DNA from: Alphaproteobacteria bacterium
GTDB lineage: Bacteria > Pseudomonadota > Alphaproteobacteria > Bin95
DNA: 64,000 nucleotides
Direction: 5' to 3'
NCBI GenBank assembly: GCA_022825195.1
Contig: JAJDYL010000101.1
Span: 7,740-71,739, forward strand
Shown: positions 1 through 64,000 of the stretch, one piece after another
Layout of the letters: every line of letters begins with the position of its first letter
How positions within the stretch are numbered: the stretch's first letter is position 1
Notes under the pieces: generated by a model
Told to the model about the DNA's origin: nothing
What the model saw: the letters and a program-made list of their open reading frames with translations, nothing else
Database searches by the model: none
Made by a program: the position numbers and the translations under genes

Positions 1-1047
1 CTGGAGCTGCTGGACGAGAGCTACGAGTTCCGGCGGTCCACGGATTTCATCAGCAGGAATTTCTCCGGCGTGGAAACCTACGAATACTCGCTCAGCGCCG
101 GGCGGGAAGGCGGCGTCACGGATGTCGACTACCTGAAGCGGGTGGACGCATTTGCGGCCTGGTACCGGACGCAGCCGGAAGTCGCCCACGTCTTCGCGAT
201 CTCCGACATCGTGAAGCGCCTGAACAGGAACCTGCATGGCGACGACCCCGACGAGTACCGCCTGCCGGGGGATTCGGACCTCGCCGCGCAATATCTGCTG
301 CTCTACGAATTCTCGCTGCCGGCCGGGCGCGACCTGAACAATCTGATCGACGTCGACCGGTCTTCCACGCGCATGACCGTCGTGTTGAAGAGCCTTTCCA
401 CCGCCGAGAAGATCGCGCTCGACGACCGTGCGCAGGGCTGGTTGCGGCAGAACGCCCCCGGAATGGAAACCGGCGCCACCGGCGTGGCGCTTGTCGGGGC
501 CCATTCGATCCAGAGGAACATAGAAGGCATGCTGCTCGGCACCGTCATCGCGATGGGCCTCGTCTCGCTGCTCCTGCTTCTCGTCTTCAAGAGCGTGCGC
601 CTCGGCGCGATCAGCCTGATACCCAATTTCGTTCCCGCCGCCATGGCGATGGGCCTGTGGGGCTATGTCGTGGGCGAAGTCGGGGTCGCGGCGTCGGTCG
701 TCACCGCGATCGCCTTCGGCATCATCGTGGACGACACCATCCACTTCATGACCAAATATGTTTCGGCCAGGAAGAGCGGGCTGCTGCCGTCGGAATCGGT
801 CCAGTCCGCCTTCCGCTCCGTCGGCCGGGCGCTGCTGGCGACGACGGTGGTGTTCGGGCTCGGATTCATGGTGTTCGCGGCATCGGGGCTGGTGACCAAC
901 CAGGCGCTCGGCCTGCTCGTGGGAATGACGGTCGTCATCGCGCTTCTGGCCGACTTCCTGTTCCTCCCGCCGCTGCTGATGGCGCTCGACCGCGCCGGGG
1001 AGACGAGCGCGGAGATCAGGGAGCGGCTGCGGCGGGAAGCCGGCTAA
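1..1047 (+). CDS. RND-superfamily (MMPL/HpnN-like, COG1033-type) inner-membrane exporter, C-terminal part; 5' end lies outside the window
   Basis: Frame 1 is open from nt 1. The translation shows multiple TM helices and the conserved RND/MMPL C-terminal transmembrane block (GIIVDDTIHFM..., LLADFLFLPPLLMAL). Paired with the LolA-like gene downstream. Confidence 0.75.
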   Translation: MELLDESYEFRRSTDFISRNFSGVETYEYSLSAGREGGVTDVDYLKRVDAFAAWYRTQPEVAHVFAISDIVKRLNRNLHGDDPDEYRLPGDSDLAAQYLLLYEFSLPAGRDLNNLIDVDRSSTRMTVVLKSLSTAEKIALDDRAQGWLRQNAPGMETGATGVALVGAHSIQRNIEGMLLGTVIAMGLVSLLLLLVFKSVRLGAISLIPNFVPAAMAMGLWGYVVGEVGVAASVVTAIAFGIIVDDTIHFMTKYVSARKSGLLPSESVQSAFRSVGRALLATTVVFGLGFMVFAASGLVTNQALGLLVGMTVVIALLADFLFLPPLLMALDRAGETSAEIRERLRREAG

Positions 1048-1124
1048 CCCGGCGTATTATGCTATCCTGCAGGAAAAGGCTTCGGCGGGGCCGTACGCGC
1101 CCCGGCTGCCGACAGGAGGAAACG

Positions 1125-1934
1125 GTGATACGCGCATTTCTCTCCCGCCCGCTGCCTGCGCTTTTCGGGCTCTTGCTTGCGGTCTTCGCCTGGCCGGCAG
1201 GCCTGGCGGCCGAAAGCGCCGAGGAAGCCGGGCTCAGGATCGCGACGGACGCCCGCGAACGGCAAAAGGGCTTCGGCAATTTCATCGCAGGCATGACCAT
1301 GACGCTCCGCAACAAGCGGGGCCAGGAGAGCCGCCGGGAAGTCCGCCTGAAGGTCATAGAGGTCGAGGCGGACGGCGACCGCACCCTGTTCGTGTTCGAC
1401 CGGCCGCGCGATGTCCGGGGAACGGCGTTTCTCGTCCACGCCCACAAGGAGGAGGCCGACGAGCAGTGGCTCTATCTCCCCGCCCTGAAGCGGGTCAAGC
1501 GCATCAGCTCCTCGAACCAGTCGGGTTCCTTCATGGGCAGTGAGTTCTCATACGAGGATCTGGGCACCCCCGAGGTCGAGAAATTCACCTATCGCCATCT
1601 CCGCGACGAAGCCTGCGGCGAACTCGAGTGCGTGGTTCTGGAGCGCGTGCCGACCGACAAGGATTCCGGATATTCCAGCCAGCTTGTCTGGTTCGACCGG
1701 GAGGAGCTGCGCACCCTGCAGATTCAGTTCTTCGACCGCAGGAAGGCCCATCTCAAGACGATGGTAGTGGAAGGCTACAAGAAATATCTCGGCCGCTTCT
1801 GGCGAAGCAGCAAGATCACGATGACCAACCATCTCACGGGAAAGAGCACCGTGCTGGACTGGTCGGACTACGAGTTCGGCACCGATCTCGACCTCGGCGA
1901 TTTCACACGCACGGCGCTGAAGCGGGCGCGGTAG
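1125..1934 (+). CDS. LolA-like outer membrane lipoprotein-sorting protein family (periplasmic hydrophobic-ligand carrier); GTG start
   Basis: AGGAGGA RBS 7 nt upstream of GTG at 1125. N-terminal signal peptide (LPALFGLLLAVFAWPAGLAAES). Central block EQWLYLPALKRVKRISSSNQSGSFMGSEFSYEDL is characteristic of this family, which commonly sits next to COG1033 RND exporters. Confidence 0.7.
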   Translation: MIRAFLSRPLPALFGLLLAVFAWPAGLAAESAEEAGLRIATDARERQKGFGNFIAGMTMTLRNKRGQESRREVRLKVIEVEADGDRTLFVFDRPRDVRGTAFLVHAHKEEADEQWLYLPALKRVKRISSSNQSGSFMGSEFSYEDLGTPEVEKFTYRHLRDEACGELECVVLERVPTDKDSGYSSQLVWFDREELRTLQIQFFDRRKAHLKTMVVEGYKKYLGRFWRSSKITMTNHLTGKSTVLDWSDYEFGTDLDLGDFTRTALKRAR

Positions 1935-1960
1935 CGCCCGGGCCTAACCGGGTTTCCGCG
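1935..1960. terminator. Weak bidirectional hairpin between convergent genes (cccgg-gcctaa-ccggg followed by ttt)
   Basis: Inverted repeat seen directly in the 10-nt gap between the two converging stop codons. T-run is short, so weak. Confidence 0.25.
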
Positions 1961-2969
1961 CAAGCACGAAATACATCGGCGTGAAGATGCCGAGCCGTCC
2001 GGCCTCCGCGAGGGCGCCGGCGGCGAGATTGAGCAGGGCCGAGACCCGGGTTGTGCCGCGCGGCACGAGTCTCAGCCGTTCGAGCAGCCAGAGCGAACCA
2101 TGGGTCACACGGCGGCCGGCGTCGGAGCTGCGGACGCTGGCGAAAGACAGGCCCGAGCCGGTGAGGGGCTGGTACCAGGGGATCCCCGGCGGCGCCTCGG
2201 CAGCCAGGTCGCGGGCCTCGACCAGCTCGAAGCCGGCATCGCGGACGGCGGCGTCCACCTCGTGCGGCCGGGCGATATCGGGCAGACCGCCGCCATGCTC
2301 CATCTCGGCCTTCAGCCGCCGATGGCCGGGATCGGCACCGTCGAACCGGTCTGTCAGGCAATATTCGTATACCGCCATCTGGCCGCCGGGCCGGAGCAGG
2401 CGAAAGGCTTCGCCATAGACGCCCTTCTTGTCCGGCGCGCAGCAGGTCGCCTCGATGGAATAAGCGGCATCGAACGAGGCGTCGGGCGCATCGACCCGCA
2501 TGAAATCGCATTCGATCCAGTCGGCCAGATGGCCGAGCCCCACCTCGTCGCAGCGCCTTGCGGCGCGTTCGAGCTGCAGCGCGTTGTTGTTGACGCCGAC
2601 GATCCGGGCGCCGGAAAAGCGCGCAATCTCGATCAGCGGCCCGCCCACGCCGCACCCCAGATCGACTGCCGTCATGCCCGGCGCCAGGCCGAGACGGTGG
2701 GCGACATAGTGCTCGTGCCGGGCGAGCGAGGCGGCGAAACTTTCGTTGGCGGCGCGCGGCGCGAAATGGAACGACTGGCCCCAACCATATTCGAAGAAAT
2801 CGGTGACCAGGTCGTAATAGGTGTTCTCGAAATTCCGGTAGTCCGTCTTGCGCTCGTCGAGGCTGTCCTGCGCTGCGCCGCCGTAACGGCGGGCATAGTC
2901 CTCGATGCGGGCGGCGACGCAGTCCCCGCCGCTTCCGTCCTTCAGGATGCCGGTAAGCCTGCGCGCCAT
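1944..2969 (-). CDS. Sterol 24-C-methyltransferase (ERG6/SMT family, class I SAM-dependent methyltransferase)
   Basis: 341 aa. Blocks YYDLVTDFFEYGWGQSFHFA, ESFAASLARHEHY, VDLGCGVGGP (SAM motif I), YSIEATCCAP, PWYQPLTG and C-terminal FTPMYFVLARKP are near-identical to motifs I recall from yeast ERG6 and plant SMT1. Confidence 0.9.
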   Translation of the reverse strand: MARRLTGILKDGSGGDCVAARIEDYARRYGGAAQDSLDERKTDYRNFENTYYDLVTDFFEYGWGQSFHFAPRAANESFAASLARHEHYVAHRLGLAPGMTAVDLGCGVGGPLIEIARFSGARIVGVNNNALQLERAARRCDEVGLGHLADWIECDFMRVDAPDASFDAAYSIEATCCAPDKKGVYGEAFRLLRPGGQMAVYEYCLTDRFDGADPGHRRLKAEMEHGGGLPDIARPHEVDAAVRDAGFELVEARDLAAEAPPGIPWYQPLTGSGLSFASVRSSDAGRRVTHGSLWLLERLRLVPRGTTRVSALLNLAAGALAEAGRLGIFTPMYFVLARKPG

Positions 2970-3115
2970 TGCAAGAACTCAACCCTTATGTCCCGCCGCA
3001 CACCCTATAGTCGGCGGTATGTTTTGTCGTCGGTCGATGCAATACCGAAAATGGGGAAATCGGGCGCACCCGATGCAAGCGGCGGCTTCCCGCGGTGGAA
3101 CCGGCAGGCAACCGG

Positions 3116-5143
3116 TCAGACGGGCAGTGCGCGCCTCTGCTCGGCGACGAGGAATTTCAGCTTCCTGCTCGGCTTCATCGACGGCAGCGGACTGAACCGG
3201 AGCCTGTAATCGGCCGGAGACACTTTGAGCGTGAAATAGTGCGCGACCATCAGCACGTTGACCGCCAGTTGCAGGTCCATCCAGCGGGAGCCGAGGCACC
3301 GGTGCGTGCCCAGTCCGTAAGGTGCGTATCCGGGGCTGCGGTGCTCGTTGCGCGGCGGCTGATGGCGGTCGATATCGAATGAGAACGGATCCGGGAAGGT
3401 CTCTTCCATGTAATGCGGTGCCGTCTGGGCGATATGAAGCCGCGTCCCGACCGGCAATTCGTAGCCCTCGACCACGCAGGAATTCATCACGTTCCTGAGG
3501 GACATCGGAACGATCGGGTACATCCGCAGGCACTCGACAAGAAAACGGTGCGTGACGTCCATCGAGGGCGGACCGAAATCCTCGCCGGCCGGATCGCCGC
3601 CGTCGAACAGGACATCGGCTTCGTTCTGGATTCTCTCGTAAAGCTCGGGCTGCGCCGCCATGGCGTAAACCGCGAAGCTGAACGCATCGCCGAGATACAC
3701 GCTGGCGATAAGTGCTGCCGAAAGGGCGAAGCGCAGATTCGATTCCGGCACCAGTTGCGGATCGCTTGCGTGCAGGCTCAGCAAATCGTCCGCAAGGTCC
3801 CGCGGGCAGCCGGCTCGCTGGGCCGGCGTGTGGACGCTCTGGATCCTCGCCAACAGGGTGTCGATGGCCTTCGCCGTGCGCCTCATTCCCGGCGTGTTCA
3901 GCATGAACCTCGGCAGGGCCCCGATTATGTGCGTGGTGAGCGCCCGCTCCTTGTACGCCATCAGGTTATCGAAGAGGTCCTGGGAATCGACGCTCACCGC
4001 GAGAGAAGAGATTTGCGCATTTATCATTCGCCGGCATGTGCGCGTAGCAGGCAGCGCGTCGCCAACCGTCCAGCTTGCCATGAATTTGCGGCCGTGATGG
4101 TAAATCTGGTCCAACTGGCCCGCCAGCCTCTCCCGCGAATAGGCAGGCGACATGGCCTTGCGGAGCCGGAAATGGTCGGTGCCGTCCAGGGACGGCAATA
4201 CACCGGAGGCGCCGTAGATTTTCTCAAAATCGGCGAAATAGTCCCGGGCCCTCAGATATAACCGCCCGTGCCGGTGCACCCAGCGGTTTATCTCGGAACC
4301 GGCAACGAAAATCATCGGTTCCTTGAACGGAGGACAGATCTGAAAAACCGGGCCGTACCGTTCCGCCAGGTCGGCAAAGAGCGCAGGAATGTTGCCGGTG
4401 CGAATATGCGGACTGAGCAGCAGTCTGCGCAAAGAAACTTTTGGAATTTGTTTGGACAGCGTTGAACGCCGGAGAAGAGGATTGGCTATATTGTGTTTGA
4501 CTGCATCGGCTATGGAACGGCTGATCAAGTCCATCATGCAGATATTTCTGATCCGCTCTTCAGCCTCCTCGTCCAGCTCGAATATGAAACGAAAGACATC
4601 GCATGTATCGACGAGTGAAATAATGATGACATCCCTGGGACCGGGAATCAGATCGGTCAAAATGACCTGGCCGATACGCGCCTTGATAAATTGACCTGCG
4701 GTTCCCTCTCGAGGCCTTCCATCTTGATCGGCAAGAATTTTGTTCGAAGCAAGCGTGTAGAACTCGCCATTATGGCGTTCAAGGATGTTCAGAGCGACCA
4801 AGCGGTCCAGAGTTATCTCGATCACGGATTCGGCATGGAGAACGAGCCGCTCAATCCAGTATTGGGCGTCATGTTGTCCGGGCTCGCAGGCGATCCGGTT
4901 GAGAATGGAATCCAGGGCAGGATCGCCGGTTTCCGTAGCGTCCACCAGGTGCAGCGCCTCCATGTCGGTGTCGAGGCGCGAACGGAGGGAGAGTTCCGCA
5001 AGCACGGCGCCGACAACAGCGCAATTCAGGTCCCAGCCGGGCACCTGGTGAAAGTAGCCGTTCTGCTCGTTGAGGAGCACCAGGATGAGTTCGTCGGGCA
5101 AACTCAGCGCCGGCGTCGTCGAAATCGTCTCGGTACCAGCCAT
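3116..5143 (-). CDS. Two-domain protein: N-terminal GPP34/GOLPH3-like domain (about 225 aa) fused to a C-terminal cytochrome P450
   Basis: Start taken at MAGTETIS (ATG preceded by GAGGAGG); the track ORF extends 43 codons further upstream from a TTG. N-terminal part matches the GPP34 pattern (LSLPDELILVLLNEQNGYF...WDLNCAVVGAVLAELSL...GDPALDSILNRIA...AQYWIERL). C-terminal part has P450 ExxR (ECLRMYP) and the heme-thiolate loop YGLGTHRCLG. No canonical AGxD/ETT I-helix threonine is visible. Confidence 0.8.
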   Translation of the reverse strand: MAGTETISTTPALSLPDELILVLLNEQNGYFHQVPGWDLNCAVVGAVLAELSLRSRLDTDMEALHLVDATETGDPALDSILNRIACEPGQHDAQYWIERLVLHAESVIEITLDRLVALNILERHNGEFYTLASNKILADQDGRPREGTAGQFIKARIGQVILTDLIPGPRDVIIISLVDTCDVFRFIFELDEEAEERIRNICMMDLISRSIADAVKHNIANPLLRRSTLSKQIPKVSLRRLLLSPHIRTGNIPALFADLAERYGPVFQICPPFKEPMIFVAGSEINRWVHRHGRLYLRARDYFADFEKIYGASGVLPSLDGTDHFRLRKAMSPAYSRERLAGQLDQIYHHGRKFMASWTVGDALPATRTCRRMINAQISSLAVSVDSQDLFDNLMAYKERALTTHIIGALPRFMLNTPGMRRTAKAIDTLLARIQSVHTPAQRAGCPRDLADDLLSLHASDPQLVPESNLRFALSAALIASVYLGDAFSFAVYAMAAQPELYERIQNEADVLFDGGDPAGEDFGPPSMDVTHRFLVECLRMYPIVPMSLRNVMNSCVVEGYELPVGTRLHIAQTAPHYMEETFPDPFSFDIDRHQPPRNEHRSPGYAPYGLGTHRCLGSRWMDLQLAVNVLMVAHYFTLKVSPADYRLRFSPLPSMKPSRKLKFLVAEQRRALPV

Positions 5144-5387
5144 CAGCCATGGCCTCCTCGTACCCGAAACCGCCCCGTGCCACCGATACGAGGCTCCGGA
5201 GCGGCGGGCATGAGACCCGTGGACACGGCCAGTGAAATGAACATGTTCGGAACAACCGTAATCCCGCGCCAAGGCGAATCCGGAGACATGAGGAGCCGTC
5301 GTCGTTCACCTTACACTGTGGAATGTCGACCAAAGATGGCCGACAGTCAAGTCTGCGGTGTTCCAGCCGGCCTGGACAGTGTTGATT

Positions 5388-6503
5388 CTATTGCTGAAAT
5401 CTGACGCTGCGCCTGCGCGCCGGACTATCGTCCGATGGTGGCGCAATCCGTTCCAGGGGCGGCCGGTGGAATAGTTGACCGTCCGGGTAGAACTGCTCGC
5501 AGTAGCGCCGGAATTTTCCGATCGGGCCGTCCGAGCGGCAGAGCCCCGGGTGGAGCCGGTATCGTTTCCGGCCCCAGATGACCACGTCCTGCAACACATC
5601 GTGTTTCTGGGCCGTCACGATGATCTTGTTCATGAGCCGGGTGCGCAGCCGAACAGGAAGGAATCGCATTCCGACGATCGGCCGCTTAGGCTTCAGCAGC
5701 CGCCGCACCTGGCTCACCAGTGTCATTTCGACCAGCTCGCCGTCGATGGGCGTTGCGAGCACCCATAATCGGGTGTCCATGCCGATATAATGTTCACGAA
5801 CCTCGACATAGGAATATCCGAGGCCGTGCACATGGGTTACGGCGGAAACATCGTAGGTGAAGCACTTCATTCCCAAGGCGGTCTGGGTTCGCCTGAAGTC
5901 GAAGCAACTCTTGAGCCAGGTTCCTTCTACCGATACCGGGCCGACCGCGTTCACGCTGTCATAGCCGTGCACATAGCGCAGATGCCCGAGATCGACGGAA
6001 TTCTCGGTCGTTTCCTGGGGATGCCCCGCAAATCGGACGCGCCGGACTTCCATCTCGCTCCAGTCGCTGTCGTCGGGCGGGGAAGCGGGCAGATCCCACT
6101 GTGGCGGCCGTCCGCCGCTGCCGCGCCAGGCAAAGACGAGACCCAGAATTTCGCGCGTCTCAAACACTCTCAATCTGGCGGACCGGGGCGGCGGCGCGTA
6201 GGGCGTCGCCACGCACTGACCGGTGACGTCATATTCGAACCCATGAAACGGACAGACGAGGCAACCGTTGCGCACCCGGCCTCCCGCCTCGGGCCCCAGA
6301 TCCGCGCCCAGATGGGGGCAGACCGCTACGGCTACGCAAACATCGCCGTTCCCGTTACACCAGACGACAATCCGTTCGCCAAGCCAGGTCTTTTGCAACA
6401 GCTTTTTGTCTTCTATCGTCTGGCGGCTGGCGACGAAATACCAGCCTTCCGGAAATGGAAAAAGCGAGGGAATACCGTCGGGATCGTTCGAACTGATTTG
6501 CAT
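5388..6503 (-). CDS. Rieske [2Fe-2S] non-heme-iron oxygenase, KshA/Neverland/SdmA-like
   Basis: Rieske motif CPHLGADL...(17 aa)...CPFHGFE and mononuclear iron motif D-x2-H-x4-H (DLGHLRYVHG). GGGAGAG RBS upstream of ATG. Confidence 0.85.
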   Translation of the reverse strand: MQISSNDPDGIPSLFPFPEGWYFVASRQTIEDKKLLQKTWLGERIVVWCNGNGDVCVAVAVCPHLGADLGPEAGGRVRNGCLVCPFHGFEYDVTGQCVATPYAPPPRSARLRVFETREILGLVFAWRGSGGRPPQWDLPASPPDDSDWSEMEVRRVRFAGHPQETTENSVDLGHLRYVHGYDSVNAVGPVSVEGTWLKSCFDFRRTQTALGMKCFTYDVSAVTHVHGLGYSYVEVREHYIGMDTRLWVLATPIDGELVEMTLVSQVRRLLKPKRPIVGMRFLPVRLRTRLMNKIIVTAQKHDVLQDVVIWGRKRYRLHPGLCRSDGPIGKFRRYCEQFYPDGQLFHRPPLERIAPPSDDSPARRRSVRFQQ

Positions 6504-6753
6504 GCGATACGGACTCTCCCAGGTCCGGCGGTCGCGGTCTTCCCCAACCGATTAATCGGTCCGGCAGCGAAGGTAATTATATACCTTACAATATCGCGTA
6601 AGGCGCGGCAACGGAAACAGTCAGCGAAGTGGAAACGGCTCCAACCTCAAACCGCATTCGACAACTTCGCGATACCGGCCGGTCGGGATTTCATGTCCGG
6701 CTCGGGCATCTCCGGAAATCCGGGAGCGAAGCCTGCCTGCAGACGGTGGTAGT
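6504..6753. promoter_or_regulatory. Divergent promoter region between the Rieske-P450-SMT operon (minus) and the COG2907 gene (plus)
   Basis: 250-nt AT-richer spacer (attaatcggtccggcagcgaaggtaattatatacc) with a small hairpin ccttac-aatatcgc-gtaagg. No operator consensus recognised. Confidence 0.3.
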
Positions 6754-8145
6754 ATGGGGGCGATGAATGAAACGGCGCAAGCAGCCTTGCCGAGAAGGAT
6801 TGCCATTATCGGCGCAGGCGTCTCCGGACTGGGGGTAGCCTGGGCGCTGCACCGCCATCCGGACCGGTTCGATTTCCGACTGTTCGAAGCCCAGGCCCAA
6901 ATCGGCGGAAACGCCATTACGGTAGATATGCCGCAGGACGACGGCACGTCGGTTCCTTTCGATATTTCGGTCACTGCCTGCATTCCCTCAGTCTATCACC
7001 ATATTGTCCTGCTCATGCAGCAGCACGGCATAGAACTGGTCGATACCAGATTCAGCTACAGCGTAAAGTACCGAGGCGGTATCTACGCTCACGATTTCGA
7101 CTCCGAAATCAGGAGGCAGCTGCAACCGGAAATCGACAAATTCCAGAGGCTCCTGAGATGTTTGAGGCGAGTGGGCACGCTCAACCGGTCCAGGTCCAGA
7201 CTGCTCAATGCTCTCAACCCGTTGAACTATGTCAGCATGGGCGCACTGCTCAATTTGGGCAGATTCTCCGGAGACTTCAGATACAAGATACTCAAGCCTA
7301 TGTTTGTCAATTTCCTGATGGCGACGAATGTATTCGATATGTCCGCTTCCCTGTTTGCCCGCTATTTGGAATTCTTCGATATTGAAACAGCAACCCCTAT
7401 GCAAACCTGGAAACAGGGAACACGGAGAATCTATGAAGAAATTTCAGCAGGTTTTCGGGAAAAGATTTACCTTAGCCGACCGGTTCATAAAGTATACCGC
7501 CATCGGTCAAAAGTGGTTGTAGAGGATGAGGGTGGGAATATGGAAACATTCGACGATGTCGTTCTTGCGTGCAATGCAAATCAGACATTGATGATTCTCG
7601 ACAAACCGTCTTTTTTGGAAAGCAGCCTTCTGTCTTCGGTCCGATACGAAAGCGAGTTGCATAACCACACCGTCGTGCATTCTGACGCGTCCGTCCTTCC
7701 GGATAACGAGGCCAGGCCCCTCGCCACGCGGAGCAACCATATCGAACAGTACGGCACCAGGCCCGACAATTACGAAATCACCTACATCATGCACAATCAG
7801 CAGCCTTGGGCGAAACGGTCGGACAAGCCCTGCCTCGTCACCTACAATCCGATCAGCCCTATCGACGAGGCTAGGATCGTCAGGAAGTGGTGGTTCCAGC
7901 ACATCGTCCACGATGTCCGCCATGTGACGGTTCTGACGCAGCTGTTTCGCTTCATCCAGGGCAGGAGGCGGACATGGCATTGCGGGGCCCACACGCTGAT
8001 CAACAGCCAGGAGACCTGTTTCGTATCCGGCCTTGTCACCGCGGGGCAGCTGGGCGCGGGCTATCCGTTTCAGGACGCTGAGGCACGGCGCTGGTTCAAC
8101 TTTTACGGGCGCATAATGTTCGGCTGGCGCTTCCGGAAGGCCTGA
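6754..8145 (+). CDS. FAD/NAD(P)-binding amine-oxidase-like oxidoreductase, COG2907 family (the family usually found beside cyclopropane-fatty-acid synthase genes)
   Basis: N-terminal Rossmann fold RIAIIGAGVSGLGVAW...FEAQAQIGGNAITV. Overall layout matches COG2907 members as I recall them (VVLACNANQTLMIL, C-terminal WHCGAH...SGL). Confidence 0.7.
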   Translation: MGAMNETAQAALPRRIAIIGAGVSGLGVAWALHRHPDRFDFRLFEAQAQIGGNAITVDMPQDDGTSVPFDISVTACIPSVYHHIVLLMQQHGIELVDTRFSYSVKYRGGIYAHDFDSEIRRQLQPEIDKFQRLLRCLRRVGTLNRSRSRLLNALNPLNYVSMGALLNLGRFSGDFRYKILKPMFVNFLMATNVFDMSASLFARYLEFFDIETATPMQTWKQGTRRIYEEISAGFREKIYLSRPVHKVYRHRSKVVVEDEGGNMETFDDVVLACNANQTLMILDKPSFLESSLLSSVRYESELHNHTVVHSDASVLPDNEARPLATRSNHIEQYGTRPDNYEITYIMHNQQPWAKRSDKPCLVTYNPISPIDEARIVRKWWFQHIVHDVRHVTVLTQLFRFIQGRRRTWHCGAHTLINSQETCFVSGLVTAGQLGAGYPFQDAEARRWFNFYGRIMFGWRFRKA

Positions 8146-8255
8146 ATCCGGCTTGTTCCGCCGCTTGCCATCGACGGCGGGCCTGCTGTATCCAGCCTTC
8201 GGCCCCGGAGGGGTCAGGCAACCGGTCGGATCGGGGAGGGAGCGGGAACAGGGAA

Positions 8256-8331
<76 letters not shown>

Positions 8332-8491
8332 AATCCGGGCGGCTTCTAGCCGCTCTCCACCGGCGGGTCAAGCGAGCGGCCGGGCATTTGGGAAGGGCTT
8401 CAAGGATGCAAGAGACAGCGATCGCCGCGCCGTTTGCCGAACTGCAGGGGGGCAGGAGGGCGGGTTCGGCGCCGGGTACCGGGCGCAGCCG

Positions 8492-10135
8492 GTGATTTTC
8501 GATCCGATTCTTCCGGCCTGGCGGGCGGAAAAGCACCGCGCCGAGGGCCATTGGCGCGACCGCATCCTGCTCGACTATTTCGACGAGGCTGTTGCGCGCA
8601 AGCCGGACGCCGTCGCGGTCGTCGCCCGTTGCATGGAGGACGGCGGCGAGACCGTGCTGTCCTGGCGCCAGCTCAAGCGGCTTTCCGACAGGATGGCCCT
8701 CGGCCTTCACATGCACGGTCTGCGGAAGGGAGATGTGCTCGCCTTCCAGCTCCCCAACTGGTGGCAGTTTTATTGCTTGCACATTGCCTGTCTTCGCATC
8801 GGCGTCTGCTCCAACCCGCTGATGCCGATTTTCCGCGAGCGCGAGCTGGCCTTCATGGTCGATTTTGCGGAAGCGAAGGCGCTGGTCACGCCGAAGATGT
8901 TTCGCGGCCACGACCACGCGGCCATGGCGCGGGAGCTCCGGTCCGCATTGCCGAAGCTGGAGCACCTGTTCGTCGTCGGCGAAAACTTCGAGACCGCGCT
9001 GCTGGACCCCACGCTTGACCAGGAGCTGGATGCCGCGACGGTGTTCGCGGCCGGAAGGCCGGACCCGGACGAGGTGATCCAGCTGCTCTACACCTCCGGC
9101 ACGACCGGCGAGCCCAAGGGGGTGATGCACACCTCCAACACGCTGATCGCCATGGTGATGAGCTATGTCGAGCGCATCGGCCTCGGCGAGGACACGGCGA
9201 TCCTGATGGGCTCTCCGTTGGCGCACCAGACGGGGTTCATGTACGGCCTGATGCTCTCGCCCGTGCTCGGCGCCAAGACCTGCTACCTCGACATCTGGGA
9301 TCCGGAGGCGGCGCTTCGGCTGATCCAGGACGAGGCCGTGACCTTCACCATGGGGGCGACGCCGTTCCTGGCCGACCTCGCCAACAGCCCCGTGCTCGAC
9401 CGCTACGACATTTCGAGCCTGGAGGCCTTCGTGTCCGCCGGGGCGCCGATCCCGCGCGTGCTGGTCGAACAGGCCGGAGAGCGCCTCGGCTGTTTCGTCC
9501 ATTCCGGCTGGGGCATGACCGAAAACGGCTTCGGCTCGGGCACGAGGAGGACCGACCCGCCGGCGCGCGTGTTCGGGACGGACGGCAGCGCCGTGTCCTG
9601 CCTGGAAGTGCGCGTGGTCGGGGAAGACGGAGCGCCGGTTCCGGACGACGAGGAAGGGCGCCTGCAGGTGCGGGGCGCCGGCCAGTTCGTCGGCTATCTG
9701 AAGCGCCCGGAGCGCTACGACACGGACGCGGACGGGTGGTTCGAGACCGGCGACAATGCCCGGATGGACGCCGACCGCTATATCAGGATATCGGGCCGGT
9801 CCAAGGACATCATCATCCGGGGCGGCGAGAACATTCCCATCGTCGAGGTCGAGGAACTGCTCTACCGGCATCCCGGGGTGGCGGACTGCGCCATCGTCGC
9901 CATGCCGGACGACCGCCTCGGCGAGCGGGCATGCGCCTTCGTGACGCTTCGGCCCGGTGCGGAGACGCTGACGTTCGATGCGATGTGCGGCTTCCTGCTG
10001 GAGCGCCGGCTGGCGAAGCCTTACCTGCCCGAGCGCCTGGAACTGGTGGACGCCATGCCGCGCACGGCTTCCGGGAAGATCCAGAAATTCCGCCTGCGCG
10101 AACTCGCGGCCGATCTCAGGCCAATGCGGGAATGA
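8492..10135 (+). CDS. AMP-dependent acyl-CoA synthetase/ligase
   Basis: AMP-binding signature LYTSGTTGEPKGVMHTSNT and C-terminal GEN/SGKIQK motifs. GTG start. Confidence 0.85.
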   Translation: MIFDPILPAWRAEKHRAEGHWRDRILLDYFDEAVARKPDAVAVVARCMEDGGETVLSWRQLKRLSDRMALGLHMHGLRKGDVLAFQLPNWWQFYCLHIACLRIGVCSNPLMPIFRERELAFMVDFAEAKALVTPKMFRGHDHAAMARELRSALPKLEHLFVVGENFETALLDPTLDQELDAATVFAAGRPDPDEVIQLLYTSGTTGEPKGVMHTSNTLIAMVMSYVERIGLGEDTAILMGSPLAHQTGFMYGLMLSPVLGAKTCYLDIWDPEAALRLIQDEAVTFTMGATPFLADLANSPVLDRYDISSLEAFVSAGAPIPRVLVEQAGERLGCFVHSGWGMTENGFGSGTRRTDPPARVFGTDGSAVSCLEVRVVGEDGAPVPDDEEGRLQVRGAGQFVGYLKRPERYDTDADGWFETGDNARMDADRYIRISGRSKDIIIRGGENIPIVEVEELLYRHPGVADCAIVAMPDDRLGERACAFVTLRPGAETLTFDAMCGFLLERRLAKPYLPERLELVDAMPRTASGKIQKFRLRELAADLRPMRE

Positions 10136-10964
10136 GCGCACCGAACGCGTCCAGGAAGGGCAGGGCCTTCTCCGTATAGCGCGGCGCGACGAGCACGGCG
10201 CGCTCGATGCGCGGATTATCCGCGAGCTTCCGCAACGCCTGCTCATTGGCGCCGTTGAAGGCGAACACGGAGACGGAGATGGTTGCGGGGTCGCGTCCGG
10301 CTTCGGCAGCCTGCCGGTCGAGTTCGGCGGTTGCGGCGGGGAAATCGTCCAGCAGCACGTCGATCGGCATCCAGCCGTCGCAATAGCGCACCGTGCGCTT
10401 CAGCCCGAGCGGTGTGGCGCCGCCATAGATGATCGGCGGATGCGGGCTCTGGACCGGCTTCGGGTAGGAGACGATCCGGTCGAAGCGGACGAACTCGCCT
10501 TCGTAGCTCGCCTCCTCTTCGGTCCAGATCGCCTTCATGGCCTCGACGCGCTCCCGCAGCAACTGCCAGCGCCGCGTGAAGTCGGTGCCGTGATTGGCCA
10601 TTTCCTCCGCATTCCAGCCGCCGCCGATGCCGAGCAGCAGGCGTCCGCCCGACAGGTAGTCGAGCGTTGCGGCTTCCTTCGCCAGCACGATCGGGTCGCG
10701 CTCGATCACGAGGCAGACCGCGGTTCCGACCTTGATGGTCGATGTGGCACCGGCCGCCGCCATCAGCGACACGAAGGGGTCGGCCATGTGGTAATAGGGC
10801 TTCGGCAAGGGGTCGCCGCCGGGATAGGGCGTCTCGCGGCTCGCGGGGATGTGGGTGTGCTCGCCGACCCAGAAGGACTCGAAGCCCCGCTCCTCCGCGG
10901 CCCGGGCCAGTTCATCGGGCCGGGTGCCGTATTCCGTGTTGTAGCTGAAGATGCCGAGCTTCAT
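10116..10964 (-). CDS. Luciferase-like (LLM class) flavin/F420-dependent oxidoreductase
   Basis: LLM fold motifs (FESFWVGEH, GGRLLLGIGGGW). GAGAGGGGG RBS upstream. Confidence 0.75.
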   Translation of the reverse strand: MKLGIFSYNTEYGTRPDELARAAEERGFESFWVGEHTHIPASRETPYPGGDPLPKPYYHMADPFVSLMAAAGATSTIKVGTAVCLVIERDPIVLAKEAATLDYLSGGRLLLGIGGGWNAEEMANHGTDFTRRWQLLRERVEAMKAIWTEEEASYEGEFVRFDRIVSYPKPVQSPHPPIIYGGATPLGLKRTVRYCDGWMPIDVLLDDFPAATAELDRQAAEAGRDPATISVSVFAFNGANEQALRKLADNPRIERAVLVAPRYTEKALPFLDAFGALIPALA

Positions 10965-11110
10965 CGCCGCCCCCTCTCGCAGTGCCGGGGAAGCCTAAAG
11001 CGATTCAGGCGCGGGGAAAGACCCTCCGGCCGGACCAGGATGTGCTTTCGCACAGCGGACGGGCGGGATAGGGTTGCGGCGAGGTTCGCTAAAGCGGAAG
11101 GCAGGCGCAG

Positions 11111-11884
11111 ATGGCCGATCTGGCGCAACGCTTGTGGGAAGCCCGGCGGGGCGGAACCCTGGTCGAGACGGCTGCGAGGCGGGAACTTGCCGGTCTGGAC
11201 GATGCCTATCATGTGCAGGACGAGGCCGTGCGCGTGTCCGGTTATGCGCGCACCGGCTGGAAGGTCGGGTCCACCAGTGCCGAGGCCCGGCGCAAGCTCG
11301 GCACCGACCGGCCGGGGGCTGGCGCGCTGCTTGAGCCTTTCTGCTTCGAGGACGGTGCGGAGGTGCCGGTCTTCGCCGCGCATGCGCCGGCTGTCGAGGG
11401 CGAGTTCGTATTCGCGATGGGCGAGGGCCTGCCGCCGCGCGACGCGCCGTTCGAGCGCGCCGAGGTCCTGGCTGCGGTCATGGGCGTCGCCGGCGGCATC
11501 GAGGTCGTCGGCTCGCGCTTCGAGGGCGGGCTTGCCGGACTCGGCCGGGAAGGCGTGACGGCCGATTTCGGCGCCAATATCGCCTTTGTCGAGGGCGAGA
11601 CGCGGCCCGACTGGCGGGACCGGGACCTGCGGGATGCCCGCGTGGCGCTGTCTGTAGACGGCGAGGCGCTGGCCGAGGGCACGGGATCGCTGGCGCTCGG
11701 CGACCCGGCGCTGGTGCTACTCTGGCTCGCCAACCATCTGCGCGAGCGCGGCGACGGGCTGCGCGCCGGCGACCGCGTGACCACCGGCACCTGCACCGGC
11801 GTGGCCGCAATCCGGCCCGGCGCGCGCGTGCTGGCGGATTTCGGAGAACTCGGTCGGGTCGGTTTCACCGCGGTTCCGGCATAG
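11111..11884 (+). CDS. 2-keto-4-pentenoate hydratase-like (MhpD/FAH-family) hydratase
   Basis: Similarity pattern of the 2-oxopent-4-enoate hydratase family (AYHVQDEAV...WKVG). Confidence 0.65.
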   Translation: MADLAQRLWEARRGGTLVETAARRELAGLDDAYHVQDEAVRVSGYARTGWKVGSTSAEARRKLGTDRPGAGALLEPFCFEDGAEVPVFAAHAPAVEGEFVFAMGEGLPPRDAPFERAEVLAAVMGVAGGIEVVGSRFEGGLAGLGREGVTADFGANIAFVEGETRPDWRDRDLRDARVALSVDGEALAEGTGSLALGDPALVLLWLANHLRERGDGLRAGDRVTTGTCTGVAAIRPGARVLADFGELGRVGFTAVPA

Positions 11885-11973
11885 GGGCGCCGAGGTCGGG
11901 TCACAAGGCTGCCGCAATTGATAGTGACACGGTTCTCGTGTAAAACGGAATCCGTGTAATTGGAGGCCCCAAG

Positions 11974-12201
11974 ATGAACCTCACGATCTCTATAGACGAC
12001 GACATTCTCGAACACGCCCGGATCAGGGCAATTCGGGAAAAGACGTCCGTCAATGCAGTCGTGCGGGAATATCTGCACGCCTATGCGGGAGTTGACCGTC
12101 AACGCGCCGAAGCCTGCGATTCGCTGTTGGCCTTGTCGCAGGCGAGCGGTTCCCGGCGGGGTGGGGCGGTCTGGACGCGCAGCGAACTCCATGAGCGTTG
12201 A
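11974..12201 (+). CDS. vapB: VapB-type antitoxin (type II TA)
   Basis: 75-aa protein; GGAGG RBS. Overlaps the downstream PIN-domain gene by 11 nt. Confidence 0.65.
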   Translation: MNLTISIDDDILEHARIRAIREKTSVNAVVREYLHAYAGVDRQRAEACDSLLALSQASGSRRGGAVWTRSELHER

Positions 12202-12616
12202 GTGGAAGTTCGTCGACACGAATGTGCTGGTCTATCTGTTCGATGTCGATGCGCCGGACAAACGCGCGCGCGCGCAGGCACTCCTGCGCGAAGAGAAGGA
12301 CTGCATCGTGTTGAGCATACAGGTCCTCGGCGAATTCTATGTGACGGTAACGCGGAAATTCACAGAGTCGTTAAGCCGTGAATCCGCGGCCCGGGCCGTC
12401 GATGCATTCAGCCGGTTTCGCGTCCAGCCGGTTCATCCGGAGACGGTGAACGCCGCCATCCGTCGAAGTCGTTCGACACTGCTGTCCTACTGGGATGCAT
12501 TGATCGTCGAGGCGGCGTTGACCGCCGGAGCGGGCGTGCTCTTTACCGAGGACCTTCAGGACGGCCAGCGGATCGAAGGCTTGCAGATCGTCAATCCGTT
12601 CCGAAGCGGCGGCTGA
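12191..12616 (+). CDS. vapC: VapC PIN-domain toxin
   Basis: FVDTNVLVY...SIQVLGEF...YWDALIV...FTED; PIN acidic residues present. ATG overlaps the stop of the upstream antitoxin. Confidence 0.8.
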   Translation: MSVEWKFVDTNVLVYLFDVDAPDKRARAQALLREEKDCIVLSIQVLGEFYVTVTRKFTESLSRESAARAVDAFSRFRVQPVHPETVNAAIRRSRSTLLSYWDALIVEAALTAGAGVLFTEDLQDGQRIEGLQIVNPFRSGG

Positions 12617-12670
12617 AACAGGGACAGGCGGCACGACGGCTGAGCCCGCTCCTCCGCAAATCGAAGCGAT

Positions 12671-14239
12671 TTGGATGTAAGCATGAGCAAGATCGTCACG
12701 GCTGCGGAGGCGGCGGCGCTGGTGCCTTCCGGCGCGGTTCTGGGCGTGGACGGTTTCGTCGGCTCAGTCTGCCCCGAGGAACTGCTGCTGGCGCTGGAGG
12801 CTCGCTTCCTGGAGACCGGGGAGCCGCACGGGCTGACTGTCATCGCTTCGACCGGCTCTGGCGACACACGCGGGCGCGGCCTCGACCGCCTGCGCCATGA
12901 CGGGATGATCCGCCGGCTCATCACCTCCTATCTCAACCTCAACCGGATGCTGCAGCGCCGGCTGATCGAGAACGAGATCGAGGGCTACCTGCTGCCGCTC
13001 GGCGTCATCGTGCAGCTCTACCGGGAGGTTGCGGCAGGGCGGCCGGGCCTTGTGACCCATGTGGGGCACGGCACTTTCGTCGATCCGGAGCATGGCGGCG
13101 GCAAGGTGAACGCCCGCACGGTCGAGGACTATGTGGAGCGCGTGCGGCTCAGCGGGCGGGACTGGCTGTTCTACCCGTCCGTACGGCTCGATGCCGGATT
13201 GCTCCGGGGCACGACGGCGGACCCGGACGGCAACATCACCATGGAGCGCGAAATCGGTACCTTCCAGGGGCCGAGCTTCGCGCAGGCGGTGCGGAATTCC
13301 GGCGGCACCGTGCTGGCGCAGGTCGAGCGCATTGCGGAGCGCGGCTCGCTCGATCCGAGGAAGGTCGTGATTCCCGGCCATCTCGTGGACCGGGTGGTCG
13401 TGGCGCGGCCCGAAAACCACCCGCAGACCTTTGCCACCGCCTACGATCCGGTCTTCGCGGGCGAGGTCCGGGCGGACCTGAGCGGGCGGCCGCCGCAGCC
13501 GCTATCGGTGAAGAAGGTCATCGGCCGGCGCGCGGCGATGGAGCTCCGCCGGGGCGATGTGGTCAATCTCGGCGTAGGCGCGCCCGAATATGTGGCGACG
13601 GTGGCCGGCGAGGAAGGCTGTGGCGACGCCTTCACGCTGACGGTCGAATCCGGCGCGACGGGCGGTTATCCGGCCTATGGACTGTCCTTCGGCGCCGCGA
13701 TCAATCCAAGCTCGGTCATCGACAACACCTACCAGTTCGACTTCTACGACGGCGGAGGTCTGGACATCACCTTCGTCGGCATGGCGGAGCTGGACGCCGC
13801 CGGCAATGTCAACGTCTCGAAGCTGAAGACGCGCATTCCCGGCATCGGCGGCTTCTTCAACGTGACGCAGGGGGCCAAACGGGTGGTGTTCTGCGGCCAG
13901 TTCTCCGCGGGAGAATCGGATATCCGCGCGGGCGGCGGCCGTCTCGACATCCGGAAGGACGGCGACCCGGTCAAGTTCGTCGAGGCAGTGGAGCAGATCA
14001 GCTTCAACGCCCGCGCCGGCCTGGCGCGCGGGCAGTCGATCATGGCGGTGACGGAGCGCTGCGTCTTCCGCATCGAGGAGGCCGGACCGGTGCTCGTCGA
14101 AATCGCGCCGGGAGTCGAGCTCGAACGCGACGTGCTGGCGCGGATGGCCTTCCGGCCCCGTGTCGCCGGGGAGTTGCAGGAAATGCCGGCTGCGCTCTTC
14201 CGGGACGAGCCGATCGGGCTGGCGGCGCGGCTTTCCTGA
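12671..14239 (+). CDS. Acyl-CoA:carboxylate CoA-transferase (propionate CoA-transferase/COG4670 family)
   Basis: About 520 aa with the family layout (ESGATGG, GIGGFFNVTQGAKRVVF). An alternative start at MSKIV (12683) is possible. Confidence 0.75.
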   Translation: MDVSMSKIVTAAEAAALVPSGAVLGVDGFVGSVCPEELLLALEARFLETGEPHGLTVIASTGSGDTRGRGLDRLRHDGMIRRLITSYLNLNRMLQRRLIENEIEGYLLPLGVIVQLYREVAAGRPGLVTHVGHGTFVDPEHGGGKVNARTVEDYVERVRLSGRDWLFYPSVRLDAGLLRGTTADPDGNITMEREIGTFQGPSFAQAVRNSGGTVLAQVERIAERGSLDPRKVVIPGHLVDRVVVARPENHPQTFATAYDPVFAGEVRADLSGRPPQPLSVKKVIGRRAAMELRRGDVVNLGVGAPEYVATVAGEEGCGDAFTLTVESGATGGYPAYGLSFGAAINPSSVIDNTYQFDFYDGGGLDITFVGMAELDAAGNVNVSKLKTRIPGIGGFFNVTQGAKRVVFCGQFSAGESDIRAGGGRLDIRKDGDPVKFVEAVEQISFNARAGLARGQSIMAVTERCVFRIEEAGPVLVEIAPGVELERDVLARMAFRPRVAGELQEMPAALFRDEPIGLAARLS

Positions 14240-14267
14240 CCCGAAAGCCGCGCCGGACCGAAACCGG

Positions 14268-15584
14268 TCAGCCGACGATATTCTGGATCATCAACCGCGG
14301 CAGCCAGAGCACGATGCCGGGGAAGGCGACGAGCACGGCGACCGTGATGATGTCCGCCACGAAGAACGGCCAGATACCCTTGAAGACTTCCTCCAGCGGG
14401 ATATCCGGACGCACGCCGTTGACGACGAAGCAATTGAGCCCGATGGGCGGCGTGACCAGGCAGACCTCCACCATCTTGACGATGATGATGCCGAACCAGA
14501 CCGGGTCGTAGCCGAGCGCCGTGACCGCCGGATAGACGACCGGCAGGGTCAGCAGCAGCATCCCGATGCCGTCCATGAACATGCCCAGCACGACATAGGC
14601 GAGCAGGATCAGGATCATCACGACCAGCGGCGGCACATCGATGCTGACTATGAAGGTAGCAAACGCCTCGGGCAGGCCCGAGAAGCCGAGGAACCGCACA
14701 TAGATCAGGATCGACCAGATGATCGTGAAGATGAAAACCGTGAGCTTCGCGGTTTCCATGAGCGATTCGCGCAAGTTTGCGAGGCTCATATTGCGCTTCG
14801 CAAGCGCAATCAGGAAGATCACGAATGCGGCGACGCCGCCGACTTCGGTCGGGGTCATCACGCCCGTGTAGATGCCGCCCAGGATGATGAAGATCACGAA
14901 GAAGATGCCGGAAGCCCCTGCCAGGGACCGGAACTTCTCGGCCAGCGGAACAGCAGACACCGGCGCGCCCAGAGACGGGTTCAGCTTGCAGCGAAAGATA
15001 ATCAGCGCCGCATAGATAACCGCCGAAAGCGCGCCGGGTATGAATCCCGCGAGCAGCAATGCGCCCACCGATTCCTCGACGATGATGGCGTAGATCACCA
15101 GGATGGCGCTCGGCGGGATGAGCGACGCGAGCGTGCCGCCGGCGGCAACGACGCCGGCTGCGAGGCTGCGCTCGTAGCCGTATTTCAGCATTTCCGGAAT
15201 CGCGACGCGGCTGAACACGGCGGCCGTTGCCGTCGAGGCGCCGGACACCGCAGCGAAACCGGCGGTCGCGAACACGGTCGCGACGGCAAGCCCGCCGGGC
15301 AACGTGCCCAGCCAGCATCTGGCCGCGTAGAACGCGCTCCGGGTCAGCCCGGCATAGAACGCCAGGAAACCGATGAGGATGAACATCGGAAGCACCGACA
15401 GGGTGACATGGCTGACCTGGGAATGGGCGAGCAGGCCGGCGAGACCGGCTCCGGGGTCGTAACCCCGCAGCATTATCAGCCCGATGACGCCTGCAATTCC
15501 GGAAGCATAGGCTACCCGCACACCGAGCACGACCATCCCGATGATGAACGCGACCGACACGAGACCTGCATTGAACGGATCCAT
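14268..15584 (-). CDS. dctM: TRAP transporter large permease subunit
   Basis: 438 aa, polytopic membrane protein with DctM-family features. Confidence 0.85.
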   Translation of the reverse strand: MDPFNAGLVSVAFIIGMVVLGVRVAYASGIAGVIGLIMLRGYDPGAGLAGLLAHSQVSHVTLSVLPMFILIGFLAFYAGLTRSAFYAARCWLGTLPGGLAVATVFATAGFAAVSGASTATAAVFSRVAIPEMLKYGYERSLAAGVVAAGGTLASLIPPSAILVIYAIIVEESVGALLLAGFIPGALSAVIYAALIIFRCKLNPSLGAPVSAVPLAEKFRSLAGASGIFFVIFIILGGIYTGVMTPTEVGGVAAFVIFLIALAKRNMSLANLRESLMETAKLTVFIFTIIWSILIYVRFLGFSGLPEAFATFIVSIDVPPLVVMILILLAYVVLGMFMDGIGMLLLTLPVVYPAVTALGYDPVWFGIIIVKMVEVCLVTPPIGLNCFVVNGVRPDIPLEEVFKGIWPFFVADIITVAVLVAFPGIVLWLPRLMIQNIVG

Positions 15585-15598
15585 AACCGCAAACCCCC

Positions 15599-16255
15599 TT
15601 AAGCCTTGGAGCTGCCGTCGGACGGATCCGTCGGGCCTTCGCTCTCTCGTCCCATGACCTCTTCGATCTCCGCCCTGGCATGCTCCGCGGCGTCCATGAT
15701 GACCGGCACCGCCTGCGGAACCTTGTCAGGATCGAGCGCCAACCGTCCATAGCCCCAAACCTGGATGATCAACCGTATGCACAGCAGGACCAGAGCGATG
15801 GGAACGACCAGTTTTCCAGGCCAGGTCTGGAGTTGCACGTCGATCGTGCTGTCGCCCTCGATGATGGACCTCAGAAAATGCTCCCAGCTCTTGTCGATGA
15901 TAATGAGGCAATAGACGACGCCGATGCAGACGGCGAAACATTCGACGCCCCACAACAATCTGCCGCGCATCTTTGCGACAACCAGTTCCATACGAACATG
16001 CACGCCCAGCCTCTGCGCGTAAGCGGCAGGGAGGAAAGCAAAGATCGCCATGTAAACTTCAATCCAGTCGATCGCGCCCGGAATCGGCCGGTTGAACACA
16101 TATCGGCCAATGACTTCGCAGACGACAAACAGCATCAACAAGAAGATAAACGCTGCCGCGAAAAGCGTGACGGCATCCTCTATGCGGCCGAAAAAGCGAT
16201 CTATACTCGACAAAGCGCTGTTCTGGCGCCCGTTTTGCGTCTGAGCCTGAGCCAT
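15599..16255 (-). CDS. dctQ: TRAP transporter small permease subunit
   Basis: 218 aa, four TM helices, located between dctM and dctP. Confidence 0.8.
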   Translation of the reverse strand: MAQAQTQNGRQNSALSSIDRFFGRIEDAVTLFAAAFIFLLMLFVVCEVIGRYVFNRPIPGAIDWIEVYMAIFAFLPAAYAQRLGVHVRMELVVAKMRGRLLWGVECFAVCIGVVYCLIIIDKSWEHFLRSIIEGDSTIDVQLQTWPGKLVVPIALVLLCIRLIIQVWGYGRLALDPDKVPQAVPVIMDAAEHARAEIEEVMGRESEGPTDPSDGSSKA

Positions 16256-16344
16256 AGAATTCGCTTCCTCCCCTTATGACAAACAACAGAATGGGGCCGC
16301 TCTCGGCGGAACGGCCCCACTCAGACTTATGAGGACTACGGCCT

Positions 16345-17379
16345 CTATGCTTCCTTGTTGTGATGCGCCGCGCGCTCGAGAACGAAGTCGAGAAGCTCTT
16401 GCGCGGGAAGCTTGTCCTTGTTCTCTGCAACCCACTCGTTCCAGACCGGCTCCGCACCGATCTTCACGAACTCGGCATGCTGCTCCTTGGTGAACTCCAC
16501 CCGCTCCATGGCCTTTTCGTAGATCGGGATCCACTTCTTGTCGGCCTCTACGTAAGCGGAGATCAACGCGTTGTAGGAGTTCCACTTCATCTCGTCGTTG
16601 AACAGCGCCCGGTATTCGTCCGGGAGGGCGTTGTAGGCAGTGACGCTCATGATCTGCGGGCAGAAGACCGATCCCAGCGCCATCCCTTCCGTGTACCACT
16701 TGGCGACTTCGTGGTGCCTGTAGGCGCCGAAGGCGTAGCTGTAGGGGAAGGTCATCACCTGGATGGTGCCGCGCTCGAGGGCCGTGTAGCTCTCCGACGC
16801 CGTCACCGTAGTTGGAACTGCGCCCAGCTTGTCGAAGAACTGGCCGATGCCGCCGAGACCGCGGACCCGCAAGCCCTCGAAGTCCGCCGCGCTCCTCGGC
16901 GGGTCGCCGACGCCCATCGCCTCATATTGCGGCAGGATGCCGGAGAAGATGGGGATGGCGTTCCAGCGCTTCATCTCCTTCTTGAATTCCGGATGCCCGA
17001 TGAAGTCCTCATGCACCTTCGCCTGCACCGTCAGGTCGGAGATGGGCAGGAACGGCAGGTCCAGCACCGTGCCGGCCGGGTTCTTGCCGGGATGGTAGGA
17101 GGTGCACATCATCGCGGCTTCGTGGCTGCCGATCTTGATGCCGTCGATGTTCTCCTTCGAGGGCGAGATCGCCTCGCCGTAATGAACCTTGAGCTTGAAA
17201 TTGCCCCCCGATTTCTCGGCGAGATATTCGCTCATTGCGTCGATGCCCTTGGTGAAGGCCCGCGGCTTGCCCCAGGCGGAGAAGTTCCAGAGCACCTCAT
17301 CGGCGGCGGAAGCGGACACGGCGACGCCTCCCACCATGGCCGCCGCGGCTACGCCGCATGCCAGACGTACGATCTTCAT
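16345..17379 (-). CDS. dctP: TRAP transporter substrate-binding protein
   Basis: Start taken at MKIVRLA (signal peptide; AAGGGAG RBS). The track ORF extends 31 codons further upstream. Confidence 0.8.
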   Translation of the reverse strand: MKIVRLACGVAAAAMVGGVAVSASAADEVLWNFSAWGKPRAFTKGIDAMSEYLAEKSGGNFKLKVHYGEAISPSKENIDGIKIGSHEAAMMCTSYHPGKNPAGTVLDLPFLPISDLTVQAKVHEDFIGHPEFKKEMKRWNAIPIFSGILPQYEAMGVGDPPRSAADFEGLRVRGLGGIGQFFDKLGAVPTTVTASESYTALERGTIQVMTFPYSYAFGAYRHHEVAKWYTEGMALGSVFCPQIMSVTAYNALPDEYRALFNDEMKWNSYNALISAYVEADKKWIPIYEKAMERVEFTKEQHAEFVKIGAEPVWNEWVAENKDKLPAQELLDFVLERAAHHNKEA

Positions 17380-17579
17380 GTTTGCACTCCCTTGGTCGCT
17401 GGATGTTTCCCCTCTGGCGAGGACCCAATCCGTCGGTCGTTCACAATAGCAAGTCCGGATACGCGCCTGCAAGCCGGTCGAAACACGGCCTCGGACAAGG
17501 CTGACCCGTTGCCGGGGGCCGCCGGGACGGCGCCGCGGCGCTGCTTAACCCTGCCCGCCCGCTTTGGTAGCCTTCGTGC

Positions 17580-18260
17580 ATGGACAGTCTGGAACAGAGC
17601 GCCGCCGCCGCGCGGCTGGCGGCGGTCACGGGCCGCATAGGCGCGGCTGCCAAGGCTGCCGGGCGCGATGCCGCTTCCGTCCGGCTGGTTGCGGTGTCGA
17701 AGTTGCAGCCGGAGGCGCGGGTCTCGGGAGCTTTGGAAGCCGGGCACCGGCTGTTCGGGGAGAACCGGGTGCAGGAGGCCGAGGCGCGCTGGCCGGCGTT
17801 CAAGGAACGCTACCCCGATATCCGGCTCCACCTGATCGGCGGGTTGCAGACGAACAAGGTGCGGGCTGCGGTGCAATTGTTCGACGTAATCGAGACGGTG
17901 GACCGGCCCCGGCTCGCGGCCGCGCTGGCGCGCGAGTTCGAGCGGGCGGGCAGGGCGCTTCCCTGCTTCGTGCAGGTCAACACCGGCGATGAACCGCAGA
18001 AGAGCGGCGTGTCGCCGGCCCGGCTCGACGGGTTTCTGGACGAGTGCCGCACCGTGTACGGCCTCGAAGTGGTCGGGCTGATGTGCATACCGCCTGCCGA
18101 GGACCCGCCCGGCCCGCATTTCGCCTTTCTGCGCGAGGCGGCCCGGCGCAACGGTCTGGAGGGGCTGTCGATGGGCATGAGCGCCGACTTCGAAACGGCA
18201 ATTCGCTTCGGCGCGACCCATGTGCGGGTCGGCAGCGCTGTGTTCGGCGCCCGCGGCTGA
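17580..18260 (+). CDS. yggS: YggS-family pyridoxal-phosphate homeostasis protein
   Basis: 226 aa with alanine-racemase N-terminal-like fold motifs (VAVSKLQ, LIGGLQTNK, VGLMCIPP). Confidence 0.85.
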   Translation: MDSLEQSAAAARLAAVTGRIGAAAKAAGRDAASVRLVAVSKLQPEARVSGALEAGHRLFGENRVQEAEARWPAFKERYPDIRLHLIGGLQTNKVRAAVQLFDVIETVDRPRLAAALAREFERAGRALPCFVQVNTGDEPQKSGVSPARLDGFLDECRTVYGLEVVGLMCIPPAEDPPGPHFAFLREAARRNGLEGLSMGMSADFETAIRFGATHVRVGSAVFGARG

Positions 18261-18356
18261 CAGGCGCCGCTGCCGCCCCGCGCCGCTTGCCCGAATCGCC
18301 TCGCGCCCGCACTTGTGGTAGCGTCCGGACGGACTTTCTTCCCGGAGACCGGCCGA

Positions 18357-19040
18357 ATGGCGCGCACGATTTTGCTCGTGGACGACGATGAAATGCTGCG
18401 CAGCGTTCTCGCCGAGCAATTTGCACTGAATGGCGAATTCGCGACCCAGGAGGCCGGCACGGCGGGAGAGGCGGTCGACGCCATAGCATCGGAGCAGTTC
18501 GACGCCGTCATTCTCGACGTCGGTCTGCCGGACATGGACGGGCGCGAATTGTGCCGGTCGATGCGGAGCCAGGGGGTGAAGGTTCCGATCCTGATGCTGA
18601 CCGGCGTGGATACCGACGCCGACGCCGTTCTCGGCCTCGATGCGGGCGCAAACGACTATGTCGCCAAGCCGTTCAGGTTCGAGGTGCTTCGGGCCCGCCT
18701 CAGGGCGCATCTGCGCCAGCACCAGGAGAGCCATGACGCTTCGCTCGATATTGGCGGATACAAGTTCCGGCCCGCGTACAAGCAGCTTCTGGACGGGGAG
18801 GACGGCAGAACGGTGCGCCTGACGGAGAAGGAGACAGCCATCCTGCAATATCTCTACCGGGCCGACGGCGAGACCGTCAGCCGGGAGACACTGCTTCGGG
18901 AGGTCTGGGGATACCGGCCCGGCGTAACCACGCACACGCTCGAGACGCACATCTACCGCCTGAGACAGAAAATCGAGCGCGGCCCCTCCAGCGCCCGGAT
19001 CCTGGTGACGGAACCGGGCGGATACCGATTGGCATCCTGA
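18357..19040 (+). CDS. OmpR-family two-component response regulator
   Basis: Receiver domain (LLVDDD...ILDVGLPDMDG...KPF) plus winged-helix output domain (RLTEKETAILQYL...YRLRQKIE). Confidence 0.85.
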   Translation: MARTILLVDDDEMLRSVLAEQFALNGEFATQEAGTAGEAVDAIASEQFDAVILDVGLPDMDGRELCRSMRSQGVKVPILMLTGVDTDADAVLGLDAGANDYVAKPFRFEVLRARLRAHLRQHQESHDASLDIGGYKFRPAYKQLLDGEDGRTVRLTEKETAILQYLYRADGETVSRETLLREVWGYRPGVTTHTLETHIYRLRQKIERGPSSARILVTEPGGYRLAS

Positions 19041-19041
19041 C

Positions 19042-19869
19042 TTGCCGGCGTCTTTCGAAGTCCGGTTCCGCGGCGTACGTGGCAGCATTGCCTGTCCGGG
19101 GCCGGGAACCGCCCGCTACGGCGGCAATACGGCGTGCATCGAATTGCGCTGCGGCGAGCGGCTCGTGGTCCTCGACGCCGGCACCGGCCTGAGGGGCCTC
19201 GGCGCGGACCTGGCCGGCCGGGGTCCGCTCGAAGCCGACATATTGCTGAGTCACACCCACCTCGACCATGTGGTCGGCCTGCCCTTTTTCACCCCGCTCT
19301 TCGACGCCCGCAGCCGCTTCGCGCTGCGCGCCGGCCATCTGGCGGAGCGGGGCGGCGTGCGCCCTGTGCTGGAGCGCATGCTGTCGCCGGAACTGTTTCC
19401 CGTGCCGCTGGGGGGCTTCGCGGCAGACCTGCGGTGCATCGACTTCCGCGCCGGGGAAGAGTTCGGCCTGGCCGGCGGCATTCATGTGCGCACCGCGCCA
19501 CTCGACCATCCGGGGGGCGCCACCGGCTACCGGGTGGAATTCGAAGGACGGTCGGCCTGCTATGTCAGCGACACGGGCCATGTGCCGGGCAAGCCCAACC
19601 GGGACATCCTGGGACTCATCGAGGGCGCCGATATCGTCATCTATGACGCGATGTTCACCGAGGAGGAGTTCGCGCGCCATCCGCACTGGGGCCACTCAAC
19701 CTGGAACGAGGGCGCGAGGCTCTGCGAGGCGGCGGGTGCGGACAGGCTTGTGCTGTTCCACCACGATCCGCGCCGCGACGACGAGGCCATGGACCGGCTG
19801 GGTGCGGATGCGGCCGCGTGCCGGCCGGGCACGCGGGTAGCGCGGGAAGGCATGGTGCTGAGCCTTTGA
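19042..19869 (+). CDS. MBL-fold metallo-hydrolase
   Basis: HTHLDHVVG metal-binding motif and RYGGNTACIEL N-terminal block. TTG start immediately after the regulator's stop. Confidence 0.7.
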   Translation: MPASFEVRFRGVRGSIACPGPGTARYGGNTACIELRCGERLVVLDAGTGLRGLGADLAGRGPLEADILLSHTHLDHVVGLPFFTPLFDARSRFALRAGHLAERGGVRPVLERMLSPELFPVPLGGFAADLRCIDFRAGEEFGLAGGIHVRTAPLDHPGGATGYRVEFEGRSACYVSDTGHVPGKPNRDILGLIEGADIVIYDAMFTEEEFARHPHWGHSTWNEGARLCEAAGADRLVLFHHDPRRDDEAMDRLGADAAACRPGTRVAREGMVLSL

Positions 19870-19870
19870 G

Positions 19871-20716
19871 GTGGCGGACGTGAGGCGCGGTACCTATCGC
19901 CGGCTCCGGTTGGGGATACCGACGGTCCTGGGCCTGGCGCAGCGCGGCTTTTTCATCCCCTATGCACGCGCGGACAGCGTTGCTCCGCCGCCGCGGCTGG
20001 GTTGGATCGAAGAGCGTTTCGAGGCGGCGCTGCCCGAATTTCTGGCCACAATGGATCTGATCGACGGTTTGGCCGCCGACCTGGGAGCCATAGGCCGGGA
20101 GGCGCCGCCGGAGCCGCGTTGGCATCAGGACTGGTTCCCCCGCCTCGACGCTGCCGTGCTTTATGCCCTGGCGCGCAGCCGCCCGCCGCGCCGGGTCGTC
20201 GAAGTCGGCAGCGGCCATTCCACGCGCTTCCTGCTCCGTGCCCTTCGCGATGGCGGGACGACCGCGGACGTGACCGCAATCGATCCCGCGCCCCGAGCCG
20301 ATCTGACGGGCCTCGGCGATCGTCTTCGGCTGTCGAGAACAACGGTCCAGAAAGCGGGTGAGCAGGCATTTGCGGCTCTGGAAGCCGGCGACTGGCTGGT
20401 GATCGATTCGAGCCACATTGCCATGCCGGGAACGGATGTCGACCTCTTGTTCGGGCGCATAATTCCGCAGCTCCCGGCCGGCGCGATCGTCCACATCCAC
20501 GATATCTTCCTGCCGGATCCATATCCGGAGACGTGGCAGTGGCGGGGCTATAACGAACAACTGGCGGCCGCCCTGCTGCTGGCGGGCAGCTGGCGCCCGA
20601 TCTTCGCAAGCCGCTACATGGCGACCCGACATTCCGAACGGATCGCGGGGTCGGCGGTGGGGGACCTGCCGCTTGCGCCGGGCGCCTGGGAGACGAGCCT
20701 CTGGCTTTCCCGCTGA
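19871..20716 (+). CDS. Class I SAM-dependent methyltransferase (TylF/CmcI-like O-methyltransferase family)
   Basis: VVEVGSGHSTRF SAM-binding motif; family layout IDSSHI...HIHDIF. Confidence 0.6.
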   Translation: MADVRRGTYRRLRLGIPTVLGLAQRGFFIPYARADSVAPPPRLGWIEERFEAALPEFLATMDLIDGLAADLGAIGREAPPEPRWHQDWFPRLDAAVLYALARSRPPRRVVEVGSGHSTRFLLRALRDGGTTADVTAIDPAPRADLTGLGDRLRLSRTTVQKAGEQAFAALEAGDWLVIDSSHIAMPGTDVDLLFGRIIPQLPAGAIVHIHDIFLPDPYPETWQWRGYNEQLAAALLLAGSWRPIFASRYMATRHSERIAGSAVGDLPLAPGAWETSLWLSR

Positions 20717-20739
20717 GCGGCGGCGCCCGTTCGGCCCGT

Positions 20740-21312
20740 TCAATCCGGGGCCGGTTCCCGCCAGCGGCGGACGGTGCCGAGATCGATGTCGAAGAGGTCG
20801 AGGGCGCGCCCGAGCGTGTGGTCGATCATCTCTTCGAGGCTCTCCGGGCGGGCGTAGAACGCCGGCACGGGCGGCATGATGACGGCGCCGTTCTCGCCTG
20901 CCGCCGCCATGGCGCGCAGATGGCCCGCATGCAGCGGCGTTTCGCGGACGAGCAGGACCAGCCGGCGGCGTTCCTTCAGCGTGACGTCGGCAGCACGGGT
21001 GAGCAGGTTCGTCGTCGTGCCCCAGGCGATCTCGGAGAGCGACCGGACCGAGCACGGCGCGACCACCATGCCCTGCGTGCGGAACGAGCCGGACGCGATG
21101 GCGGCCGCAATGTCGCGCGGGTTGTACACCCGGTCCGCAAGCGCCTTCACGTCTGCGGCCTTGCGGTCGGTCTCGTGCGCGAGCGTGACCTCGGCGGACG
21201 CGGTCATCACCAGATGGGTTTCGACGGCGCTCGCCGCCAGGAGTTCCAGCAGGCGCACGCCGTAAACGACGCCGGAGGCGCCGCTGATGCCGATGACGAG
21301 CCGGTCGGTCAT
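20740..21312 (-). CDS. ubiX: Flavin prenyltransferase UbiX
   Basis: LVIGISGASG...GMVVAPCS...VRETPLHAGHLR motifs. 4-nt overlap with the upstream emrB stop. Confidence 0.85.
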   Translation of the reverse strand: MTDRLVIGISGASGVVYGVRLLELLAASAVETHLVMTASAEVTLAHETDRKAADVKALADRVYNPRDIAAAIASGSFRTQGMVVAPCSVRSLSEIAWGTTTNLLTRAADVTLKERRRLVLLVRETPLHAGHLRAMAAAGENGAVIMPPVPAFYARPESLEEMIDHTLGRALDLFDIDLGTVRRWREPAPD

Positions 21313-22892
21313 GCCGATTGCAGCCTCGCCGATGCTGCCGGCTCCTGCAAGCCGGCGCGCGCCATGACGAACGCCGGCAGCAGAGCGGCGAATGCAAGCA
21401 GCCCGATGGCCACGAACACATCCTGAAACGCCTGCGCCTGTGCCTGCGCCAGCATGACCTCGCCCAGATAACGGGCCGCGGTCGCGCTTGCCTCCCCGGG
21501 CCCGAGTCCGCCGGTAGCCGCCAGCCGGCCGACACCGTCCAGTACGGCCATGCTGGCGGCATTGGCGGCGGTCTGCGTGGCGGTGAAGGCCTCGGCGAAC
21601 ACGCCGGTCCGCATCTCGAGCAGGACCACCAGCAGGTTGATGCCGCTGGCGCCGCCGAGCATTCGGGTGAAGTTCACCAGGCCGGAGCCCTGCTGCACCT
21701 GGTCCGGGCGCAGCGCCCTGAGCGAGCCGGTGTTGAGCGAGGGAATGACGAAGGAGAGCCCGAAGCGGTTGATCATGATGAAGATCGCGAAGGTCCAGAA
21801 CGGCGTATCGGCATCCGCCGTGGACATGAGCAGGAAACCGACCCCGAACACGGCAAGCCCGGCCATGATCGGCCAGTGCGCCGGCACGAGGTCGCTGATA
21901 CGCCCCGAGATCGGGAACATGACCGCCATCAGCAGGCCGGCCGGCACCATGAGCAAGCCTGCCCGCGTCGCCGTGTAGCCCTGCACTTCCTGCACGAACA
22001 CGGCGATGACATAGATCGAACCGAACATGCTGAAGCCGAAGACGAAGCCGACGACGAACGCCGAGGCGAAGCGCCCGTTCCGGAACAGCGACAGGTCGAG
22101 CAGCGGCGAGCGTGCCGTCAACTGCCGGAATATGAAGGCCGCCGCGGCGGCGGTGCCGAGGGCAAGCTCGAAGACGATCCGGTCCGAGCTCCAGCCGATC
22201 CGCTGACCGCTGGCGAGGCCGTCCAGAAGGGCCACCAGGGCCGCGGCCAGCAACAGGAAACCCGGCCAGTCGAAGGCCGGACGGGGGCCGGACGTCTCAC
22301 GCTCCGGCATGAAGAGAAGGCCGAGCGGGAGGGCGATCGCCACGCCCGGAAGGGGAATCAGGAAAACCCAGCGCCAGTCGAAGCCGTCTATGGCGAAACC
22401 GCCGAGCGCAGGACCGAAGGCCGGCGCCAGCACGACGCCCAGGCCGAACAGTCCCATCGCCGTGCCGCGCCGCTCGGGCGGAAAGACGCGGAAGAGGATC
22501 TGCATGGAAAGCGGTTGCAGCAGGCCGCCGCAAGCGCCCTGGACCACGCGCGAGAGGATGACGACATCGAGGCTGGGCGCGGCGGCTCCGGCAAAGGAGG
22601 CGGCGGTGAAGGCGGCGAGGGTTGCGGTCAGCACGGCGCGCGCGCCGAAATTGCGAACCAGCCAGGCATTGAGCAGCATGCCGGCCGTCATGGCGGCGAA
22701 ATAGCCGGTCGCGACCCATTGCGCCCGGTCCTGCCCGACGCCGAACGCGCCCATGATATGCGGCACGGCCACCGTGACGCTGGTCGACGAAAGCACCATG
22801 GCGATCATGGCGACCAGGGCCGTGCCGCTCGCCCACCAGCGATATTGCGCGCCGAAGCGCTCCGTCAGGACCTCAACGGTCTCGGACGTCAA
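21309..22892 (-). CDS. emrB: MFS drug efflux transporter, DHA2 (EmrB/QacA) family, 14 TMS
   Basis: 527 aa, MFS motifs, typical DHA2 length. Confidence 0.85.
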   Translation of the reverse strand: MTSETVEVLTERFGAQYRWWASGTALVAMIAMVLSSTSVTVAVPHIMGAFGVGQDRAQWVATGYFAAMTAGMLLNAWLVRNFGARAVLTATLAAFTAASFAGAAAPSLDVVILSRVVQGACGGLLQPLSMQILFRVFPPERRGTAMGLFGLGVVLAPAFGPALGGFAIDGFDWRWVFLIPLPGVAIALPLGLLFMPERETSGPRPAFDWPGFLLLAAALVALLDGLASGQRIGWSSDRIVFELALGTAAAAAFIFRQLTARSPLLDLSLFRNGRFASAFVVGFVFGFSMFGSIYVIAVFVQEVQGYTATRAGLLMVPAGLLMAVMFPISGRISDLVPAHWPIMAGLAVFGVGFLLMSTADADTPFWTFAIFIMINRFGLSFVIPSLNTGSLRALRPDQVQQGSGLVNFTRMLGGASGINLLVVLLEMRTGVFAEAFTATQTAANAASMAVLDGVGRLAATGGLGPGEASATAARYLGEVMLAQAQAQAFQDVFVAIGLLAFAALLPAFVMARAGLQEPAASARLQSA

Positions 22893-24006
22893 TGTTCACT
22901 TCCACCATCATGCCCGGCAGGAGCGTCATGCCGTTGCGCTCAAGCCCTATGCGCACCGGCACGCGCTGGGTGATCTTGGTGAAGTTGCCGCTCGGATTGG
23001 GTGTGGGGAGCAGGGCGAAATTGGCGGTGGTGGTGCTGCCGATGCGCTCCACGGTGCCCCGGAACCCGGTTTCCGGATAGGCATCCACGGACACGGCCAC
23101 CGCCTGGCCGACCTTGAGCCGGCTGAGTTCCGTTTCCTTGATGTTGGCCTCGATCCAGAGGTCGCTCGGATCGTGCAGCAGCAGCATGCGCTGGCCGTCG
23201 TTCACGAACTCGCCTTGCTCCACGAAGATGCGGTCGATCAGCCCGTCATTGGGCGCGCGCATCAGCCGGTCGTCCACGTCGACCCGCTGCTGATCCAGTT
23301 CGGCCAGCAGCCGGGTGGTGCGATGATCCAGCATGGCGAGCTCGGAATCGATGACCTCGAGACGGCGCCGTTCGGCCTCGGCTTCGGCCATCTGGGCGCG
23401 CGCGGCCTGCGTCTCGGCATCGACCTTCCGCAGGTCGGCCTCGATCCGGTCCACCTTGGAACTCGCCTGATCGAGGGCCTGCTTGGAAACCACCCGCCGT
23501 TCATACAGCGCCCGGGCGCGGCGGAGTTCGGATCGTGCGAGATCGAGGTCCGTGAGCAGCACCGAGCGGCCGGCCCGGCTCGCGCGGACATCGCTCTCGC
23601 GAGTGCGCATTCTGGTCGAGGTCTGGGCGTCCATGACGCCGCGCTCAACAAGCAGCCGCCGCCGCTCGGCTTCGAGGCCCGCGAGCTCGGCTTCGAGGCC
23701 CTGGACCCTGAGTTTCGGAATGCGGTCGTCCAGGCGGGCCAGAACCTGTCCGCCCTGCACGCGGTCTCCCTCCTCGACCGAGAGTTCGAGAATCACGCCG
23801 TCCACCTTGCTTGCGAGCGTCACCATGTTCGCCTTGATGCGCGCGTCATATTCGTGGACATGCGTGAAGCGGTCCCACACCTCGCGCGCGCCATAGGCGA
23901 GCGCCGCGCAGGCGATGAGCGCAATCGCGAGATAACGCAGCCGCCGCATGGCGCCGCCGCGCCGCGGCGGCGGGGCGGCAACAGAGCTCTCAGGCGTTTC
24001 GGCCAT
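22873..24006 (-). CDS. emrA: HlyD-family membrane fusion protein (EmrA-like)
   Basis: N-terminal TM segment, coiled-coil with RRRLEV repeats, C-terminal beta-barrel. Confidence 0.85.
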   Translation of the reverse strand: MAETPESSVAAPPPRRGGAMRRLRYLAIALIACAALAYGAREVWDRFTHVHEYDARIKANMVTLASKVDGVILELSVEEGDRVQGGQVLARLDDRIPKLRVQGLEAELAGLEAERRRLLVERGVMDAQTSTRMRTRESDVRASRAGRSVLLTDLDLARSELRRARALYERRVVSKQALDQASSKVDRIEADLRKVDAETQAARAQMAEAEAERRRLEVIDSELAMLDHRTTRLLAELDQQRVDVDDRLMRAPNDGLIDRIFVEQGEFVNDGQRMLLLHDPSDLWIEANIKETELSRLKVGQAVAVSVDAYPETGFRGTVERIGSTTTANFALLPTPNPSGNFTKITQRVPVRIGLERNGMTLLPGMMVEVNIDVRDR

Positions 24007-24508
24007 TGTCCCGGTCCCCGTTCAGCATTTCCAGGCGATTGCGTATCGAGTTGAAGACGTGGAGGCAGATATCGAGATGTTGCGGGTCGATATCTTCCGT
24101 CAGCTCCTGGCGGAGCTCCCTGCCGACCCGGTCGATTTCGTCCAGCAGCGGCATGGCGGCCCGGGTCAGCCGCACCGTCTTGGCCCGCCGGTCGTCCGGT
24201 GCATCGCGACGCTCGATGAGGCCGTCGCGGGCGAGCGCGTCCAATTGCGGCACCAGGGTCGAATCCCGTATGCCGACCCTGAGCGCCAGCCGGCCCTGGG
24301 TCAGTCCGTCCGGGTAGGCGCTGAGATGAATCAGCGCCGCCCAGCGCGCCTGCGAAAGCCCGAGCGGCCTGAGCCGTGCATCGAGCGCCTGGCGCCAGAG
24401 CCGCGCCAGTTCGGCGAGCTTCAGGCCGAAACGATGGTCTGTCTCAAGCCCGGCCGCCTTCTCCATGTTCGCCTCCTCATAATTCACTACCAATATATTA
24501 GGACACAA
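23990..24508 (-). CDS. MarR-family transcriptional regulator
   Basis: Winged-helix MarR layout (GLTQGRLALRVGIRDSTLVPQLDALARDGLIERR). Confidence 0.8.
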   Translation of the reverse strand: MCPNILVVNYEEANMEKAAGLETDHRFGLKLAELARLWRQALDARLRPLGLSQARWAALIHLSAYPDGLTQGRLALRVGIRDSTLVPQLDALARDGLIERRDAPDDRRAKTVRLTRAAMPLLDEIDRVGRELRQELTEDIDPQHLDICLHVFNSIRNRLEMLNGDRDNGRNA

Positions 24509-24654
24509 AAGATTCGGTTGGAAGGGTTTTCACCCGGCCGCCCTGCGGGCCATGCCGGTCCCGGACGCGGCGGCTGCGCACCTCACGCCGGCAAAGCCAC
24601 CCCCGGTGCGCCGCATGCGCTACGATAGCTGCCGTTCAAACGGAGACCGGACCG

Positions 24655-26970
24655 ATGCCTGACGGGACGCAGACCGCATTCGGGGCAAGCCACTGGGGCG
24701 CTTTCACCGCCGAGACGAAAGATGGACGGCTGGTCGGCGTTACGCCGTTCCACAAGGACCCCAACCCTGCGCCCTTTATCCGGGCGTTGCCGGATGCGGT
24801 CCACGCCGAATGCCGCATCGCGGCGCCTGCCGTGCGCAAGTCCTGGCTGGAAAACGGGCCGGGCGCCAACACCGCGGCGCGCGGCGCGGAGCCCTTCGTA
24901 CAGGTGAGCTGGGACCGGGCGCTCGACCTGGTGGCGGCCGAGCTGCAGCGGGTCCGGCGGGACCATGGCAACGAAGCCATCTACGGCAGTTCCGGCTGGG
25001 GCAGTGCGGGCGCCTTCCACCATGCGCGCAGCCAGCTTGCGCGCTTCCTCAATCTCCATGGCGGTTTCGTCGACCAGGTGACGAGTTTCAGCGTCGGCGC
25101 GGCGAGCGTCATCGTTCCGCGCATCGTCGGCTCGATGCAGCCGGTGTTCGGGCCGGTCAACACATGGCCCGCGATTGTGGAGCACACAGAACTGATGGTG
25201 GCGTTCGGCGGCATGCCGCCCAAGAACGCCATGGTCAACCAGGGCGGCGTCGGCGCGCACGACGCCCCCGGCTGGCATCGGCGCGCCGCGGAGTCCGGCA
25301 CCCGGTTCGTGTGCATCGGCCCGATCCGCGACGACACGGGGAAGGAAGTCCGGGCGGAATGGCTCGCTGTCCGGCCCAACACCGACCTCGCGATCATGCT
25401 GGGTCTTGCGCACACGCTTCTCAGCGAAGGCCTGCACGATGAGGGTTTCCTTGAGCGTTACTGCACGGGATTCGACAGGCTGGCCGCCTACCTCCTCGGC
25501 GAGGCGGACGGGATCGTCCGGGACGCCGACTGGGCCTCCGGCATTTGCGGGCTGCCGGCCGAAACGATCCGCAGCCTCGCCCGCAGCATGGCGTCCTCCC
25601 GCACGCTGATCGGCGTCAGTTGGTCGGTCCAGCGCGCCGACCGGGGAGAGCAGCCCTACTGGATGACGATCGCGCTCGCGGCGATGCTGGGGCAGATCGG
25701 CCTGCCGGGCGGCGGGTTCGGCTTCGGCTACGGCGCCATGCACGGTATCGGCGACCCGACCCGGCAGGTGGCGCCGCCCAGGCTTCCCACAGGGAAGAAC
25801 GACATCGCCAACACGATTCCGGTGGCGCGGCTGGCGGACATGCTGCTCAACCCGGGCGCGCCATACAGTTTCAACGGAGAGGACCGCCGCTATCCCGATA
25901 TCCGGCTGATCTACTGGTGCGGGGGCAACCCGTTTCACAAGCACCAGGACCTGAACAACCTGCTTCGGGGCTGGGCGAAACCGGACACCATCGTGATTCA
26001 CGAGCCCTGGTGGACGCCGGCGGCCAAGCGCGCCGACATCGTGCTGCCCTGCACGACCACGTTGGAGCGCAACGACATCGCGGCATCGAACTTCGACCGC
26101 TTCGTCATTGCCAGCCAGCAGGCCATCGAGCCGCTGGGCGAAGCGCGCAGCGAATACGGGATATACAGCGCGCTGGCGGACCGGCTCGGTTTTGCCGAGG
26201 CCTTTACCGAAGGCCGCAGCGAGCTGGACTGGCTGCGCCATCTCTACGACCTCTATCGACAGCGCGTCGCGAAGGACGGCATCGAGATGCCCGGCTTCGA
26301 CGCCTTCTGGGAGACCGGCTACTTCGAAATCCCCGCGCAGGCGAGTCCGCCCGTCCCCTTTGCCGATTTCCGCGCGGACCCGGAGGGCGCGCCGCTCAGA
26401 ACCCCATCGGGGCGGATCGAGATCTATTCGGAGACCATCGCCGGATTCGGCTATGACGATGCGCCGGGACACCCGACCTGGGTGGACCCGGTGGAATGGC
26501 TCGGCGGCGGCGAGGCTGAGCGGTACCCGCTGCACATGCTCTCGAACCAGCCGCGCGCGCGGCTCCACAGCCAGCTGGACTGCGGATCGGTGAGCCGGGG
26601 CGCCAAGGTCGCCGGCCGCGAAGCAATGCGGATAAACCCCGACGACGCAGCGCAGAGGGGCATCGCCGACGGCGACATCGTGCGCGTGTTCAACGACCGG
26701 GGCGCCTGCCTTGCCGGCGCCGTCCTCAGCGATGCGATTCGTCCCGGCGTGGTCGAGCTTGCGACCGGCGCCTGGTTCGATCCCGTCGATCCGGCAGTGC
26801 CCGGCAGCCTGGAAAAGCACGGCAACCCGAATGTGCTCACCACGGACAAGCCGACCTCGACGCTGACCCAGTGCAGTGCGGCCCAGACTGCGCTCGTCGA
26901 GGTCGAGCGGTTCGAGGGAGAGCCGCCCGCCATCACCGCATTCACGCCCCCGACCCTGATCGAAGCGTGA
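24655..26970 (+). CDS. Molybdopterin-dependent S-/N-oxide reductase (DMSO-reductase family, BisC/TorZ-like, no Fe-S or Tat leader)
   Basis: 771 aa. N-terminal HWGAF...G(R/K)LVGV and overall layout of cytoplasmic biotin-sulfoxide-type reductases. Confidence 0.75.
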   Translation: MPDGTQTAFGASHWGAFTAETKDGRLVGVTPFHKDPNPAPFIRALPDAVHAECRIAAPAVRKSWLENGPGANTAARGAEPFVQVSWDRALDLVAAELQRVRRDHGNEAIYGSSGWGSAGAFHHARSQLARFLNLHGGFVDQVTSFSVGAASVIVPRIVGSMQPVFGPVNTWPAIVEHTELMVAFGGMPPKNAMVNQGGVGAHDAPGWHRRAAESGTRFVCIGPIRDDTGKEVRAEWLAVRPNTDLAIMLGLAHTLLSEGLHDEGFLERYCTGFDRLAAYLLGEADGIVRDADWASGICGLPAETIRSLARSMASSRTLIGVSWSVQRADRGEQPYWMTIALAAMLGQIGLPGGGFGFGYGAMHGIGDPTRQVAPPRLPTGKNDIANTIPVARLADMLLNPGAPYSFNGEDRRYPDIRLIYWCGGNPFHKHQDLNNLLRGWAKPDTIVIHEPWWTPAAKRADIVLPCTTTLERNDIAASNFDRFVIASQQAIEPLGEARSEYGIYSALADRLGFAEAFTEGRSELDWLRHLYDLYRQRVAKDGIEMPGFDAFWETGYFEIPAQASPPVPFADFRADPEGAPLRTPSGRIEIYSETIAGFGYDDAPGHPTWVDPVEWLGGGEAERYPLHMLSNQPRARLHSQLDCGSVSRGAKVAGREAMRINPDDAAQRGIADGDIVRVFNDRGACLAGAVLSDAIRPGVVELATGAWFDPVDPAVPGSLEKHGNPNVLTTDKPTSTLTQCSAAQTALVEVERFEGEPPAITAFTPPTLIEA

Positions 26971-26976
26971 GGGGCA

Positions 26977-28434
26977 TTGCCGGTGACCGGGAAAGGCAAG
27001 ACCAACCTCCTGATCCTGATGTCGGACGAGCACCAGGCGCGTGCGATGGGTGCGGCGGGGCATCCCATCGTGCAGACCCCGCACCTCGACGCCCTCGCGG
27101 CGCGCGGCATGCGCTTCACCGATGCCTATACGCCCTGTCCGATCTGCGTGCCTGCGCGGGCGGCGTTCGCCACCGGGCAATATGTCCACCGGCTGCGCCT
27201 CTGGGACAACGCCATGCCCTATACGGGCAAGACACCCGGCTGGGGCTACGCGCTGCAGGCGAGCGGCGTGCCCGTCGAGTCCATCGGCAAGCTGCATTAC
27301 CGCGACGCGGAGGACCCGACGGGCTTCGACCGCCAGACGATTCCGATGAATGTGGCGGGCGGCGTCGGGATGGTCTGGGCCGCAACGCGCTCGCTGGAAG
27401 AGCGCGTCAGGCCCGGAAGCCGCATGCTGGGCGACTATATCGGCCCCGGCGTGAGCCCCTATACCGCCTACGACGCCGAGGTGACGGCTTGCACCGTGAA
27501 CTGGCTGAAGGACCGGTCGGGCGATGAGAGCCCCTGGTGCCTGTTCGTCGGGCTTGTCGCGCCGCATTTCCCGCTCGTCTGCCCGCAGGCGTTCTACGAC
27601 CTCTATCCGCTGGACAGCCTCCCCGAGGTCAAGCTGGGCCCCGGCAGCGGGTATGAGCCGCACCCCTGGGTCAGGCTGCATGACGACCTGCTGGACACGG
27701 AGAACGCATTCCGGGATGCAGAAGAGCGCCTGCGCGCCATGGCCGCCTATTACGGGCTCTGCTCCTATCTCGACGACAATATCGGGAAGATTCTGGCTGC
27801 GCTGGACGAGGCGGGGCTAAGCGGCAGCACGACAGTCGTCTACACCTCGGACCATGGCGAGGACCTCGGCGCGCGCGGTTCCTGGGGCAAGGGCAATTTC
27901 TACGAGGAGGCAGCTGCGGTGCCGCTGATCCTGGCCGGTCCGGATGCGCCCCGGGGCGTCTGCGGCACGCCGGTGAGCCTGCTCGACCTCTCCGAAACGA
28001 TCCTCGACCATTTCGAGGCGGGGCTCGCAACCGACCGGCCCGGCAAATCCCTCTACGCCATCGCGGCCGAACCCCGCGACGACGGGCGCGCCGTATTCTC
28101 CGAATACCACGCCATAGGCGCGGTCGAGGGCGGCTTCATGCTGCGCCAGGGGGACCTGAAGCTGATCCATTACGAGGGCTTCCGGCCGGAACTCTTCGAC
28201 CTCGCAGCGGACCCCGAGGAACTCGAAGACCTGTCGCAGGATCCGGCCTATGCCGGGCGGCTTGCGGACCTCTATGCCGAACTGGCGCGAATCTGCTCGA
28301 CCGCGGACGTGAACAGGCAGGCCCATGCGGACCAGGCCGCGCTCGTCGCGTCATTCGGCGGCAGGGAGGCGGCGGCGACTCTCGGCGCGCCCGGCGCCAC
28401 GCCGCCGCCGTCCGTCAGGACGAAACACGCCTAA
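26977..28434 (+). CDS. Formylglycine-dependent sulfatase
   Basis: Sulfatase N-terminal LLILMSDEHQ and the C-x-P-x-R maturation motif (CVPAR). Confidence 0.8.
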   Translation: MPVTGKGKTNLLILMSDEHQARAMGAAGHPIVQTPHLDALAARGMRFTDAYTPCPICVPARAAFATGQYVHRLRLWDNAMPYTGKTPGWGYALQASGVPVESIGKLHYRDAEDPTGFDRQTIPMNVAGGVGMVWAATRSLEERVRPGSRMLGDYIGPGVSPYTAYDAEVTACTVNWLKDRSGDESPWCLFVGLVAPHFPLVCPQAFYDLYPLDSLPEVKLGPGSGYEPHPWVRLHDDLLDTENAFRDAEERLRAMAAYYGLCSYLDDNIGKILAALDEAGLSGSTTVVYTSDHGEDLGARGSWGKGNFYEEAAAVPLILAGPDAPRGVCGTPVSLLDLSETILDHFEAGLATDRPGKSLYAIAAEPRDDGRAVFSEYHAIGAVEGGFMLRQGDLKLIHYEGFRPELFDLAADPEELEDLSQDPAYAGRLADLYAELARICSTADVNRQAHADQAALVASFGGREAAATLGAPGATPPPSVRTKHA

Positions 28435-29291
28435 TCCTTCGGCCGGTCCTCCCAGGAGACGACCGTCTGGCGGGCTTCGCCGAGGCCCTCTATGCCGAGA
28501 TGCACCTCGTCGCCGACATCGAGGAAGCGCGGCGGCTTCATGGCGCTGCCGACGCCGGGGGGCGTGCCGGTCATGACGACGTCGCCAGGCATGAGCGTCA
28601 TGAAGCGGCTGGCGTAGGCGACGGCCTGGACGACCGAGAAGATCATCTTGCCGGTATTGCCGGTCTGCATCCGCTCGCCGTTCACATTCAGGAACATGGC
28701 GAGGTTCTGCACGTCGGCGATCTCGTCCTTCGTCACCAGCCACGGGCCGATGGGCGCGAAGCTGTCATGGCTCTTGCCCTTGGTCCACTGGCCGGAACGC
28801 CGGGTCTGGAACTCGCGCTCCGAGACGTCGTTGCCGAGCGCGAAACCGGCGACATGGTCCATGACCTCGTCTTCGCCGATATATTGCGCCTTCGAGCCCA
28901 TGACGACGACGAGTTCCACCTCCCAGTCGAGCATGGTCGAGTCGACCGGCTTGACGATGGGGTCGTTCGGGCCCGTCAACGCCGTGACCGGCTTCTGGAA
29001 GTAGATCGCGTCCTTGGGGATCGTCGCGCCCACCTCGTTGGCGTGGTCGATATAGTTGAGGCCGACGCAGAGCACCTTGGCCGTGCCCGTGACCGGCAGG
29101 CCGAGGCGCGGCGACCCGGAGACCGCCGGCAGGGCCGCGGGATCGAGGCCCGCCAACCGCTCCAGGCCCGCGGGCGAAATCGCCTCGGGTCCGAGGTCCG
29201 CGATCTCGCCCGAGAGGTCGCGGACGACGCCCCCGGCATCCAGCAGGCCCGGCTTTTCCTGGCCCCTCGGGCCGTAACGCAACAATTTCAT
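28431..29291 (-). CDS. Fumarylacetoacetate-hydrolase (FAH) family hydratase/decarboxylase
   Basis: FAH fold motifs (KVLCVGLNYIDH, GTPPGVG). Confidence 0.8.
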   Translation of the reverse strand: MKLLRYGPRGQEKPGLLDAGGVVRDLSGEIADLGPEAISPAGLERLAGLDPAALPAVSGSPRLGLPVTGTAKVLCVGLNYIDHANEVGATIPKDAIYFQKPVTALTGPNDPIVKPVDSTMLDWEVELVVVMGSKAQYIGEDEVMDHVAGFALGNDVSEREFQTRRSGQWTKGKSHDSFAPIGPWLVTKDEIADVQNLAMFLNVNGERMQTGNTGKMIFSVVQAVAYASRFMTLMPGDVVMTGTPPGVGSAMKPPRFLDVGDEVHLGIEGLGEARQTVVSWEDRPKD

Positions 29292-29294
29292 CTT

Positions 29295-30503
29295 CTACTC
29301 CGCCGCTTCGGCCGTTGTTTCCGTTATTCCGCCGACGGCCCCGGCCGCCGCGAGCTCTTCCACCTGCGCCGGCGTCCAGCCTTCCCTCAGCAGGATTTCC
29401 CGGGAGTGTTCGCCGATCTGCGGCGCCCTGTCGAGGTCCGGGTCGGACCCGATCTTCGCGAGACCCGGAATGTTGGTGACGGGCAGCGCGCCCGGCATGC
29501 CGGGATGGTCGATCCAGGACACGCTTTCCACCGCCTTCACATGCTCGTCCTCGAGAAAATGGCTGTAGGTGGAAACGGGCGCATTCATCACGCCTTCCTC
29601 GGTCAGCGCCTCGGCCCATTCCGCCGTCGTGCGCTTCAGGAACGCCTCGCGGATGACCGGCATCAGCTCCGCCTCGCGCTCGATGCGCTTTTCGCGGGAG
29701 TCGTAGCGCGGGTCGTCGGCAAGGTCCTCGCGTCCGAGCACCTTGCAGAGCGAGACATAGTGGCGCTCGCGCATGGCGGTGATGTTGATGTAGCCGTCGG
29801 CGGTCCGCATCGTCCCGACCGGCACGTAGAGCACCTGCGGCGCGCCGCCTTCCAGGTAATGCTCCATCACCTTGGCGGACTGGAACGCCGCCGCTGCCTG
29901 CATCAGCGAGCAGTCGATATAGGCGCCCTTGCCGAAGCGCAGCTTGCGGATGAGCGCGGACGAGATGGCCTGGTAGGCGTAGAGGCCGGTCATCACGTCG
30001 ACGGCGATCATGCCGATGCGCTGCGGCGTGCCGGAGGCGTCCCGGTTGATCGACATCCAGCCCGAGAAGGCCTGGATCACGGAGTCCGTCACCGGCAGGC
30101 GGTTGTAGGGGCCCTCCTGACCGAAGCCGGTGACCGAAAGATAGATGACCTCCGGATTGACGGCCTTTACCTGCTCGTAGCCAAGGCCGAAGCGCTTCAT
30201 CACGCCGGGGCGGAAGCTCTCGACCACTATATCGGCCTCGGAGGCGAGCTTGAAGGCGACCTTCTGCGCGGCCTCGTTCTTCATGTCCATCGCCAGCGAT
30301 TTCTTGCCGCGGTTGAACACGATTGAGTGGGCGCACTGGTTCCCGTAGGCCTTGCCGAGCGTGCGCCCCCAGTCGCCGTCGAGCGGCTCCAGCTTGGTAA
30401 CTTCCGCGCCGTGTTGCGCGAGCAGCATCGTGCTGTGCGGGCCGGCGACGCCCTGGGTGGCGTCGAAGACCTTGACGCCCTCCAGGGGCATGGGGGTCGG
30501 CAT
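29295..30503 (-). CDS. Family III CoA-transferase (CaiB/BaiF)
   Basis: LEGVKVFDATQGVAGP...SIVFNRGKKSLA motifs. Confidence 0.85.
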   Translation of the reverse strand: MPTPMPLEGVKVFDATQGVAGPHSTMLLAQHGAEVTKLEPLDGDWGRTLGKAYGNQCAHSIVFNRGKKSLAMDMKNEAAQKVAFKLASEADIVVESFRPGVMKRFGLGYEQVKAVNPEVIYLSVTGFGQEGPYNRLPVTDSVIQAFSGWMSINRDASGTPQRIGMIAVDVMTGLYAYQAISSALIRKLRFGKGAYIDCSLMQAAAAFQSAKVMEHYLEGGAPQVLYVPVGTMRTADGYINITAMRERHYVSLCKVLGREDLADDPRYDSREKRIEREAELMPVIREAFLKRTTAEWAEALTEEGVMNAPVSTYSHFLEDEHVKAVESVSWIDHPGMPGALPVTNIPGLAKIGSDPDLDRAPQIGEHSREILLREGWTPAQVEELAAAGAVGGITETTAEAAE

Positions 30504-30653
30504 GGGTCGATTGTCTCCTCGCCCGCATGGCGCGAGCGTGCAGCGAAAAGCGGATTCGCGGAATATCGGGCGGCGGCGGACACCAAGTCAATGCGCTTGC
30601 CGGGCGGCGCATGCGCGCGGCAGAGTGGGGCGGTGGAAGGGGAGGAACCGGCG

Positions 30654-31418
30654 ATGCGCCTGCGCCTCAGACAGATTTGCCTCGTCGCGCGCGACCTGGA
30701 GCCCGTCGTCGGGGACCTGAAGCGCGTCTTCGGGCTGGAGGTCTGTTATGTGGACGATGCGGTTGCGGCATACGGGCTGGTGAACGCGCTGCTGCCCGTC
30801 GGCAACCAGTTCCTGGAGGTGGTGGCGCCGAAGGAGCCGGGGACGGCGGCCGGGCGCTATCTGGACCGGCGCGACGGCGATGGCGGCTACATGGTCATCA
30901 CGCAATGCCCCGACCTGGAGGCGCGTCGCCGGCGCGTCGCCGAACTCGGCGTGCGTATCGCCAACCCGCTGGAGCACGGCGATTTCCAGGGCATGCAGCT
31001 TCACCCGAAGGACACGGGCGGCGCCTTCTTCGAGATCGACTGCCAGCAGGGCGGCGAGGCGGAGGACGGCCCCTGGCATCCCGCCGGGCCGGACTGGAAA
31101 CCGCATGTCCGCACGGGCATCGTCTCGGCGATCCTGGCGGCCGAACTGCAAAGTCCCGATCCGGAGCGGCTGGCGGGGCGCTGGAGCGAGATTGCCGAAA
31201 TCCCGCTGGAGCGGAACGGGCAGGGCGCTCCGGTTATGCCGTTCGACAATGGGGAACTGCGGTTCGTGGAGGCGAGGGACGGGCGCGGCGAGGGGCTGGC
31301 CGGCCTCGACCTCAAGAGCGGGGATGCGGAGGCGGCGTTCGCCAGGGCGCGCGCCGCGGGCCTGCCGCCCGCCGATGGAGTCATCGCGCTCGGGGGCATG
31401 CGCTTCCGCCTCGTCTGA
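30654..31418 (+). CDS. VOC (glyoxalase/bleomycin-resistance/dioxygenase) family protein
   Basis: Start taken at MRLRLRQICLVARDLE with GGAGGA RBS. Two VOC beta-alpha-beta-beta-beta modules. Confidence 0.6.
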   Translation: MRLRLRQICLVARDLEPVVGDLKRVFGLEVCYVDDAVAAYGLVNALLPVGNQFLEVVAPKEPGTAAGRYLDRRDGDGGYMVITQCPDLEARRRRVAELGVRIANPLEHGDFQGMQLHPKDTGGAFFEIDCQQGGEAEDGPWHPAGPDWKPHVRTGIVSAILAAELQSPDPERLAGRWSEIAEIPLERNGQGAPVMPFDNGELRFVEARDGRGEGLAGLDLKSGDAEAAFARARAAGLPPADGVIALGGMRFRLV

Positions 31419-31470
31419 CGGCTGCTATGCTGATTGCGGTAAAGGTTCCGGAACGGGAGGGAGCGAGGCC

Positions 31471-32553
31471 ATGCATTTCGGCTATTTCGGTCTGATGGGC
31501 TATCGCGAGCGCGGGACATCGCCGCAGCGCGTGTTCGAGGAGCACATCGAACAGGTGCGCCAGGCGGACCGGCTCGGCTTCGAGATCGCCTGGTTCGCGG
31601 AGCACCATTTCTCCAACTACTGCATCTGCCCCTCGCCGCTGCTGATGGCGGCGCGCTGCGCCGGGGAGACGCAGCAGATCAAGCTCGCTCCCGCCGTCGT
31701 GGTGACGCCGCTCTACCAGCCCGCGCGGCTGCTGGCCGAGATCGGCATGGTGGACGCCTGCTCGGGGGGCCGGCTCGTGCTTGGCGTCGGCAGCGGCTAC
31801 CAGCCCTACGAGTTCGAGCGTTTCGGCCAGGACCTCGCCGAGGCGCGGCCCAGGCTGGAAGAGTTCCTCGACATGCTGGAGCTTGCCTTCGACAACGAGA
31901 CCTTCAGCTATGAGGGCAGCTACTACAGCATGCCCGAAACCCACATCAGCGCCCGTCCGGTGGGCGGCCGGCCGGACATCTGGGTCGCCGGCGACGGCGA
32001 GACCGGCCACCGGCTTTGCGCCCGGCGCGGCTATGCGCCCATGTTCTCCGGGCGATGGCAGGGCGCGGACTACCTGGCCGGGATGCGCGAACGCATTGCA
32101 GAAGCCTACCGGGCGGAGGGCTGCGACCCGGAGACGATGCGGATGGGCTTCCAGCGTTTCCTCTGCGTGACGGAGAGCCGCGCCGAGACGCTTGCCTATG
32201 TCGATAATGCCCGCCACCAGATGCGCCTCGCCTCTGCGCTCCGCCGCCGCGCCGAGGTCATGGACGGGGCGATGATGACCGAGGTGCCGATGCCGGAGGA
32301 GCCCTCACTCGACGAGATCGCGGACAATCTGCTGGTCGGCGACCCGGAAACCATCGCGGAGCGGCTGACGGCCGAAATCCGCGCGGCGCGCCCGGCGCAC
32401 ATCATGTTCCATTTCCAGGTCGGCGGCTCCTCGCACCGCGCGGCGCTCGACAGCATGGAGACGCTCGCGACCAGCATCCGCCCGATGGTGGAAAAGGAAC
32501 TCGGGCCGCTGGCCGATTTCGGCGCGCCCCCGCGCCCGCAGGCCGCGGAGTAG
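31471..32553 (+). CDS. Luciferase-like (LLM class) flavin-dependent monooxygenase
   Basis: MHFGYFGLMG...AWFAEHHFSNY N-terminus typical of the family. GGGAGGGAG RBS. Confidence 0.8.
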   Translation: MHFGYFGLMGYRERGTSPQRVFEEHIEQVRQADRLGFEIAWFAEHHFSNYCICPSPLLMAARCAGETQQIKLAPAVVVTPLYQPARLLAEIGMVDACSGGRLVLGVGSGYQPYEFERFGQDLAEARPRLEEFLDMLELAFDNETFSYEGSYYSMPETHISARPVGGRPDIWVAGDGETGHRLCARRGYAPMFSGRWQGADYLAGMRERIAEAYRAEGCDPETMRMGFQRFLCVTESRAETLAYVDNARHQMRLASALRRRAEVMDGAMMTEVPMPEEPSLDEIADNLLVGDPETIAERLTAEIRAARPAHIMFHFQVGGSSHRAALDSMETLATSIRPMVEKELGPLADFGAPPRPQAAE

Positions 32554-32555
32554 CC

Positions 32556-33347
32556 ATGTCCGAACATCTGCTGGAACGCCGCGAAAACGGCGTCGCCTGG
32601 CTGACGCTGAACCGCCCGGAGCGGCTGAACGCGCTGACCGACGACATGCTGGACGGCCTGCTCGAGGCCATGCAGCGTCTCTCCGAGGACCGGGAGACGG
32701 GCTGCATCGTGCTCACCGGCGCCGGGCGCGGCTTTTCCGCCGGAGGCGATGTGAAGGACATGGCCCAGGGCTCGCACCAGGACGACACGCTGGAAGGGCG
32801 CACCCGGTCGCTCCGCCGCCGCATGGAGGTGAGCCGCCTCATCCACGAATTGCCGAAGCCCGTCATCGCGATGATCCGCGGCCCGGCGGCCGGCGCCAGC
32901 CTGTCGATCGCGCTTGCCTGCGACATGCGGATCGCCAGCGACACGGCGCTGATTACCACGGGCTTCGCGCAAGTGGCGCTCTCGGGAGATTTCGGCGGAT
33001 CCTGGTTCCTGACCCGGCTGGTGGGGCCCGCCAAGGCGAAGGAGCTTTACATGACCGCTGCGCGCCTCGGTGCGGAAGAGGCGCTGGCGCTCGGCATTCT
33101 GAACCGCGTCGTTCCGGACGAGGCGCTGGAGGCGGAGACGGCGAGCCTCGCCGAAAGCCTCGCCGCCGGCCCGCGCATCACGCTCGCCTACATGAAGCAG
33201 ACGCTCAACGGCGCCGTCACGGCCTCTCTCTCAGAGACGCTCGACACCGAAGCCCGCAACCACTCCCGCTCCGGCCTGACGGACGACCATCTTGAAGCCG
33301 CCAAGGCCTTCGTCGAGAAGCGCAAGCCGGTGTTCAGGGGGCGGTAG
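32556..33347 (+). CDS. Enoyl-CoA hydratase/isomerase (crotonase) family
   Basis: Crotonase motifs (LTLNRPERLNAL, AGGDVKDM, oxyanion-hole segment). Confidence 0.85.
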   Translation: MSEHLLERRENGVAWLTLNRPERLNALTDDMLDGLLEAMQRLSEDRETGCIVLTGAGRGFSAGGDVKDMAQGSHQDDTLEGRTRSLRRRMEVSRLIHELPKPVIAMIRGPAAGASLSIALACDMRIASDTALITTGFAQVALSGDFGGSWFLTRLVGPAKAKELYMTAARLGAEEALALGILNRVVPDEALEAETASLAESLAAGPRITLAYMKQTLNGAVTASLSETLDTEARNHSRSGLTDDHLEAAKAFVEKRKPVFRGR

Positions 33348-33492
33348 CGCGGAAGGCCGGCGTCCGGTCGCGTCGGGCGGCCGGGCGGTGGCCGGCGATC
33401 GCCTCGCGGAGGCCTTCGAGCCGCGCCTGTCCGTGTTCTATCGCCCGTCTCCCGACCCCTTTCGCCGCCCCGAACCCCAGATCCGGAGGGCG

Positions 33493-36400
33493 CTAACTGC
33501 ACCCGTCGGTCTGGCCGCAGGTCATGCATTTCATGCAGGTGCCGTTGCGGACCATGGTGAAATTGCCGCAGCTCCCGCAGGCGTCGCCTTCATAACCCAT
33601 CATCCGTGCATGGCGGACGACCGCATCGTGCGAGCCCGCCGCCGCCGTCATGGGTACTGCCACGAACGACTCCTCCACGGTTTCCCGTGCGGCTGACGCG
33701 GTTTCGTTGCGTCCGCCCGGCAGCACATAGAGGTTGTCGCGCACGAAACCGCGGCTGGCGGCAGTCGGGATCGGCTGGCCCATCGCGCGCTCCGCCAGCG
33801 CCGCCTCGTTCTCGCCGCCGCCCAGACTGTCCGGGCGCAGGTCGTCGGACATCACGTGGCTGAGGTCGCCGCGACCGAGATAGGAGATCGCGAGCTCGCG
33901 GAACAGGTAGTCCAGGATCGAGGTCGACATCTTGATCGCATCGTTGCCCTCCACGATCCCGGACGGCTCGAAGCGCGTGAAGGTGAAGGCCTCCACATAT
34001 TCCTCCAGCGGCACGCCGTATTGCAGGCCGATCGAGATGCCGATGGCGAAATTGTTCATCAGGCTGCGGAAGGCCGCGCCCTCCTTGTGCATGTCGATGA
34101 AGATTTCGCCGAGCTTGCCGTCATCATATTCGCCCGTGCGCAGATAGACCTTGTGGTTGCCGACCGTGGCCTTCTGCGTGTAGCCCTTGCGGCGGTCCGG
34201 CAGGCGCCTGCGCTCGATCAGCTGCCTCTCGACGATGCGCTCGGCCAGAACCGTTGCGCGGCCCGCGGCCGGCTCGTCCGCGATGTCCTCGGCAAGGTCG
34301 CCGCCGAGCGCCGTCGCCGCCAGCGGCTGCGAGAGCTTCGAGCCGTCGCGGTAGAGCGCGTTCGCCTTGAGCCCGAGGCTCCAGGACAGGAGGTAAGCGT
34401 CGATGCAGTCCTGCACGGTCGCGCCGTTCGCCATGTTCACGGTCTTGGAGATGGCGCCCGAGATGTAGGGCTGGACCGCCCCCAGCATCCGGATATGGCT
34501 TTCCGTCGAAAGGTGGCGGATGCCGTTCCGGCCGCAGGGATTGGCGCAGTCGAACACCGGCAGGTGCTCCTCGCGGAGGTCCGGCGCGCCTTCCACGGTC
34601 ATGGCGCCGCCGCACCAGAGGTTCGCGGCCTCGACCTCCGCCTTGGAGAAGCCGAGCGCGTCCAGCAGGTCGCCGCCGTCCAGCTCCTCGTCCGTCAGGC
34701 CGAGCGCCTCGCGGCAGGCCTCCTCGCCGAGCGTCCAGCGGTTGAACACGAAACGGATGTCGAAGGCGCCCGGCAGCGCGGCCTCCACCGCTTCGATCAT
34801 CTCCGGCGTGAAGCCCCTAGCCGCCAGCGCCTCATGGCCGATGGCGGGCGAGCCCTTCAGCGTGCCGCGCCCGACGGCGTAGCGTTCGATGGCCTCGATC
34901 CGCTCTTCGCCGTAACCGAGTGCGGCCAGCGCCTCCGGCACCAGGCTGTTGATGATCTTGAAGTAGCCGCCGCCGGCCAGCTTCTTGAACTTGACCAGCG
35001 CGAAATCCGGTTCGATGCCGGTCGTGTCGCAATCCATCACCAGCCCGATCGTGCCGGTCGGTGCGATGACGGTGGCCTGCGCGTTGCGGTAGCCGTGCTT
35101 CTCCCCGGCGGCCAGGGCATCGTCCCAGGCGGCCCTCGCGGCTTCCGCCAGGCCGTCGAACGGGCAGGCGTCGGAGTCGAGCGGCCGGGGGACGGTGTTC
35201 AGGCCTTCGTAGCCGTCGGCGCAGCCATGCGCCGCGCGGCGGTGGTTGCGGACGACCCGCAGCATGGCTTCGGCATTGGCGGGATAACCCTCGAAGGGCC
35301 CGAGCTCGCCGGCGATCTCGGCCGACGCGGCGTAGGCGGCGCCGGTCATCAGCGCGGTTATGGCGCCGGCGGCGGCCCGGCCCTCGTCGCTGTCATAGGC
35401 GATGCCGGACGCCATCAGCAGCCCGCCGACATTGGCGTAGCCCAGGCCGAGCGGGCGGTAGCGGTAGGATCTCTCGGCGATCCGCCGCGAGGGGAACTGG
35501 GCCATCGACTCCGAGATTTCGAGCGCAACGGTCCACAGCCGGACGGTGTGCCGGAAGCCCTCTATGTCGAACCCGCCGTCCTCCATGCGGAACGCCATCA
35601 GGTTCAGCGACGCCAGATTGCAGGCCGTGTCGTCCAGGAACATGTATTCCGAGCACGGGTTGGAGGCGTCGATCCGTCCTTCCGCCGGGCAGGTGTGCCA
35701 GTCGTTGATCGTCGTATCGAACTGCACCCCGGGGTCCGCCGAGGCCCAGGCGGCGTGGGCGATCCTGTCCATGAGGGCCCGCGCCTGCACCGTGCGCGCC
35801 ACGGCGCCGTCCGTGCGGCGCGTCAGCTTCCAATCGCCGCCGTCGCCGACGGCGCGGAGGAACTCGTCCGTGAGCCGCACCGAATTGTTGGAGTTCTGGC
35901 CGGCGACGGTGCGGTAGGCCTCGCTGTCCCAGTCGGTGTCGTAGGTGCGGAAGTCGATCCGGGTGAACCCCTGGCGGGCGAACTGGATCACCCGCTGGAT
36001 GTAGCTTTCCGGAATAGCGGCTTCCCGCGCGCCCGTAATTGCCTTGCGGAGCGCCCGGTTCCGCTTCGGGTCGAACCGGTCGGCTTCGTCGATTTCGCCG
36101 GCCCCCGGCCCGCCGGGAGCGCAGGCGGCGATCACGCGGCCCAAGTGCTTCTCGCAGGCCTTCGAGCCCGCGACCAGGGCGGCGACCTTCTGCTCCTCGA
36201 CGACCTTCCAGTCGATATAGTCCTCGATGTCCGGATGGTCGATGTCGAGCGTCACCATCTTGGCGGCGCGGCGGGTGGTGCCGCCCGACTTGATGGCGCC
36301 CGCCGCGCGGTCGCCGATCTTGAGGAAGCTCATCAGCCCGGAGGAGCGCCCGCCGCCCGAAAGCGGCTCGCCTTCACCCCGCAGCCTGGAGAAATTGGTG

Positions 36401-37089
36401 CCCGTTCCGGAGCCGTATTTGAACAGCCGCGCCTCACGCAGCCAGAGATCCATGATTCCGCCATCGTTGACGAGGTCGTCGGCAACGGACTGGATGAAAC
36501 AGGCATGGGGCTGCGGGCGCTCATAGGCCGAGTCGGAGGCGCGGCATTCCCCGGTCGCGGGATCGACGAAATAGTGGCCCTGCGCCGGCCCGTCTATGCC
36601 GTAGGCCCAGTGCAGGCCGGTGTTGAACCATTGCGGCGAATTGGGCGCCGCCATCTGCCGGGCGAGCATGGAGCGCATTTCGTCGTAATAGGTGCGCGCA
36701 TCCTCTTCGCCGGAAAAGTAGCCGCCCTTCCAGCCCCAATAGGTCCAGGCGCCGGCAAGCCGGTGGAACACCTGGCGGGCGTCGCGCTCGGTCCCGAATG
36801 TCGCGCCTTCGGCCGGCCGGCTGCGCCGCAGCCAGTCCGGCACGCCGTCCTCGGCGACCGCCTCGGTCAGGTCGGGAACGCCGGCCTTGCGGAAATATTT
36901 CTGCGCCAGCACATCGACGGCCACCTGCGACCATCCCTGCGGCGCCATGATGTCGTCGGCAATGAAAACGGGAGTACCGTCGGGATTGCGGATTTCGCTG
37001 TTCCTGCGGACGAACGCAACGCCGTCATAGGCCGAGGCGCAACCTTCCGTATAGCGGCGCCCGAATCTCAGGCCGACTCCTCCCGCCAT
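33493..37089 (-). CDS. nrdJ: Class II (adenosylcobalamin-dependent) ribonucleoside-diphosphate reductase, long form
   Basis: 1198 aa with the ATP-cone/insert architecture typical of alphaproteobacterial NrdJ. C-terminal redox cysteines CGSCGN...CMKCMTCG. Confidence 0.9.
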
Positions 37090-37523
37090 GGTCGCGCTCC
37101 TTCAGGAAATCCGCGGATATTGCGCATCGAAGCTTCGCGCATACCGGATATGGTGTTCGTATTCCTTCAAGCTTGTCAAGCGAAACGCGCGGCGCGGTGC
37201 TGCGGCGCGCGTTTGAACCTATGCATGCTTGACCGGATCGGACATAGGCATATCAGTCTTCGTCACCCCGTCCCCGAGCCGTGCCCAGCCTTGGCTCTCG
37301 CGGCAGCTTCGTGAGCCCGGTCCGTTCTCCGCCGGCTGCGGCGGCATCGGGAGCCGGAGACAGCCTCCGCTTTCGCGGAGGTGAAGAAGGGGCCCGCCAA
37401 CGGTCGATCCGGCCCGGTTCTTTCAATTGGCCCGCGTTTCGCTTTCAATCGGTCAAACGGTCGGAGTTGCTGCCCCGCTGGCCCGCCGGCCTTTCCTGCC
37501 GTGCAACAGGAGCGGATTCCACG
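37090..37523. promoter_or_regulatory. Long (about 430 nt) nrdJ upstream leader/promoter region with structured elements
   Basis: Perfect 9-bp stem aaacgcgcg...cgcgcgttt (about 37180-37215) and a HindIII-centred palindrome caagcttg. No B12-box recognised. Confidence 0.3.
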
Positions 37524-37952
37524 CTAATCCAGACGCCGCACCCGCAACCCGTCGAACCGTCCGAAGTCGCGATCGTTCGTCAGGACCTCGTCGATGCCAT
37601 GCTCTCGGCACAGGGCGACGATTTGCGCATCGAACATCAGATTACCGCGCGCATCGGCGTCGCGCGCGGTCGCCAGAAGGCGGTCCAGGAACTCCCCGCC
37701 CGGCCGGACGACCTCGCAGGTCGGGGCGGCAACGACCCCTTCGATGAACGCGGTTGCCTGCGCCATGCTCGATGGAGGACTGAACACGCGCCTGTGCGTC
37801 ACGACGCGAATGAACTCTGCAATGCAGAAGACGGGTAGCACCCATCGTTCCCCGCCGCCGGCGAGGGCAACGAGTTCGGAAACCGCCCTGTCGTGAAACT
37901 CCGTCTCGCCGCGGTGAGCATAAATCAGGATGTTGGTGTCGACGGCGATCAT
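37524..37952 (-). CDS. vapC: VapC PIN-domain toxin
   Basis: IAVDTNILIYA...FDAQIVA...LTNDRDF PIN motifs. 4-nt overlap with the upstream antitoxin. Confidence 0.8.
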   Translation of the reverse strand: MIAVDTNILIYAHRGETEFHDRAVSELVALAGGGERWVLPVFCIAEFIRVVTHRRVFSPPSSMAQATAFIEGVVAAPTCEVVRPGGEFLDRLLATARDADARGNLMFDAQIVALCREHGIDEVLTNDRDFGRFDGLRVRRLD

Positions 37953-38185
37953 CCGCGGTCGATTACGTCATAAAGCGCGTCCCGGTCGGAAATGTCGATT
38001 TTCGGCGGGCTGTCCCCGGTCACGGTCTCCAGCCGCAGCCGGAACGGGCGCTCGGCATCGCGCGCCGACGCCAGCCGGGCGCGAAGCGCGTCCTCGACGA
38101 AGCTTGCCAGCGTAACGCCGTCCCGCTCCGCGCAGGCTTTCGCCCGGCGCAGCACCGTCTCGTCCAGATTGAGCGTCGCTTTCAT
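37949..38185 (-). CDS. vapB: VapB-type antitoxin
   Basis: 78-aa protein immediately upstream of the PIN toxin, sharing its stop/start overlap. Confidence 0.65.
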   Translation of the reverse strand: MKATLNLDETVLRRAKACAERDGVTLASFVEDALRARLASARDAERPFRLRLETVTGDSPPKIDISDRDALYDVIDRG

Positions 38186-38225
38186 GGCCCGACCGTATCG
38201 CAGAGGAACGGACGGCGAAAGCCCG

Positions 38226-38462
38226 CTACCGCCCGGTCCACCGCTTCCGCCGGCGGCGGGCGAGGCGGCGTTCGCGCTCCAGGCCGTGGCGCTTCAGGAA
38301 ACGCTGCACCGTGGTTACGTGGAACGCGAACCCCTCGGCGGCCAGCGCGTCGCGCAGCCCGTACATGGTGAGCCGCGGCCGCGCCGCCAGGATGCGGAGG
38401 ATGCGCTCCCGCTGCGGCTCGATCCGCGAGGGTCTGCGGCCGCCCGTCGGGTCGGCCCGCAC
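38226..38462 (-). pseudogene. IS630-family transposase N-terminal (HTH) fragment; remnant
   Basis: 78-aa ORF with the IS630-type winged-helix segment (RILRILAARPRLTMYGLRDALAAEGFAFHVTTVQRFLKRHGL). No DDE catalytic domain follows. Confidence 0.5.
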
Positions 38463-38490
38463 GTGGCCGCGCTCGCGCGGCTTCCGTAAA

Positions 38491-38640
38491 ACTCCAACCC
38501 GAAAGAAACGCTCCGGCCCTCCGGCCGCTCAGGCAGACCGCTACAAGCGGCCGCCGGCTTACCGCAAACGCCGGATCCGAACGCAATGCCCCGGCCCTGC
38601 GGCCGCTCAGGCAAACCGCCACAAGCGGCCGCCGGGCCGG
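38491..38640. repeat. Two-copy imperfect tandem repeat, period about 78 nt (core 45-mer ccggccctNcggccgctcaggcaRaccgcYacaagcggccgccgg at 38513-38557 and 38591-38635)
   Basis: Seen directly in the sequence; 41/45 identity in the core. Adjacent to the transposase remnant. Confidence 0.7.
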
Positions 38641-38868
38641 CCTCTCCTCTCGCCGCCCGGGGGCGGCGGGTTCGCGGCAGAGGTCCAAAAAAGGCGGCTT
38701 GCGCGGCTGCGCCGCCCTGTCAGGTCCAGATCATGGCCCTTTCGCTCCGTCGGGAGTTGTCCGGAACATACATAGAACAATAGACCGGAATGTCAAGTGC
38801 CGGGTTTGACCGGGGGGCGCAGCGGTGCGATAAGGGCCGGAGTTCTGGAGTCTGGAGGGACCCGGCCC

Positions 38869-39225
38869 GTGACTTCCATCGGAACGCGGCTTTACACCTG
38901 GATGCAGGGCGAATTCGTCGGCGAGGACGGGCAGGGCAACCGCTATTTCCGCAGCCGCAGGGGGCGCCTGCACGGGCGCGAGCGGCGCTGGGTCGTCTAT
39001 GACGGGCCGGTGGAAGCCTCGCGGGTGCCGCCGGAATGGCATGCCTGGCTGCACCGCATGACGGACGCGCCGCCGGCCGCCGACCGGCCGCGCTATCCCT
39101 GGCAACGGCCGCACGAGCAGAACCTGACCGGAACCCCGGAGGCCTACCGGCCGCCCGGGCACGATTTCGCCGGCGGGCGCCGCGCGGCGGCGACGGGCGA
39201 CTACGAGGCCTGGACGCCCGAGTGA
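38869..39225 (+). CDS. NDUFA12-like NADH:ubiquinone oxidoreductase subunit family protein
   Basis: GTG start with GGAGGG RBS. IGTRLYTWMQGEFVGEDGQGNRYFRS...YRPPG motifs of the family. Confidence 0.7.
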   Translation: MTSIGTRLYTWMQGEFVGEDGQGNRYFRSRRGRLHGRERRWVVYDGPVEASRVPPEWHAWLHRMTDAPPAADRPRYPWQRPHEQNLTGTPEAYRPPGHDFAGGRRAAATGDYEAWTPE

Positions 39226-39680
39226 TGCGGCGCAGCGTGCTCGAAACGATAACGGGCGCGGCGGTGCTGTTGGCCGCGGCGGCGTTTGTGTTCTTCGCCT
39301 ACTCGACGGCCGATCTCGGCCGCGGCGGCGGCTATGAGATCGTGGCCGAGTTCGACAATGTCGGCGGGCTCGCCGTGGGCGCCGACGTGCGGATGAGCGG
39401 CATCAAGATCGGGACGGTCTCCGGTCAGCGGCTCGACACCGGGACCTTTTCCGCAGTCGTTACCTTCTCCATCGACTCGTCCGTCCGGCTGCCCACCGAC
39501 AGTTCGGCCAAGATCGCGAGCGAAAGCCTGCTCGGCGGCAAATATGTCCAGATGACTCCCGGCGCGGAAGACGAGACAATTCCGCCCGGCGGCCGCATCC
39601 GCTTCGCGCAGTCGTCGGTCAGCCTCGAGGACCTGATCGGCCGGTTCATCTTCAGCGGTGCCGATGACGGGAAGGGCTGA
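39225..39680 (+). CDS. mlaD: MlaD-like MCE-domain protein (outer-membrane lipid asymmetry)
   Basis: N-terminal TM helix then MCE domain (YEIVAEFDNVGGLAVGADVRMSGIKIGTV). ATG overlaps the upstream stop (TGATG). Confidence 0.75.
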   Translation: MRRSVLETITGAAVLLAAAAFVFFAYSTADLGRGGGYEIVAEFDNVGGLAVGADVRMSGIKIGTVSGQRLDTGTFSAVVTFSIDSSVRLPTDSSAKIASESLLGGKYVQMTPGAEDETIPPGGRIRFAQSSVSLEDLIGRFIFSGADDGKG

Positions 39681-39750
39681 CGCCCGCCGCCGGCACCCGA
39701 AGGTGCGCCGCCGCAATCCATCCGCTTCCTGGCGCTGCCGTTTCCGCCGC

Positions 39751-40131
39751 GTGCGTGCCGCGGCGCTGCTGCTGGCCGCATGGCCGGCGGCGGCCGAAGC
39801 GGGGCAGAGCTTCACCTATCGCGAAATGGGGACGGCGGTGCTCCAGGGACTGGACAAGGTCACCGCGCGGATTTCCACGCTGACGATGCCGCTGGAGCAG
39901 ACGAAGCGCTTCGGCACGCTCGAAGTCACGGTCTGGGCGTGCCGCAAGCGTCCGCCGGAGGAACCGCCGGAAAGCGCGGTCTTCCTCACCATTGTCGAGC
40001 GCAAGCGGGGCGTCCCGCCGGCGCGGCTCTTCCAAGGGTGGATGTTCGCATCGAGCCCCGCCATGTCGGCGCTGGAGCACCCGGTCTACGACATCTGGGC
40101 GCTGGACTGCGTCGACAGCCCTGTGGAATAG
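39751..40131 (+). CDS. DUF2155 family periplasmic protein
   Basis: Signal peptide plus conserved alphaproteobacterial DUF2155 arrangement after NDUFA12-like and mlaD. Start uncertain; the track ORF begins at 39658. Confidence 0.5.
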   Translation: MRAAALLLAAWPAAAEAGQSFTYREMGTAVLQGLDKVTARISTLTMPLEQTKRFGTLEVTVWACRKRPPEEPPESAVFLTIVERKRGVPPARLFQGWMFASSPAMSALEHPVYDIWALDCVDSPVE

Positions 40132-40134
40132 GGA

Positions 40135-41571
40135 TCAGCGCGGGAGTTCGGAGGGGCGGCCGGTGAGATAGGCGTCCACGGCATGGGCGCACTGGCGGCC
40201 TTCGCGGATCGCCCAGACGACCAGCGACTGGCCCCGCCGCATGTCTCCGGCCGCGAACACCTTGTCGCGGGAGGTGCGGTAGCTCTCCGTGTCGGCCTCG
40301 ACATTGCCGCGCGCGTCGAGCGCCAGCCCGAGCGTGTCGATCATGCCGGCGCGCACCGGGCCGGAGAAGCCCATGGCGAGCAGCACGAGATCGGCCTCGA
40401 TCTCGCCTTCGGAGCCGGGAACCGGAACGAAGCCTTTGCCGGGCTCGAAGCGCACCTGCCGGGTCTGGAGGGCGCGCACACGGCCGGCCCGGTCGGCGAG
40501 GAACGCCGTCGTCTCGATCTCGTAGCGCTGCTCGGAACCCTCCTTCTGGGACGAAGATATGCGAAGGCGCCTCGGCCAGTACGGCCAGACCAGGCTGAGG
40601 TCCGGATTCTCTTCCGGCTCGTCGAAGATTTCGAGCTGCACGATCCTTTCGGCGCCCTGGCGGGTCGAGGTGCCGATGCAGTCGGAGCCGGTGTCGCCGC
40701 CGCCGATCACGACCAGCTTGCGGCCGGCGGCGTCGATCCTGTCCGGGGGCGCCGTGTCGCCGGCATTGATGCGGTTCTGCTGCGGCAGGAAATCCATCGC
40801 GAAATGAATGCCGTCCAGGTCCCGCCCCGGCGTGCCCGCAAGGTCGCGCGGCGCCTCGGCCCCGCCTGTCAGCACAACGGCGTCGTAGGTTGCAACCAGT
40901 TCCTCGGCATCGACATTGACGCCGACATGCGCGCCCGTGCGGAAGGTGACGCCTTCCGCCGCCATCTGCGCCATGCGGCGGTCGATCAGGTGCTTCTCCA
41001 TCTTGAAGTCGGGAATGCCGTATCGCAGCAGGCCGCCGATGCGGTCTTCCTTCTCCAGCAGCACGACGTCGTGGCCCGCGCGGGCCAGTTGCTGCGCGGC
41101 CGCCATGCCGGCCGGGCCGGAGCCGACGACCGCGACGCGCCTGCCGGTCCGCGCGGCGGCCTTCTGCGGCTCGATCCACCCCTCGTCGAAGCCCTTGTCC
41201 ACGATGGCGCATTCGATCGTCTTGATGGTCACCGGGTCGTCGTTGATCGTGAGGACGCAGGCCTCCTCGCAGGGCGCCGGGCACACCCGGCCGGTGAACT
41301 CCGGGAAGTTGTTGGTGGAATGCAGATTAACCAGCGCCTCCCGCCAGTCGTCCCGGTACACGAGGTCGTTCCAGTCGGGGATCTGGTTGTTGACCGGACA
41401 GCCGTTGTGACAGAACGGGATGCCGCAATCCATGCAGCGCGCCGCCTGCTTCCGGGTCGCCTCGTCGCCCAGCGGCACGACGAATTCCCGCCAGTGCCGG
41501 ACGCGCTCCGCCACCGGCCGGTAGGGGCGTTCGCTGCGTCCGTGCTCCAGGAAGCCGGTGACCTTACCCAT
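40135..41571 (-). CDS. gltD: Glutamate synthase (NADPH) small subunit
   Basis: Fe-S cysteines [17 protein letters not shown](P)/FAD-binding folds [14 protein letters not shown] and [11 protein letters not shown]. Confidence 0.9.
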
Positions 41572-44500
41572 GCGCCCCGGCACCCTGGGCAGCGGCCGCC
41601 ATTTCGGTTAGCGCGCGGCGGTAGTCCACCGGCATGACCTTGACGAACTGCGCTCGGGCCGTGTCCCAATCCTCGAGCATGGCGGCGGCCACGGCGCTGC
41701 CGGTATAGCGGCGGTGGCGCTCGACCATCCGGTAGAGCCGCGCCTCGTCGTGGTTCATCATGTCCTGGAGGTCGCGGGCGTCCCTTCCGGTTGCGGCGAC
41801 CGCCTCCAGCGACACCGCGGCGAGGTTGCACCGCTCCTCGAAGCTGCCATCCGGATCGTGGACATAGGCGATGCCGCCGCTCATGCCGGCGGCGAAGTTC
41901 CGTCCCGTGCCGCCCAGCACGGCGACACAGCCTCCGGTCATGTATTCGCAGCCGTGGTCGCCGACGCCCTCGACCACCGCCCAGGCGCCGGAATTGCGCA
42001 CGGCGAAGCGCTCGCCGGCCACACCGGAGAAATAGCACTCGCCCTCGATGGCCCCATAGAGGACCGTATTGCCGACGACGATGTTCTCGCTCGGCGCATA
42101 GGGTGTCGCGGGGTTCGGGTAGATGACCAGCCGCCCGCCGGAGAGGCCCTTGCCCACATAGTCGTTCGCCACGCCTTCGAGGTGGATCGCCATACCGCGC
42201 GTCGACCAGGCGCCGAAACTCTGCCCGCCTGTACCCTTCGCCTCGATGACGATGGTGTCCTCCGGCAGACCGGCATGGCCGCGCCGCTTGGCGACCTCGC
42301 CTGCCAGCATGGCGCCGACCGAACGGTTCACGTTGCGCACCACCGTCCGGATCTGCACCGGGCGGCCGGTCTCCAGCGCGGGCATGGCCTCCGCGATCAG
42401 CCGCCGGTCGAGCGCGCGGTCGAGGCCGTGGTCCTGCCGCTGGCTGTTGTGGATATCGACGCCGGGTCCGACCTCGGGCTTGAACAGCAGCCGCTGCAGG
42501 TCCACGCCGTGTGCCTTCCAGTGGTCTTCCGCCCGGCGCATGTCGAGCCTGTCGGAGCGGCCGATCATCTCCTCGAAGCGGCGGAAGCCCAGCCGCGCCA
42601 TGATCCGGCGCACTTCCTCGGCCACGAAGAAGAAGAAGTTGATGACATGCTCCGGAGTGCCGGCGAAGCGCTGCCGCAACTCTTCGTCCTGCGTCGCGAT
42701 ACCGACCGGGCAGGTGTTCAGATGGCACTTGCGCATCATGATGCAGCCCATCGCGATCAGCGGCGCGGTGGAGAACCCGAACTCGTCCGCGCCGAGCAGC
42801 GCGCCGATGGCCACGTCGCGGCCGGTGCGCAGGCCGCCGTCCACCTGCACGGCGATGCGGGTGCGCAGATTGTTGAGCACGAGGGTCTGGTGCGTCTCGG
42901 AGAGGCCGATCTCCCAGGGCGAGCCGGCGTGGGTGAGGGAGGTCACCGGCGAGGCGCCCGTACCGCCCTCGAAGCCCGAAATCGTGACATGGTCGGCCTT
43001 GGCCTTGGAGACGCCGGCGGCCACGGTGCCGACACCGACCTCCGAGACCAGCTTCACGCTGATGCGCGCCTCCGGGTTCACGTTCTTCAGATCGTGGATG
43101 AGCTGGGCCAGATCCTCGATGGAATAGATGTCGTGGTGCGGCGGCGGCGAGATCAGCCCGACGCCCGGCGTCGAGTGCCGGACCCGCGCGATGTTGCGGT
43201 CCACCTTGTGGCCGGGGAGCTGGCCGCCTTCGCCGGGCTTCGCGCCCTGGGCCATCTTGATCTGGATGTCGCTGGAATTGGCGAGATATTCGGCCGTCAC
43301 GCCGAACCGGCCCGAAGCGACCTGCTTGATCGCCGAGCGCATGCTGTCGCCGTTCGCCATCGGCTGGAAGCGGTCGGCCTCCTCGCCGCCTTCGCCGGTG
43401 TTCGACTTGCCGCCGATGCGGTTCATGGCGATGGCAAGCGTGGTGTGCGCCTCGCGGGAGATGGAGCCGAAGGACATGGCGCCCGTCGCGAACCGCTTCA
43501 CGATCCGCGAAGCCGGCTCCACCTCGTCCAGAGGCACGCCGTTGCCGTCCTCGCAGAACTCGAACAGGCCGCGCAATGTCATCAGCCTGCGGCTGCGGTC
43601 GTTGAGGATCGCGGCATATTCCTCGAAGCTCGCGGCATCGTCCGCGCGCGAAGCGTGCTGGAGCTTGGCGACCGAGTCCGGCTCCCACTGGTGGCGCTCG
43701 CCGCGAAGGCGGAAGGTGTATTCGCCGCCGACATCCAGCATGTTGCGGTAGATCGGCGCGTCGCCCCAGGCGGCCCGGTGCCGGGCGACCGTCTCGGCCG
43801 CGACCTCGGCCAGCGAGGCGCCCTCGACTGTCGTCGCGGTGCCGGTGAAGTAGCGGTCCACGAACTCGCTCGCGAGGCCGACGGCGTCGAAAATCTGCGC
43901 GCCGCAATAGGACTGGTAGGTCGAGATGCCCATCTTGGACATCACCTTCAGCAGGCCCTTGCTGACGGCCTTGATGTAGTTCTTGCGGACCTTCTCGCGC
44001 GTGTAGTCGGGGGCGAAGGCGCCGTCCTCGTGGAGCGCGTCCAGCGTCTCGAAGGCGAGATAGGGGTTGACCGCCTCCGCGCCATAGCCTGCGAGCACGC
44101 AGAAATGATGGACCTCGCGGGCCTCGCCGGTCTCCAGCACGAGGCCGGCGCCGGTGCGCGAGCCCTCCAGGATCAGGCGGTGATGCACCGCCGAGCAGGC
44201 CAGCAGCGCCGGCAGGGCGATCCGGTCCGGCCCGACCGCGCGGTCGGAGAGGATGAGGATGTTGAAGCCCTGCTCGACCGCCCGCTTCGCCTCGTCGCAA
44301 AGCCGTTCGAGCGCGGGGCCCATGCCGTCGGCGCCCTCGGCGGCGTCCCAGGTGGTGTCCAGCGTCTCGGTCAGGAACGCGCCGCCCACCAGATCGCCGA
44401 CATGGCGGATCTTGTCGAGGTCGGTGTCGGTCAGGACCGGCTGCGATACCTCGAGACGGCGATGCGTGCCGCCGCTGTCCAGGTCGAGCAGGTTCGGGCG

Positions 44501-46150
44501 CGGCCCCACCATCGAGACCAGCGACATCACCAGTTCCTCGCGGATCGAATCGATCGGCGGGTTGGTGACCTGCGCGAACAACTGCTTGAAATAGGTATAG
44601 AGCAGCTTGGGCCGCTCGGAGAGCACGGAGATGGGCGTATCGGTGCCCATCGACCCGACCGGGTCGTCGCCGTCCGCGCCCATGGGCTGCAGGAAGACCT
44701 CAAGGTCCTCGTTCGTGTATCCGAAGGCCTGCTGCCGGTCGAGCAGGCTGCCCGCGGGGGGCCGGTTGGTGGCCGCGCGCGGCGGCGCCTCAAGGTCGTC
44801 GAGCCGGAACCGGGTGCGGGCGAGCCATTGACCGTAGGGGTGCGAGCGCGCCAGCTCCGCCTTGAGCTCGCCGTCGTCCACGATGCGCTGCTGCTCCAGG
44901 TCGATCAGGAACATCTTGCCGGGCTGGAGCCGCCATTGCCGGGCGATCCGCTCGGGCGGAATGTCGAGCACGCCGACTTCGGACGCCATCACCACGAGCC
45001 CGTCCGTGGTCACGAGATAGCGCGCGGGGCGCAATCCGTTCCGGTCGAGCGTGGCGCCGATCTGCCGTCCGTCGGTGAATGCGACCGCCGCCGGCCCGTC
45101 CCACGGCTCCATCAGCGCGGCGTGATATTCGTAGAAAGCGCGCCGCTCCTCGTCCATCAGCGGGTTGCCGGCCCACGCTTCCGGAATGAGCAGCATCATG
45201 GCGTGGGCAAGCGAGTATCCGCCCCGCGTCAGCAGTTCCAGCGCATTGTCGAAGCAGGCCGTGTCCGACTGTCCGGGCGGGATCAGCGGCCAGAGCTTCT
45301 CCATGTCGTCGCCGAACAGTCTGGAACTGGTGGCGTGCCGGCGGGCCGCCATCCAGTTGAAATTGCCCCTCACGGTGTTGATCTCGCCATTGTGGCAGAT
45401 CATCCGGTAGGGGTGCGCGAGCCGCCAGGAAGGGAAGGTGTTGGTCGAGAAGCGCTGATGCACGAGCGCCAGCGCGGAGGCGATCCGCTCGTCCTGGAGG
45501 TCGAGATAGTAGTCGCCCAACTGCGGCGCGAGCAACATGCCCTTGTAGACGATGGTGCGGCAGGAAAGCGACGCGAAGTAGAAATCGTCGAGGCCCGGCG
45601 CGCCTTCGGCAGCGGCCTCGTTCTCGATCCGCTTGCGAATGACGAACAGCTTGCGCTCGAAAGCGTCTCCCGGCGCGGTCGCGCTGCCGCGCCCGACGAA
45701 GATCTGGCGCACGACCGGCTCCGTGGCCGAGACCGTCGGGCCCAGAATTTCGCTGGCGACGGGGACCGTCCGCCATCCGGCAACCTGCTGGCCTTCCTCG
45801 CGCACGACACGTTCGACCAGCGCCTCATAGACGGCGCGCGGCGCTTCGGCCCGCGGCAGGAATACGGAGCCGGCCGCGTAATCGGGCTCGTCGGGCAGGT
45901 CGATGCCGGCGTCCGGCGCGACGGCGCGGAACAGCGCATCGGGCTTTTGAATCAGGATTCCGGAGCCGTCCCCGGCCAGCGGGTCCGCGCCGACCGCGCC
46001 GCGATGGTCCAGGTTCAGCAGGATTTCGAGGCCCTGCCGGACGATCCGGTGGGACTTGCGGTTCCGGATGTCGACGACGAACCCGACGCCGCAACTGTCA
46101 TGCTCGTTGCGCGGGTCGTAGAGTCCCTGCTTCGGCGGCAACGCAGACAA
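41564..46150 (-). CDS. gltB: Glutamate synthase large subunit
   Basis: 1528 aa. N-terminal amidotransferase Cys ([10 protein letters not shown]), FMN domain and C-terminal GXGXG beta-helix. Overlaps the gltD start by 8 nt. Confidence 0.95.
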
Positions 46151-46356
46151 GGGATGTCACCTCCACAGGTTTCGTTCGCAAAGAGCCGCCGTCTCTCAAG
46201 CCGGGTCGGGCGCCGCGCAAGGGAAAGCCGATATAAAGCATTGAGGCGCAAGGTAGAAGACGGCGGGACGGTTGGTCGCAACGATTCCACAGCTTCCGAC
46301 TGCAGGCGCCGGTATGCAATTAACACGGACCGGGCCGGCACGGCCGGGGCAGGAGA

Positions 46357-47076
46357 ATGGCGGAACGCATTCTGATAACCGGCGGCGCGCAGCGCCTGGG
46401 CCTGGCGCTGGCGCGGGCGATGCTGGCGGAGGGCCACCGCGTCGCCATCCACACGCGGCGCAGCGAGCCGCCGGGCGACCTCGAAGCGGTGGTCCTGCAG
46501 GGGGACCTGGACGACCCTTCGGTCCCGGCGCGGATCGTCGGCGAGGCGTGCGCGCGCCTGGGCGGTCTCTCGGTGCTGGTCAACAATGCCGCGCGGTTCG
46601 AGCCGGACCGGATCGACACCCTCGACGCCGCGTCCTTCGATGCGCACATGGCCACCAATCTCCGGGCGCCGCTGCTCGCGATCCAGGCGTTCGCCGCCTC
46701 GCTGGAGCCGGACGGGACAGGTCTGGCGGTCAACATCGTGGACCAGAAGATCCGCCATCCCGGAGCGGGCTACCTTTCCTACACGCTCAGCAAGATCGCG
46801 CTGGAAGGCGCCGTGCGGACGCTGGCGGCGGAGCTCGCTCCCAGGGTCCGGATTGCGGCCATTGCACCCAGCATCATCTATGAGAGCGCCGGCATGAAAC
46901 CCGGGCGGTTGGAGACGCTGGGCGCGCGGCTGCCGCTCCGGCGCGCAACCCGGCCGGAGGAGGTCGCCGCCGCGCTTGCATATCTGATCGAAACGCCCTC
47001 GGTCACCGGCGAGACGCTTTTCGTCGATTCAGGGGAATCGCTGCGCGCGCGTTCGGTTATTCTCGGGGCAAGCTGA
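46357..47076 (+). CDS. Short-chain dehydrogenase/reductase (pteridine-reductase-like subfamily)
   Basis: ILITGGAQRLG cofactor motif, NNAA, YxxxK (YTLSK). Confidence 0.75.
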   Translation: MAERILITGGAQRLGLALARAMLAEGHRVAIHTRRSEPPGDLEAVVLQGDLDDPSVPARIVGEACARLGGLSVLVNNAARFEPDRIDTLDAASFDAHMATNLRAPLLAIQAFAASLEPDGTGLAVNIVDQKIRHPGAGYLSYTLSKIALEGAVRTLAAELAPRVRIAAIAPSIIYESAGMKPGRLETLGARLPLRRATRPEEVAAALAYLIETPSVTGETLFVDSGESLRARSVILGAS

Positions 47077-47092
47077 AGGCAGGAGGTCGCAG

Positions 47093-48553
47093 ATGGCGGC
47101 ATACGACACGGTTATTCGCGGCGGCACGGTTGCCACGGCATCCGACATGGTCCGGGCCGATATCGGAATCATCGGAGGGCGTGTCGCCGCGCTCGGCGAA
47201 AACCTGGACGGCGGCGCACTTGAAATCGACGCCGCCGGCCGGCTGGTCATGCCCGGCGGCGTGGACAGCCATTGCCACATCGAGCAGCCGGGCTCGACCG
47301 GCGGCACCAACGCCGACACCTTCACCAGCGGTTCGATTTCGGCGGCCTGCGGCGGCACCACGACCACGATCAGCTTTTCGCCGCAGGTCCGCGGCCGGGG
47401 TGTGAGGGAGGCGATGGACGGATATGCCGAACTCGCCCGCAAATCGGTCATCGACTACTGCTTCCACATCATCGTCAACGACCCCTCCGACACGGTGATC
47501 GAGGAGGAACTGCCGGAGCTGATCGCGGAGGGCCACCGCTCGATCAAGGTCTTCATGACCTACCCGTCGAACCGGATGGACGATGCGCAACTGCTCAAGG
47601 TGTTCGCCTGCGCGAGGAAGCACGGGGCGTTCGTGTGCGTCCATGCGGAGAACCACGACGCCATCATGTGGATGACGGACCGGCTGCTGGAGGCCGGGCT
47701 GACCTCGCCGCGCTACCACGCCTGGTCGAAGCCGCCGGTCGTCGAGCGCGAGGCGGTTCACCGCGTCATCGCGCTTGCCGAGCTTCTGGACCTGCCGATC
47801 CAGGTCTTCCACGTCACCTGCGCGGAGGCTGCGGAGGAAATCCGCCGCGCCCAGGCGCGGGGCATCAAGGTGTTCGGCGAGACCTGCCCGCAATATCTGA
47901 CCCTGACCGCCGACGACATGGACCGGGACGGGTTCGAGGGCGCCAAGTTCATCTGCTCGCCCGCGCCGCGCACGGCGGAGCATCACGAAGCCATCTGGCG
48001 GGCGCTCACGGACGGGACGCTCGGCATTGTGAGCTCCGACCATGCGCCCTACAGCTTCGACGATCCGAGGGGCAAGGCGCTGCACGGCGCCAATGCGCGC
48101 TTCAGCGAAATCCCGAACGGCGTGCCGGGGCTGGAGACGCGCCTGCCGCTCGTATTTTCGGAAGGCGTTGCGGCCGGCAGGATTACCCCCTGCGAGTTCG
48201 TGGCGCTGACTTCCGCGAATCCGGCCCGTCTGTTCGGCCTCTACCCGAAGAAGGGCACGATCGCGGTTGGTTCCGACGCCGATATCGCCATCTGGGACGC
48301 AGAGCGGGAAGTTGTGATCCGCAGCGACGACCTGCACACGCAGACCGACTACACGCCGTATGAGGGCATGTCGGTGACGGGCTGGCCGGTGATAACGCTC
48401 TCGCGCGGCGAGGTGTTGTGGAACGACGGCGAGGTAACGGCCGAACCGGGGCGCGGCCAGTGGCTGAAGCGCGAGCCCTACGACTTCATCCGGCCTGCCG
48501 GCCGCTTTACCGCGCCGTTCGATCCCATCGCGCTCCGGAAACTCGACGAGTGA
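47093..48553 (+). CDS. Dihydropyrimidinase/D-hydantoinase (cyclic amidohydrolase)
   Basis: GGVDSHCH metal-binding motif; carbamylated-Lys region SIKVFM; 486 aa. Confidence 0.85.
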   Translation: MAAYDTVIRGGTVATASDMVRADIGIIGGRVAALGENLDGGALEIDAAGRLVMPGGVDSHCHIEQPGSTGGTNADTFTSGSISAACGGTTTTISFSPQVRGRGVREAMDGYAELARKSVIDYCFHIIVNDPSDTVIEEELPELIAEGHRSIKVFMTYPSNRMDDAQLLKVFACARKHGAFVCVHAENHDAIMWMTDRLLEAGLTSPRYHAWSKPPVVEREAVHRVIALAELLDLPIQVFHVTCAEAAEEIRRAQARGIKVFGETCPQYLTLTADDMDRDGFEGAKFICSPAPRTAEHHEAIWRALTDGTLGIVSSDHAPYSFDDPRGKALHGANARFSEIPNGVPGLETRLPLVFSEGVAAGRITPCEFVALTSANPARLFGLYPKKGTIAVGSDADIAIWDAEREVVIRSDDLHTQTDYTPYEGMSVTGWPVITLSRGEVLWNDGEVTAEPGRGQWLKREPYDFIRPAGRFTAPFDPIALRKLDE

Positions 48554-48564
48554 GGCCGCCGGGC

Positions 48565-49215
48565 ATGCCGTACGAAATGCGGCTGTTCGAAGACGTGCTG
48601 TTCGGCGGCGAGGAGGTCCGGTTCGACGATCCCGCGCCGAGGGCGCTTTATGTCTCCGCCGGCAGCGTCTCTGTGAACGGGGAGGAGGTTCCGGCCGACG
48701 GAGGCATTGTCCTGGCGGAGCCGCTGCGGCTGTCTGCCGGCGGCGGCGGCGCTGCGCTCTGGCGTTGGGAGGTCGCGGCCTCGGATGCCGACACCGCCGC
48801 ATACCGCCACCGGACGGCGCTTCGCCTCGCCGGCCGGATCGACCTTGCCGCCGTCGCCGATGAACTGCTGCTGCGGCTCGACAGCGTCGCCTTCCCGCCC
48901 GGCGGAACGGCCCTGCTTCACACCCACCGGGGCCCGGGAATCAGGTGCCTGCGGGAGGGGGAGATCAGGATCGACACGGAAGGCCGCTCCTCTTCCTACG
49001 GCCCCGGTGGCGCCTGGTTGGAAAGCGGACCGGAGCCCGTCTTCGCGCAAGCCTCTCTCGATGTCCCCAGCCGCTTCATCCGCGCGATGGTCCTGCCGCG
49101 CCCCCTGCTCGGCGCCTCGTCCATCCGCTATGTCAGGGACGAGGACCGGGACAGGCCGAAGTCGCAGAGCTACCGGGTGTTCGGCGAGGCGCCCATAAGC
49201 CTGGGTCCGCTATAG
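48565..49215 (+). CDS. Cupin-domain hypothetical protein
   Basis: FPPGGTALLHTHRGPGIRCLREGEIRI cupin-like motif. Function unknown. Confidence 0.45.
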   Translation: MPYEMRLFEDVLFGGEEVRFDDPAPRALYVSAGSVSVNGEEVPADGGIVLAEPLRLSAGGGGAALWRWEVAASDADTAAYRHRTALRLAGRIDLAAVADELLLRLDSVAFPPGGTALLHTHRGPGIRCLREGEIRIDTEGRSSSYGPGGAWLESGPEPVFAQASLDVPSRFIRAMVLPRPLLGASSIRYVRDEDRDRPKSQSYRVFGEAPISLGPL

Positions 49216-49256
49216 ATAGATCGCATAGTCTGCGGGCAAGCGGGAGGAGACGGGAC

Positions 49257-50012
49257 ATGCGTTGCAGCGGAAAGGTCGCGGTCGTCACCGGCGGCGCAAT
49301 GGGGATCGGCCGCGCGGTCGCGGAAGGCCTGCTCGCCGAAGGGGCGAGCGTGGTGATCGCGGACCGCGCCGGCGCTGCGGAGGCCGCGAAGGCGCTCGAC
49401 AACAAGGCGAACGGCGTCGTCGGCGTTGCCTGCGACGTGTCGAGCCGGGGCGACACCGAGGCCATGGCCGATGCCGCGCTGGAGGCGTTCGGCCGCATAG
49501 ACGTGCTGGTCAACAACGCGGGCATCTACTCCTCGCTGAAGACCGGGCCCTTCGAGGACCTCGACATCGAGGAGTGGCGGCGCGTGCTCGATGTGAATGT
49601 CATCGGGCAGGCGATGGCGACCCGTGCGGTCGTCCCCGCCATGCGCCGGCAGGGCGGCGGCTCTATCGTCAACTTCTCGTCCGGGACGCCGTTCAAGGGC
49701 GTGCCGTTCCTGCTGCACTATGTGGCGAGCAAGGGCGCCGTGAACGCGATGACCAAGGCGCTCGCGAAGGAACTCGGCGGCGCGGGCATACGGGTCAATG
49801 CGGTGGCGCCCGGATTCACGCTCTCCGACGGCGTGCTCGCCAATCCCCACCAGCTTGAAAAGCTCCAGGACATATCGAGGCAGGCGCGGGTCATCCAGCG
49901 CGACCAGCACCCGGACGACATCGTGGGCGCAGTGGTGTTCTTCGCCTCGCAGGATTCCGACTTCGTCACCGGGCAAACCCTCGTCGTGGACGGCGGCGCC
50001 TACTTCCACTGA
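49257..50012 (+). CDS. Short-chain dehydrogenase/reductase (3-oxoacyl-ACP-reductase-like)
   Basis: VAVVTGGAMGIGRA, NNAG, S...YVASK catalytic triad. GGGAGGAG RBS. Confidence 0.85.
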   Translation: MRCSGKVAVVTGGAMGIGRAVAEGLLAEGASVVIADRAGAAEAAKALDNKANGVVGVACDVSSRGDTEAMADAALEAFGRIDVLVNNAGIYSSLKTGPFEDLDIEEWRRVLDVNVIGQAMATRAVVPAMRRQGGGSIVNFSSGTPFKGVPFLLHYVASKGAVNAMTKALAKELGGAGIRVNAVAPGFTLSDGVLANPHQLEKLQDISRQARVIQRDQHPDDIVGAVVFFASQDSDFVTGQTLVVDGGAYFH

Positions 50013-50044
50013 CCCGGATCGGCTTTGCCGAACGGCTGTTCCCG

Positions 50045-50653
50045 TCAGGGCTCCCAAGTGCTCCCGATTTCCGCCGGTTCGTCGGTTCCTCCCGGCAGGT
50101 CGGCGAACGCCCGGCCGTCTTCGGGGCGGCGCCCCGGAGCGGTAGGGTGCAACATCTCGCGGACGATCTCGTCGGCGGACGGGACGATACCTGCCCGTTG
50201 CAGTCCCCTGAGCAATCCGACTGTGGACAGGAGGTGCATGTTCGGAGGCTTCCCGAACACGCGGAGGCTCCCGCGGTCCTCGAACAACACCAGAAGCGGG
50301 TCGCCGGACCGGAGGTAACGCTGTACGCCGCCTTCCTCGCTGATGAAGTCCACCATTGCCAACTCGCCGGCGTTCCTCTTGAGAGGCTTGCCGGCATTCC
50401 GTTTCCTGCGCTCCTCGGCGCCGATTTCGGTTTCCTCGATCGTGAAGGGCGGGCTGTGGCGTTCGATGAACGCCTTGACCTCGGCATCCTTCGGATAGCG
50501 CGGGTCGCTCGTAACCTCGTCATAGACGGCGTCCACCACCGCGATCGGCATGTCGAGCGGCAGAAGCAGGTCGAGCCGGTCCGCTACCCAGAGGCTGTCC
50601 AGCGGCCCTGCATCGGGGATCAGCAGCGTGCAGCGCTTCACGCCGCGTTCCAT
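50045..50653 (-). CDS. Putative toxin of a type II TA pair, family not recognised (about 203 aa)
   Basis: ATG at 50653 overlaps the stop of the upstream RHH gene by 14 nt (ATGGAACGCGGCGTGA read in two frames). Real-looking composition (MERGVKRCTLLIPDAGPLDSLWVADRLDLLLPL...VVDAVYDE...). Annotated from the in-frame portion of a longer track ORF. Confidence 0.45.
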   Translation of the reverse strand: MERGVKRCTLLIPDAGPLDSLWVADRLDLLLPLDMPIAVVDAVYDEVTSDPRYPKDAEVKAFIERHSPPFTIEETEIGAEERRKRNAGKPLKRNAGELAMVDFISEEGGVQRYLRSGDPLLVLFEDRGSLRVFGKPPNMHLLSTVGLLRGLQRAGIVPSADEIVREMLHPTAPGRRPEDGRAFADLPGGTDEPAEIGSTWEP

Positions 50654-50970
50654 ATCCGGACGAACATGGCCGCCTGGTTTTCGATTTCGTGCTCCGGCGG
50701 CCATGGCGGCGTCAAACCCGCATCGCCCAGGGCAACGAGAAGCTCCGCATAATCCCGGACGCCGGCGTCGCGGATTGCCACGCGCCGCGAGAGCAGTCCT
50801 GCGGCGTAGGCTTGGAGAGGGTCGCTTTCGGGAACCTCTACCTCGTCCGTAACGGCTTCGAGATGCTCCCGGATAATCGCCGTCATGCTGGTGCCGTGAG
50901 CAGCCGCATACGCCTTTGTCTTCGCTATGAGGGACTCCGGGAGGTTCAGGGTGGTATTTCGGTTCGCCAT
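50638..50970 (-). CDS. Ribbon-helix-helix (CopG-like) antitoxin with C-terminal extension
   Basis: N-terminal beta-strand plus helix (TTLNLPESLIAKTKAYAAAHGTSMTAIIREHLE) typical of RHH antitoxins. Confidence 0.55.
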   Translation of the reverse strand: MANRNTTLNLPESLIAKTKAYAAAHGTSMTAIIREHLEAVTDEVEVPESDPLQAYAAGLLSRRVAIRDAGVRDYAELLVALGDAGLTPPWPPEHEIENQAAMFVRIWNAA

Positions 50971-51098
50971 GGCCCGCTCTCAACAGATCACATATATATG
51001 TGACGATTGCGCCTTGCGTCAAACCGGCGGTCTGGCGGGAGCGCCGCCGCGTGTGCTTGAATGACGGCTGTTTCCCCGGAACGAAAGCCCGAGCAGCC

Positions 51099-52289
51099 AT
51101 GTCCGCCACGCTTCCTCTCGCCCATGTCAGGGTTCTCGATCTCACCCGCGCCCGCGCGGGGCCGACGGCCGTGCGCCAGCTCGCCGACTGGGGGGCGGAT
51201 GTGGTCAAGGTCGAGGCGCCGCCCGGCGAGGATGCGCGTTCGGTCGTGTCCGGCAGCCGCCACGGCTTCGACTTCCAGAACCTCCATCGCAACAAGCGGT
51301 CGATGACGCTCAATCTCAAGGCCGACAAGGGCCGCGAGATTTTCCTGGCGATGGCGAAGGACGCCGACGTGGTGGTCGAGAACTACCGGGCGGGCGTGAA
51401 ACACCGGCTCGGCATCGACTACGAGGCCGTGCGCGCCGTCAATCCGCGCATCGTCTATGGCTCGATCTCGGGCTTCGGCCAGTCGGGCCCCTACCGCGAC
51501 CGGCCGGGCGTGGACCAGATCGCGCAGGGCATGGGCGGTCTCATGTCGATCACCGGCCTGCCGGGGCAGGGGCCGGTCCGGGTCGGCATTCCGATCGCGG
51601 ACCTGACGGCCGGCCTTCACCTGGCGCAGGGCATCCTGCTGGCGCTTTACGAGCGCGAGCGCTCGGGCGAGGGGCAGTGGGTGCATACCTCGCTGCTGGA
51701 AGCGCAGATCATGATGCTGGACTTCCAGGCGGCGCGCTGGACGGTCTCCGGCGAGGTGGCGCCGCAGGCGGGCAACGACCACCCGACCTCGATCCCGACC
51801 GGCGTGTTCCCGACCTCGGACGGGCATATCAATATCGCCGCCTCCGGCAACACCATGTTCGAGCGGCTCTGCGGCGCGCTCGGCTGCCCGGAGCTCGTCT
51901 CCCATCCCGACTATGCCGACGACGGGAGCCGGTCGAAGAACCGCGCCGCGCTCAACAGGGTACTCGGCGAATACACGGCCAGGCGCCCGAGCGAGGAATG
52001 GGTCATCGTGCTGAACGAGGCGCGTGTGCCCTGCGGGCCGATCAACAGCATCGACAGGACGATGACCGACCCGCAGGTGCGCCATCTCGGCATCGAGAAG
52101 GTCATGGCCCACCCGGAACTCGGCGATGTCGGGGTCGTCGGCCAGGCGGCGACCCTCTCGCGCAGCGGCGGCCGGCCGGATGTCCGCCTCCACACCCCGG
52201 ACCAGGGCGAGCACACGGGCGAAGTGCTGGCCGCGCTCGGCTATGACGGCGCGGCGGTCGAGGCGCTCCGGGCGGACGGAGTGATTTAG
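51099..52289 (+). CDS. Family III CoA-transferase (CaiB/BaiF)
   Basis: VRVLDLTRARAGP...RNKRSMTLNLK and catalytic Asp region. Confidence 0.85.
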   Translation: MSATLPLAHVRVLDLTRARAGPTAVRQLADWGADVVKVEAPPGEDARSVVSGSRHGFDFQNLHRNKRSMTLNLKADKGREIFLAMAKDADVVVENYRAGVKHRLGIDYEAVRAVNPRIVYGSISGFGQSGPYRDRPGVDQIAQGMGGLMSITGLPGQGPVRVGIPIADLTAGLHLAQGILLALYERERSGEGQWVHTSLLEAQIMMLDFQAARWTVSGEVAPQAGNDHPTSIPTGVFPTSDGHINIAASGNTMFERLCGALGCPELVSHPDYADDGSRSKNRAALNRVLGEYTARRPSEEWVIVLNEARVPCGPINSIDRTMTDPQVRHLGIEKVMAHPELGDVGVVGQAATLSRSGGRPDVRLHTPDQGEHTGEVLAALGYDGAAVEALRADGVI

Positions 52290-52378
52290 CCGGGAACCCT
52301 CACGGGGGTCATAGTCCGGCGACGCCGCCCTCCGGGCCAGCCGGTCTTTTCCGATGCCCATGCCGGGAGGCGCACCCG

Positions 52379-53554
52379 ATGGACAAGCCGACCGACCCGA
52401 TTGGCAACTGGAGCTTCCCTGCTCCTATCCGCTTCGGCGCAGGCCGCATAAGCGAGCTTCCCCAAGCTTGCCTCGAACTCGGCATCCGCCGGCCCCTGCT
52501 GGTCACGGACCCCGGGCTGGCGGCGCTGCCCATGGTGGGCGAAGCGGTGGCGTCCTGCGCGCAGGCGGGCCTCGCATGCGCGGTGTTCTCGGACGTGCGC
52601 GCGAACCCGGTCGAGGCCAATGTCCATGACGGGGTGGCGGCGCTGCGGGACGGAGACCATGACGGCCTTGTCGCCTTCGGCGGCGGGAGCGCCCTCGATG
52701 TGGGGAAGGCGATCGGTTTCATGGCGGGTCAGTCGCGCCCTATCTGGGACTTCGAGGACCGCGAGGACTGGTGGACCCGGGCCGCCGAGGACGGAATGCT
52801 GCCGGTGGTCGCCGTTCCCACCACATCGGGCACGGGTTCGGAGACGGGGCGCGCCTCGGTCATCACCGACGCCCGCGCCGAACACACCAAGCGGATCATC
52901 TTCCATCCCCGGATGATGCCGGGCCGCGTGATCCTGGACCCCGAACTCACCGTGGGGCTTCCCGCCCACCTCACCGCGGCGGTCGGCATGGACGCGCTCT
53001 CCCACAGCCTCGAAGCCTATTCGAGCCCGGTCTTCCATCCGCTGGCGCAGGGAATTGCGCTCGAAGCCATGCGGCTCATCCGCGACGCGCTTCCCGCCGC
53101 GGTGAAGAACCCCTCCGACCTTGCCGCGCGGAGCCGCATGCAGGTGGCGGCCGCGATGGGCTCGACCGCCTTCCAGAAGGGGCTGGGCGCCATGCACGCC
53201 CTCAGCCACCCCTGCAGCTCGCTGCTCGACACCCACCATGGCCTGACGAACGCGGTGGTCATGCCCTATGTGCTCGTCTTCAACCGGCCGGCCGTCGAGA
53301 CGAAGATGGCGGCCCTCGCGCGCTACCTGGACCTGCCGGACCCGTCCTTCCCGGGCGTCCTCGACTGGATTCTTGCCCTGCGCGAGGAGATCGGGATTCC
53401 GCACACGCTCAAGGGCATCGGCGTGGACGCCTCGTTCGCAAGGCGCATGGCGCCGATGGCGGCGGCGGACCCGTCGGCTGCAACCAACCCGGTTCCTCTC
53501 GATACAGGCGCGTTGGAGCGCCTCTACCTTCGGGCGATCGACGGCGTGCTGTAG
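52379..53554 (+). CDS. Iron-containing (group III) alcohol dehydrogenase
   Basis: GGGSALDVGK NAD-binding motif and His-rich metal site (HSLEAYS...HALSHP). Confidence 0.85.
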   Translation: MDKPTDPIGNWSFPAPIRFGAGRISELPQACLELGIRRPLLVTDPGLAALPMVGEAVASCAQAGLACAVFSDVRANPVEANVHDGVAALRDGDHDGLVAFGGGSALDVGKAIGFMAGQSRPIWDFEDREDWWTRAAEDGMLPVVAVPTTSGTGSETGRASVITDARAEHTKRIIFHPRMMPGRVILDPELTVGLPAHLTAAVGMDALSHSLEAYSSPVFHPLAQGIALEAMRLIRDALPAAVKNPSDLAARSRMQVAAAMGSTAFQKGLGAMHALSHPCSSLLDTHHGLTNAVVMPYVLVFNRPAVETKMAALARYLDLPDPSFPGVLDWILALREEIGIPHTLKGIGVDASFARRMAPMAAADPSAATNPVPLDTGALERLYLRAIDGVL

Positions 53555-53562
53555 CCGGTCGG

Positions 53563-53614
53563 CCCTACCGCGTCGGGATGGGGTGGTCGCCGGAATAATC
53601 GTAGAAGTCGCGGC
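53563..53614. repeat. Direct repeat copy 1 (52 bp, 50/52 identical to 54653-54704): a duplicated 3' end of hbd
   Basis: ccctaccgcgtcgggatggggtggtcgccggaataatcgtagaagtcgcggc. Its reverse complement encodes ...DFYDYSGDHPIPTR*. Confidence 0.8.
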
Positions 53615-53740
53615 TGCGGCGGGAGACAGTATGCCGTTGCCGCTCCTGCGTCTCCTGTCTCTTGCTAAACGGGGGCATACGAGGCAAGCAGATTACGACG
53701 CTTCTGAGCATTGTTCTCCCGCCTAGACCACGGAGGCCGT

Positions 53741-53983
53741 ATGGCTGCCGCTACCTTCGACATCTTCGCCGCCGCCAAGGCGTTGCAGGATGCTGGCGTC
53801 GACAGGGAACAAGTGCAGTCGATAGCGGCGGCACTGGGTGAACGCGACCGGGATCAATTAGCGACAAAAGCAGACTTGGCAAACCTGCGTGCAGAACTGG
53901 TCGTCCGTCTATACGCTGTCGCTGCCGCGCTGGCTGCGGGGCTGGGCGGCCTCCTTGTGGCCGTACTGGACCGCCTGCCGTAA
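53741..53983 (+). CDS. DUF1640-like small coiled-coil protein with C-terminal TM segment
   Basis: MAAATFDIFAAAKALQDAGVDREQ...ATKADLANLRAEL...hydrophobic tail. Lies inside the AT-rich insert. Confidence 0.5.
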   Translation: MAAATFDIFAAAKALQDAGVDREQVQSIAAALGERDRDQLATKADLANLRAELVVRLYAVAAALAAGLGGLLVAVLDRLP

Positions 53984-54024
53984 CGACGACATTCGCTTGG
54001 AGTCCGGACTAGCAGAAGCACTCC

Positions 54025-54624
54025 TTACTCTTCATCTAGCTTTGTTGTGCCTGCGCAATTGCCGAGTTCCAGAATTACCTCATTATAGCTAACTTTGGTG
54101 TGTCTGAAGTGGCTGTTTATGCCCAATTGGAAGCTGGGACTGCTATCGCTACAATCAACAAGGGCATCGCCGTCAGTGAAAGCAAGTTCTCTGCAAACTC
54201 TATATGGATTGAATTTGTAATTGTCGACCTTTATACATGATGAAAACCAAGGTTTATACGGGCTACCAGGAAGATGTTTGTTGTGTAATTCTCGTTCTGA
54301 TTTTCGTAAAGCATGCTCAGAAGCACATCTTGAAAACATCGGATGTTCGCCATATTTATTATTCAGATACTTCAAAGCTTCATCCTCATCAAAAGAAAAT
54401 GGTATGTGTATCTTCGTTATAGTGAACTTTCTTTCCTTGTAGCCCTTTACACCCCATTTCTTGTTGAAAATATCATAATTAAAGTGCAATGATAAATCGG
54501 GCGCGCAAATGGTTGTAAAACCTTTAAGTGGACGATCTGTAACTTCCGCAGCCGATACTTGGTCGACAGACATAATCAGCAGTAAGCCCAAACTGAAACT
54601 TGTTACCCTGTTTCGAATGGGCAC
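54025..54624 (-). CDS. Secreted cysteine-containing hypothetical protein (signal peptide), very low GC
   Basis: 199 aa. Signal peptide LGLLLIMSVDQVSAAE, 8 Cys, no recognisable domain. Gene is about 40% GC in a roughly 68% GC genome. Confidence 0.5.
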   Translation of the reverse strand: MPIRNRVTSFSLGLLLIMSVDQVSAAEVTDRPLKGFTTICAPDLSLHFNYDIFNKKWGVKGYKERKFTITKIHIPFSFDEDEALKYLNNKYGEHPMFSRCASEHALRKSERELHNKHLPGSPYKPWFSSCIKVDNYKFNPYRVCRELAFTDGDALVDCSDSSPSFQLGINSHFRHTKVSYNEVILELGNCAGTTKLDEE

Positions 54625-54652
54625 GATTAAATGCTCTTTGGGCCGTCTGTCG

Positions 54653-54704
54653 CCCTACCGCGTCGGGATGGGGTGGTCGCCGGAATAGTCGTAGAAGCCG
54701 CGGC
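54653..54704. repeat. Direct repeat copy 2 (the authentic 3' end of hbd)
   Basis: ccctaccgcgtcgggatggggtggtcgccggaatagtcgtagaagccgcggc. Confidence 0.8.
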
Positions 54705-55548
54705 CGGCCTTGCGGCCGATCCAGCCGGCCTCGACATATTTCACCAGCAGCGGGCAGGGACGGTACTTGCTGTCGGCGAGCCCGTCATAGAGCACCTGCA
54801 TCACCGCGAGGCAGGTGTCCAGCCCGATGAAGTCCGCGAGCTCCAGCGGCCCCATCGGGTGGTTGGCGCCGAGGCGCATGCCGGTGTCGATGGCATCCAC
54901 CGAGCCCACGCCCTCATAGAGCGTATAGACGGCCTCGTTGATCATCGGCAGCAGGATGCGGTTGACGATGAAGGCCGGGAAGTCCTCCGCCGCCACCGGC
55001 GTCTTGCCGAGCGAGACGGCGAACTCCTTCACGTCCTCGAAGGTGTTGTCCCCGGTCGCGATGCCCCGGATCAGCTCGACCAGCGACATCATCGGCACCG
55101 GGTTCATGAAGTGCAGGCCGATGAACCGCTCCGGGCGGTCGGTCGTGGAAGCGAGCCGCGTGATCGAGATCGAGGAGGTGTTGGAGGCGACGATGGCGCC
55201 CTCGGCGAGATGCGGCAGCAGCGCCTTGAACACTTCGCGCTTCACCGCCTCGTTCTCCGTGGCGGCCTCGATCACGATGTCGCAGTCGCCGAAGCCGGCA
55301 TAATCGGTGCCGGCGTCGATGCGCGCCAGCGCGTCGGCCTTCGCGGCCTCGTCGAACAGGCCCCGGCGCAATTGCCGGTCCATGTTGCGGCCGATGACGG
55401 CGAGGCTCCGCTCCAGCGCCCGCTCCTCGATATCGACCAAGCGCACATCGAAGCCCGAAATCGCGGCCACATGCGCGATGCCGCTGCCCATCTGCCCGGC
55501 GCCGACGACGCCGACCGTGCGGATACGGCTATCCAGACCCTTCGGCAT
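54655..55548 (-). CDS. hbd: 3-hydroxybutyryl-CoA / 3-hydroxyacyl-CoA dehydrogenase
   Basis: VGVVGAGQMGSGIA Rossmann motif and NTSS catalytic block. An in-frame TTG at 55557 overlapping the etfA stop is an alternative start. Confidence 0.9.
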   Translation of the reverse strand: MPKGLDSRIRTVGVVGAGQMGSGIAHVAAISGFDVRLVDIEERALERSLAVIGRNMDRQLRRGLFDEAAKADALARIDAGTDYAGFGDCDIVIEAATENEAVKREVFKALLPHLAEGAIVASNTSSISITRLASTTDRPERFIGLHFMNPVPMMSLVELIRGIATGDNTFEDVKEFAVSLGKTPVAAEDFPAFIVNRILLPMINEAVYTLYEGVGSVDAIDTGMRLGANHPMGPLELADFIGLDTCLAVMQVLYDGLADSKYRPCPLLVKYVEAGWIGRKAGRGFYDYSGDHPIPTR

Positions 55549-55553
55549 GGCGG

Positions 55554-56507
55554 TCAATCGTTTTCCGCCTTGTATTCTTCGATCACGCCGGTGAGTTCCG
55601 GCACGGCCTTGAACAGGTCGGCGACGAGGCCGTAATCCGCGACCTGGAAGATCGGCGCTTCCTCGTCCTTGTTTATGGCGACGATCACCCTGCTGTCCTT
55701 CATGCCGGCGAGATGCTGGATGGCGCCCGAAATGCCGACCGCGATGTAGAGCTCCGGGGCGACGACCTTGCCGGTCTGCCCGACCTGGTAGTCGTTCGGC
55801 ACGTAGCCCGCATCGACCGCCGCGCGCGAGGCGCCGACCGCCGCGCCCAGCCGGTCGGCAAGGGCTTCCAGGATGTTGAAGTTCTCGCCGGAGCCCATGC
55901 CGCGCCCGCCGGAAACGACGATGCCGGCGGTGGTGAGTTCCGGGCGCTCGGACTTGGTGAGCTCGCGTCCGACGAAGCTGGAGAGCCCGACGCTGCCGGC
56001 GCCCGACGCCGCCTCGACCGGCGCGGAACCGCCCTCTGCGGGAGCCGCGTCGAACGCCGTCATGCGCACCGTGATGAGCTTGACGGGGTCGCCGGACTGC
56101 ACCTTCGCCATGGCGTTGCCCGCATAGATGGGGCGCACGAAAGTATCCGCGGAGACGACCTCCGTAATGTCCGAGATCTGCGCCACGTCCAGCAGCGCCG
56201 CGGCGCGGGGCAGGATGTTCTTGCCGTTCGCGGTCGCCGGCGCGAGCACATGGCTGTAGCTGCCGGAAAGATCGACCACCAGCTTCGCGACATTTTCCGC
56301 CAGCGCGTGTTCGTAGGCCGCGTCTTCGGCGACGAGGACCTTCGCGACGCCCGCGACCTGCGCGGCCGCCTCGGCGGCGGGGCCGCAGCCCTGGCCGGCG
56401 ACCAGCACATGCACGTCGGCATCGATCTCCGCCGCCGCGGCGACGGCGTTGCGCGTGGCCGCCTTCAAGGTGGCGTTGTCGTGTTCGGCAATGACGAGAA
56501 CGCTCAT
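55554..56507 (-). CDS. etfA: Electron transfer flavoprotein alpha subunit
   Basis: FAD-binding C-terminal domain ([19 protein letters not shown]). Confidence 0.9.
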
Positions 56508-56511
56508 GGGG

Positions 56512-57261
56512 TCAGATCACCTTCGCTTCGGTGGAGAGCTTCTGCACGAGTTCCTCGACGGTCTCGACCTTGACGCCGCCGGCGCGCTTCTCCGGCTCGC
56601 CGACATGCAGCACCTTGAGGCGCGGCGCGGTGTCCACGCCGAGGTCGGCCGGCTCCATGCGGTCGATGGGCTTGCGTTTCGCCTTCATGATGTTGGGCAG
56701 CGAGGCGTAGCGCGGCTCGTTCAGGCGCAGGTCCACCGTCACCACGGTCGGCAGCGTCACCTCGACCGTCTCCAGCCCGCCATCGACCTCGCGGGTGACG
56801 CGGGCCTTGCCGCCGTCTATCGCGACCTCGGAGGCGAAGGTCGCCTGCGACCAGCCGAGCAGCGCGGAGAGCATCTGGCCCGTCTGGTTGCAGTCGTCGT
56901 CGATGGCCTGCTTGCCGAGAATGACCATGCCCGGCTCTTCCTTCTCGCAGATCGCCTTCAGCATCTTGGCGACGGCGAGCGGCTCCACCTCGTCCTCGGT
57001 CACGACCAGGATGCCCCGGTCCGCGCCCATGGCGAGCGCGGTGCGGATGGTCTCCTGGCACTGCTGCACGCCGATGGAAACCGCGACGATCTCCTCGGCC
57101 GAACCGTTTTCCTTCATCCGGATGGCCTGTTCGACGGAGATTTCGTCGAACGGGTTCATCGACATCTTCACATTCCGGGTCTCGACGCCGGTGCCGTCCG
57201 GCTTCACCCGGATCTTCACATTGTAGTCGATGACGCGCTTTACGGGGACGAGGACCTTCAA
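56512..57261 (-). CDS. etfB: Electron transfer flavoprotein beta subunit
   Basis: [20 protein letters not shown]-terminus typical of EtfB. Confidence 0.9.
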
Positions 57262-57376
57262 GGGGACCTCCGCAGGCTCGGGTTGAAGGGCAAGGCGGCT
57301 TTTAGGGTTCGCGCGCCCGGCAAGTCAAGCCGTGCGGGCCTTTTTGCGGTGCAGCATTCCGCCGCGCCGCGGGGTG

Positions 57377-58240
57377 TCAGGCGCGGTCGGCGCCCGGCAT
57401 GTCCTCGGGCCAGATCGCAGGCGGCCCCGTGCCGGGCCAGCCGATCGGGCCGCCGGCCTTCATGGCGGAGTCCACCGGCGCGATGCGCTTGTCCCAGAGT
57501 GCGGCGATGATCCGCCGGCCGGTGAAGCCGTCGGAAATCTCGGAGGCAAGGAAGCGAACCGGCGGGGCCATGACCGCGGGGGAGAGCAGGGCGGTCCTGT
57601 CCGGCGCGCTCTCCTCCGTCACCATCGGCGTGTCGGTCGGCCCGCCGGGCGTGAGCACGTTGACGGTGATGCCGCTGCCCTCCAGTTCGCCGGCGAACTG
57701 GGACGACATCGCCTCCAGCGCGGCCTTCGAGGCGCCATAAGGAAAGAACCGCGGCCTGAGCATGGTGGAGAGCGAAGTGGTGACATTGACGATCCGGCCC
57801 CAGCCGCGCTCATGCATGAACGGGGAGGCGGCGCGCATGAAGGCGAAGGGCGCGGTGGCGTGGACGGCGACGAAACGCTGCCAGTCCTCGACCGAGACCT
57901 CGCCGAGCGCGGCGAGCGGGCGCAGATGGTAGTCGGGGCGCAAGGTGCTCATGCCGATGCCGGCATTGTTCACCAGCATGTCCAGCCGGCCGAAATGCTC
58001 CGCCGCGCGCCCGACCGCCTCCGCGCAGGCGTCCTCGTCGGTGAGGTCGAGCGCCAGCGGCAGCACCATGCCGTCGCCGTGCCGTTGCCAGAGCCGGTCG
58101 CTCAGCGCCTGCAGGCGCTCCTCGTCCCGGTCCACCAGCGCCAGCCGGTGCCCGTCGCCGGCCAGCGCCTCCGCCATGGCCGTACCGAGGCCGCCGGCCG
58201 CGCCGGTCAGCAGCACGGCCTTGGCGAAGGACGGAGTCAC
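57377..58240 (-). CDS. Short-chain dehydrogenase/reductase
   Basis: GTG start at VTPSFAKAVLLTGAAGGLG. The track ORF extends 33 codons upstream into the TauD gene. NNAG and YxxxK (YGASK) present. Confidence 0.75.
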   Translation of the reverse strand: MTPSFAKAVLLTGAAGGLGTAMAEALAGDGHRLALVDRDEERLQALSDRLWQRHGDGMVLPLALDLTDEDACAEAVGRAAEHFGRLDMLVNNAGIGMSTLRPDYHLRPLAALGEVSVEDWQRFVAVHATAPFAFMRAASPFMHERGWGRIVNVTTSLSTMLRPRFFPYGASKAALEAMSSQFAGELEGSGITVNVLTPGGPTDTPMVTEESAPDRTALLSPAVMAPPVRFLASEISDGFTGRRIIAALWDKRIAPVDSAMKAGGPIGWPGTGPPAIWPEDMPGADRA

Positions 58241-59085
58241 CGGGGGCGTTCCCCGTAGGAAATCGTGCGCAGCATCACCCGGCGCTCGTTGGGGTCGTAG
58301 TCGCCCGCGCCCCGGTGCATGGTGGCGCGCTCGTCCCACATCACCACGTCGCCATGGCTCCAGCGGTGGTGGTAGACGAACTCGTCCCGGGTGGCGTGGT
58401 CGAGCAGGTCGTTCAGCAGCGCCTCGCCCTCCTCGCCCTCGACCTCGACGAAGCCGAAGGTGTGGATGGCGTTGACATACAGCATCCTGCGCCCGCTCTC
58501 CGGATGCGTGCGCACCACCGGGTGATGCACCTCCGGCAGCGTTCCCTCCTGGTAGTCCTTCAGCGGAAGGGCGCCGGTGCCGCCGGGGCCGGCGCCGTAG
58601 AAATGCCGGCCCGTCAACCCGTCGATCCGCTCCCGCACCTCGTCGGGCAGCTTTTCATAGGCGCGGATCATGTTGCAGAAGACCGTGCCGCCGCCCTTCG
58701 ACGGGATTTCCCTGGCGTGCAGGATGGCGACCGCCGGCGGGCGTTCCTCGAAGGTGCCGTCGGAATGCCAGGTCGTGGCGCGCTTGTAGCCGGCGGGATC
58801 GAGCGAGCCGTCCTTGTTCACATTGGTGAGCCAGGAGACTTCCGGCACCTCCTCGTGCCGGTAATCGACCAGCACATGAAGCTGGAGCGGCCCGAAGCGC
58901 TTGCCCAGCGCCGCCAGGCTGTGCGCGTCGAGGTCCTGGTCGCGGAACACCAGCACCGGGTTCTGCCAGAAATGCTCCTTGATCTTGTCGAAGGTGCTCT
59001 CCGCCATCGGCGCCGCCAGGTCCACGCCGGCGACTTCCAGGCCGAGCGCGTTGCCGATGGGGCGGGTCGTGAGCTGCTGTGCCAT
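58237..59085 (-). CDS. TauD/TfdA-family Fe(II)/2-oxoglutarate-dependent dioxygenase
   Basis: HxD...H facial triad (WHSDGTF ... H) and family layout. Confidence 0.8.
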   Translation of the reverse strand: MAQQLTTRPIGNALGLEVAGVDLAAPMAESTFDKIKEHFWQNPVLVFRDQDLDAHSLAALGKRFGPLQLHVLVDYRHEEVPEVSWLTNVNKDGSLDPAGYKRATTWHSDGTFEERPPAVAILHAREIPSKGGGTVFCNMIRAYEKLPDEVRERIDGLTGRHFYGAGPGGTGALPLKDYQEGTLPEVHHPVVRTHPESGRRMLYVNAIHTFGFVEVEGEEGEALLNDLLDHATRDEFVYHHRWSHGDVVMWDERATMHRGAGDYDPNERRVMLRTISYGERPR

Positions 59086-59126
59086 GGTCCTGTCTCTGTG
59101 CTGTCTTTCGTTCCGGTTGCCGCGCC

Positions 59127-59984
59127 TCAGGCGAAGCCCGCCGACGCGCTCATCGCGATGGTCCCCTCCGGCGTCACCGCCCAGACCTCGCAGCCGCCTT
59201 CGTCCGTCGGCTTGCCGACCAGCCGCACCGGGCCGTCGATGAAGAGCGGCGCGCGCGCCCGCATGTCGAAGGAGGTCATGCGCCTCGGCGCCATGCAGTC
59301 GCGGGCGAAGTTCATCAGGTAGGACTGCGACAGCGGGCCGTGGACGACCAGCGCCGGGTAGCCCTCCACCTCCTTCGCCCAGACCGCGTCATAGTGGATG
59401 CGGTGGGCGTTGAAGGTGAGCGCGGAGAAGCGGAACAGCGTGACCTCGTCCGGGCGCTCTTCCGCCTCCCAGACGGTATCCTCCGGCGGGGCGGCGCGCT
59501 TCGGCGCCCGGTTGGCGGCGCCGGCGGGCGTCTCCTCCCGATAGACCGTGTCGCGCTGCTCGACGACGGCGAGGCCGCGCGGCGTGGAGATGCGGCTCTC
59601 GACGGTCGCGAAGGCGAGGCGGCCGGTGCTGCCCTCCTTGACCGTCAGGTCCACAAGCTCCGTCTCCCGGTGCAGCCGGTCTCCGATGCGGATGGGCTCG
59701 TGGAAGGCCAGGCGCGTGCCGGCGTACATGCGGCGCGGAAACGGCATTTCCGGGATCACGCCGGAGGAAGCGGGCGCGCCGTCCGGCCCCAGCTCCGCCT
59801 GCTCGAAGCGCGGCAGGAAGTAGAGCATGTGCCAGCCGGGCGGCACCGCGGCGCCGTCCTCCGGCTCCAGGTCGCGGCGCCCGAGGGTCTTCTGGAACAG
59901 CAGCACGGGGGCCGCCGTCGCGACATCGGCGTCCGATTGCCGGGTGCCGATATGGCTGCGGATATCCGCCAGATCGTCGGGCAT
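59127..59984 (-). CDS. MaoC/FAS1-like (hotdog) dehydratase family protein
   Basis: Double hotdog layout; C-terminal MaoC-like segment (LFRFSALTFNAHRIHYD). Confidence 0.65.
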   Translation of the reverse strand: MPDDLADIRSHIGTRQSDADVATAAPVLLFQKTLGRRDLEPEDGAAVPPGWHMLYFLPRFEQAELGPDGAPASSGVIPEMPFPRRMYAGTRLAFHEPIRIGDRLHRETELVDLTVKEGSTGRLAFATVESRISTPRGLAVVEQRDTVYREETPAGAANRAPKRAAPPEDTVWEAEERPDEVTLFRFSALTFNAHRIHYDAVWAKEVEGYPALVVHGPLSQSYLMNFARDCMAPRRMTSFDMRARAPLFIDGPVRLVGKPTDEGGCEVWAVTPEGTIAMSASAGFA

Positions 59985-60061
59985 GGGTCTCGTTTCCCCC
60001 GGGTCTCGTTTCCCGCAGCGACTGTATCACAGCGACCGCAGGGCGGGGAAAGCGCCGGCCG

Positions 60062-61924
60062 TCAGGCGAAGCCCACCAGCCGGTAGACGGCGACCGGAGC
60101 CGCCCGGCCCTTGACCTCCATCTCGCCGACCGGCTCCACCTCGAACAGCCCGTCCAGATCGGCCACCGTCGAGGCGCTGACGGTGATTGCGACCTCGGCG
60201 TCGGGCGAGACCTCCTTGCCGAGCTGTTCCAGCCGCTGCGCGATGTTCACATCGTCGCCGATGACCGTGTAGTTGACGCGGCTCGGCGCGCCGATATTGC
60301 CGGCCGTCGCCTGCCCGGAATGGATGCCGAGGCGCACGCGGACCGGCGGCTCGCCCCGGGCTTCGCGCTCGCGGTTGTCGGCGGCGATTCCCTCCCGGAT
60401 GGCCAGCGCCGCCCGGCAGGCGCGGACGGCGCGGTTCTTCTGCTTTTCCGGTGCGCCCCAGAAGGCCATGACGCTGTCGCCGATGAACTTGTCCACCGTG
60501 CCCTCCTCGGCCTCTATGGCGTTGGTCAGGATGCCGAAATGCCGGTTGAGCAGCGCCGCGACCTCCGCCGCGCTCTTGCCTTCCGAGATGGTGGAATAGC
60601 CGGCGATGTCGCTGAACATCACGGTGACATTGCGCCGGTCGGAGGCGAGCGAGGCCAGGTCGCCCTCGCGCATCAGCTGGTGGACCAGCGAGCGCGGCAC
60701 ATAGGCCTGGAACCATCTCAGCGCGCCGGTCATCGAGTTGAAGGCGCTCGACTGCTCGTCGAGCTCCCTGACCCTGCTGTGGGGCAGGTCGTGGATATCT
60801 TCCAGTCGCAGTTCGCCGATGAGGCGCGCGACCGAGGAAAGCCGCGACACGGGCCGCGAGAGCCGCCTGCCGATGAAGAGCGCCAGCAGGATGGCAAGCA
60901 CCAGGGCGGCGAAGCCGACGATGATGGAATTGAGCAGGCGGTTGATCTCGCCGCTGATGACGTCGGTGTCGAAATAGGCCCCGGCGATGAGCGGCGTTGC
61001 GGTGTAGGAGTCCAGTTGGCGGTAAAGGAACAGGTACCGCACCCCCGCCAGCTCCACCAGGTGGCTTTGCAGCGGCGGGCGCGGTTCGATGCCGGAGTTC
61101 CGCATCCAGTACTCGTCCCACATGCGGGCCAGCACCGGGTCTGCGAACCCGGCAAGCGCAGGCAACGGCTTCTCCAGCGACAGGCCGGGATAGCCCGCCG
61201 CCATCAGCCGGTGGGCCAGCACGCTTTCCTTGCCGTAGAGGACGAAGGTGTTCGGCGCGCTGCCGGCGGAGAGATGCTCCAGGAACTCGGACAGCGCCAT
61301 GATCCCGAGCGCCACCGCCAGCATGCCTTCGAACCGGTCGTTCCGGTAGATGGGGATCTGGAGGGTGAGAACCGACGAATTGAAATCGGCGCGGTAGATC
61401 GGCGGCGCCCAGACGGGTTCCCTGTTCGCCCTGCCGTAACGGAGCGCCGTCTTCACCGCCTCGTCGTTCGAGAAGTCCAGCGTGCGAACCTTCGCAAGCG
61501 TTTCGGTCCTCTCGGCCAGCAGCGCCTGTCCGTCCGGGCGGAAGAAGGCGATGGCGCCGATGGCGGGGTCGGCCGCCATGGCGCCGAAGAGAAGCGCGGC
61601 CACCCGCTCCGGGTCGCCGAGGTCGGCCTCGCCGGTCTCCAGCGCCCGCGCCACGAATCCGGCCTGGTTGCCCGCCGATTCGAGCAGGCCTTCGACTTCG
61701 CGGGTGAGCACTCCGATTCCGAGGTCCGCCCGGTCCCGCAGCAGGTCCACCGTGTTGCGCGCCGCGCCATAGACGGCGAAGCCCAGCACCACGAGGATCG
61801 ACACCGAGATCAGCGAGCCGAAGCTGAGCGCCAGCAGCCAGGAGAGGGAAAGCCGCCGGCTCCGCCCGCCCTGTCCGGCGGCGGGCCGAGCGGCAACCGC
61901 GCCGGCGTCACCAGGCTGTGTCAT
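60062..61924 (-). CDS. Membrane sensor adenylate/guanylate cyclase (periplasmic sensor - HAMP - class III cyclase domain)
   Basis: Two TM segments flanking a roughly 280-aa periplasmic region; HAMP; cyclase catalytic domain VTVMFSDIAGYST...FIGDSVMAFWGAP...GIHSG. Confidence 0.85.
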   Translation of the reverse strand: MTQPGDAGAVAARPAAGQGGRSRRLSLSWLLALSFGSLISVSILVVLGFAVYGAARNTVDLLRDRADLGIGVLTREVEGLLESAGNQAGFVARALETGEADLGDPERVAALLFGAMAADPAIGAIAFFRPDGQALLAERTETLAKVRTLDFSNDEAVKTALRYGRANREPVWAPPIYRADFNSSVLTLQIPIYRNDRFEGMLAVALGIMALSEFLEHLSAGSAPNTFVLYGKESVLAHRLMAAGYPGLSLEKPLPALAGFADPVLARMWDEYWMRNSGIEPRPPLQSHLVELAGVRYLFLYRQLDSYTATPLIAGAYFDTDVISGEINRLLNSIIVGFAALVLAILLALFIGRRLSRPVSRLSSVARLIGELRLEDIHDLPHSRVRELDEQSSAFNSMTGALRWFQAYVPRSLVHQLMREGDLASLASDRRNVTVMFSDIAGYSTISEGKSAAEVAALLNRHFGILTNAIEAEEGTVDKFIGDSVMAFWGAPEKQKNRAVRACRAALAIREGIAADNREREARGEPPVRVRLGIHSGQATAGNIGAPSRVNYTVIGDDVNIAQRLEQLGKEVSPDAEVAITVSASTVADLDGLFEVEPVGEMEVKGRAAPVAVYRLVGFA

Positions 61925-62954
61925 AGCCCTTGAAGGCGGTGGGCAGGCGGCGGATGTCCTGGATCACATCGGGCGGCAGATCGGGCCGCATGTCCATGGA
62001 GAGGCTGGCATATATGGCGTCCGCCGCCCCGCCGAAGCGCTCCTCGACGGCGCCGGCGAGCTCGTCATGGCGGCCGACGGCGGCGAACAGGCGCACCGTG
62101 TCGTCGTCCACCTCGGCGGCGATCCGGTCCCAGGCTCCTTCCTTGGTCATGCGGTTGAGCTTGCGCCCGAGGTCGCCGAGATCGTGCAGGTCCAGCACCG
62201 GCCAATAGCCCGGCGTCGAGCCGTAGAAGGCGACGCGGTAGCGCACCCACTCGACGGCCTTCGCGACCTCCTCGTCATCCGCGCCGGTCGCCACGAAGCC
62301 GCCGCCCGTCACCTCGAAGGACTCGCGCCTGCGCCCCGTCCGCGCCATACCCTCGGCGATGCGCGGCAGGCAGACTTCCTCCAGGTAGCGCCTCGTGCAG
62401 AAGCCGTGGAGCCGCACCCCGTCCGCCACCTCGCCCGCAAGGCGCAGCGAATAGTCGCCGACCGCCGCGAGGGTGACGGGCACCATCGGCTGGCCCGTGG
62501 AGGCCGGGGCGAAGTTCGGCGTCATCAGGGTGAAGGTGTAGTGCTTGCCCTCGAAGCGCAGCCGCTCGCCCGTCTCCCAGCTACGCCAGATCGCCCGGAG
62601 CGCCTGCACATATTCGCGCAGCCGCGGCACCGGCGCCGACCAGGGCACGGAGAAGCGCTTCTCGTTGTGCGGGCGGATCTGCGGCCCGATGCCGAGCGCG
62701 AAGCGGCCCTTCGAGGCGGTCTGGAGGTCCCAGCAGGCGTTCGCCACCACCATGGGGCTGCGCGGAAAGGCGATGGCGACGGCGGTGCCGAGCGTGAGCC
62801 GTTTCGTTGCGGTCGCGGCGACGCCGAGCGCCAGGAACGGGTCGTGGCGGTTCTCCATGGTGAGCGCGCCGTCGAAGCCGGCGGCTTCGGCCGCGGCGGC
62901 CGCGGCCGGCACTTCGTTCAGGTCGTTCTGGGGCAGGGTGGTCAGGATGCGCAT
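61908..62954 (-). CDS. Luciferase-like (LLM class) F420/flavin-dependent oxidoreductase
   Basis: LLM fold (AEAAGFDGALTMENRHDPF, RFALGIGPQ). Confidence 0.75.
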   Translation of the reverse strand: MRILTTLPQNDLNEVPAAAAAAEAAGFDGALTMENRHDPFLALGVAATATKRLTLGTAVAIAFPRSPMVVANACWDLQTASKGRFALGIGPQIRPHNEKRFSVPWSAPVPRLREYVQALRAIWRSWETGERLRFEGKHYTFTLMTPNFAPASTGQPMVPVTLAAVGDYSLRLAGEVADGVRLHGFCTRRYLEEVCLPRIAEGMARTGRRRESFEVTGGGFVATGADDEEVAKAVEWVRYRVAFYGSTPGYWPVLDLHDLGDLGRKLNRMTKEGAWDRIAAEVDDDTVRLFAAVGRHDELAGAVEERFGGAADAIYASLSMDMRPDLPPDVIQDIRRLPTAFKGYDTAW

Positions 62955-62982
62955 GGGCGGTCGGGCCTTCCGGGTCGGACTG

Positions 62983-63753
62983 TCAGGAGCCGGCGGTCAT
63001 GCCGTGGTCGATGACGAGCTCCGAGCCCGTCATGTGGATCGAGGCGTCGGAAAGCAGGAACACGATGCCGTCCGCGATATGCTCCGGCCTGCCGGGCTGC
63101 CCGCCCGGAACCCGGCTGGCGGCGCGTTCCACGGGGTCGGTGGAGGCGGTCGGGTCGTTGAAGGGCGAGGGGCCGCTCTCCGCCATCCGGTCCCAGATCG
63201 GCGTGTCGATGATGCCGGGATGGACGGAGTTCACGCGCACGTTCCAGCCGCGCCGGGCGCTCTCCAGCGCGGCCGACTTGGTGAACAGGCAGACCGCCCC
63301 CTTGGTCGCGCTGTAGCAGGAAAGGCCGACGGCGTTGCCGCGCAGGCCGGCGACCGAGGAGAGGTTGACGATCGAGCCGCCGCCCGAATCGCGGATGACC
63401 GGCAGGATATGCTTCACGCCGAGGAATACGCCCTCGACATTGACCGCCTGCTGCCTGCGCCAGTCTTCGAGGCTGGTCTCCAGCAGCGGACGCACGATGG
63501 CGATGCCCGCATTGTTGACGAGGCCGTGCAGCGGGCCCGACGCGCCGGCGACCTCCTGCCAGCGCGCCTCGTCGGTCACGTCCTGCTGCATGAACCGCCC
63601 GCCGGCGCGCTCGGCGGTGTCGCGTCCGCCGGCCTCGTCGATGTCGGTCGCAATCACCGCAGCGCCCGCCTCGGCCGCCGCCAGCGCCGTAGCCCGGCCG
63701 ATGCCGGAAGCCGCGCCGGTAACCAGGATCGTCCTGCCGTCGAGCACACCCAT
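62983..63753 (-). CDS. Short-chain dehydrogenase/reductase
   Basis: Start taken at MGVLDGRTILVTGAASGIGRA with GGAGGGGAGGGAG RBS. NNAG, S..YSATK catalytic residues. Confidence 0.85.
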   Translation of the reverse strand: MGVLDGRTILVTGAASGIGRATALAAAEAGAAVIATDIDEAGGRDTAERAGGRFMQQDVTDEARWQEVAGASGPLHGLVNNAGIAIVRPLLETSLEDWRRQQAVNVEGVFLGVKHILPVIRDSGGGSIVNLSSVAGLRGNAVGLSCYSATKGAVCLFTKSAALESARRGWNVRVNSVHPGIIDTPIWDRMAESGPSPFNDPTASTDPVERAASRVPGGQPGRPEHIADGIVFLLSDASIHMTGSELVIDHGMTAGS

Positions 63754-64000
63754 GGCTCTCCCTCCCCTCCGTTCCCCCATTATGGCAGCAATCGGCGATG
63801 CCGGGGCACCCTCGGCCGGCGGCTGCCGGATTCGCACGTCTCCGGTGTTGGCTTCGTGCCGCGCGCCCTCCGAGCGGGGGCCATCCGCCGCCCGATACGA
63901 CGCAAAGGGATATACCGGGCCGTCACAATTATCCTGCTGATTCAACAAATTGTAAGAAAGTTGTCCGACATTGTCATTTTTTGTTCCCAAAACAGATTGA

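Follow-up and report, generated by a model that had tools for sequence, protein, structure and literature searches.

A direct repeat of the hbd 3′ end as the probable scar of an old multi-breakpoint rearrangement between convergent gene clusters in an alphaproteobacterial lineage

The locus described here lies in a 64,000-nucleotide stretch of an alphaproteobacterial contig (hereafter the window), where genes for a CoA-transferase, Fe-ADH (an alcohol dehydrogenase), hbd, ETF and an SDR are found together with toxin-antitoxin genes. The features under study are listed in Table 1. The hbd gene closes an etfB-etfA-hbd cluster, and an identical Hbd protein was found on a related contig, L001. An Rfam scan of positions 53400-54800 gave no RNA family match, and a scan for promoters and terminators revealed nothing informative.

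Table 1. Features of the hbd/CoA-transferase junction, in window coordinates
Feature	Position	Strand	Description
Family III CoA-transferase	51099..52289	+	Pfam E=4.4e-118; syntenic in all relatives; conserved right-hand anchor
51-nt joint, CoA-transferase stop to Fe-ADH cassette	52290..52340	.	Conserved in type B contigs L002 and L095
Fe-ADH cassette	52341..53554	+	ORF 52379-53554 plus ~40 nt upstream; ends exactly at the stop codon
Repeat copy X2	53562..53614	-	Non-coding remnant of the hbd 3′ end, displaced; identical to X1 at 51/53 positions
Resident spacer S (53616-53740) and 80-aa gene (53741-53983)	53616..53985	+	Inverted relative to hbd in comparison with type A relatives
Foreign AT-rich segment N1	53986..54650	-	41.5% GC; carries the 199-aa orphan gene (54025-54624)
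Repeat copy X1	54652..54704	-	Final 50 nt of functional hbd and the 3 nt that follow its stop; continuous with the intact ORF
hbd, 3-hydroxyacyl/butyryl-CoA dehydrogenase	54655..55548	-	Pfam 3HCDH_N and 3HCDH, E=3.6e-61 and 1.3e-33

A repeat search returned copies X1 and X2 as a direct repeat of 53 nt, with a start-to-start distance of 1090. These values are essentially those of a preliminary description of the window, which had given 52 bp (50/52 identical) and a spacing of 1,090 bp. The pair is the sole direct repeat of at least 32 nt with more than 80% identity across the 64 kb window, and exactly two sites match its 36-nt core, where none is expected (100 shuffles). The same description had read the repeat as a duplication of the 3′ end of hbd with one copy just after the alcohol dehydrogenase stop, and both points are borne out. 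The right-hand copy, X1, is the genuine end of the intact gene (protein end ...GFYDYSGDHPIPTR-stop), and X2 begins 7 nt after the Fe-ADH stop codon (53552-53554). Past the hbd stop the similarity extends imperfectly for ~13 nt (GGCCG(AC)GGC vs CGACCGGC); the tail of X1, 12-13 nt long, reaches ~54639, and that of X2 (53555-53561) joins the Fe-ADH stop codon. In blastn against relatives, positions 53554-53614 aligned as a direct copy of the hbd end. Two antisense ORFs (53268-53726 and 54631-55635) that had been noted for a common, repeat-derived ALPRRDGVVAGI are both present and both contain it; this is a trivial consequence of the repeat in DNA of high GC content.

The 1,037 bp between the repeats hold two ORFs only, the 80-aa and 199-aa genes. 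The whole interval had been described as a low-GC insert, which is true of 53986-54650 (41.5%) and untrue of the 370 bp that comprise S and the 80-aa gene (62.7%). Searches with the 199-aa protein in Pfam, NCBIfam, PHROGs and PDB sequences gave no match, and its AlphaFold model (pLDDT 34) was too poor for a fold search. It fell into 2 clusters among 5.8 billion proteins, and its own cluster stood alone among 1.84 billion representatives. By these searches the protein is a true orphan. Its N-terminus looks like a signal peptide by eye and six Cys are conserved, in agreement with its earlier designation as a secreted Cys-rich orphan. Comparison of the gene with its counterpart in L002 gave a dN/dS of 0.26 at a dS of 0.33 (0.26-0.28 in the flanks), indicating purifying selection. 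The label ‘DUF1640-like’ previously given to the 80-aa gene found no support: its product had no DUF1640 (PF07798) match in Pfam even at E≤10, nothing significant in NCBIfam and no relative in a PDB sequence search. The one profile match was to phrog_17872, a family of unknown function (E=4e-7). Exact-protein look-ups with long-start versions of the ORFs and for P0001 returned no record.

Related contigs showed two arrangements of this region, which we refer to as type A and type B. In type A, found in at least 12 related contigs (L003-L012, L093, L094, L096-L099) with ~90% nucleotide identity in the flanks, hbd is followed by spacer S and the 80-aa gene in the same direction, and then by the CoA-transferase gene facing them. 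These contigs have no repeat, no Fe-ADH at this site and no 199-aa gene, and all of them lack N1. By blastn, window positions 53985-53616 correspond to positions 8245-7876 of L004 in reversed orientation (79% identity, E=3e-86), and L003-L012 and L093-L099 gave the same inverted match. S and the 80-aa gene are resident DNA that lies inverted in the window. Some 20 nt downstream of the 80-aa stop codon are also present in L093 and L094, and the first ~20 nt of N1 beside that stop may be part of the resident unit with the 80-aa gene.

Type B, the arrangement of the window, recurs in L001 and L002, both with the 1090-nt spacing, and in L095, which keeps both repeats and has most of the 199-aa gene deleted. 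A frameshifted ~75-nt remnant of the 5′ end of that gene is retained in L095. This remnant led us to reject L095 as a precursor that predates the gene and to regard it as a deletion derivative. Since the structure is common to three other assemblies, including L095 with its two repeats, it is inherited and represents neither an artefact nor a recent integration. In the tree of the 80-aa gene, type B forms one tight clade nested among lineages with the A orientation, and the type A order is probably ancestral. The opposite polarity was rejected: besides the nesting of type B, a change from B to A would require removal of three segments and a precise re-inversion.

The 80-aa gene of type B differs from type A copies by 14-16% of nucleotides (dS 0.59), against 8-9% in the flanks (dS 0.31-0.38), and the flank trees conflict with that of the 80-aa gene. 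Taken together, these comparisons appear to document the persistence of an inversion-type variant while the flanks recombine freely between lineages. Relatives were sampled chiefly through the 80-aa gene, so that loci in which hbd directly faces Fe-ADH and that gene is lacking would escape. Among the 20 related loci obtained in this way there was no uninterrupted junction of hbd and Fe-ADH with one core copy. Further afield, a scan of genome contigs with hbd yielded best relatives that were only 75% identical; in none of them is hbd followed by the 80-aa gene or by Fe-ADH, and only two carry distant (37-40%) CoA-transferase paralogues. A scan of metagenome contigs with the CoA-transferase gave, among the matches listed, relatives of at most 72% identity.

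The surplus copy of the hbd tail seems to be decaying. X2 carries a Gly-to-Asp change in the window and more changes in L001, and has lost the stop codon in L095. Within one genome X1 and X2 nevertheless carry common lineage-specific variants, which indicates that the two copies trade sequence by gene conversion. X2 is long enough for such exchange with X1, and recombination between them could in principle delete the intervening 1,090 bp.

Fe-ADH orthologues are numerous in the lineage (89-95% identity). Some are on contigs whose lengths equal those of the contigs with the type A loci L004 and L011, and for the L004 contig the presence of an orthologue was directly confirmed. In the type A genome ctg21574c the orthologue is located ~550 kb from the hbd locus between unrelated genes; in L100 the native neighbours are a luciferase-like monooxygenase gene and acyltransferase-3/SGNH genes. 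Two further contigs, of 46,258 and 317,517 nt, appear from matching lengths to have both an Fe-ADH orthologue (P0043, P0052) and an 87-aa variant of the small gene (P0014, P0018), and may represent intermediates. Homology between the window gene and L100 is limited to L100 positions 9963-11176, that is, from about -40 through the stop codon, with a dS (0.40) similar to that of the flanks. By these comparisons the cassette is evidently a copy or relocation of the resident gene of the lineage, newly placed here. As only the stretch from about -40 to the stop codon is common to the native and the window gene, it resembles a templated, ORF-sized insertion. The 51-nt joint that precedes it matched neither the type A spacer nor the region upstream of native Fe-ADH. 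Judged by its composition and its absence from type A relatives, the AT-rich 199-aa gene evidently arrived beside hbd as foreign DNA.

Type B thus has five junctions within 2.4 kb, with S and the 80-aa gene inverted and the hbd tail duplicated in direct orientation. Three of the junctions use a single ancestral position, 13-16 nt beyond the stop codon of hbd: X1 with the foreign gene, X2 with the Fe-ADH stop, and inverted S with the 5′ end of X2. In the ancestral order, the two sites joined in the last of these were separated by only ~60 nt, and both fall in an 8-nt inverted repeat (CCGGCCGC / GCGGCCGG) on either side of the duplicated segment; a local U-turn template switch would yield exactly such a joint. 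Candidate microhomology was read at the junctions open to analysis, three of the five, and consisted of GCCG / CCGGCCGC in inverted orientation at inverted S and X2 and CTA at X2 and Fe-ADH, both of them short matches in DNA of 67-70% GC. We rejected a hairpin or ‘fragile site’ at the end of hbd, as the fold of the inverted repeat did not surpass shuffled sequences in stability (z = -0.09). Because the microhomologies measure only 3-8 nt in DNA this rich in GC and the stem behaves like shuffled sequence, these matches are weak evidence when taken alone.

The balance of this evidence inclines us to read the repeat as the scar of an old, one-off rearrangement with several breakpoints at the level of microhomology, in which hbd was kept intact and a decaying extra copy of its end was left behind. 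The ancestral region between the convergent etfB-etfA-hbd and CoA-transferase clusters would have been rebuilt in the ancestor of type B from six pieces: hbd with X1; the foreign 199-aa gene; inverted S with the 80-aa gene; X2, in which the final 53 (to ~66) nt of the hbd region are repeated; Fe-ADH, an ORF-sized copy of the lineage's own gene; and the CoA-transferase gene. The duplicated tail would have had no att function and would have let hbd retain an intact C-terminus. Mechanistically, template switching during replication, guided by microhomologies (MMBIR/FoSTeS-like) and with a ‘U-turn’ at the short inverted repeat on either side of the hbd 3′ end, would be most likely; breakage followed by end-joining of several fragments would be the alternative. 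The replicative version predicts that a native copy of Fe-ADH should still be present in type B genomes. We infer both the molecular mechanism and the occurrence of a single event rather than several; no intermediate forms between types A and B were found among the sampled relatives, and one event is therefore indistinguishable from a series.

MMBIR is defined by complex products in which duplication, inversion and templated insertions at microhomologies occur together (PMC2621351), and inversions of a U-turn-like kind have been described at short inverted repeats (PMC4417113). As in the former, the hbd locus combines clustered breakpoints with duplication, inversion and templated insertion of distant resident sequence, with possible microhomology of 3-8 nt at the analysable junctions (PMC2621351). 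As in the latter, one junction joins opposite-strand points ~60 nt apart within a short inverted repeat (PMC4417113). The locus differs from these systems in that one of the inserted pieces is foreign AT-rich DNA and in that all junctions coincide with the limits of ORFs, probably because selection favoured intact genes; moreover, it is known from evolutionary comparison rather than from observed events.

A history in two steps was also considered. According to it, Fe-ADH first moved directly downstream of hbd, so that hbd faced Fe-ADH followed by the CoA-transferase gene, and the 80-aa gene was lost; a ~1-kb composite of the 199-aa gene with an 80-aa gene and its spacer, both derived from a related donor, was inserted later, with a target duplication of ~66 nt and no dedicated recombinase. 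The composite would have entered by a Campbell-type single crossover, on a circle with a short stretch of hbd homology, or during repair of a break with widely staggered ends. The sharp common ends of the repeat and its imperfect common tail up to the Fe-ADH stop look as if an hbd-Fe-ADH junction had been duplicated, but the tail can equally be explained as native sequence downstream of hbd (GGCCGGGC in type A vs GGCCGACGGC / CGACCGGC). The elevated dS of the type B 80-aa gene relative to its flanks fits a more distant donor, and the conflict between the flank and 80-aa trees means that these lineages clearly exchange DNA; the extra divergence is, however, also expected if an inversion blocks recombination with type A alleles. 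A simple insert between duplicated 3′ ends does exist at a neighbouring gene in L096. No empty site with hbd facing Fe-ADH was seen, in a sampling biased against such loci. Furthermore, the import would have to end by coincidence exactly where the donor spacer abuts the hbd tail, and its other end would have to join within the inverted microhomology, coincidences that a local event does not need. We consider the two-step history unlikely.

Campbell-type integration of a circle by a single crossover requires no site-specific enzyme. It would leave exactly the homologous segment directly repeated on each side of the inserted DNA, a layout like that of X1 and X2. This route needs, however, a recipient site with hbd joined to Fe-ADH, which is absent from the sampled relatives. 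It also needs a circle in which the resident spacer is inverted against the 5′ end of an hbd fragment, itself an illegitimate junction.

Integrases that target tRNA and tmRNA genes and other gene 3′ ends leave a direct repeat of the 3′ end and preserve the gene. The preliminary description had proposed such an origin. On this model the 1,037 bp would be what is left of a site-specific element, or a cassette mobilised by one; attP of the element would have been recombined with the hbd 3′ end by a recombinase of the tyrosine or serine type, and the repeats would be attL and attR. The locus does resemble 3′-end-targeting genomic islands in its duplicated gene end, in the intact hbd and in the displaced partial copy that lies beyond AT-rich orphan cargo, and the weak match of the 80-aa protein to a phage family, phrog_17872, points the same way. 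It differs in that a third of the supposed element is resident at this site, in the other orientation and free of repeats, in at least 12 relatives, and in that Fe-ADH, outside the would-be attL, is itself newly placed. An uninterrupted adh-hbd junction, which that proposal had suggested looking for in related genomes, was the ancestral state in no sampled relative. No recombinase, transposase or tRNA was found in or near the structure, either in the window or in 15 kb of the relative L002, in agreement with the earlier remark that there is no integrase; the window's only tRNA gene, tRNA-Phe (8256-8331), is 45 kb away. The target is not reused elsewhere: 80 other alphaproteobacterial hbd loci were examined over 6 kb, and in not one of them was the local hbd 3′ end present twice. 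The structure is of long standing and has been passed on vertically, and its synonymous divergence is normal. Excision has left no trace; in L095, the one case of loss, an internal deletion spared both repeats, with no recombination between them. The attL/attR reading is thus poorly supported and is already refuted in large part by the inverted resident segment; we regard it as very improbable. What stands of the proposed insertion is a foreign 199-aa gene beside an hbd kept intact by duplication of its 3′ end, with the displaced copy beyond; a 1-kb element that carried in both genes does not. Relatives with both genes and no repeat had been named as evidence for local duplication; those found carry the 80-aa gene only, without the repeat.

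Known transposases typically produce target-site duplications of 2-15 bp. A direct duplication of the target flanks inserted DNA here too, but it is far longer (53-66 nt), and there is no transposase domain and, among the pairs reported, no terminal inverted repeat at the insert ends.

Chimeric joining of reads from co-occurring metagenome strains has a negligible chance of explaining the structure: the window and its relatives do appear to be metagenome-assembled, and X2 of L001 differs from that of the window at 3/53 positions despite 98.8% overall identity, but order, spacing and junctions are the same in assemblies made independently from separate samples (ERZ23495034, ERZ25068511 and ERZ28654231), whose copies are 1-9% divergent with all ORFs intact.

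The convergent hbd/CoA-transferase junction has received at least six different insertions in the lineage, and sequence comparison revealed that the inserts are unrelated to one another. In L096 a 135-aa gene stands between two copies of the CoA-transferase tail. A 3′-end duplication beside another insertion, as in L096, hints at a recurrent process and against a one-off accident. The two independent cases at this hotspot (the hbd tail in type B and the CoA-transferase tail in L096), together with the ORF-trimmed Fe-ADH, raise the speculative idea, to which we give little credence, that the lineage may have a recurrent and unrecognised way to append ORF-sized cassettes to convergent operon ends, duplicating the last 50-130 nt of the target. 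If true, and if it acted via a dedicated enzyme or an RNA/cDNA intermediate, this would be a new mechanism of gene capture, distinct from integrons, transposons and integrases.

A repeat of a gene 3′ end around AT-rich DNA can closely mimic attL and attR, and calls for caution, since relatives may reveal a composite, as they did here. The locus also indicates that a repeat of 53 nt suffices for ongoing gene conversion. The part most worth following is the recurrence of 3′-end duplications beside ORF-sized insertions at the hotspot; should a specific mechanism lie behind it, this would be relevant to how operons gain single genes at their ends. More broadly, the joining of Fe-ADH with CoA-transferase, hbd and ETF genes suggests that metabolic genes can be assembled by non-homologous events in this uncultured lineage.

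The duplication of the hbd 3′-end noted in the preliminary description was recovered by a repeat search as a 53-nt direct repeat, identical at 51 positions, with a spacing of 1,090 nt. Its 36-nt core occurs at exactly two sites in the window (0 expected in shuffles), and the hbd-tail pair is the only direct repeat of such length and identity within the 64 kb. The right copy is the functional end of hbd, while the left, a displaced relic, starts 7 nt from the stop codon of the gene for an Fe-dependent alcohol dehydrogenase (Fe-ADH); the repeat extends imperfectly ~13 nt past the hbd stop. Of the interval between the copies, described as low in GC, only 53986-54650 is AT-rich (41.5% GC), whereas 53616-53985 has 62.7%. 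At the repeat structure no RNA family was found, and a promoter/terminator scan gave no informative signal. Coordinates are collected in the table, together with a tandem repeat, a complementary pair and a low-GC tract elsewhere in the window. Since one member of the complementary pair falls within the CoA-transferase gene, its counterpart is probably part of another family III CoA-transferase, a paralogue encoded on the other strand. In the low-GC tract, the ORFs tested include no integrase.

Features of the window
Feature	Position	Strand	Remarks
Low-GC tract	4200-7900		44-58% GC; Rieske/KshA-like oxygenase gene, amine-oxidase-like gene, several ORFs without Pfam match
tRNA-Phe	8256-8331		beside the tract; only tRNA of the window, 45 kb from the structure
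Complementary pair	30092-30239 and 51360-51507		148 nt, 70% complementary
Tandem repeat	38469-38624		78-nt unit, two copies, 73% identity
Toxin-antitoxin-like module	50045-50970	-	DUF6364/RHH antitoxin-like ORF 50638-50970 and partner
Fe-ADH gene	52379-53554	+
Relic repeat copy	53562-53614
80-aa gene	53741-53983	+	between repeat copies
Palindrome	54001-54010		AGTCCGGACT, perfect, 10 nt
199-aa gene	54025-54624	-	between repeat copies
Functional repeat copy	54652-54704
hbd	54655-55548	-	Pfam 3HCDH_N and 3HCDH; true 3′-end is the right repeat copy

The ancestral order (A type) was seen in at least 12 related metagenome contigs (L003-L012, L093, L094, L096-L099) with flanking genes ~90% identical. 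It reads etfB-etfA-hbd> spacer 80-aa gene> <CoA-transferase, with a spacer of 110–135 nt (348 nt in L097); the repeat, Fe-ADH and the 199-aa gene are all absent from this hbd/CoA-transferase locus. By blastn, window 53554-53614 is the end of hbd copied in direct orientation, and 53616-53985 is the A-type spacer and 80-aa gene in reverse (E = 3e-86 and 79% identity with L004); CoA-transferase homology picks up again at 52289. Thus, a third of the supposed inserted element is resident DNA turned round. About 20 nt on the 3′-side of the 80-aa stop are common to the window and L093/L094 and are not found in other A-type loci. The 80-aa gene tree places copies with the window's arrangement (B type) in one tight clade nested within A-orientation lineages, and B is therefore the derived state. 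In it, hbd is followed after 30 nt by the 199-aa gene on its strand, and on the other strand Fe-ADH is followed by the 80-aa gene, so that each convergent cluster appears to have gained a terminal gene.

Exact-protein and homologue look-ups identified the B type in three independent metagenome contigs. Two of them, L001 (98.8% identical to the window) and L002 (~91%), carry both repeat copies 1,090 nt apart. In the third, L095, both copies remain, as do Fe-ADH and the inversion of the 80-aa gene, but of the 199-aa gene only a ~75-nt frameshifted remnant of the 5′-end is left; L095 is a deletion derivative in which the repeats were not used. The shared architecture indicates that the structure is inherited and old, which rules out both an assembly artefact and a recent integration.

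The 80-aa protein, previously labelled DUF1640-like, matches neither DUF1640 nor any other Pfam family; its sole match is phrog_17872, a phage family of unknown function (E = 4e-7). The 199-aa protein, in which six Cys are conserved, is a true orphan, as previously proposed: it falls in two clusters among 5.8 billion proteins and only in its own among 1.84 billion representatives, has no match in Pfam, NCBIfam, PHROG or PDB, and its AlphaFold model is unusable (pLDDT 34). Despite this status the ORF is a real gene, since relative to its L002 homologue (83% identical) dN/dS is 0.26 and dS 0.33, near that of the flanking genes (0.26–0.28). The palindrome between the converging stops of these two genes may be their shared terminator stem.

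Fe-ADH orthologues at 89–95% identity are frequent in the lineage, and the contig of L004 was confirmed to bear one; another is on a contig equal in length to that of L011. In the A-type genome ctg21574c the gene lies ~550 kb from hbd, between luciferase-like monooxygenase and acyltransferase genes. Homology to this native locus (L100) is limited to about –40 through the stop codon (window 52341-53554, L100 9963-11176), a near-exact trim to the ORF. A resident gene has thus been placed here as a copy barely larger than its ORF, and Fe-ADH, with a dS of 0.40, similar to the flanks, is likewise a newcomer at its site, with the relic hbd tail on one side and the CoA-transferase gene on the other. 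No relative sampled through the 80-aa gene has the adh-hbd junction earlier suggested as the ancestral target.

Three junctions use one ancestral point, 13–16 nt on the 3′-side of the hbd stop: functional copy to foreign gene, relic copy to Fe-ADH stop (CTA in common), and inverted spacer to relic 5′-end (GCCG in common). In the ancestral order only ~60 nt separate the partners of the last, which are on opposite strands, and a local U-turn template switch would yield this junction exactly as found. Such a switch at inverted repeats has a precedent (PMC4417113), and the duplicated segment in A-type loci has an arm of an 8-nt inverted repeat at each end, CCGGCCGC overlapping its 5′-end and GCGGCCGG just 3′ of the stop codon. 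Duplication, inversion and templated insertion from a distant locus, all present here, are the hallmark of MMBIR/FoSTeS-type events (microhomology-mediated break-induced replication/fork stalling and template switching; PMC2621351). The repeat is best explained as the scar of a complex, non-site-specific rearrangement, and belongs to an already known kind. Because the microhomologies are short and lie in GC-rich DNA, and the inverted-repeat stem has no unusual stability, the mechanism is one that we infer.

Less probably, the course had two steps: Fe-ADH arrived, and a composite segment of 1 kb was inserted later with a ~66-nt target duplication. The hbd/Fe-ADH empty site that this presupposes would lie outside a sampling anchored on the 80-aa gene. 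Site-specific integration of a 1-kb element at the hbd 3′-end, with the copies as attL/attR, was the preliminary proposal and has a low probability: the structure and its surroundings have no recombinase, transposase or tRNA, the hbd 3′-end has no second copy in any of 80 other hbd loci, part of the putative element is inverted resident DNA, and Fe-ADH, outside the repeat, is itself relocated.

The relic copy is decaying: in the window it has Asp for Gly, in L001 it has additional changes, and in L095 its stop codon is lost. Variant TCG occurs only in L095, in both copies, and ATC occurs in both window copies and is absent from the L001 relic; such lineage-specific variants common to both copies of one genome indicate gene conversion. 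The repeats therefore recombine, and could in principle do so with loss of the 1,090 bp; none of the relatives examined shows that deletion.

Insertions are concentrated in the convergent hbd/CoA-transferase junction, a hotspot where relatives together carry six or more mutually unrelated inserts: the 199-aa gene, Fe-ADH, a 135-aa gene, a 148-aa gene, an AT-rich piece of 241–260 bp and a repeated 232-bp element. In L096 the insert 6381-6835, which comprises the 135-aa gene and its RBS, separates the small gene from the CoA-transferase gene and lies within a diverged direct duplication (6263-6380 and 6836-6969; ~80% identity, indels) whose ~125-nt unit comprises the last ~110 nt of the CoA-transferase gene and ~15 nt downstream. 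This is a second, independent instance of that architecture, now located at the other convergent gene; on it rests the reading, of low probability, that a recurrent capture process operates at the hotspot. The 232-bp element, GC-rich with internal palindromes, looks like a MITE/REP-type repeat; its three copies (L097:5734-5966, L097:9000-9227 and L098:8468-8695, reverse strand) share 84–85% identity, and one L097 copy sits between hbd and the 80-aa gene. Just past the CoA-transferase gene, toxin-antitoxin-like modules differ: the window has the one with the DUF6364/RHH antitoxin-like ORF, and relatives have NTP_transf_2/HEPN, both or none (L002:10065-10803; L093:7831-9582).

In trees of etfA-hbd (window 54655-56507) and CoA-transferase (51099-52289) with L002-L098, B types are not grouped, unlike in the 80-aa tree. 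Given this conflict, the arrangement behaves like a structural variant of long standing within a population that recombines. The dS of the 80-aa gene is unusually low in the comparison of the window with L002 (0.06, against 0.26–0.28 in the flanks). These sequence comparisons suggest that lineages often exchange DNA by homologous recombination and that the inversion acts as a barrier to it.
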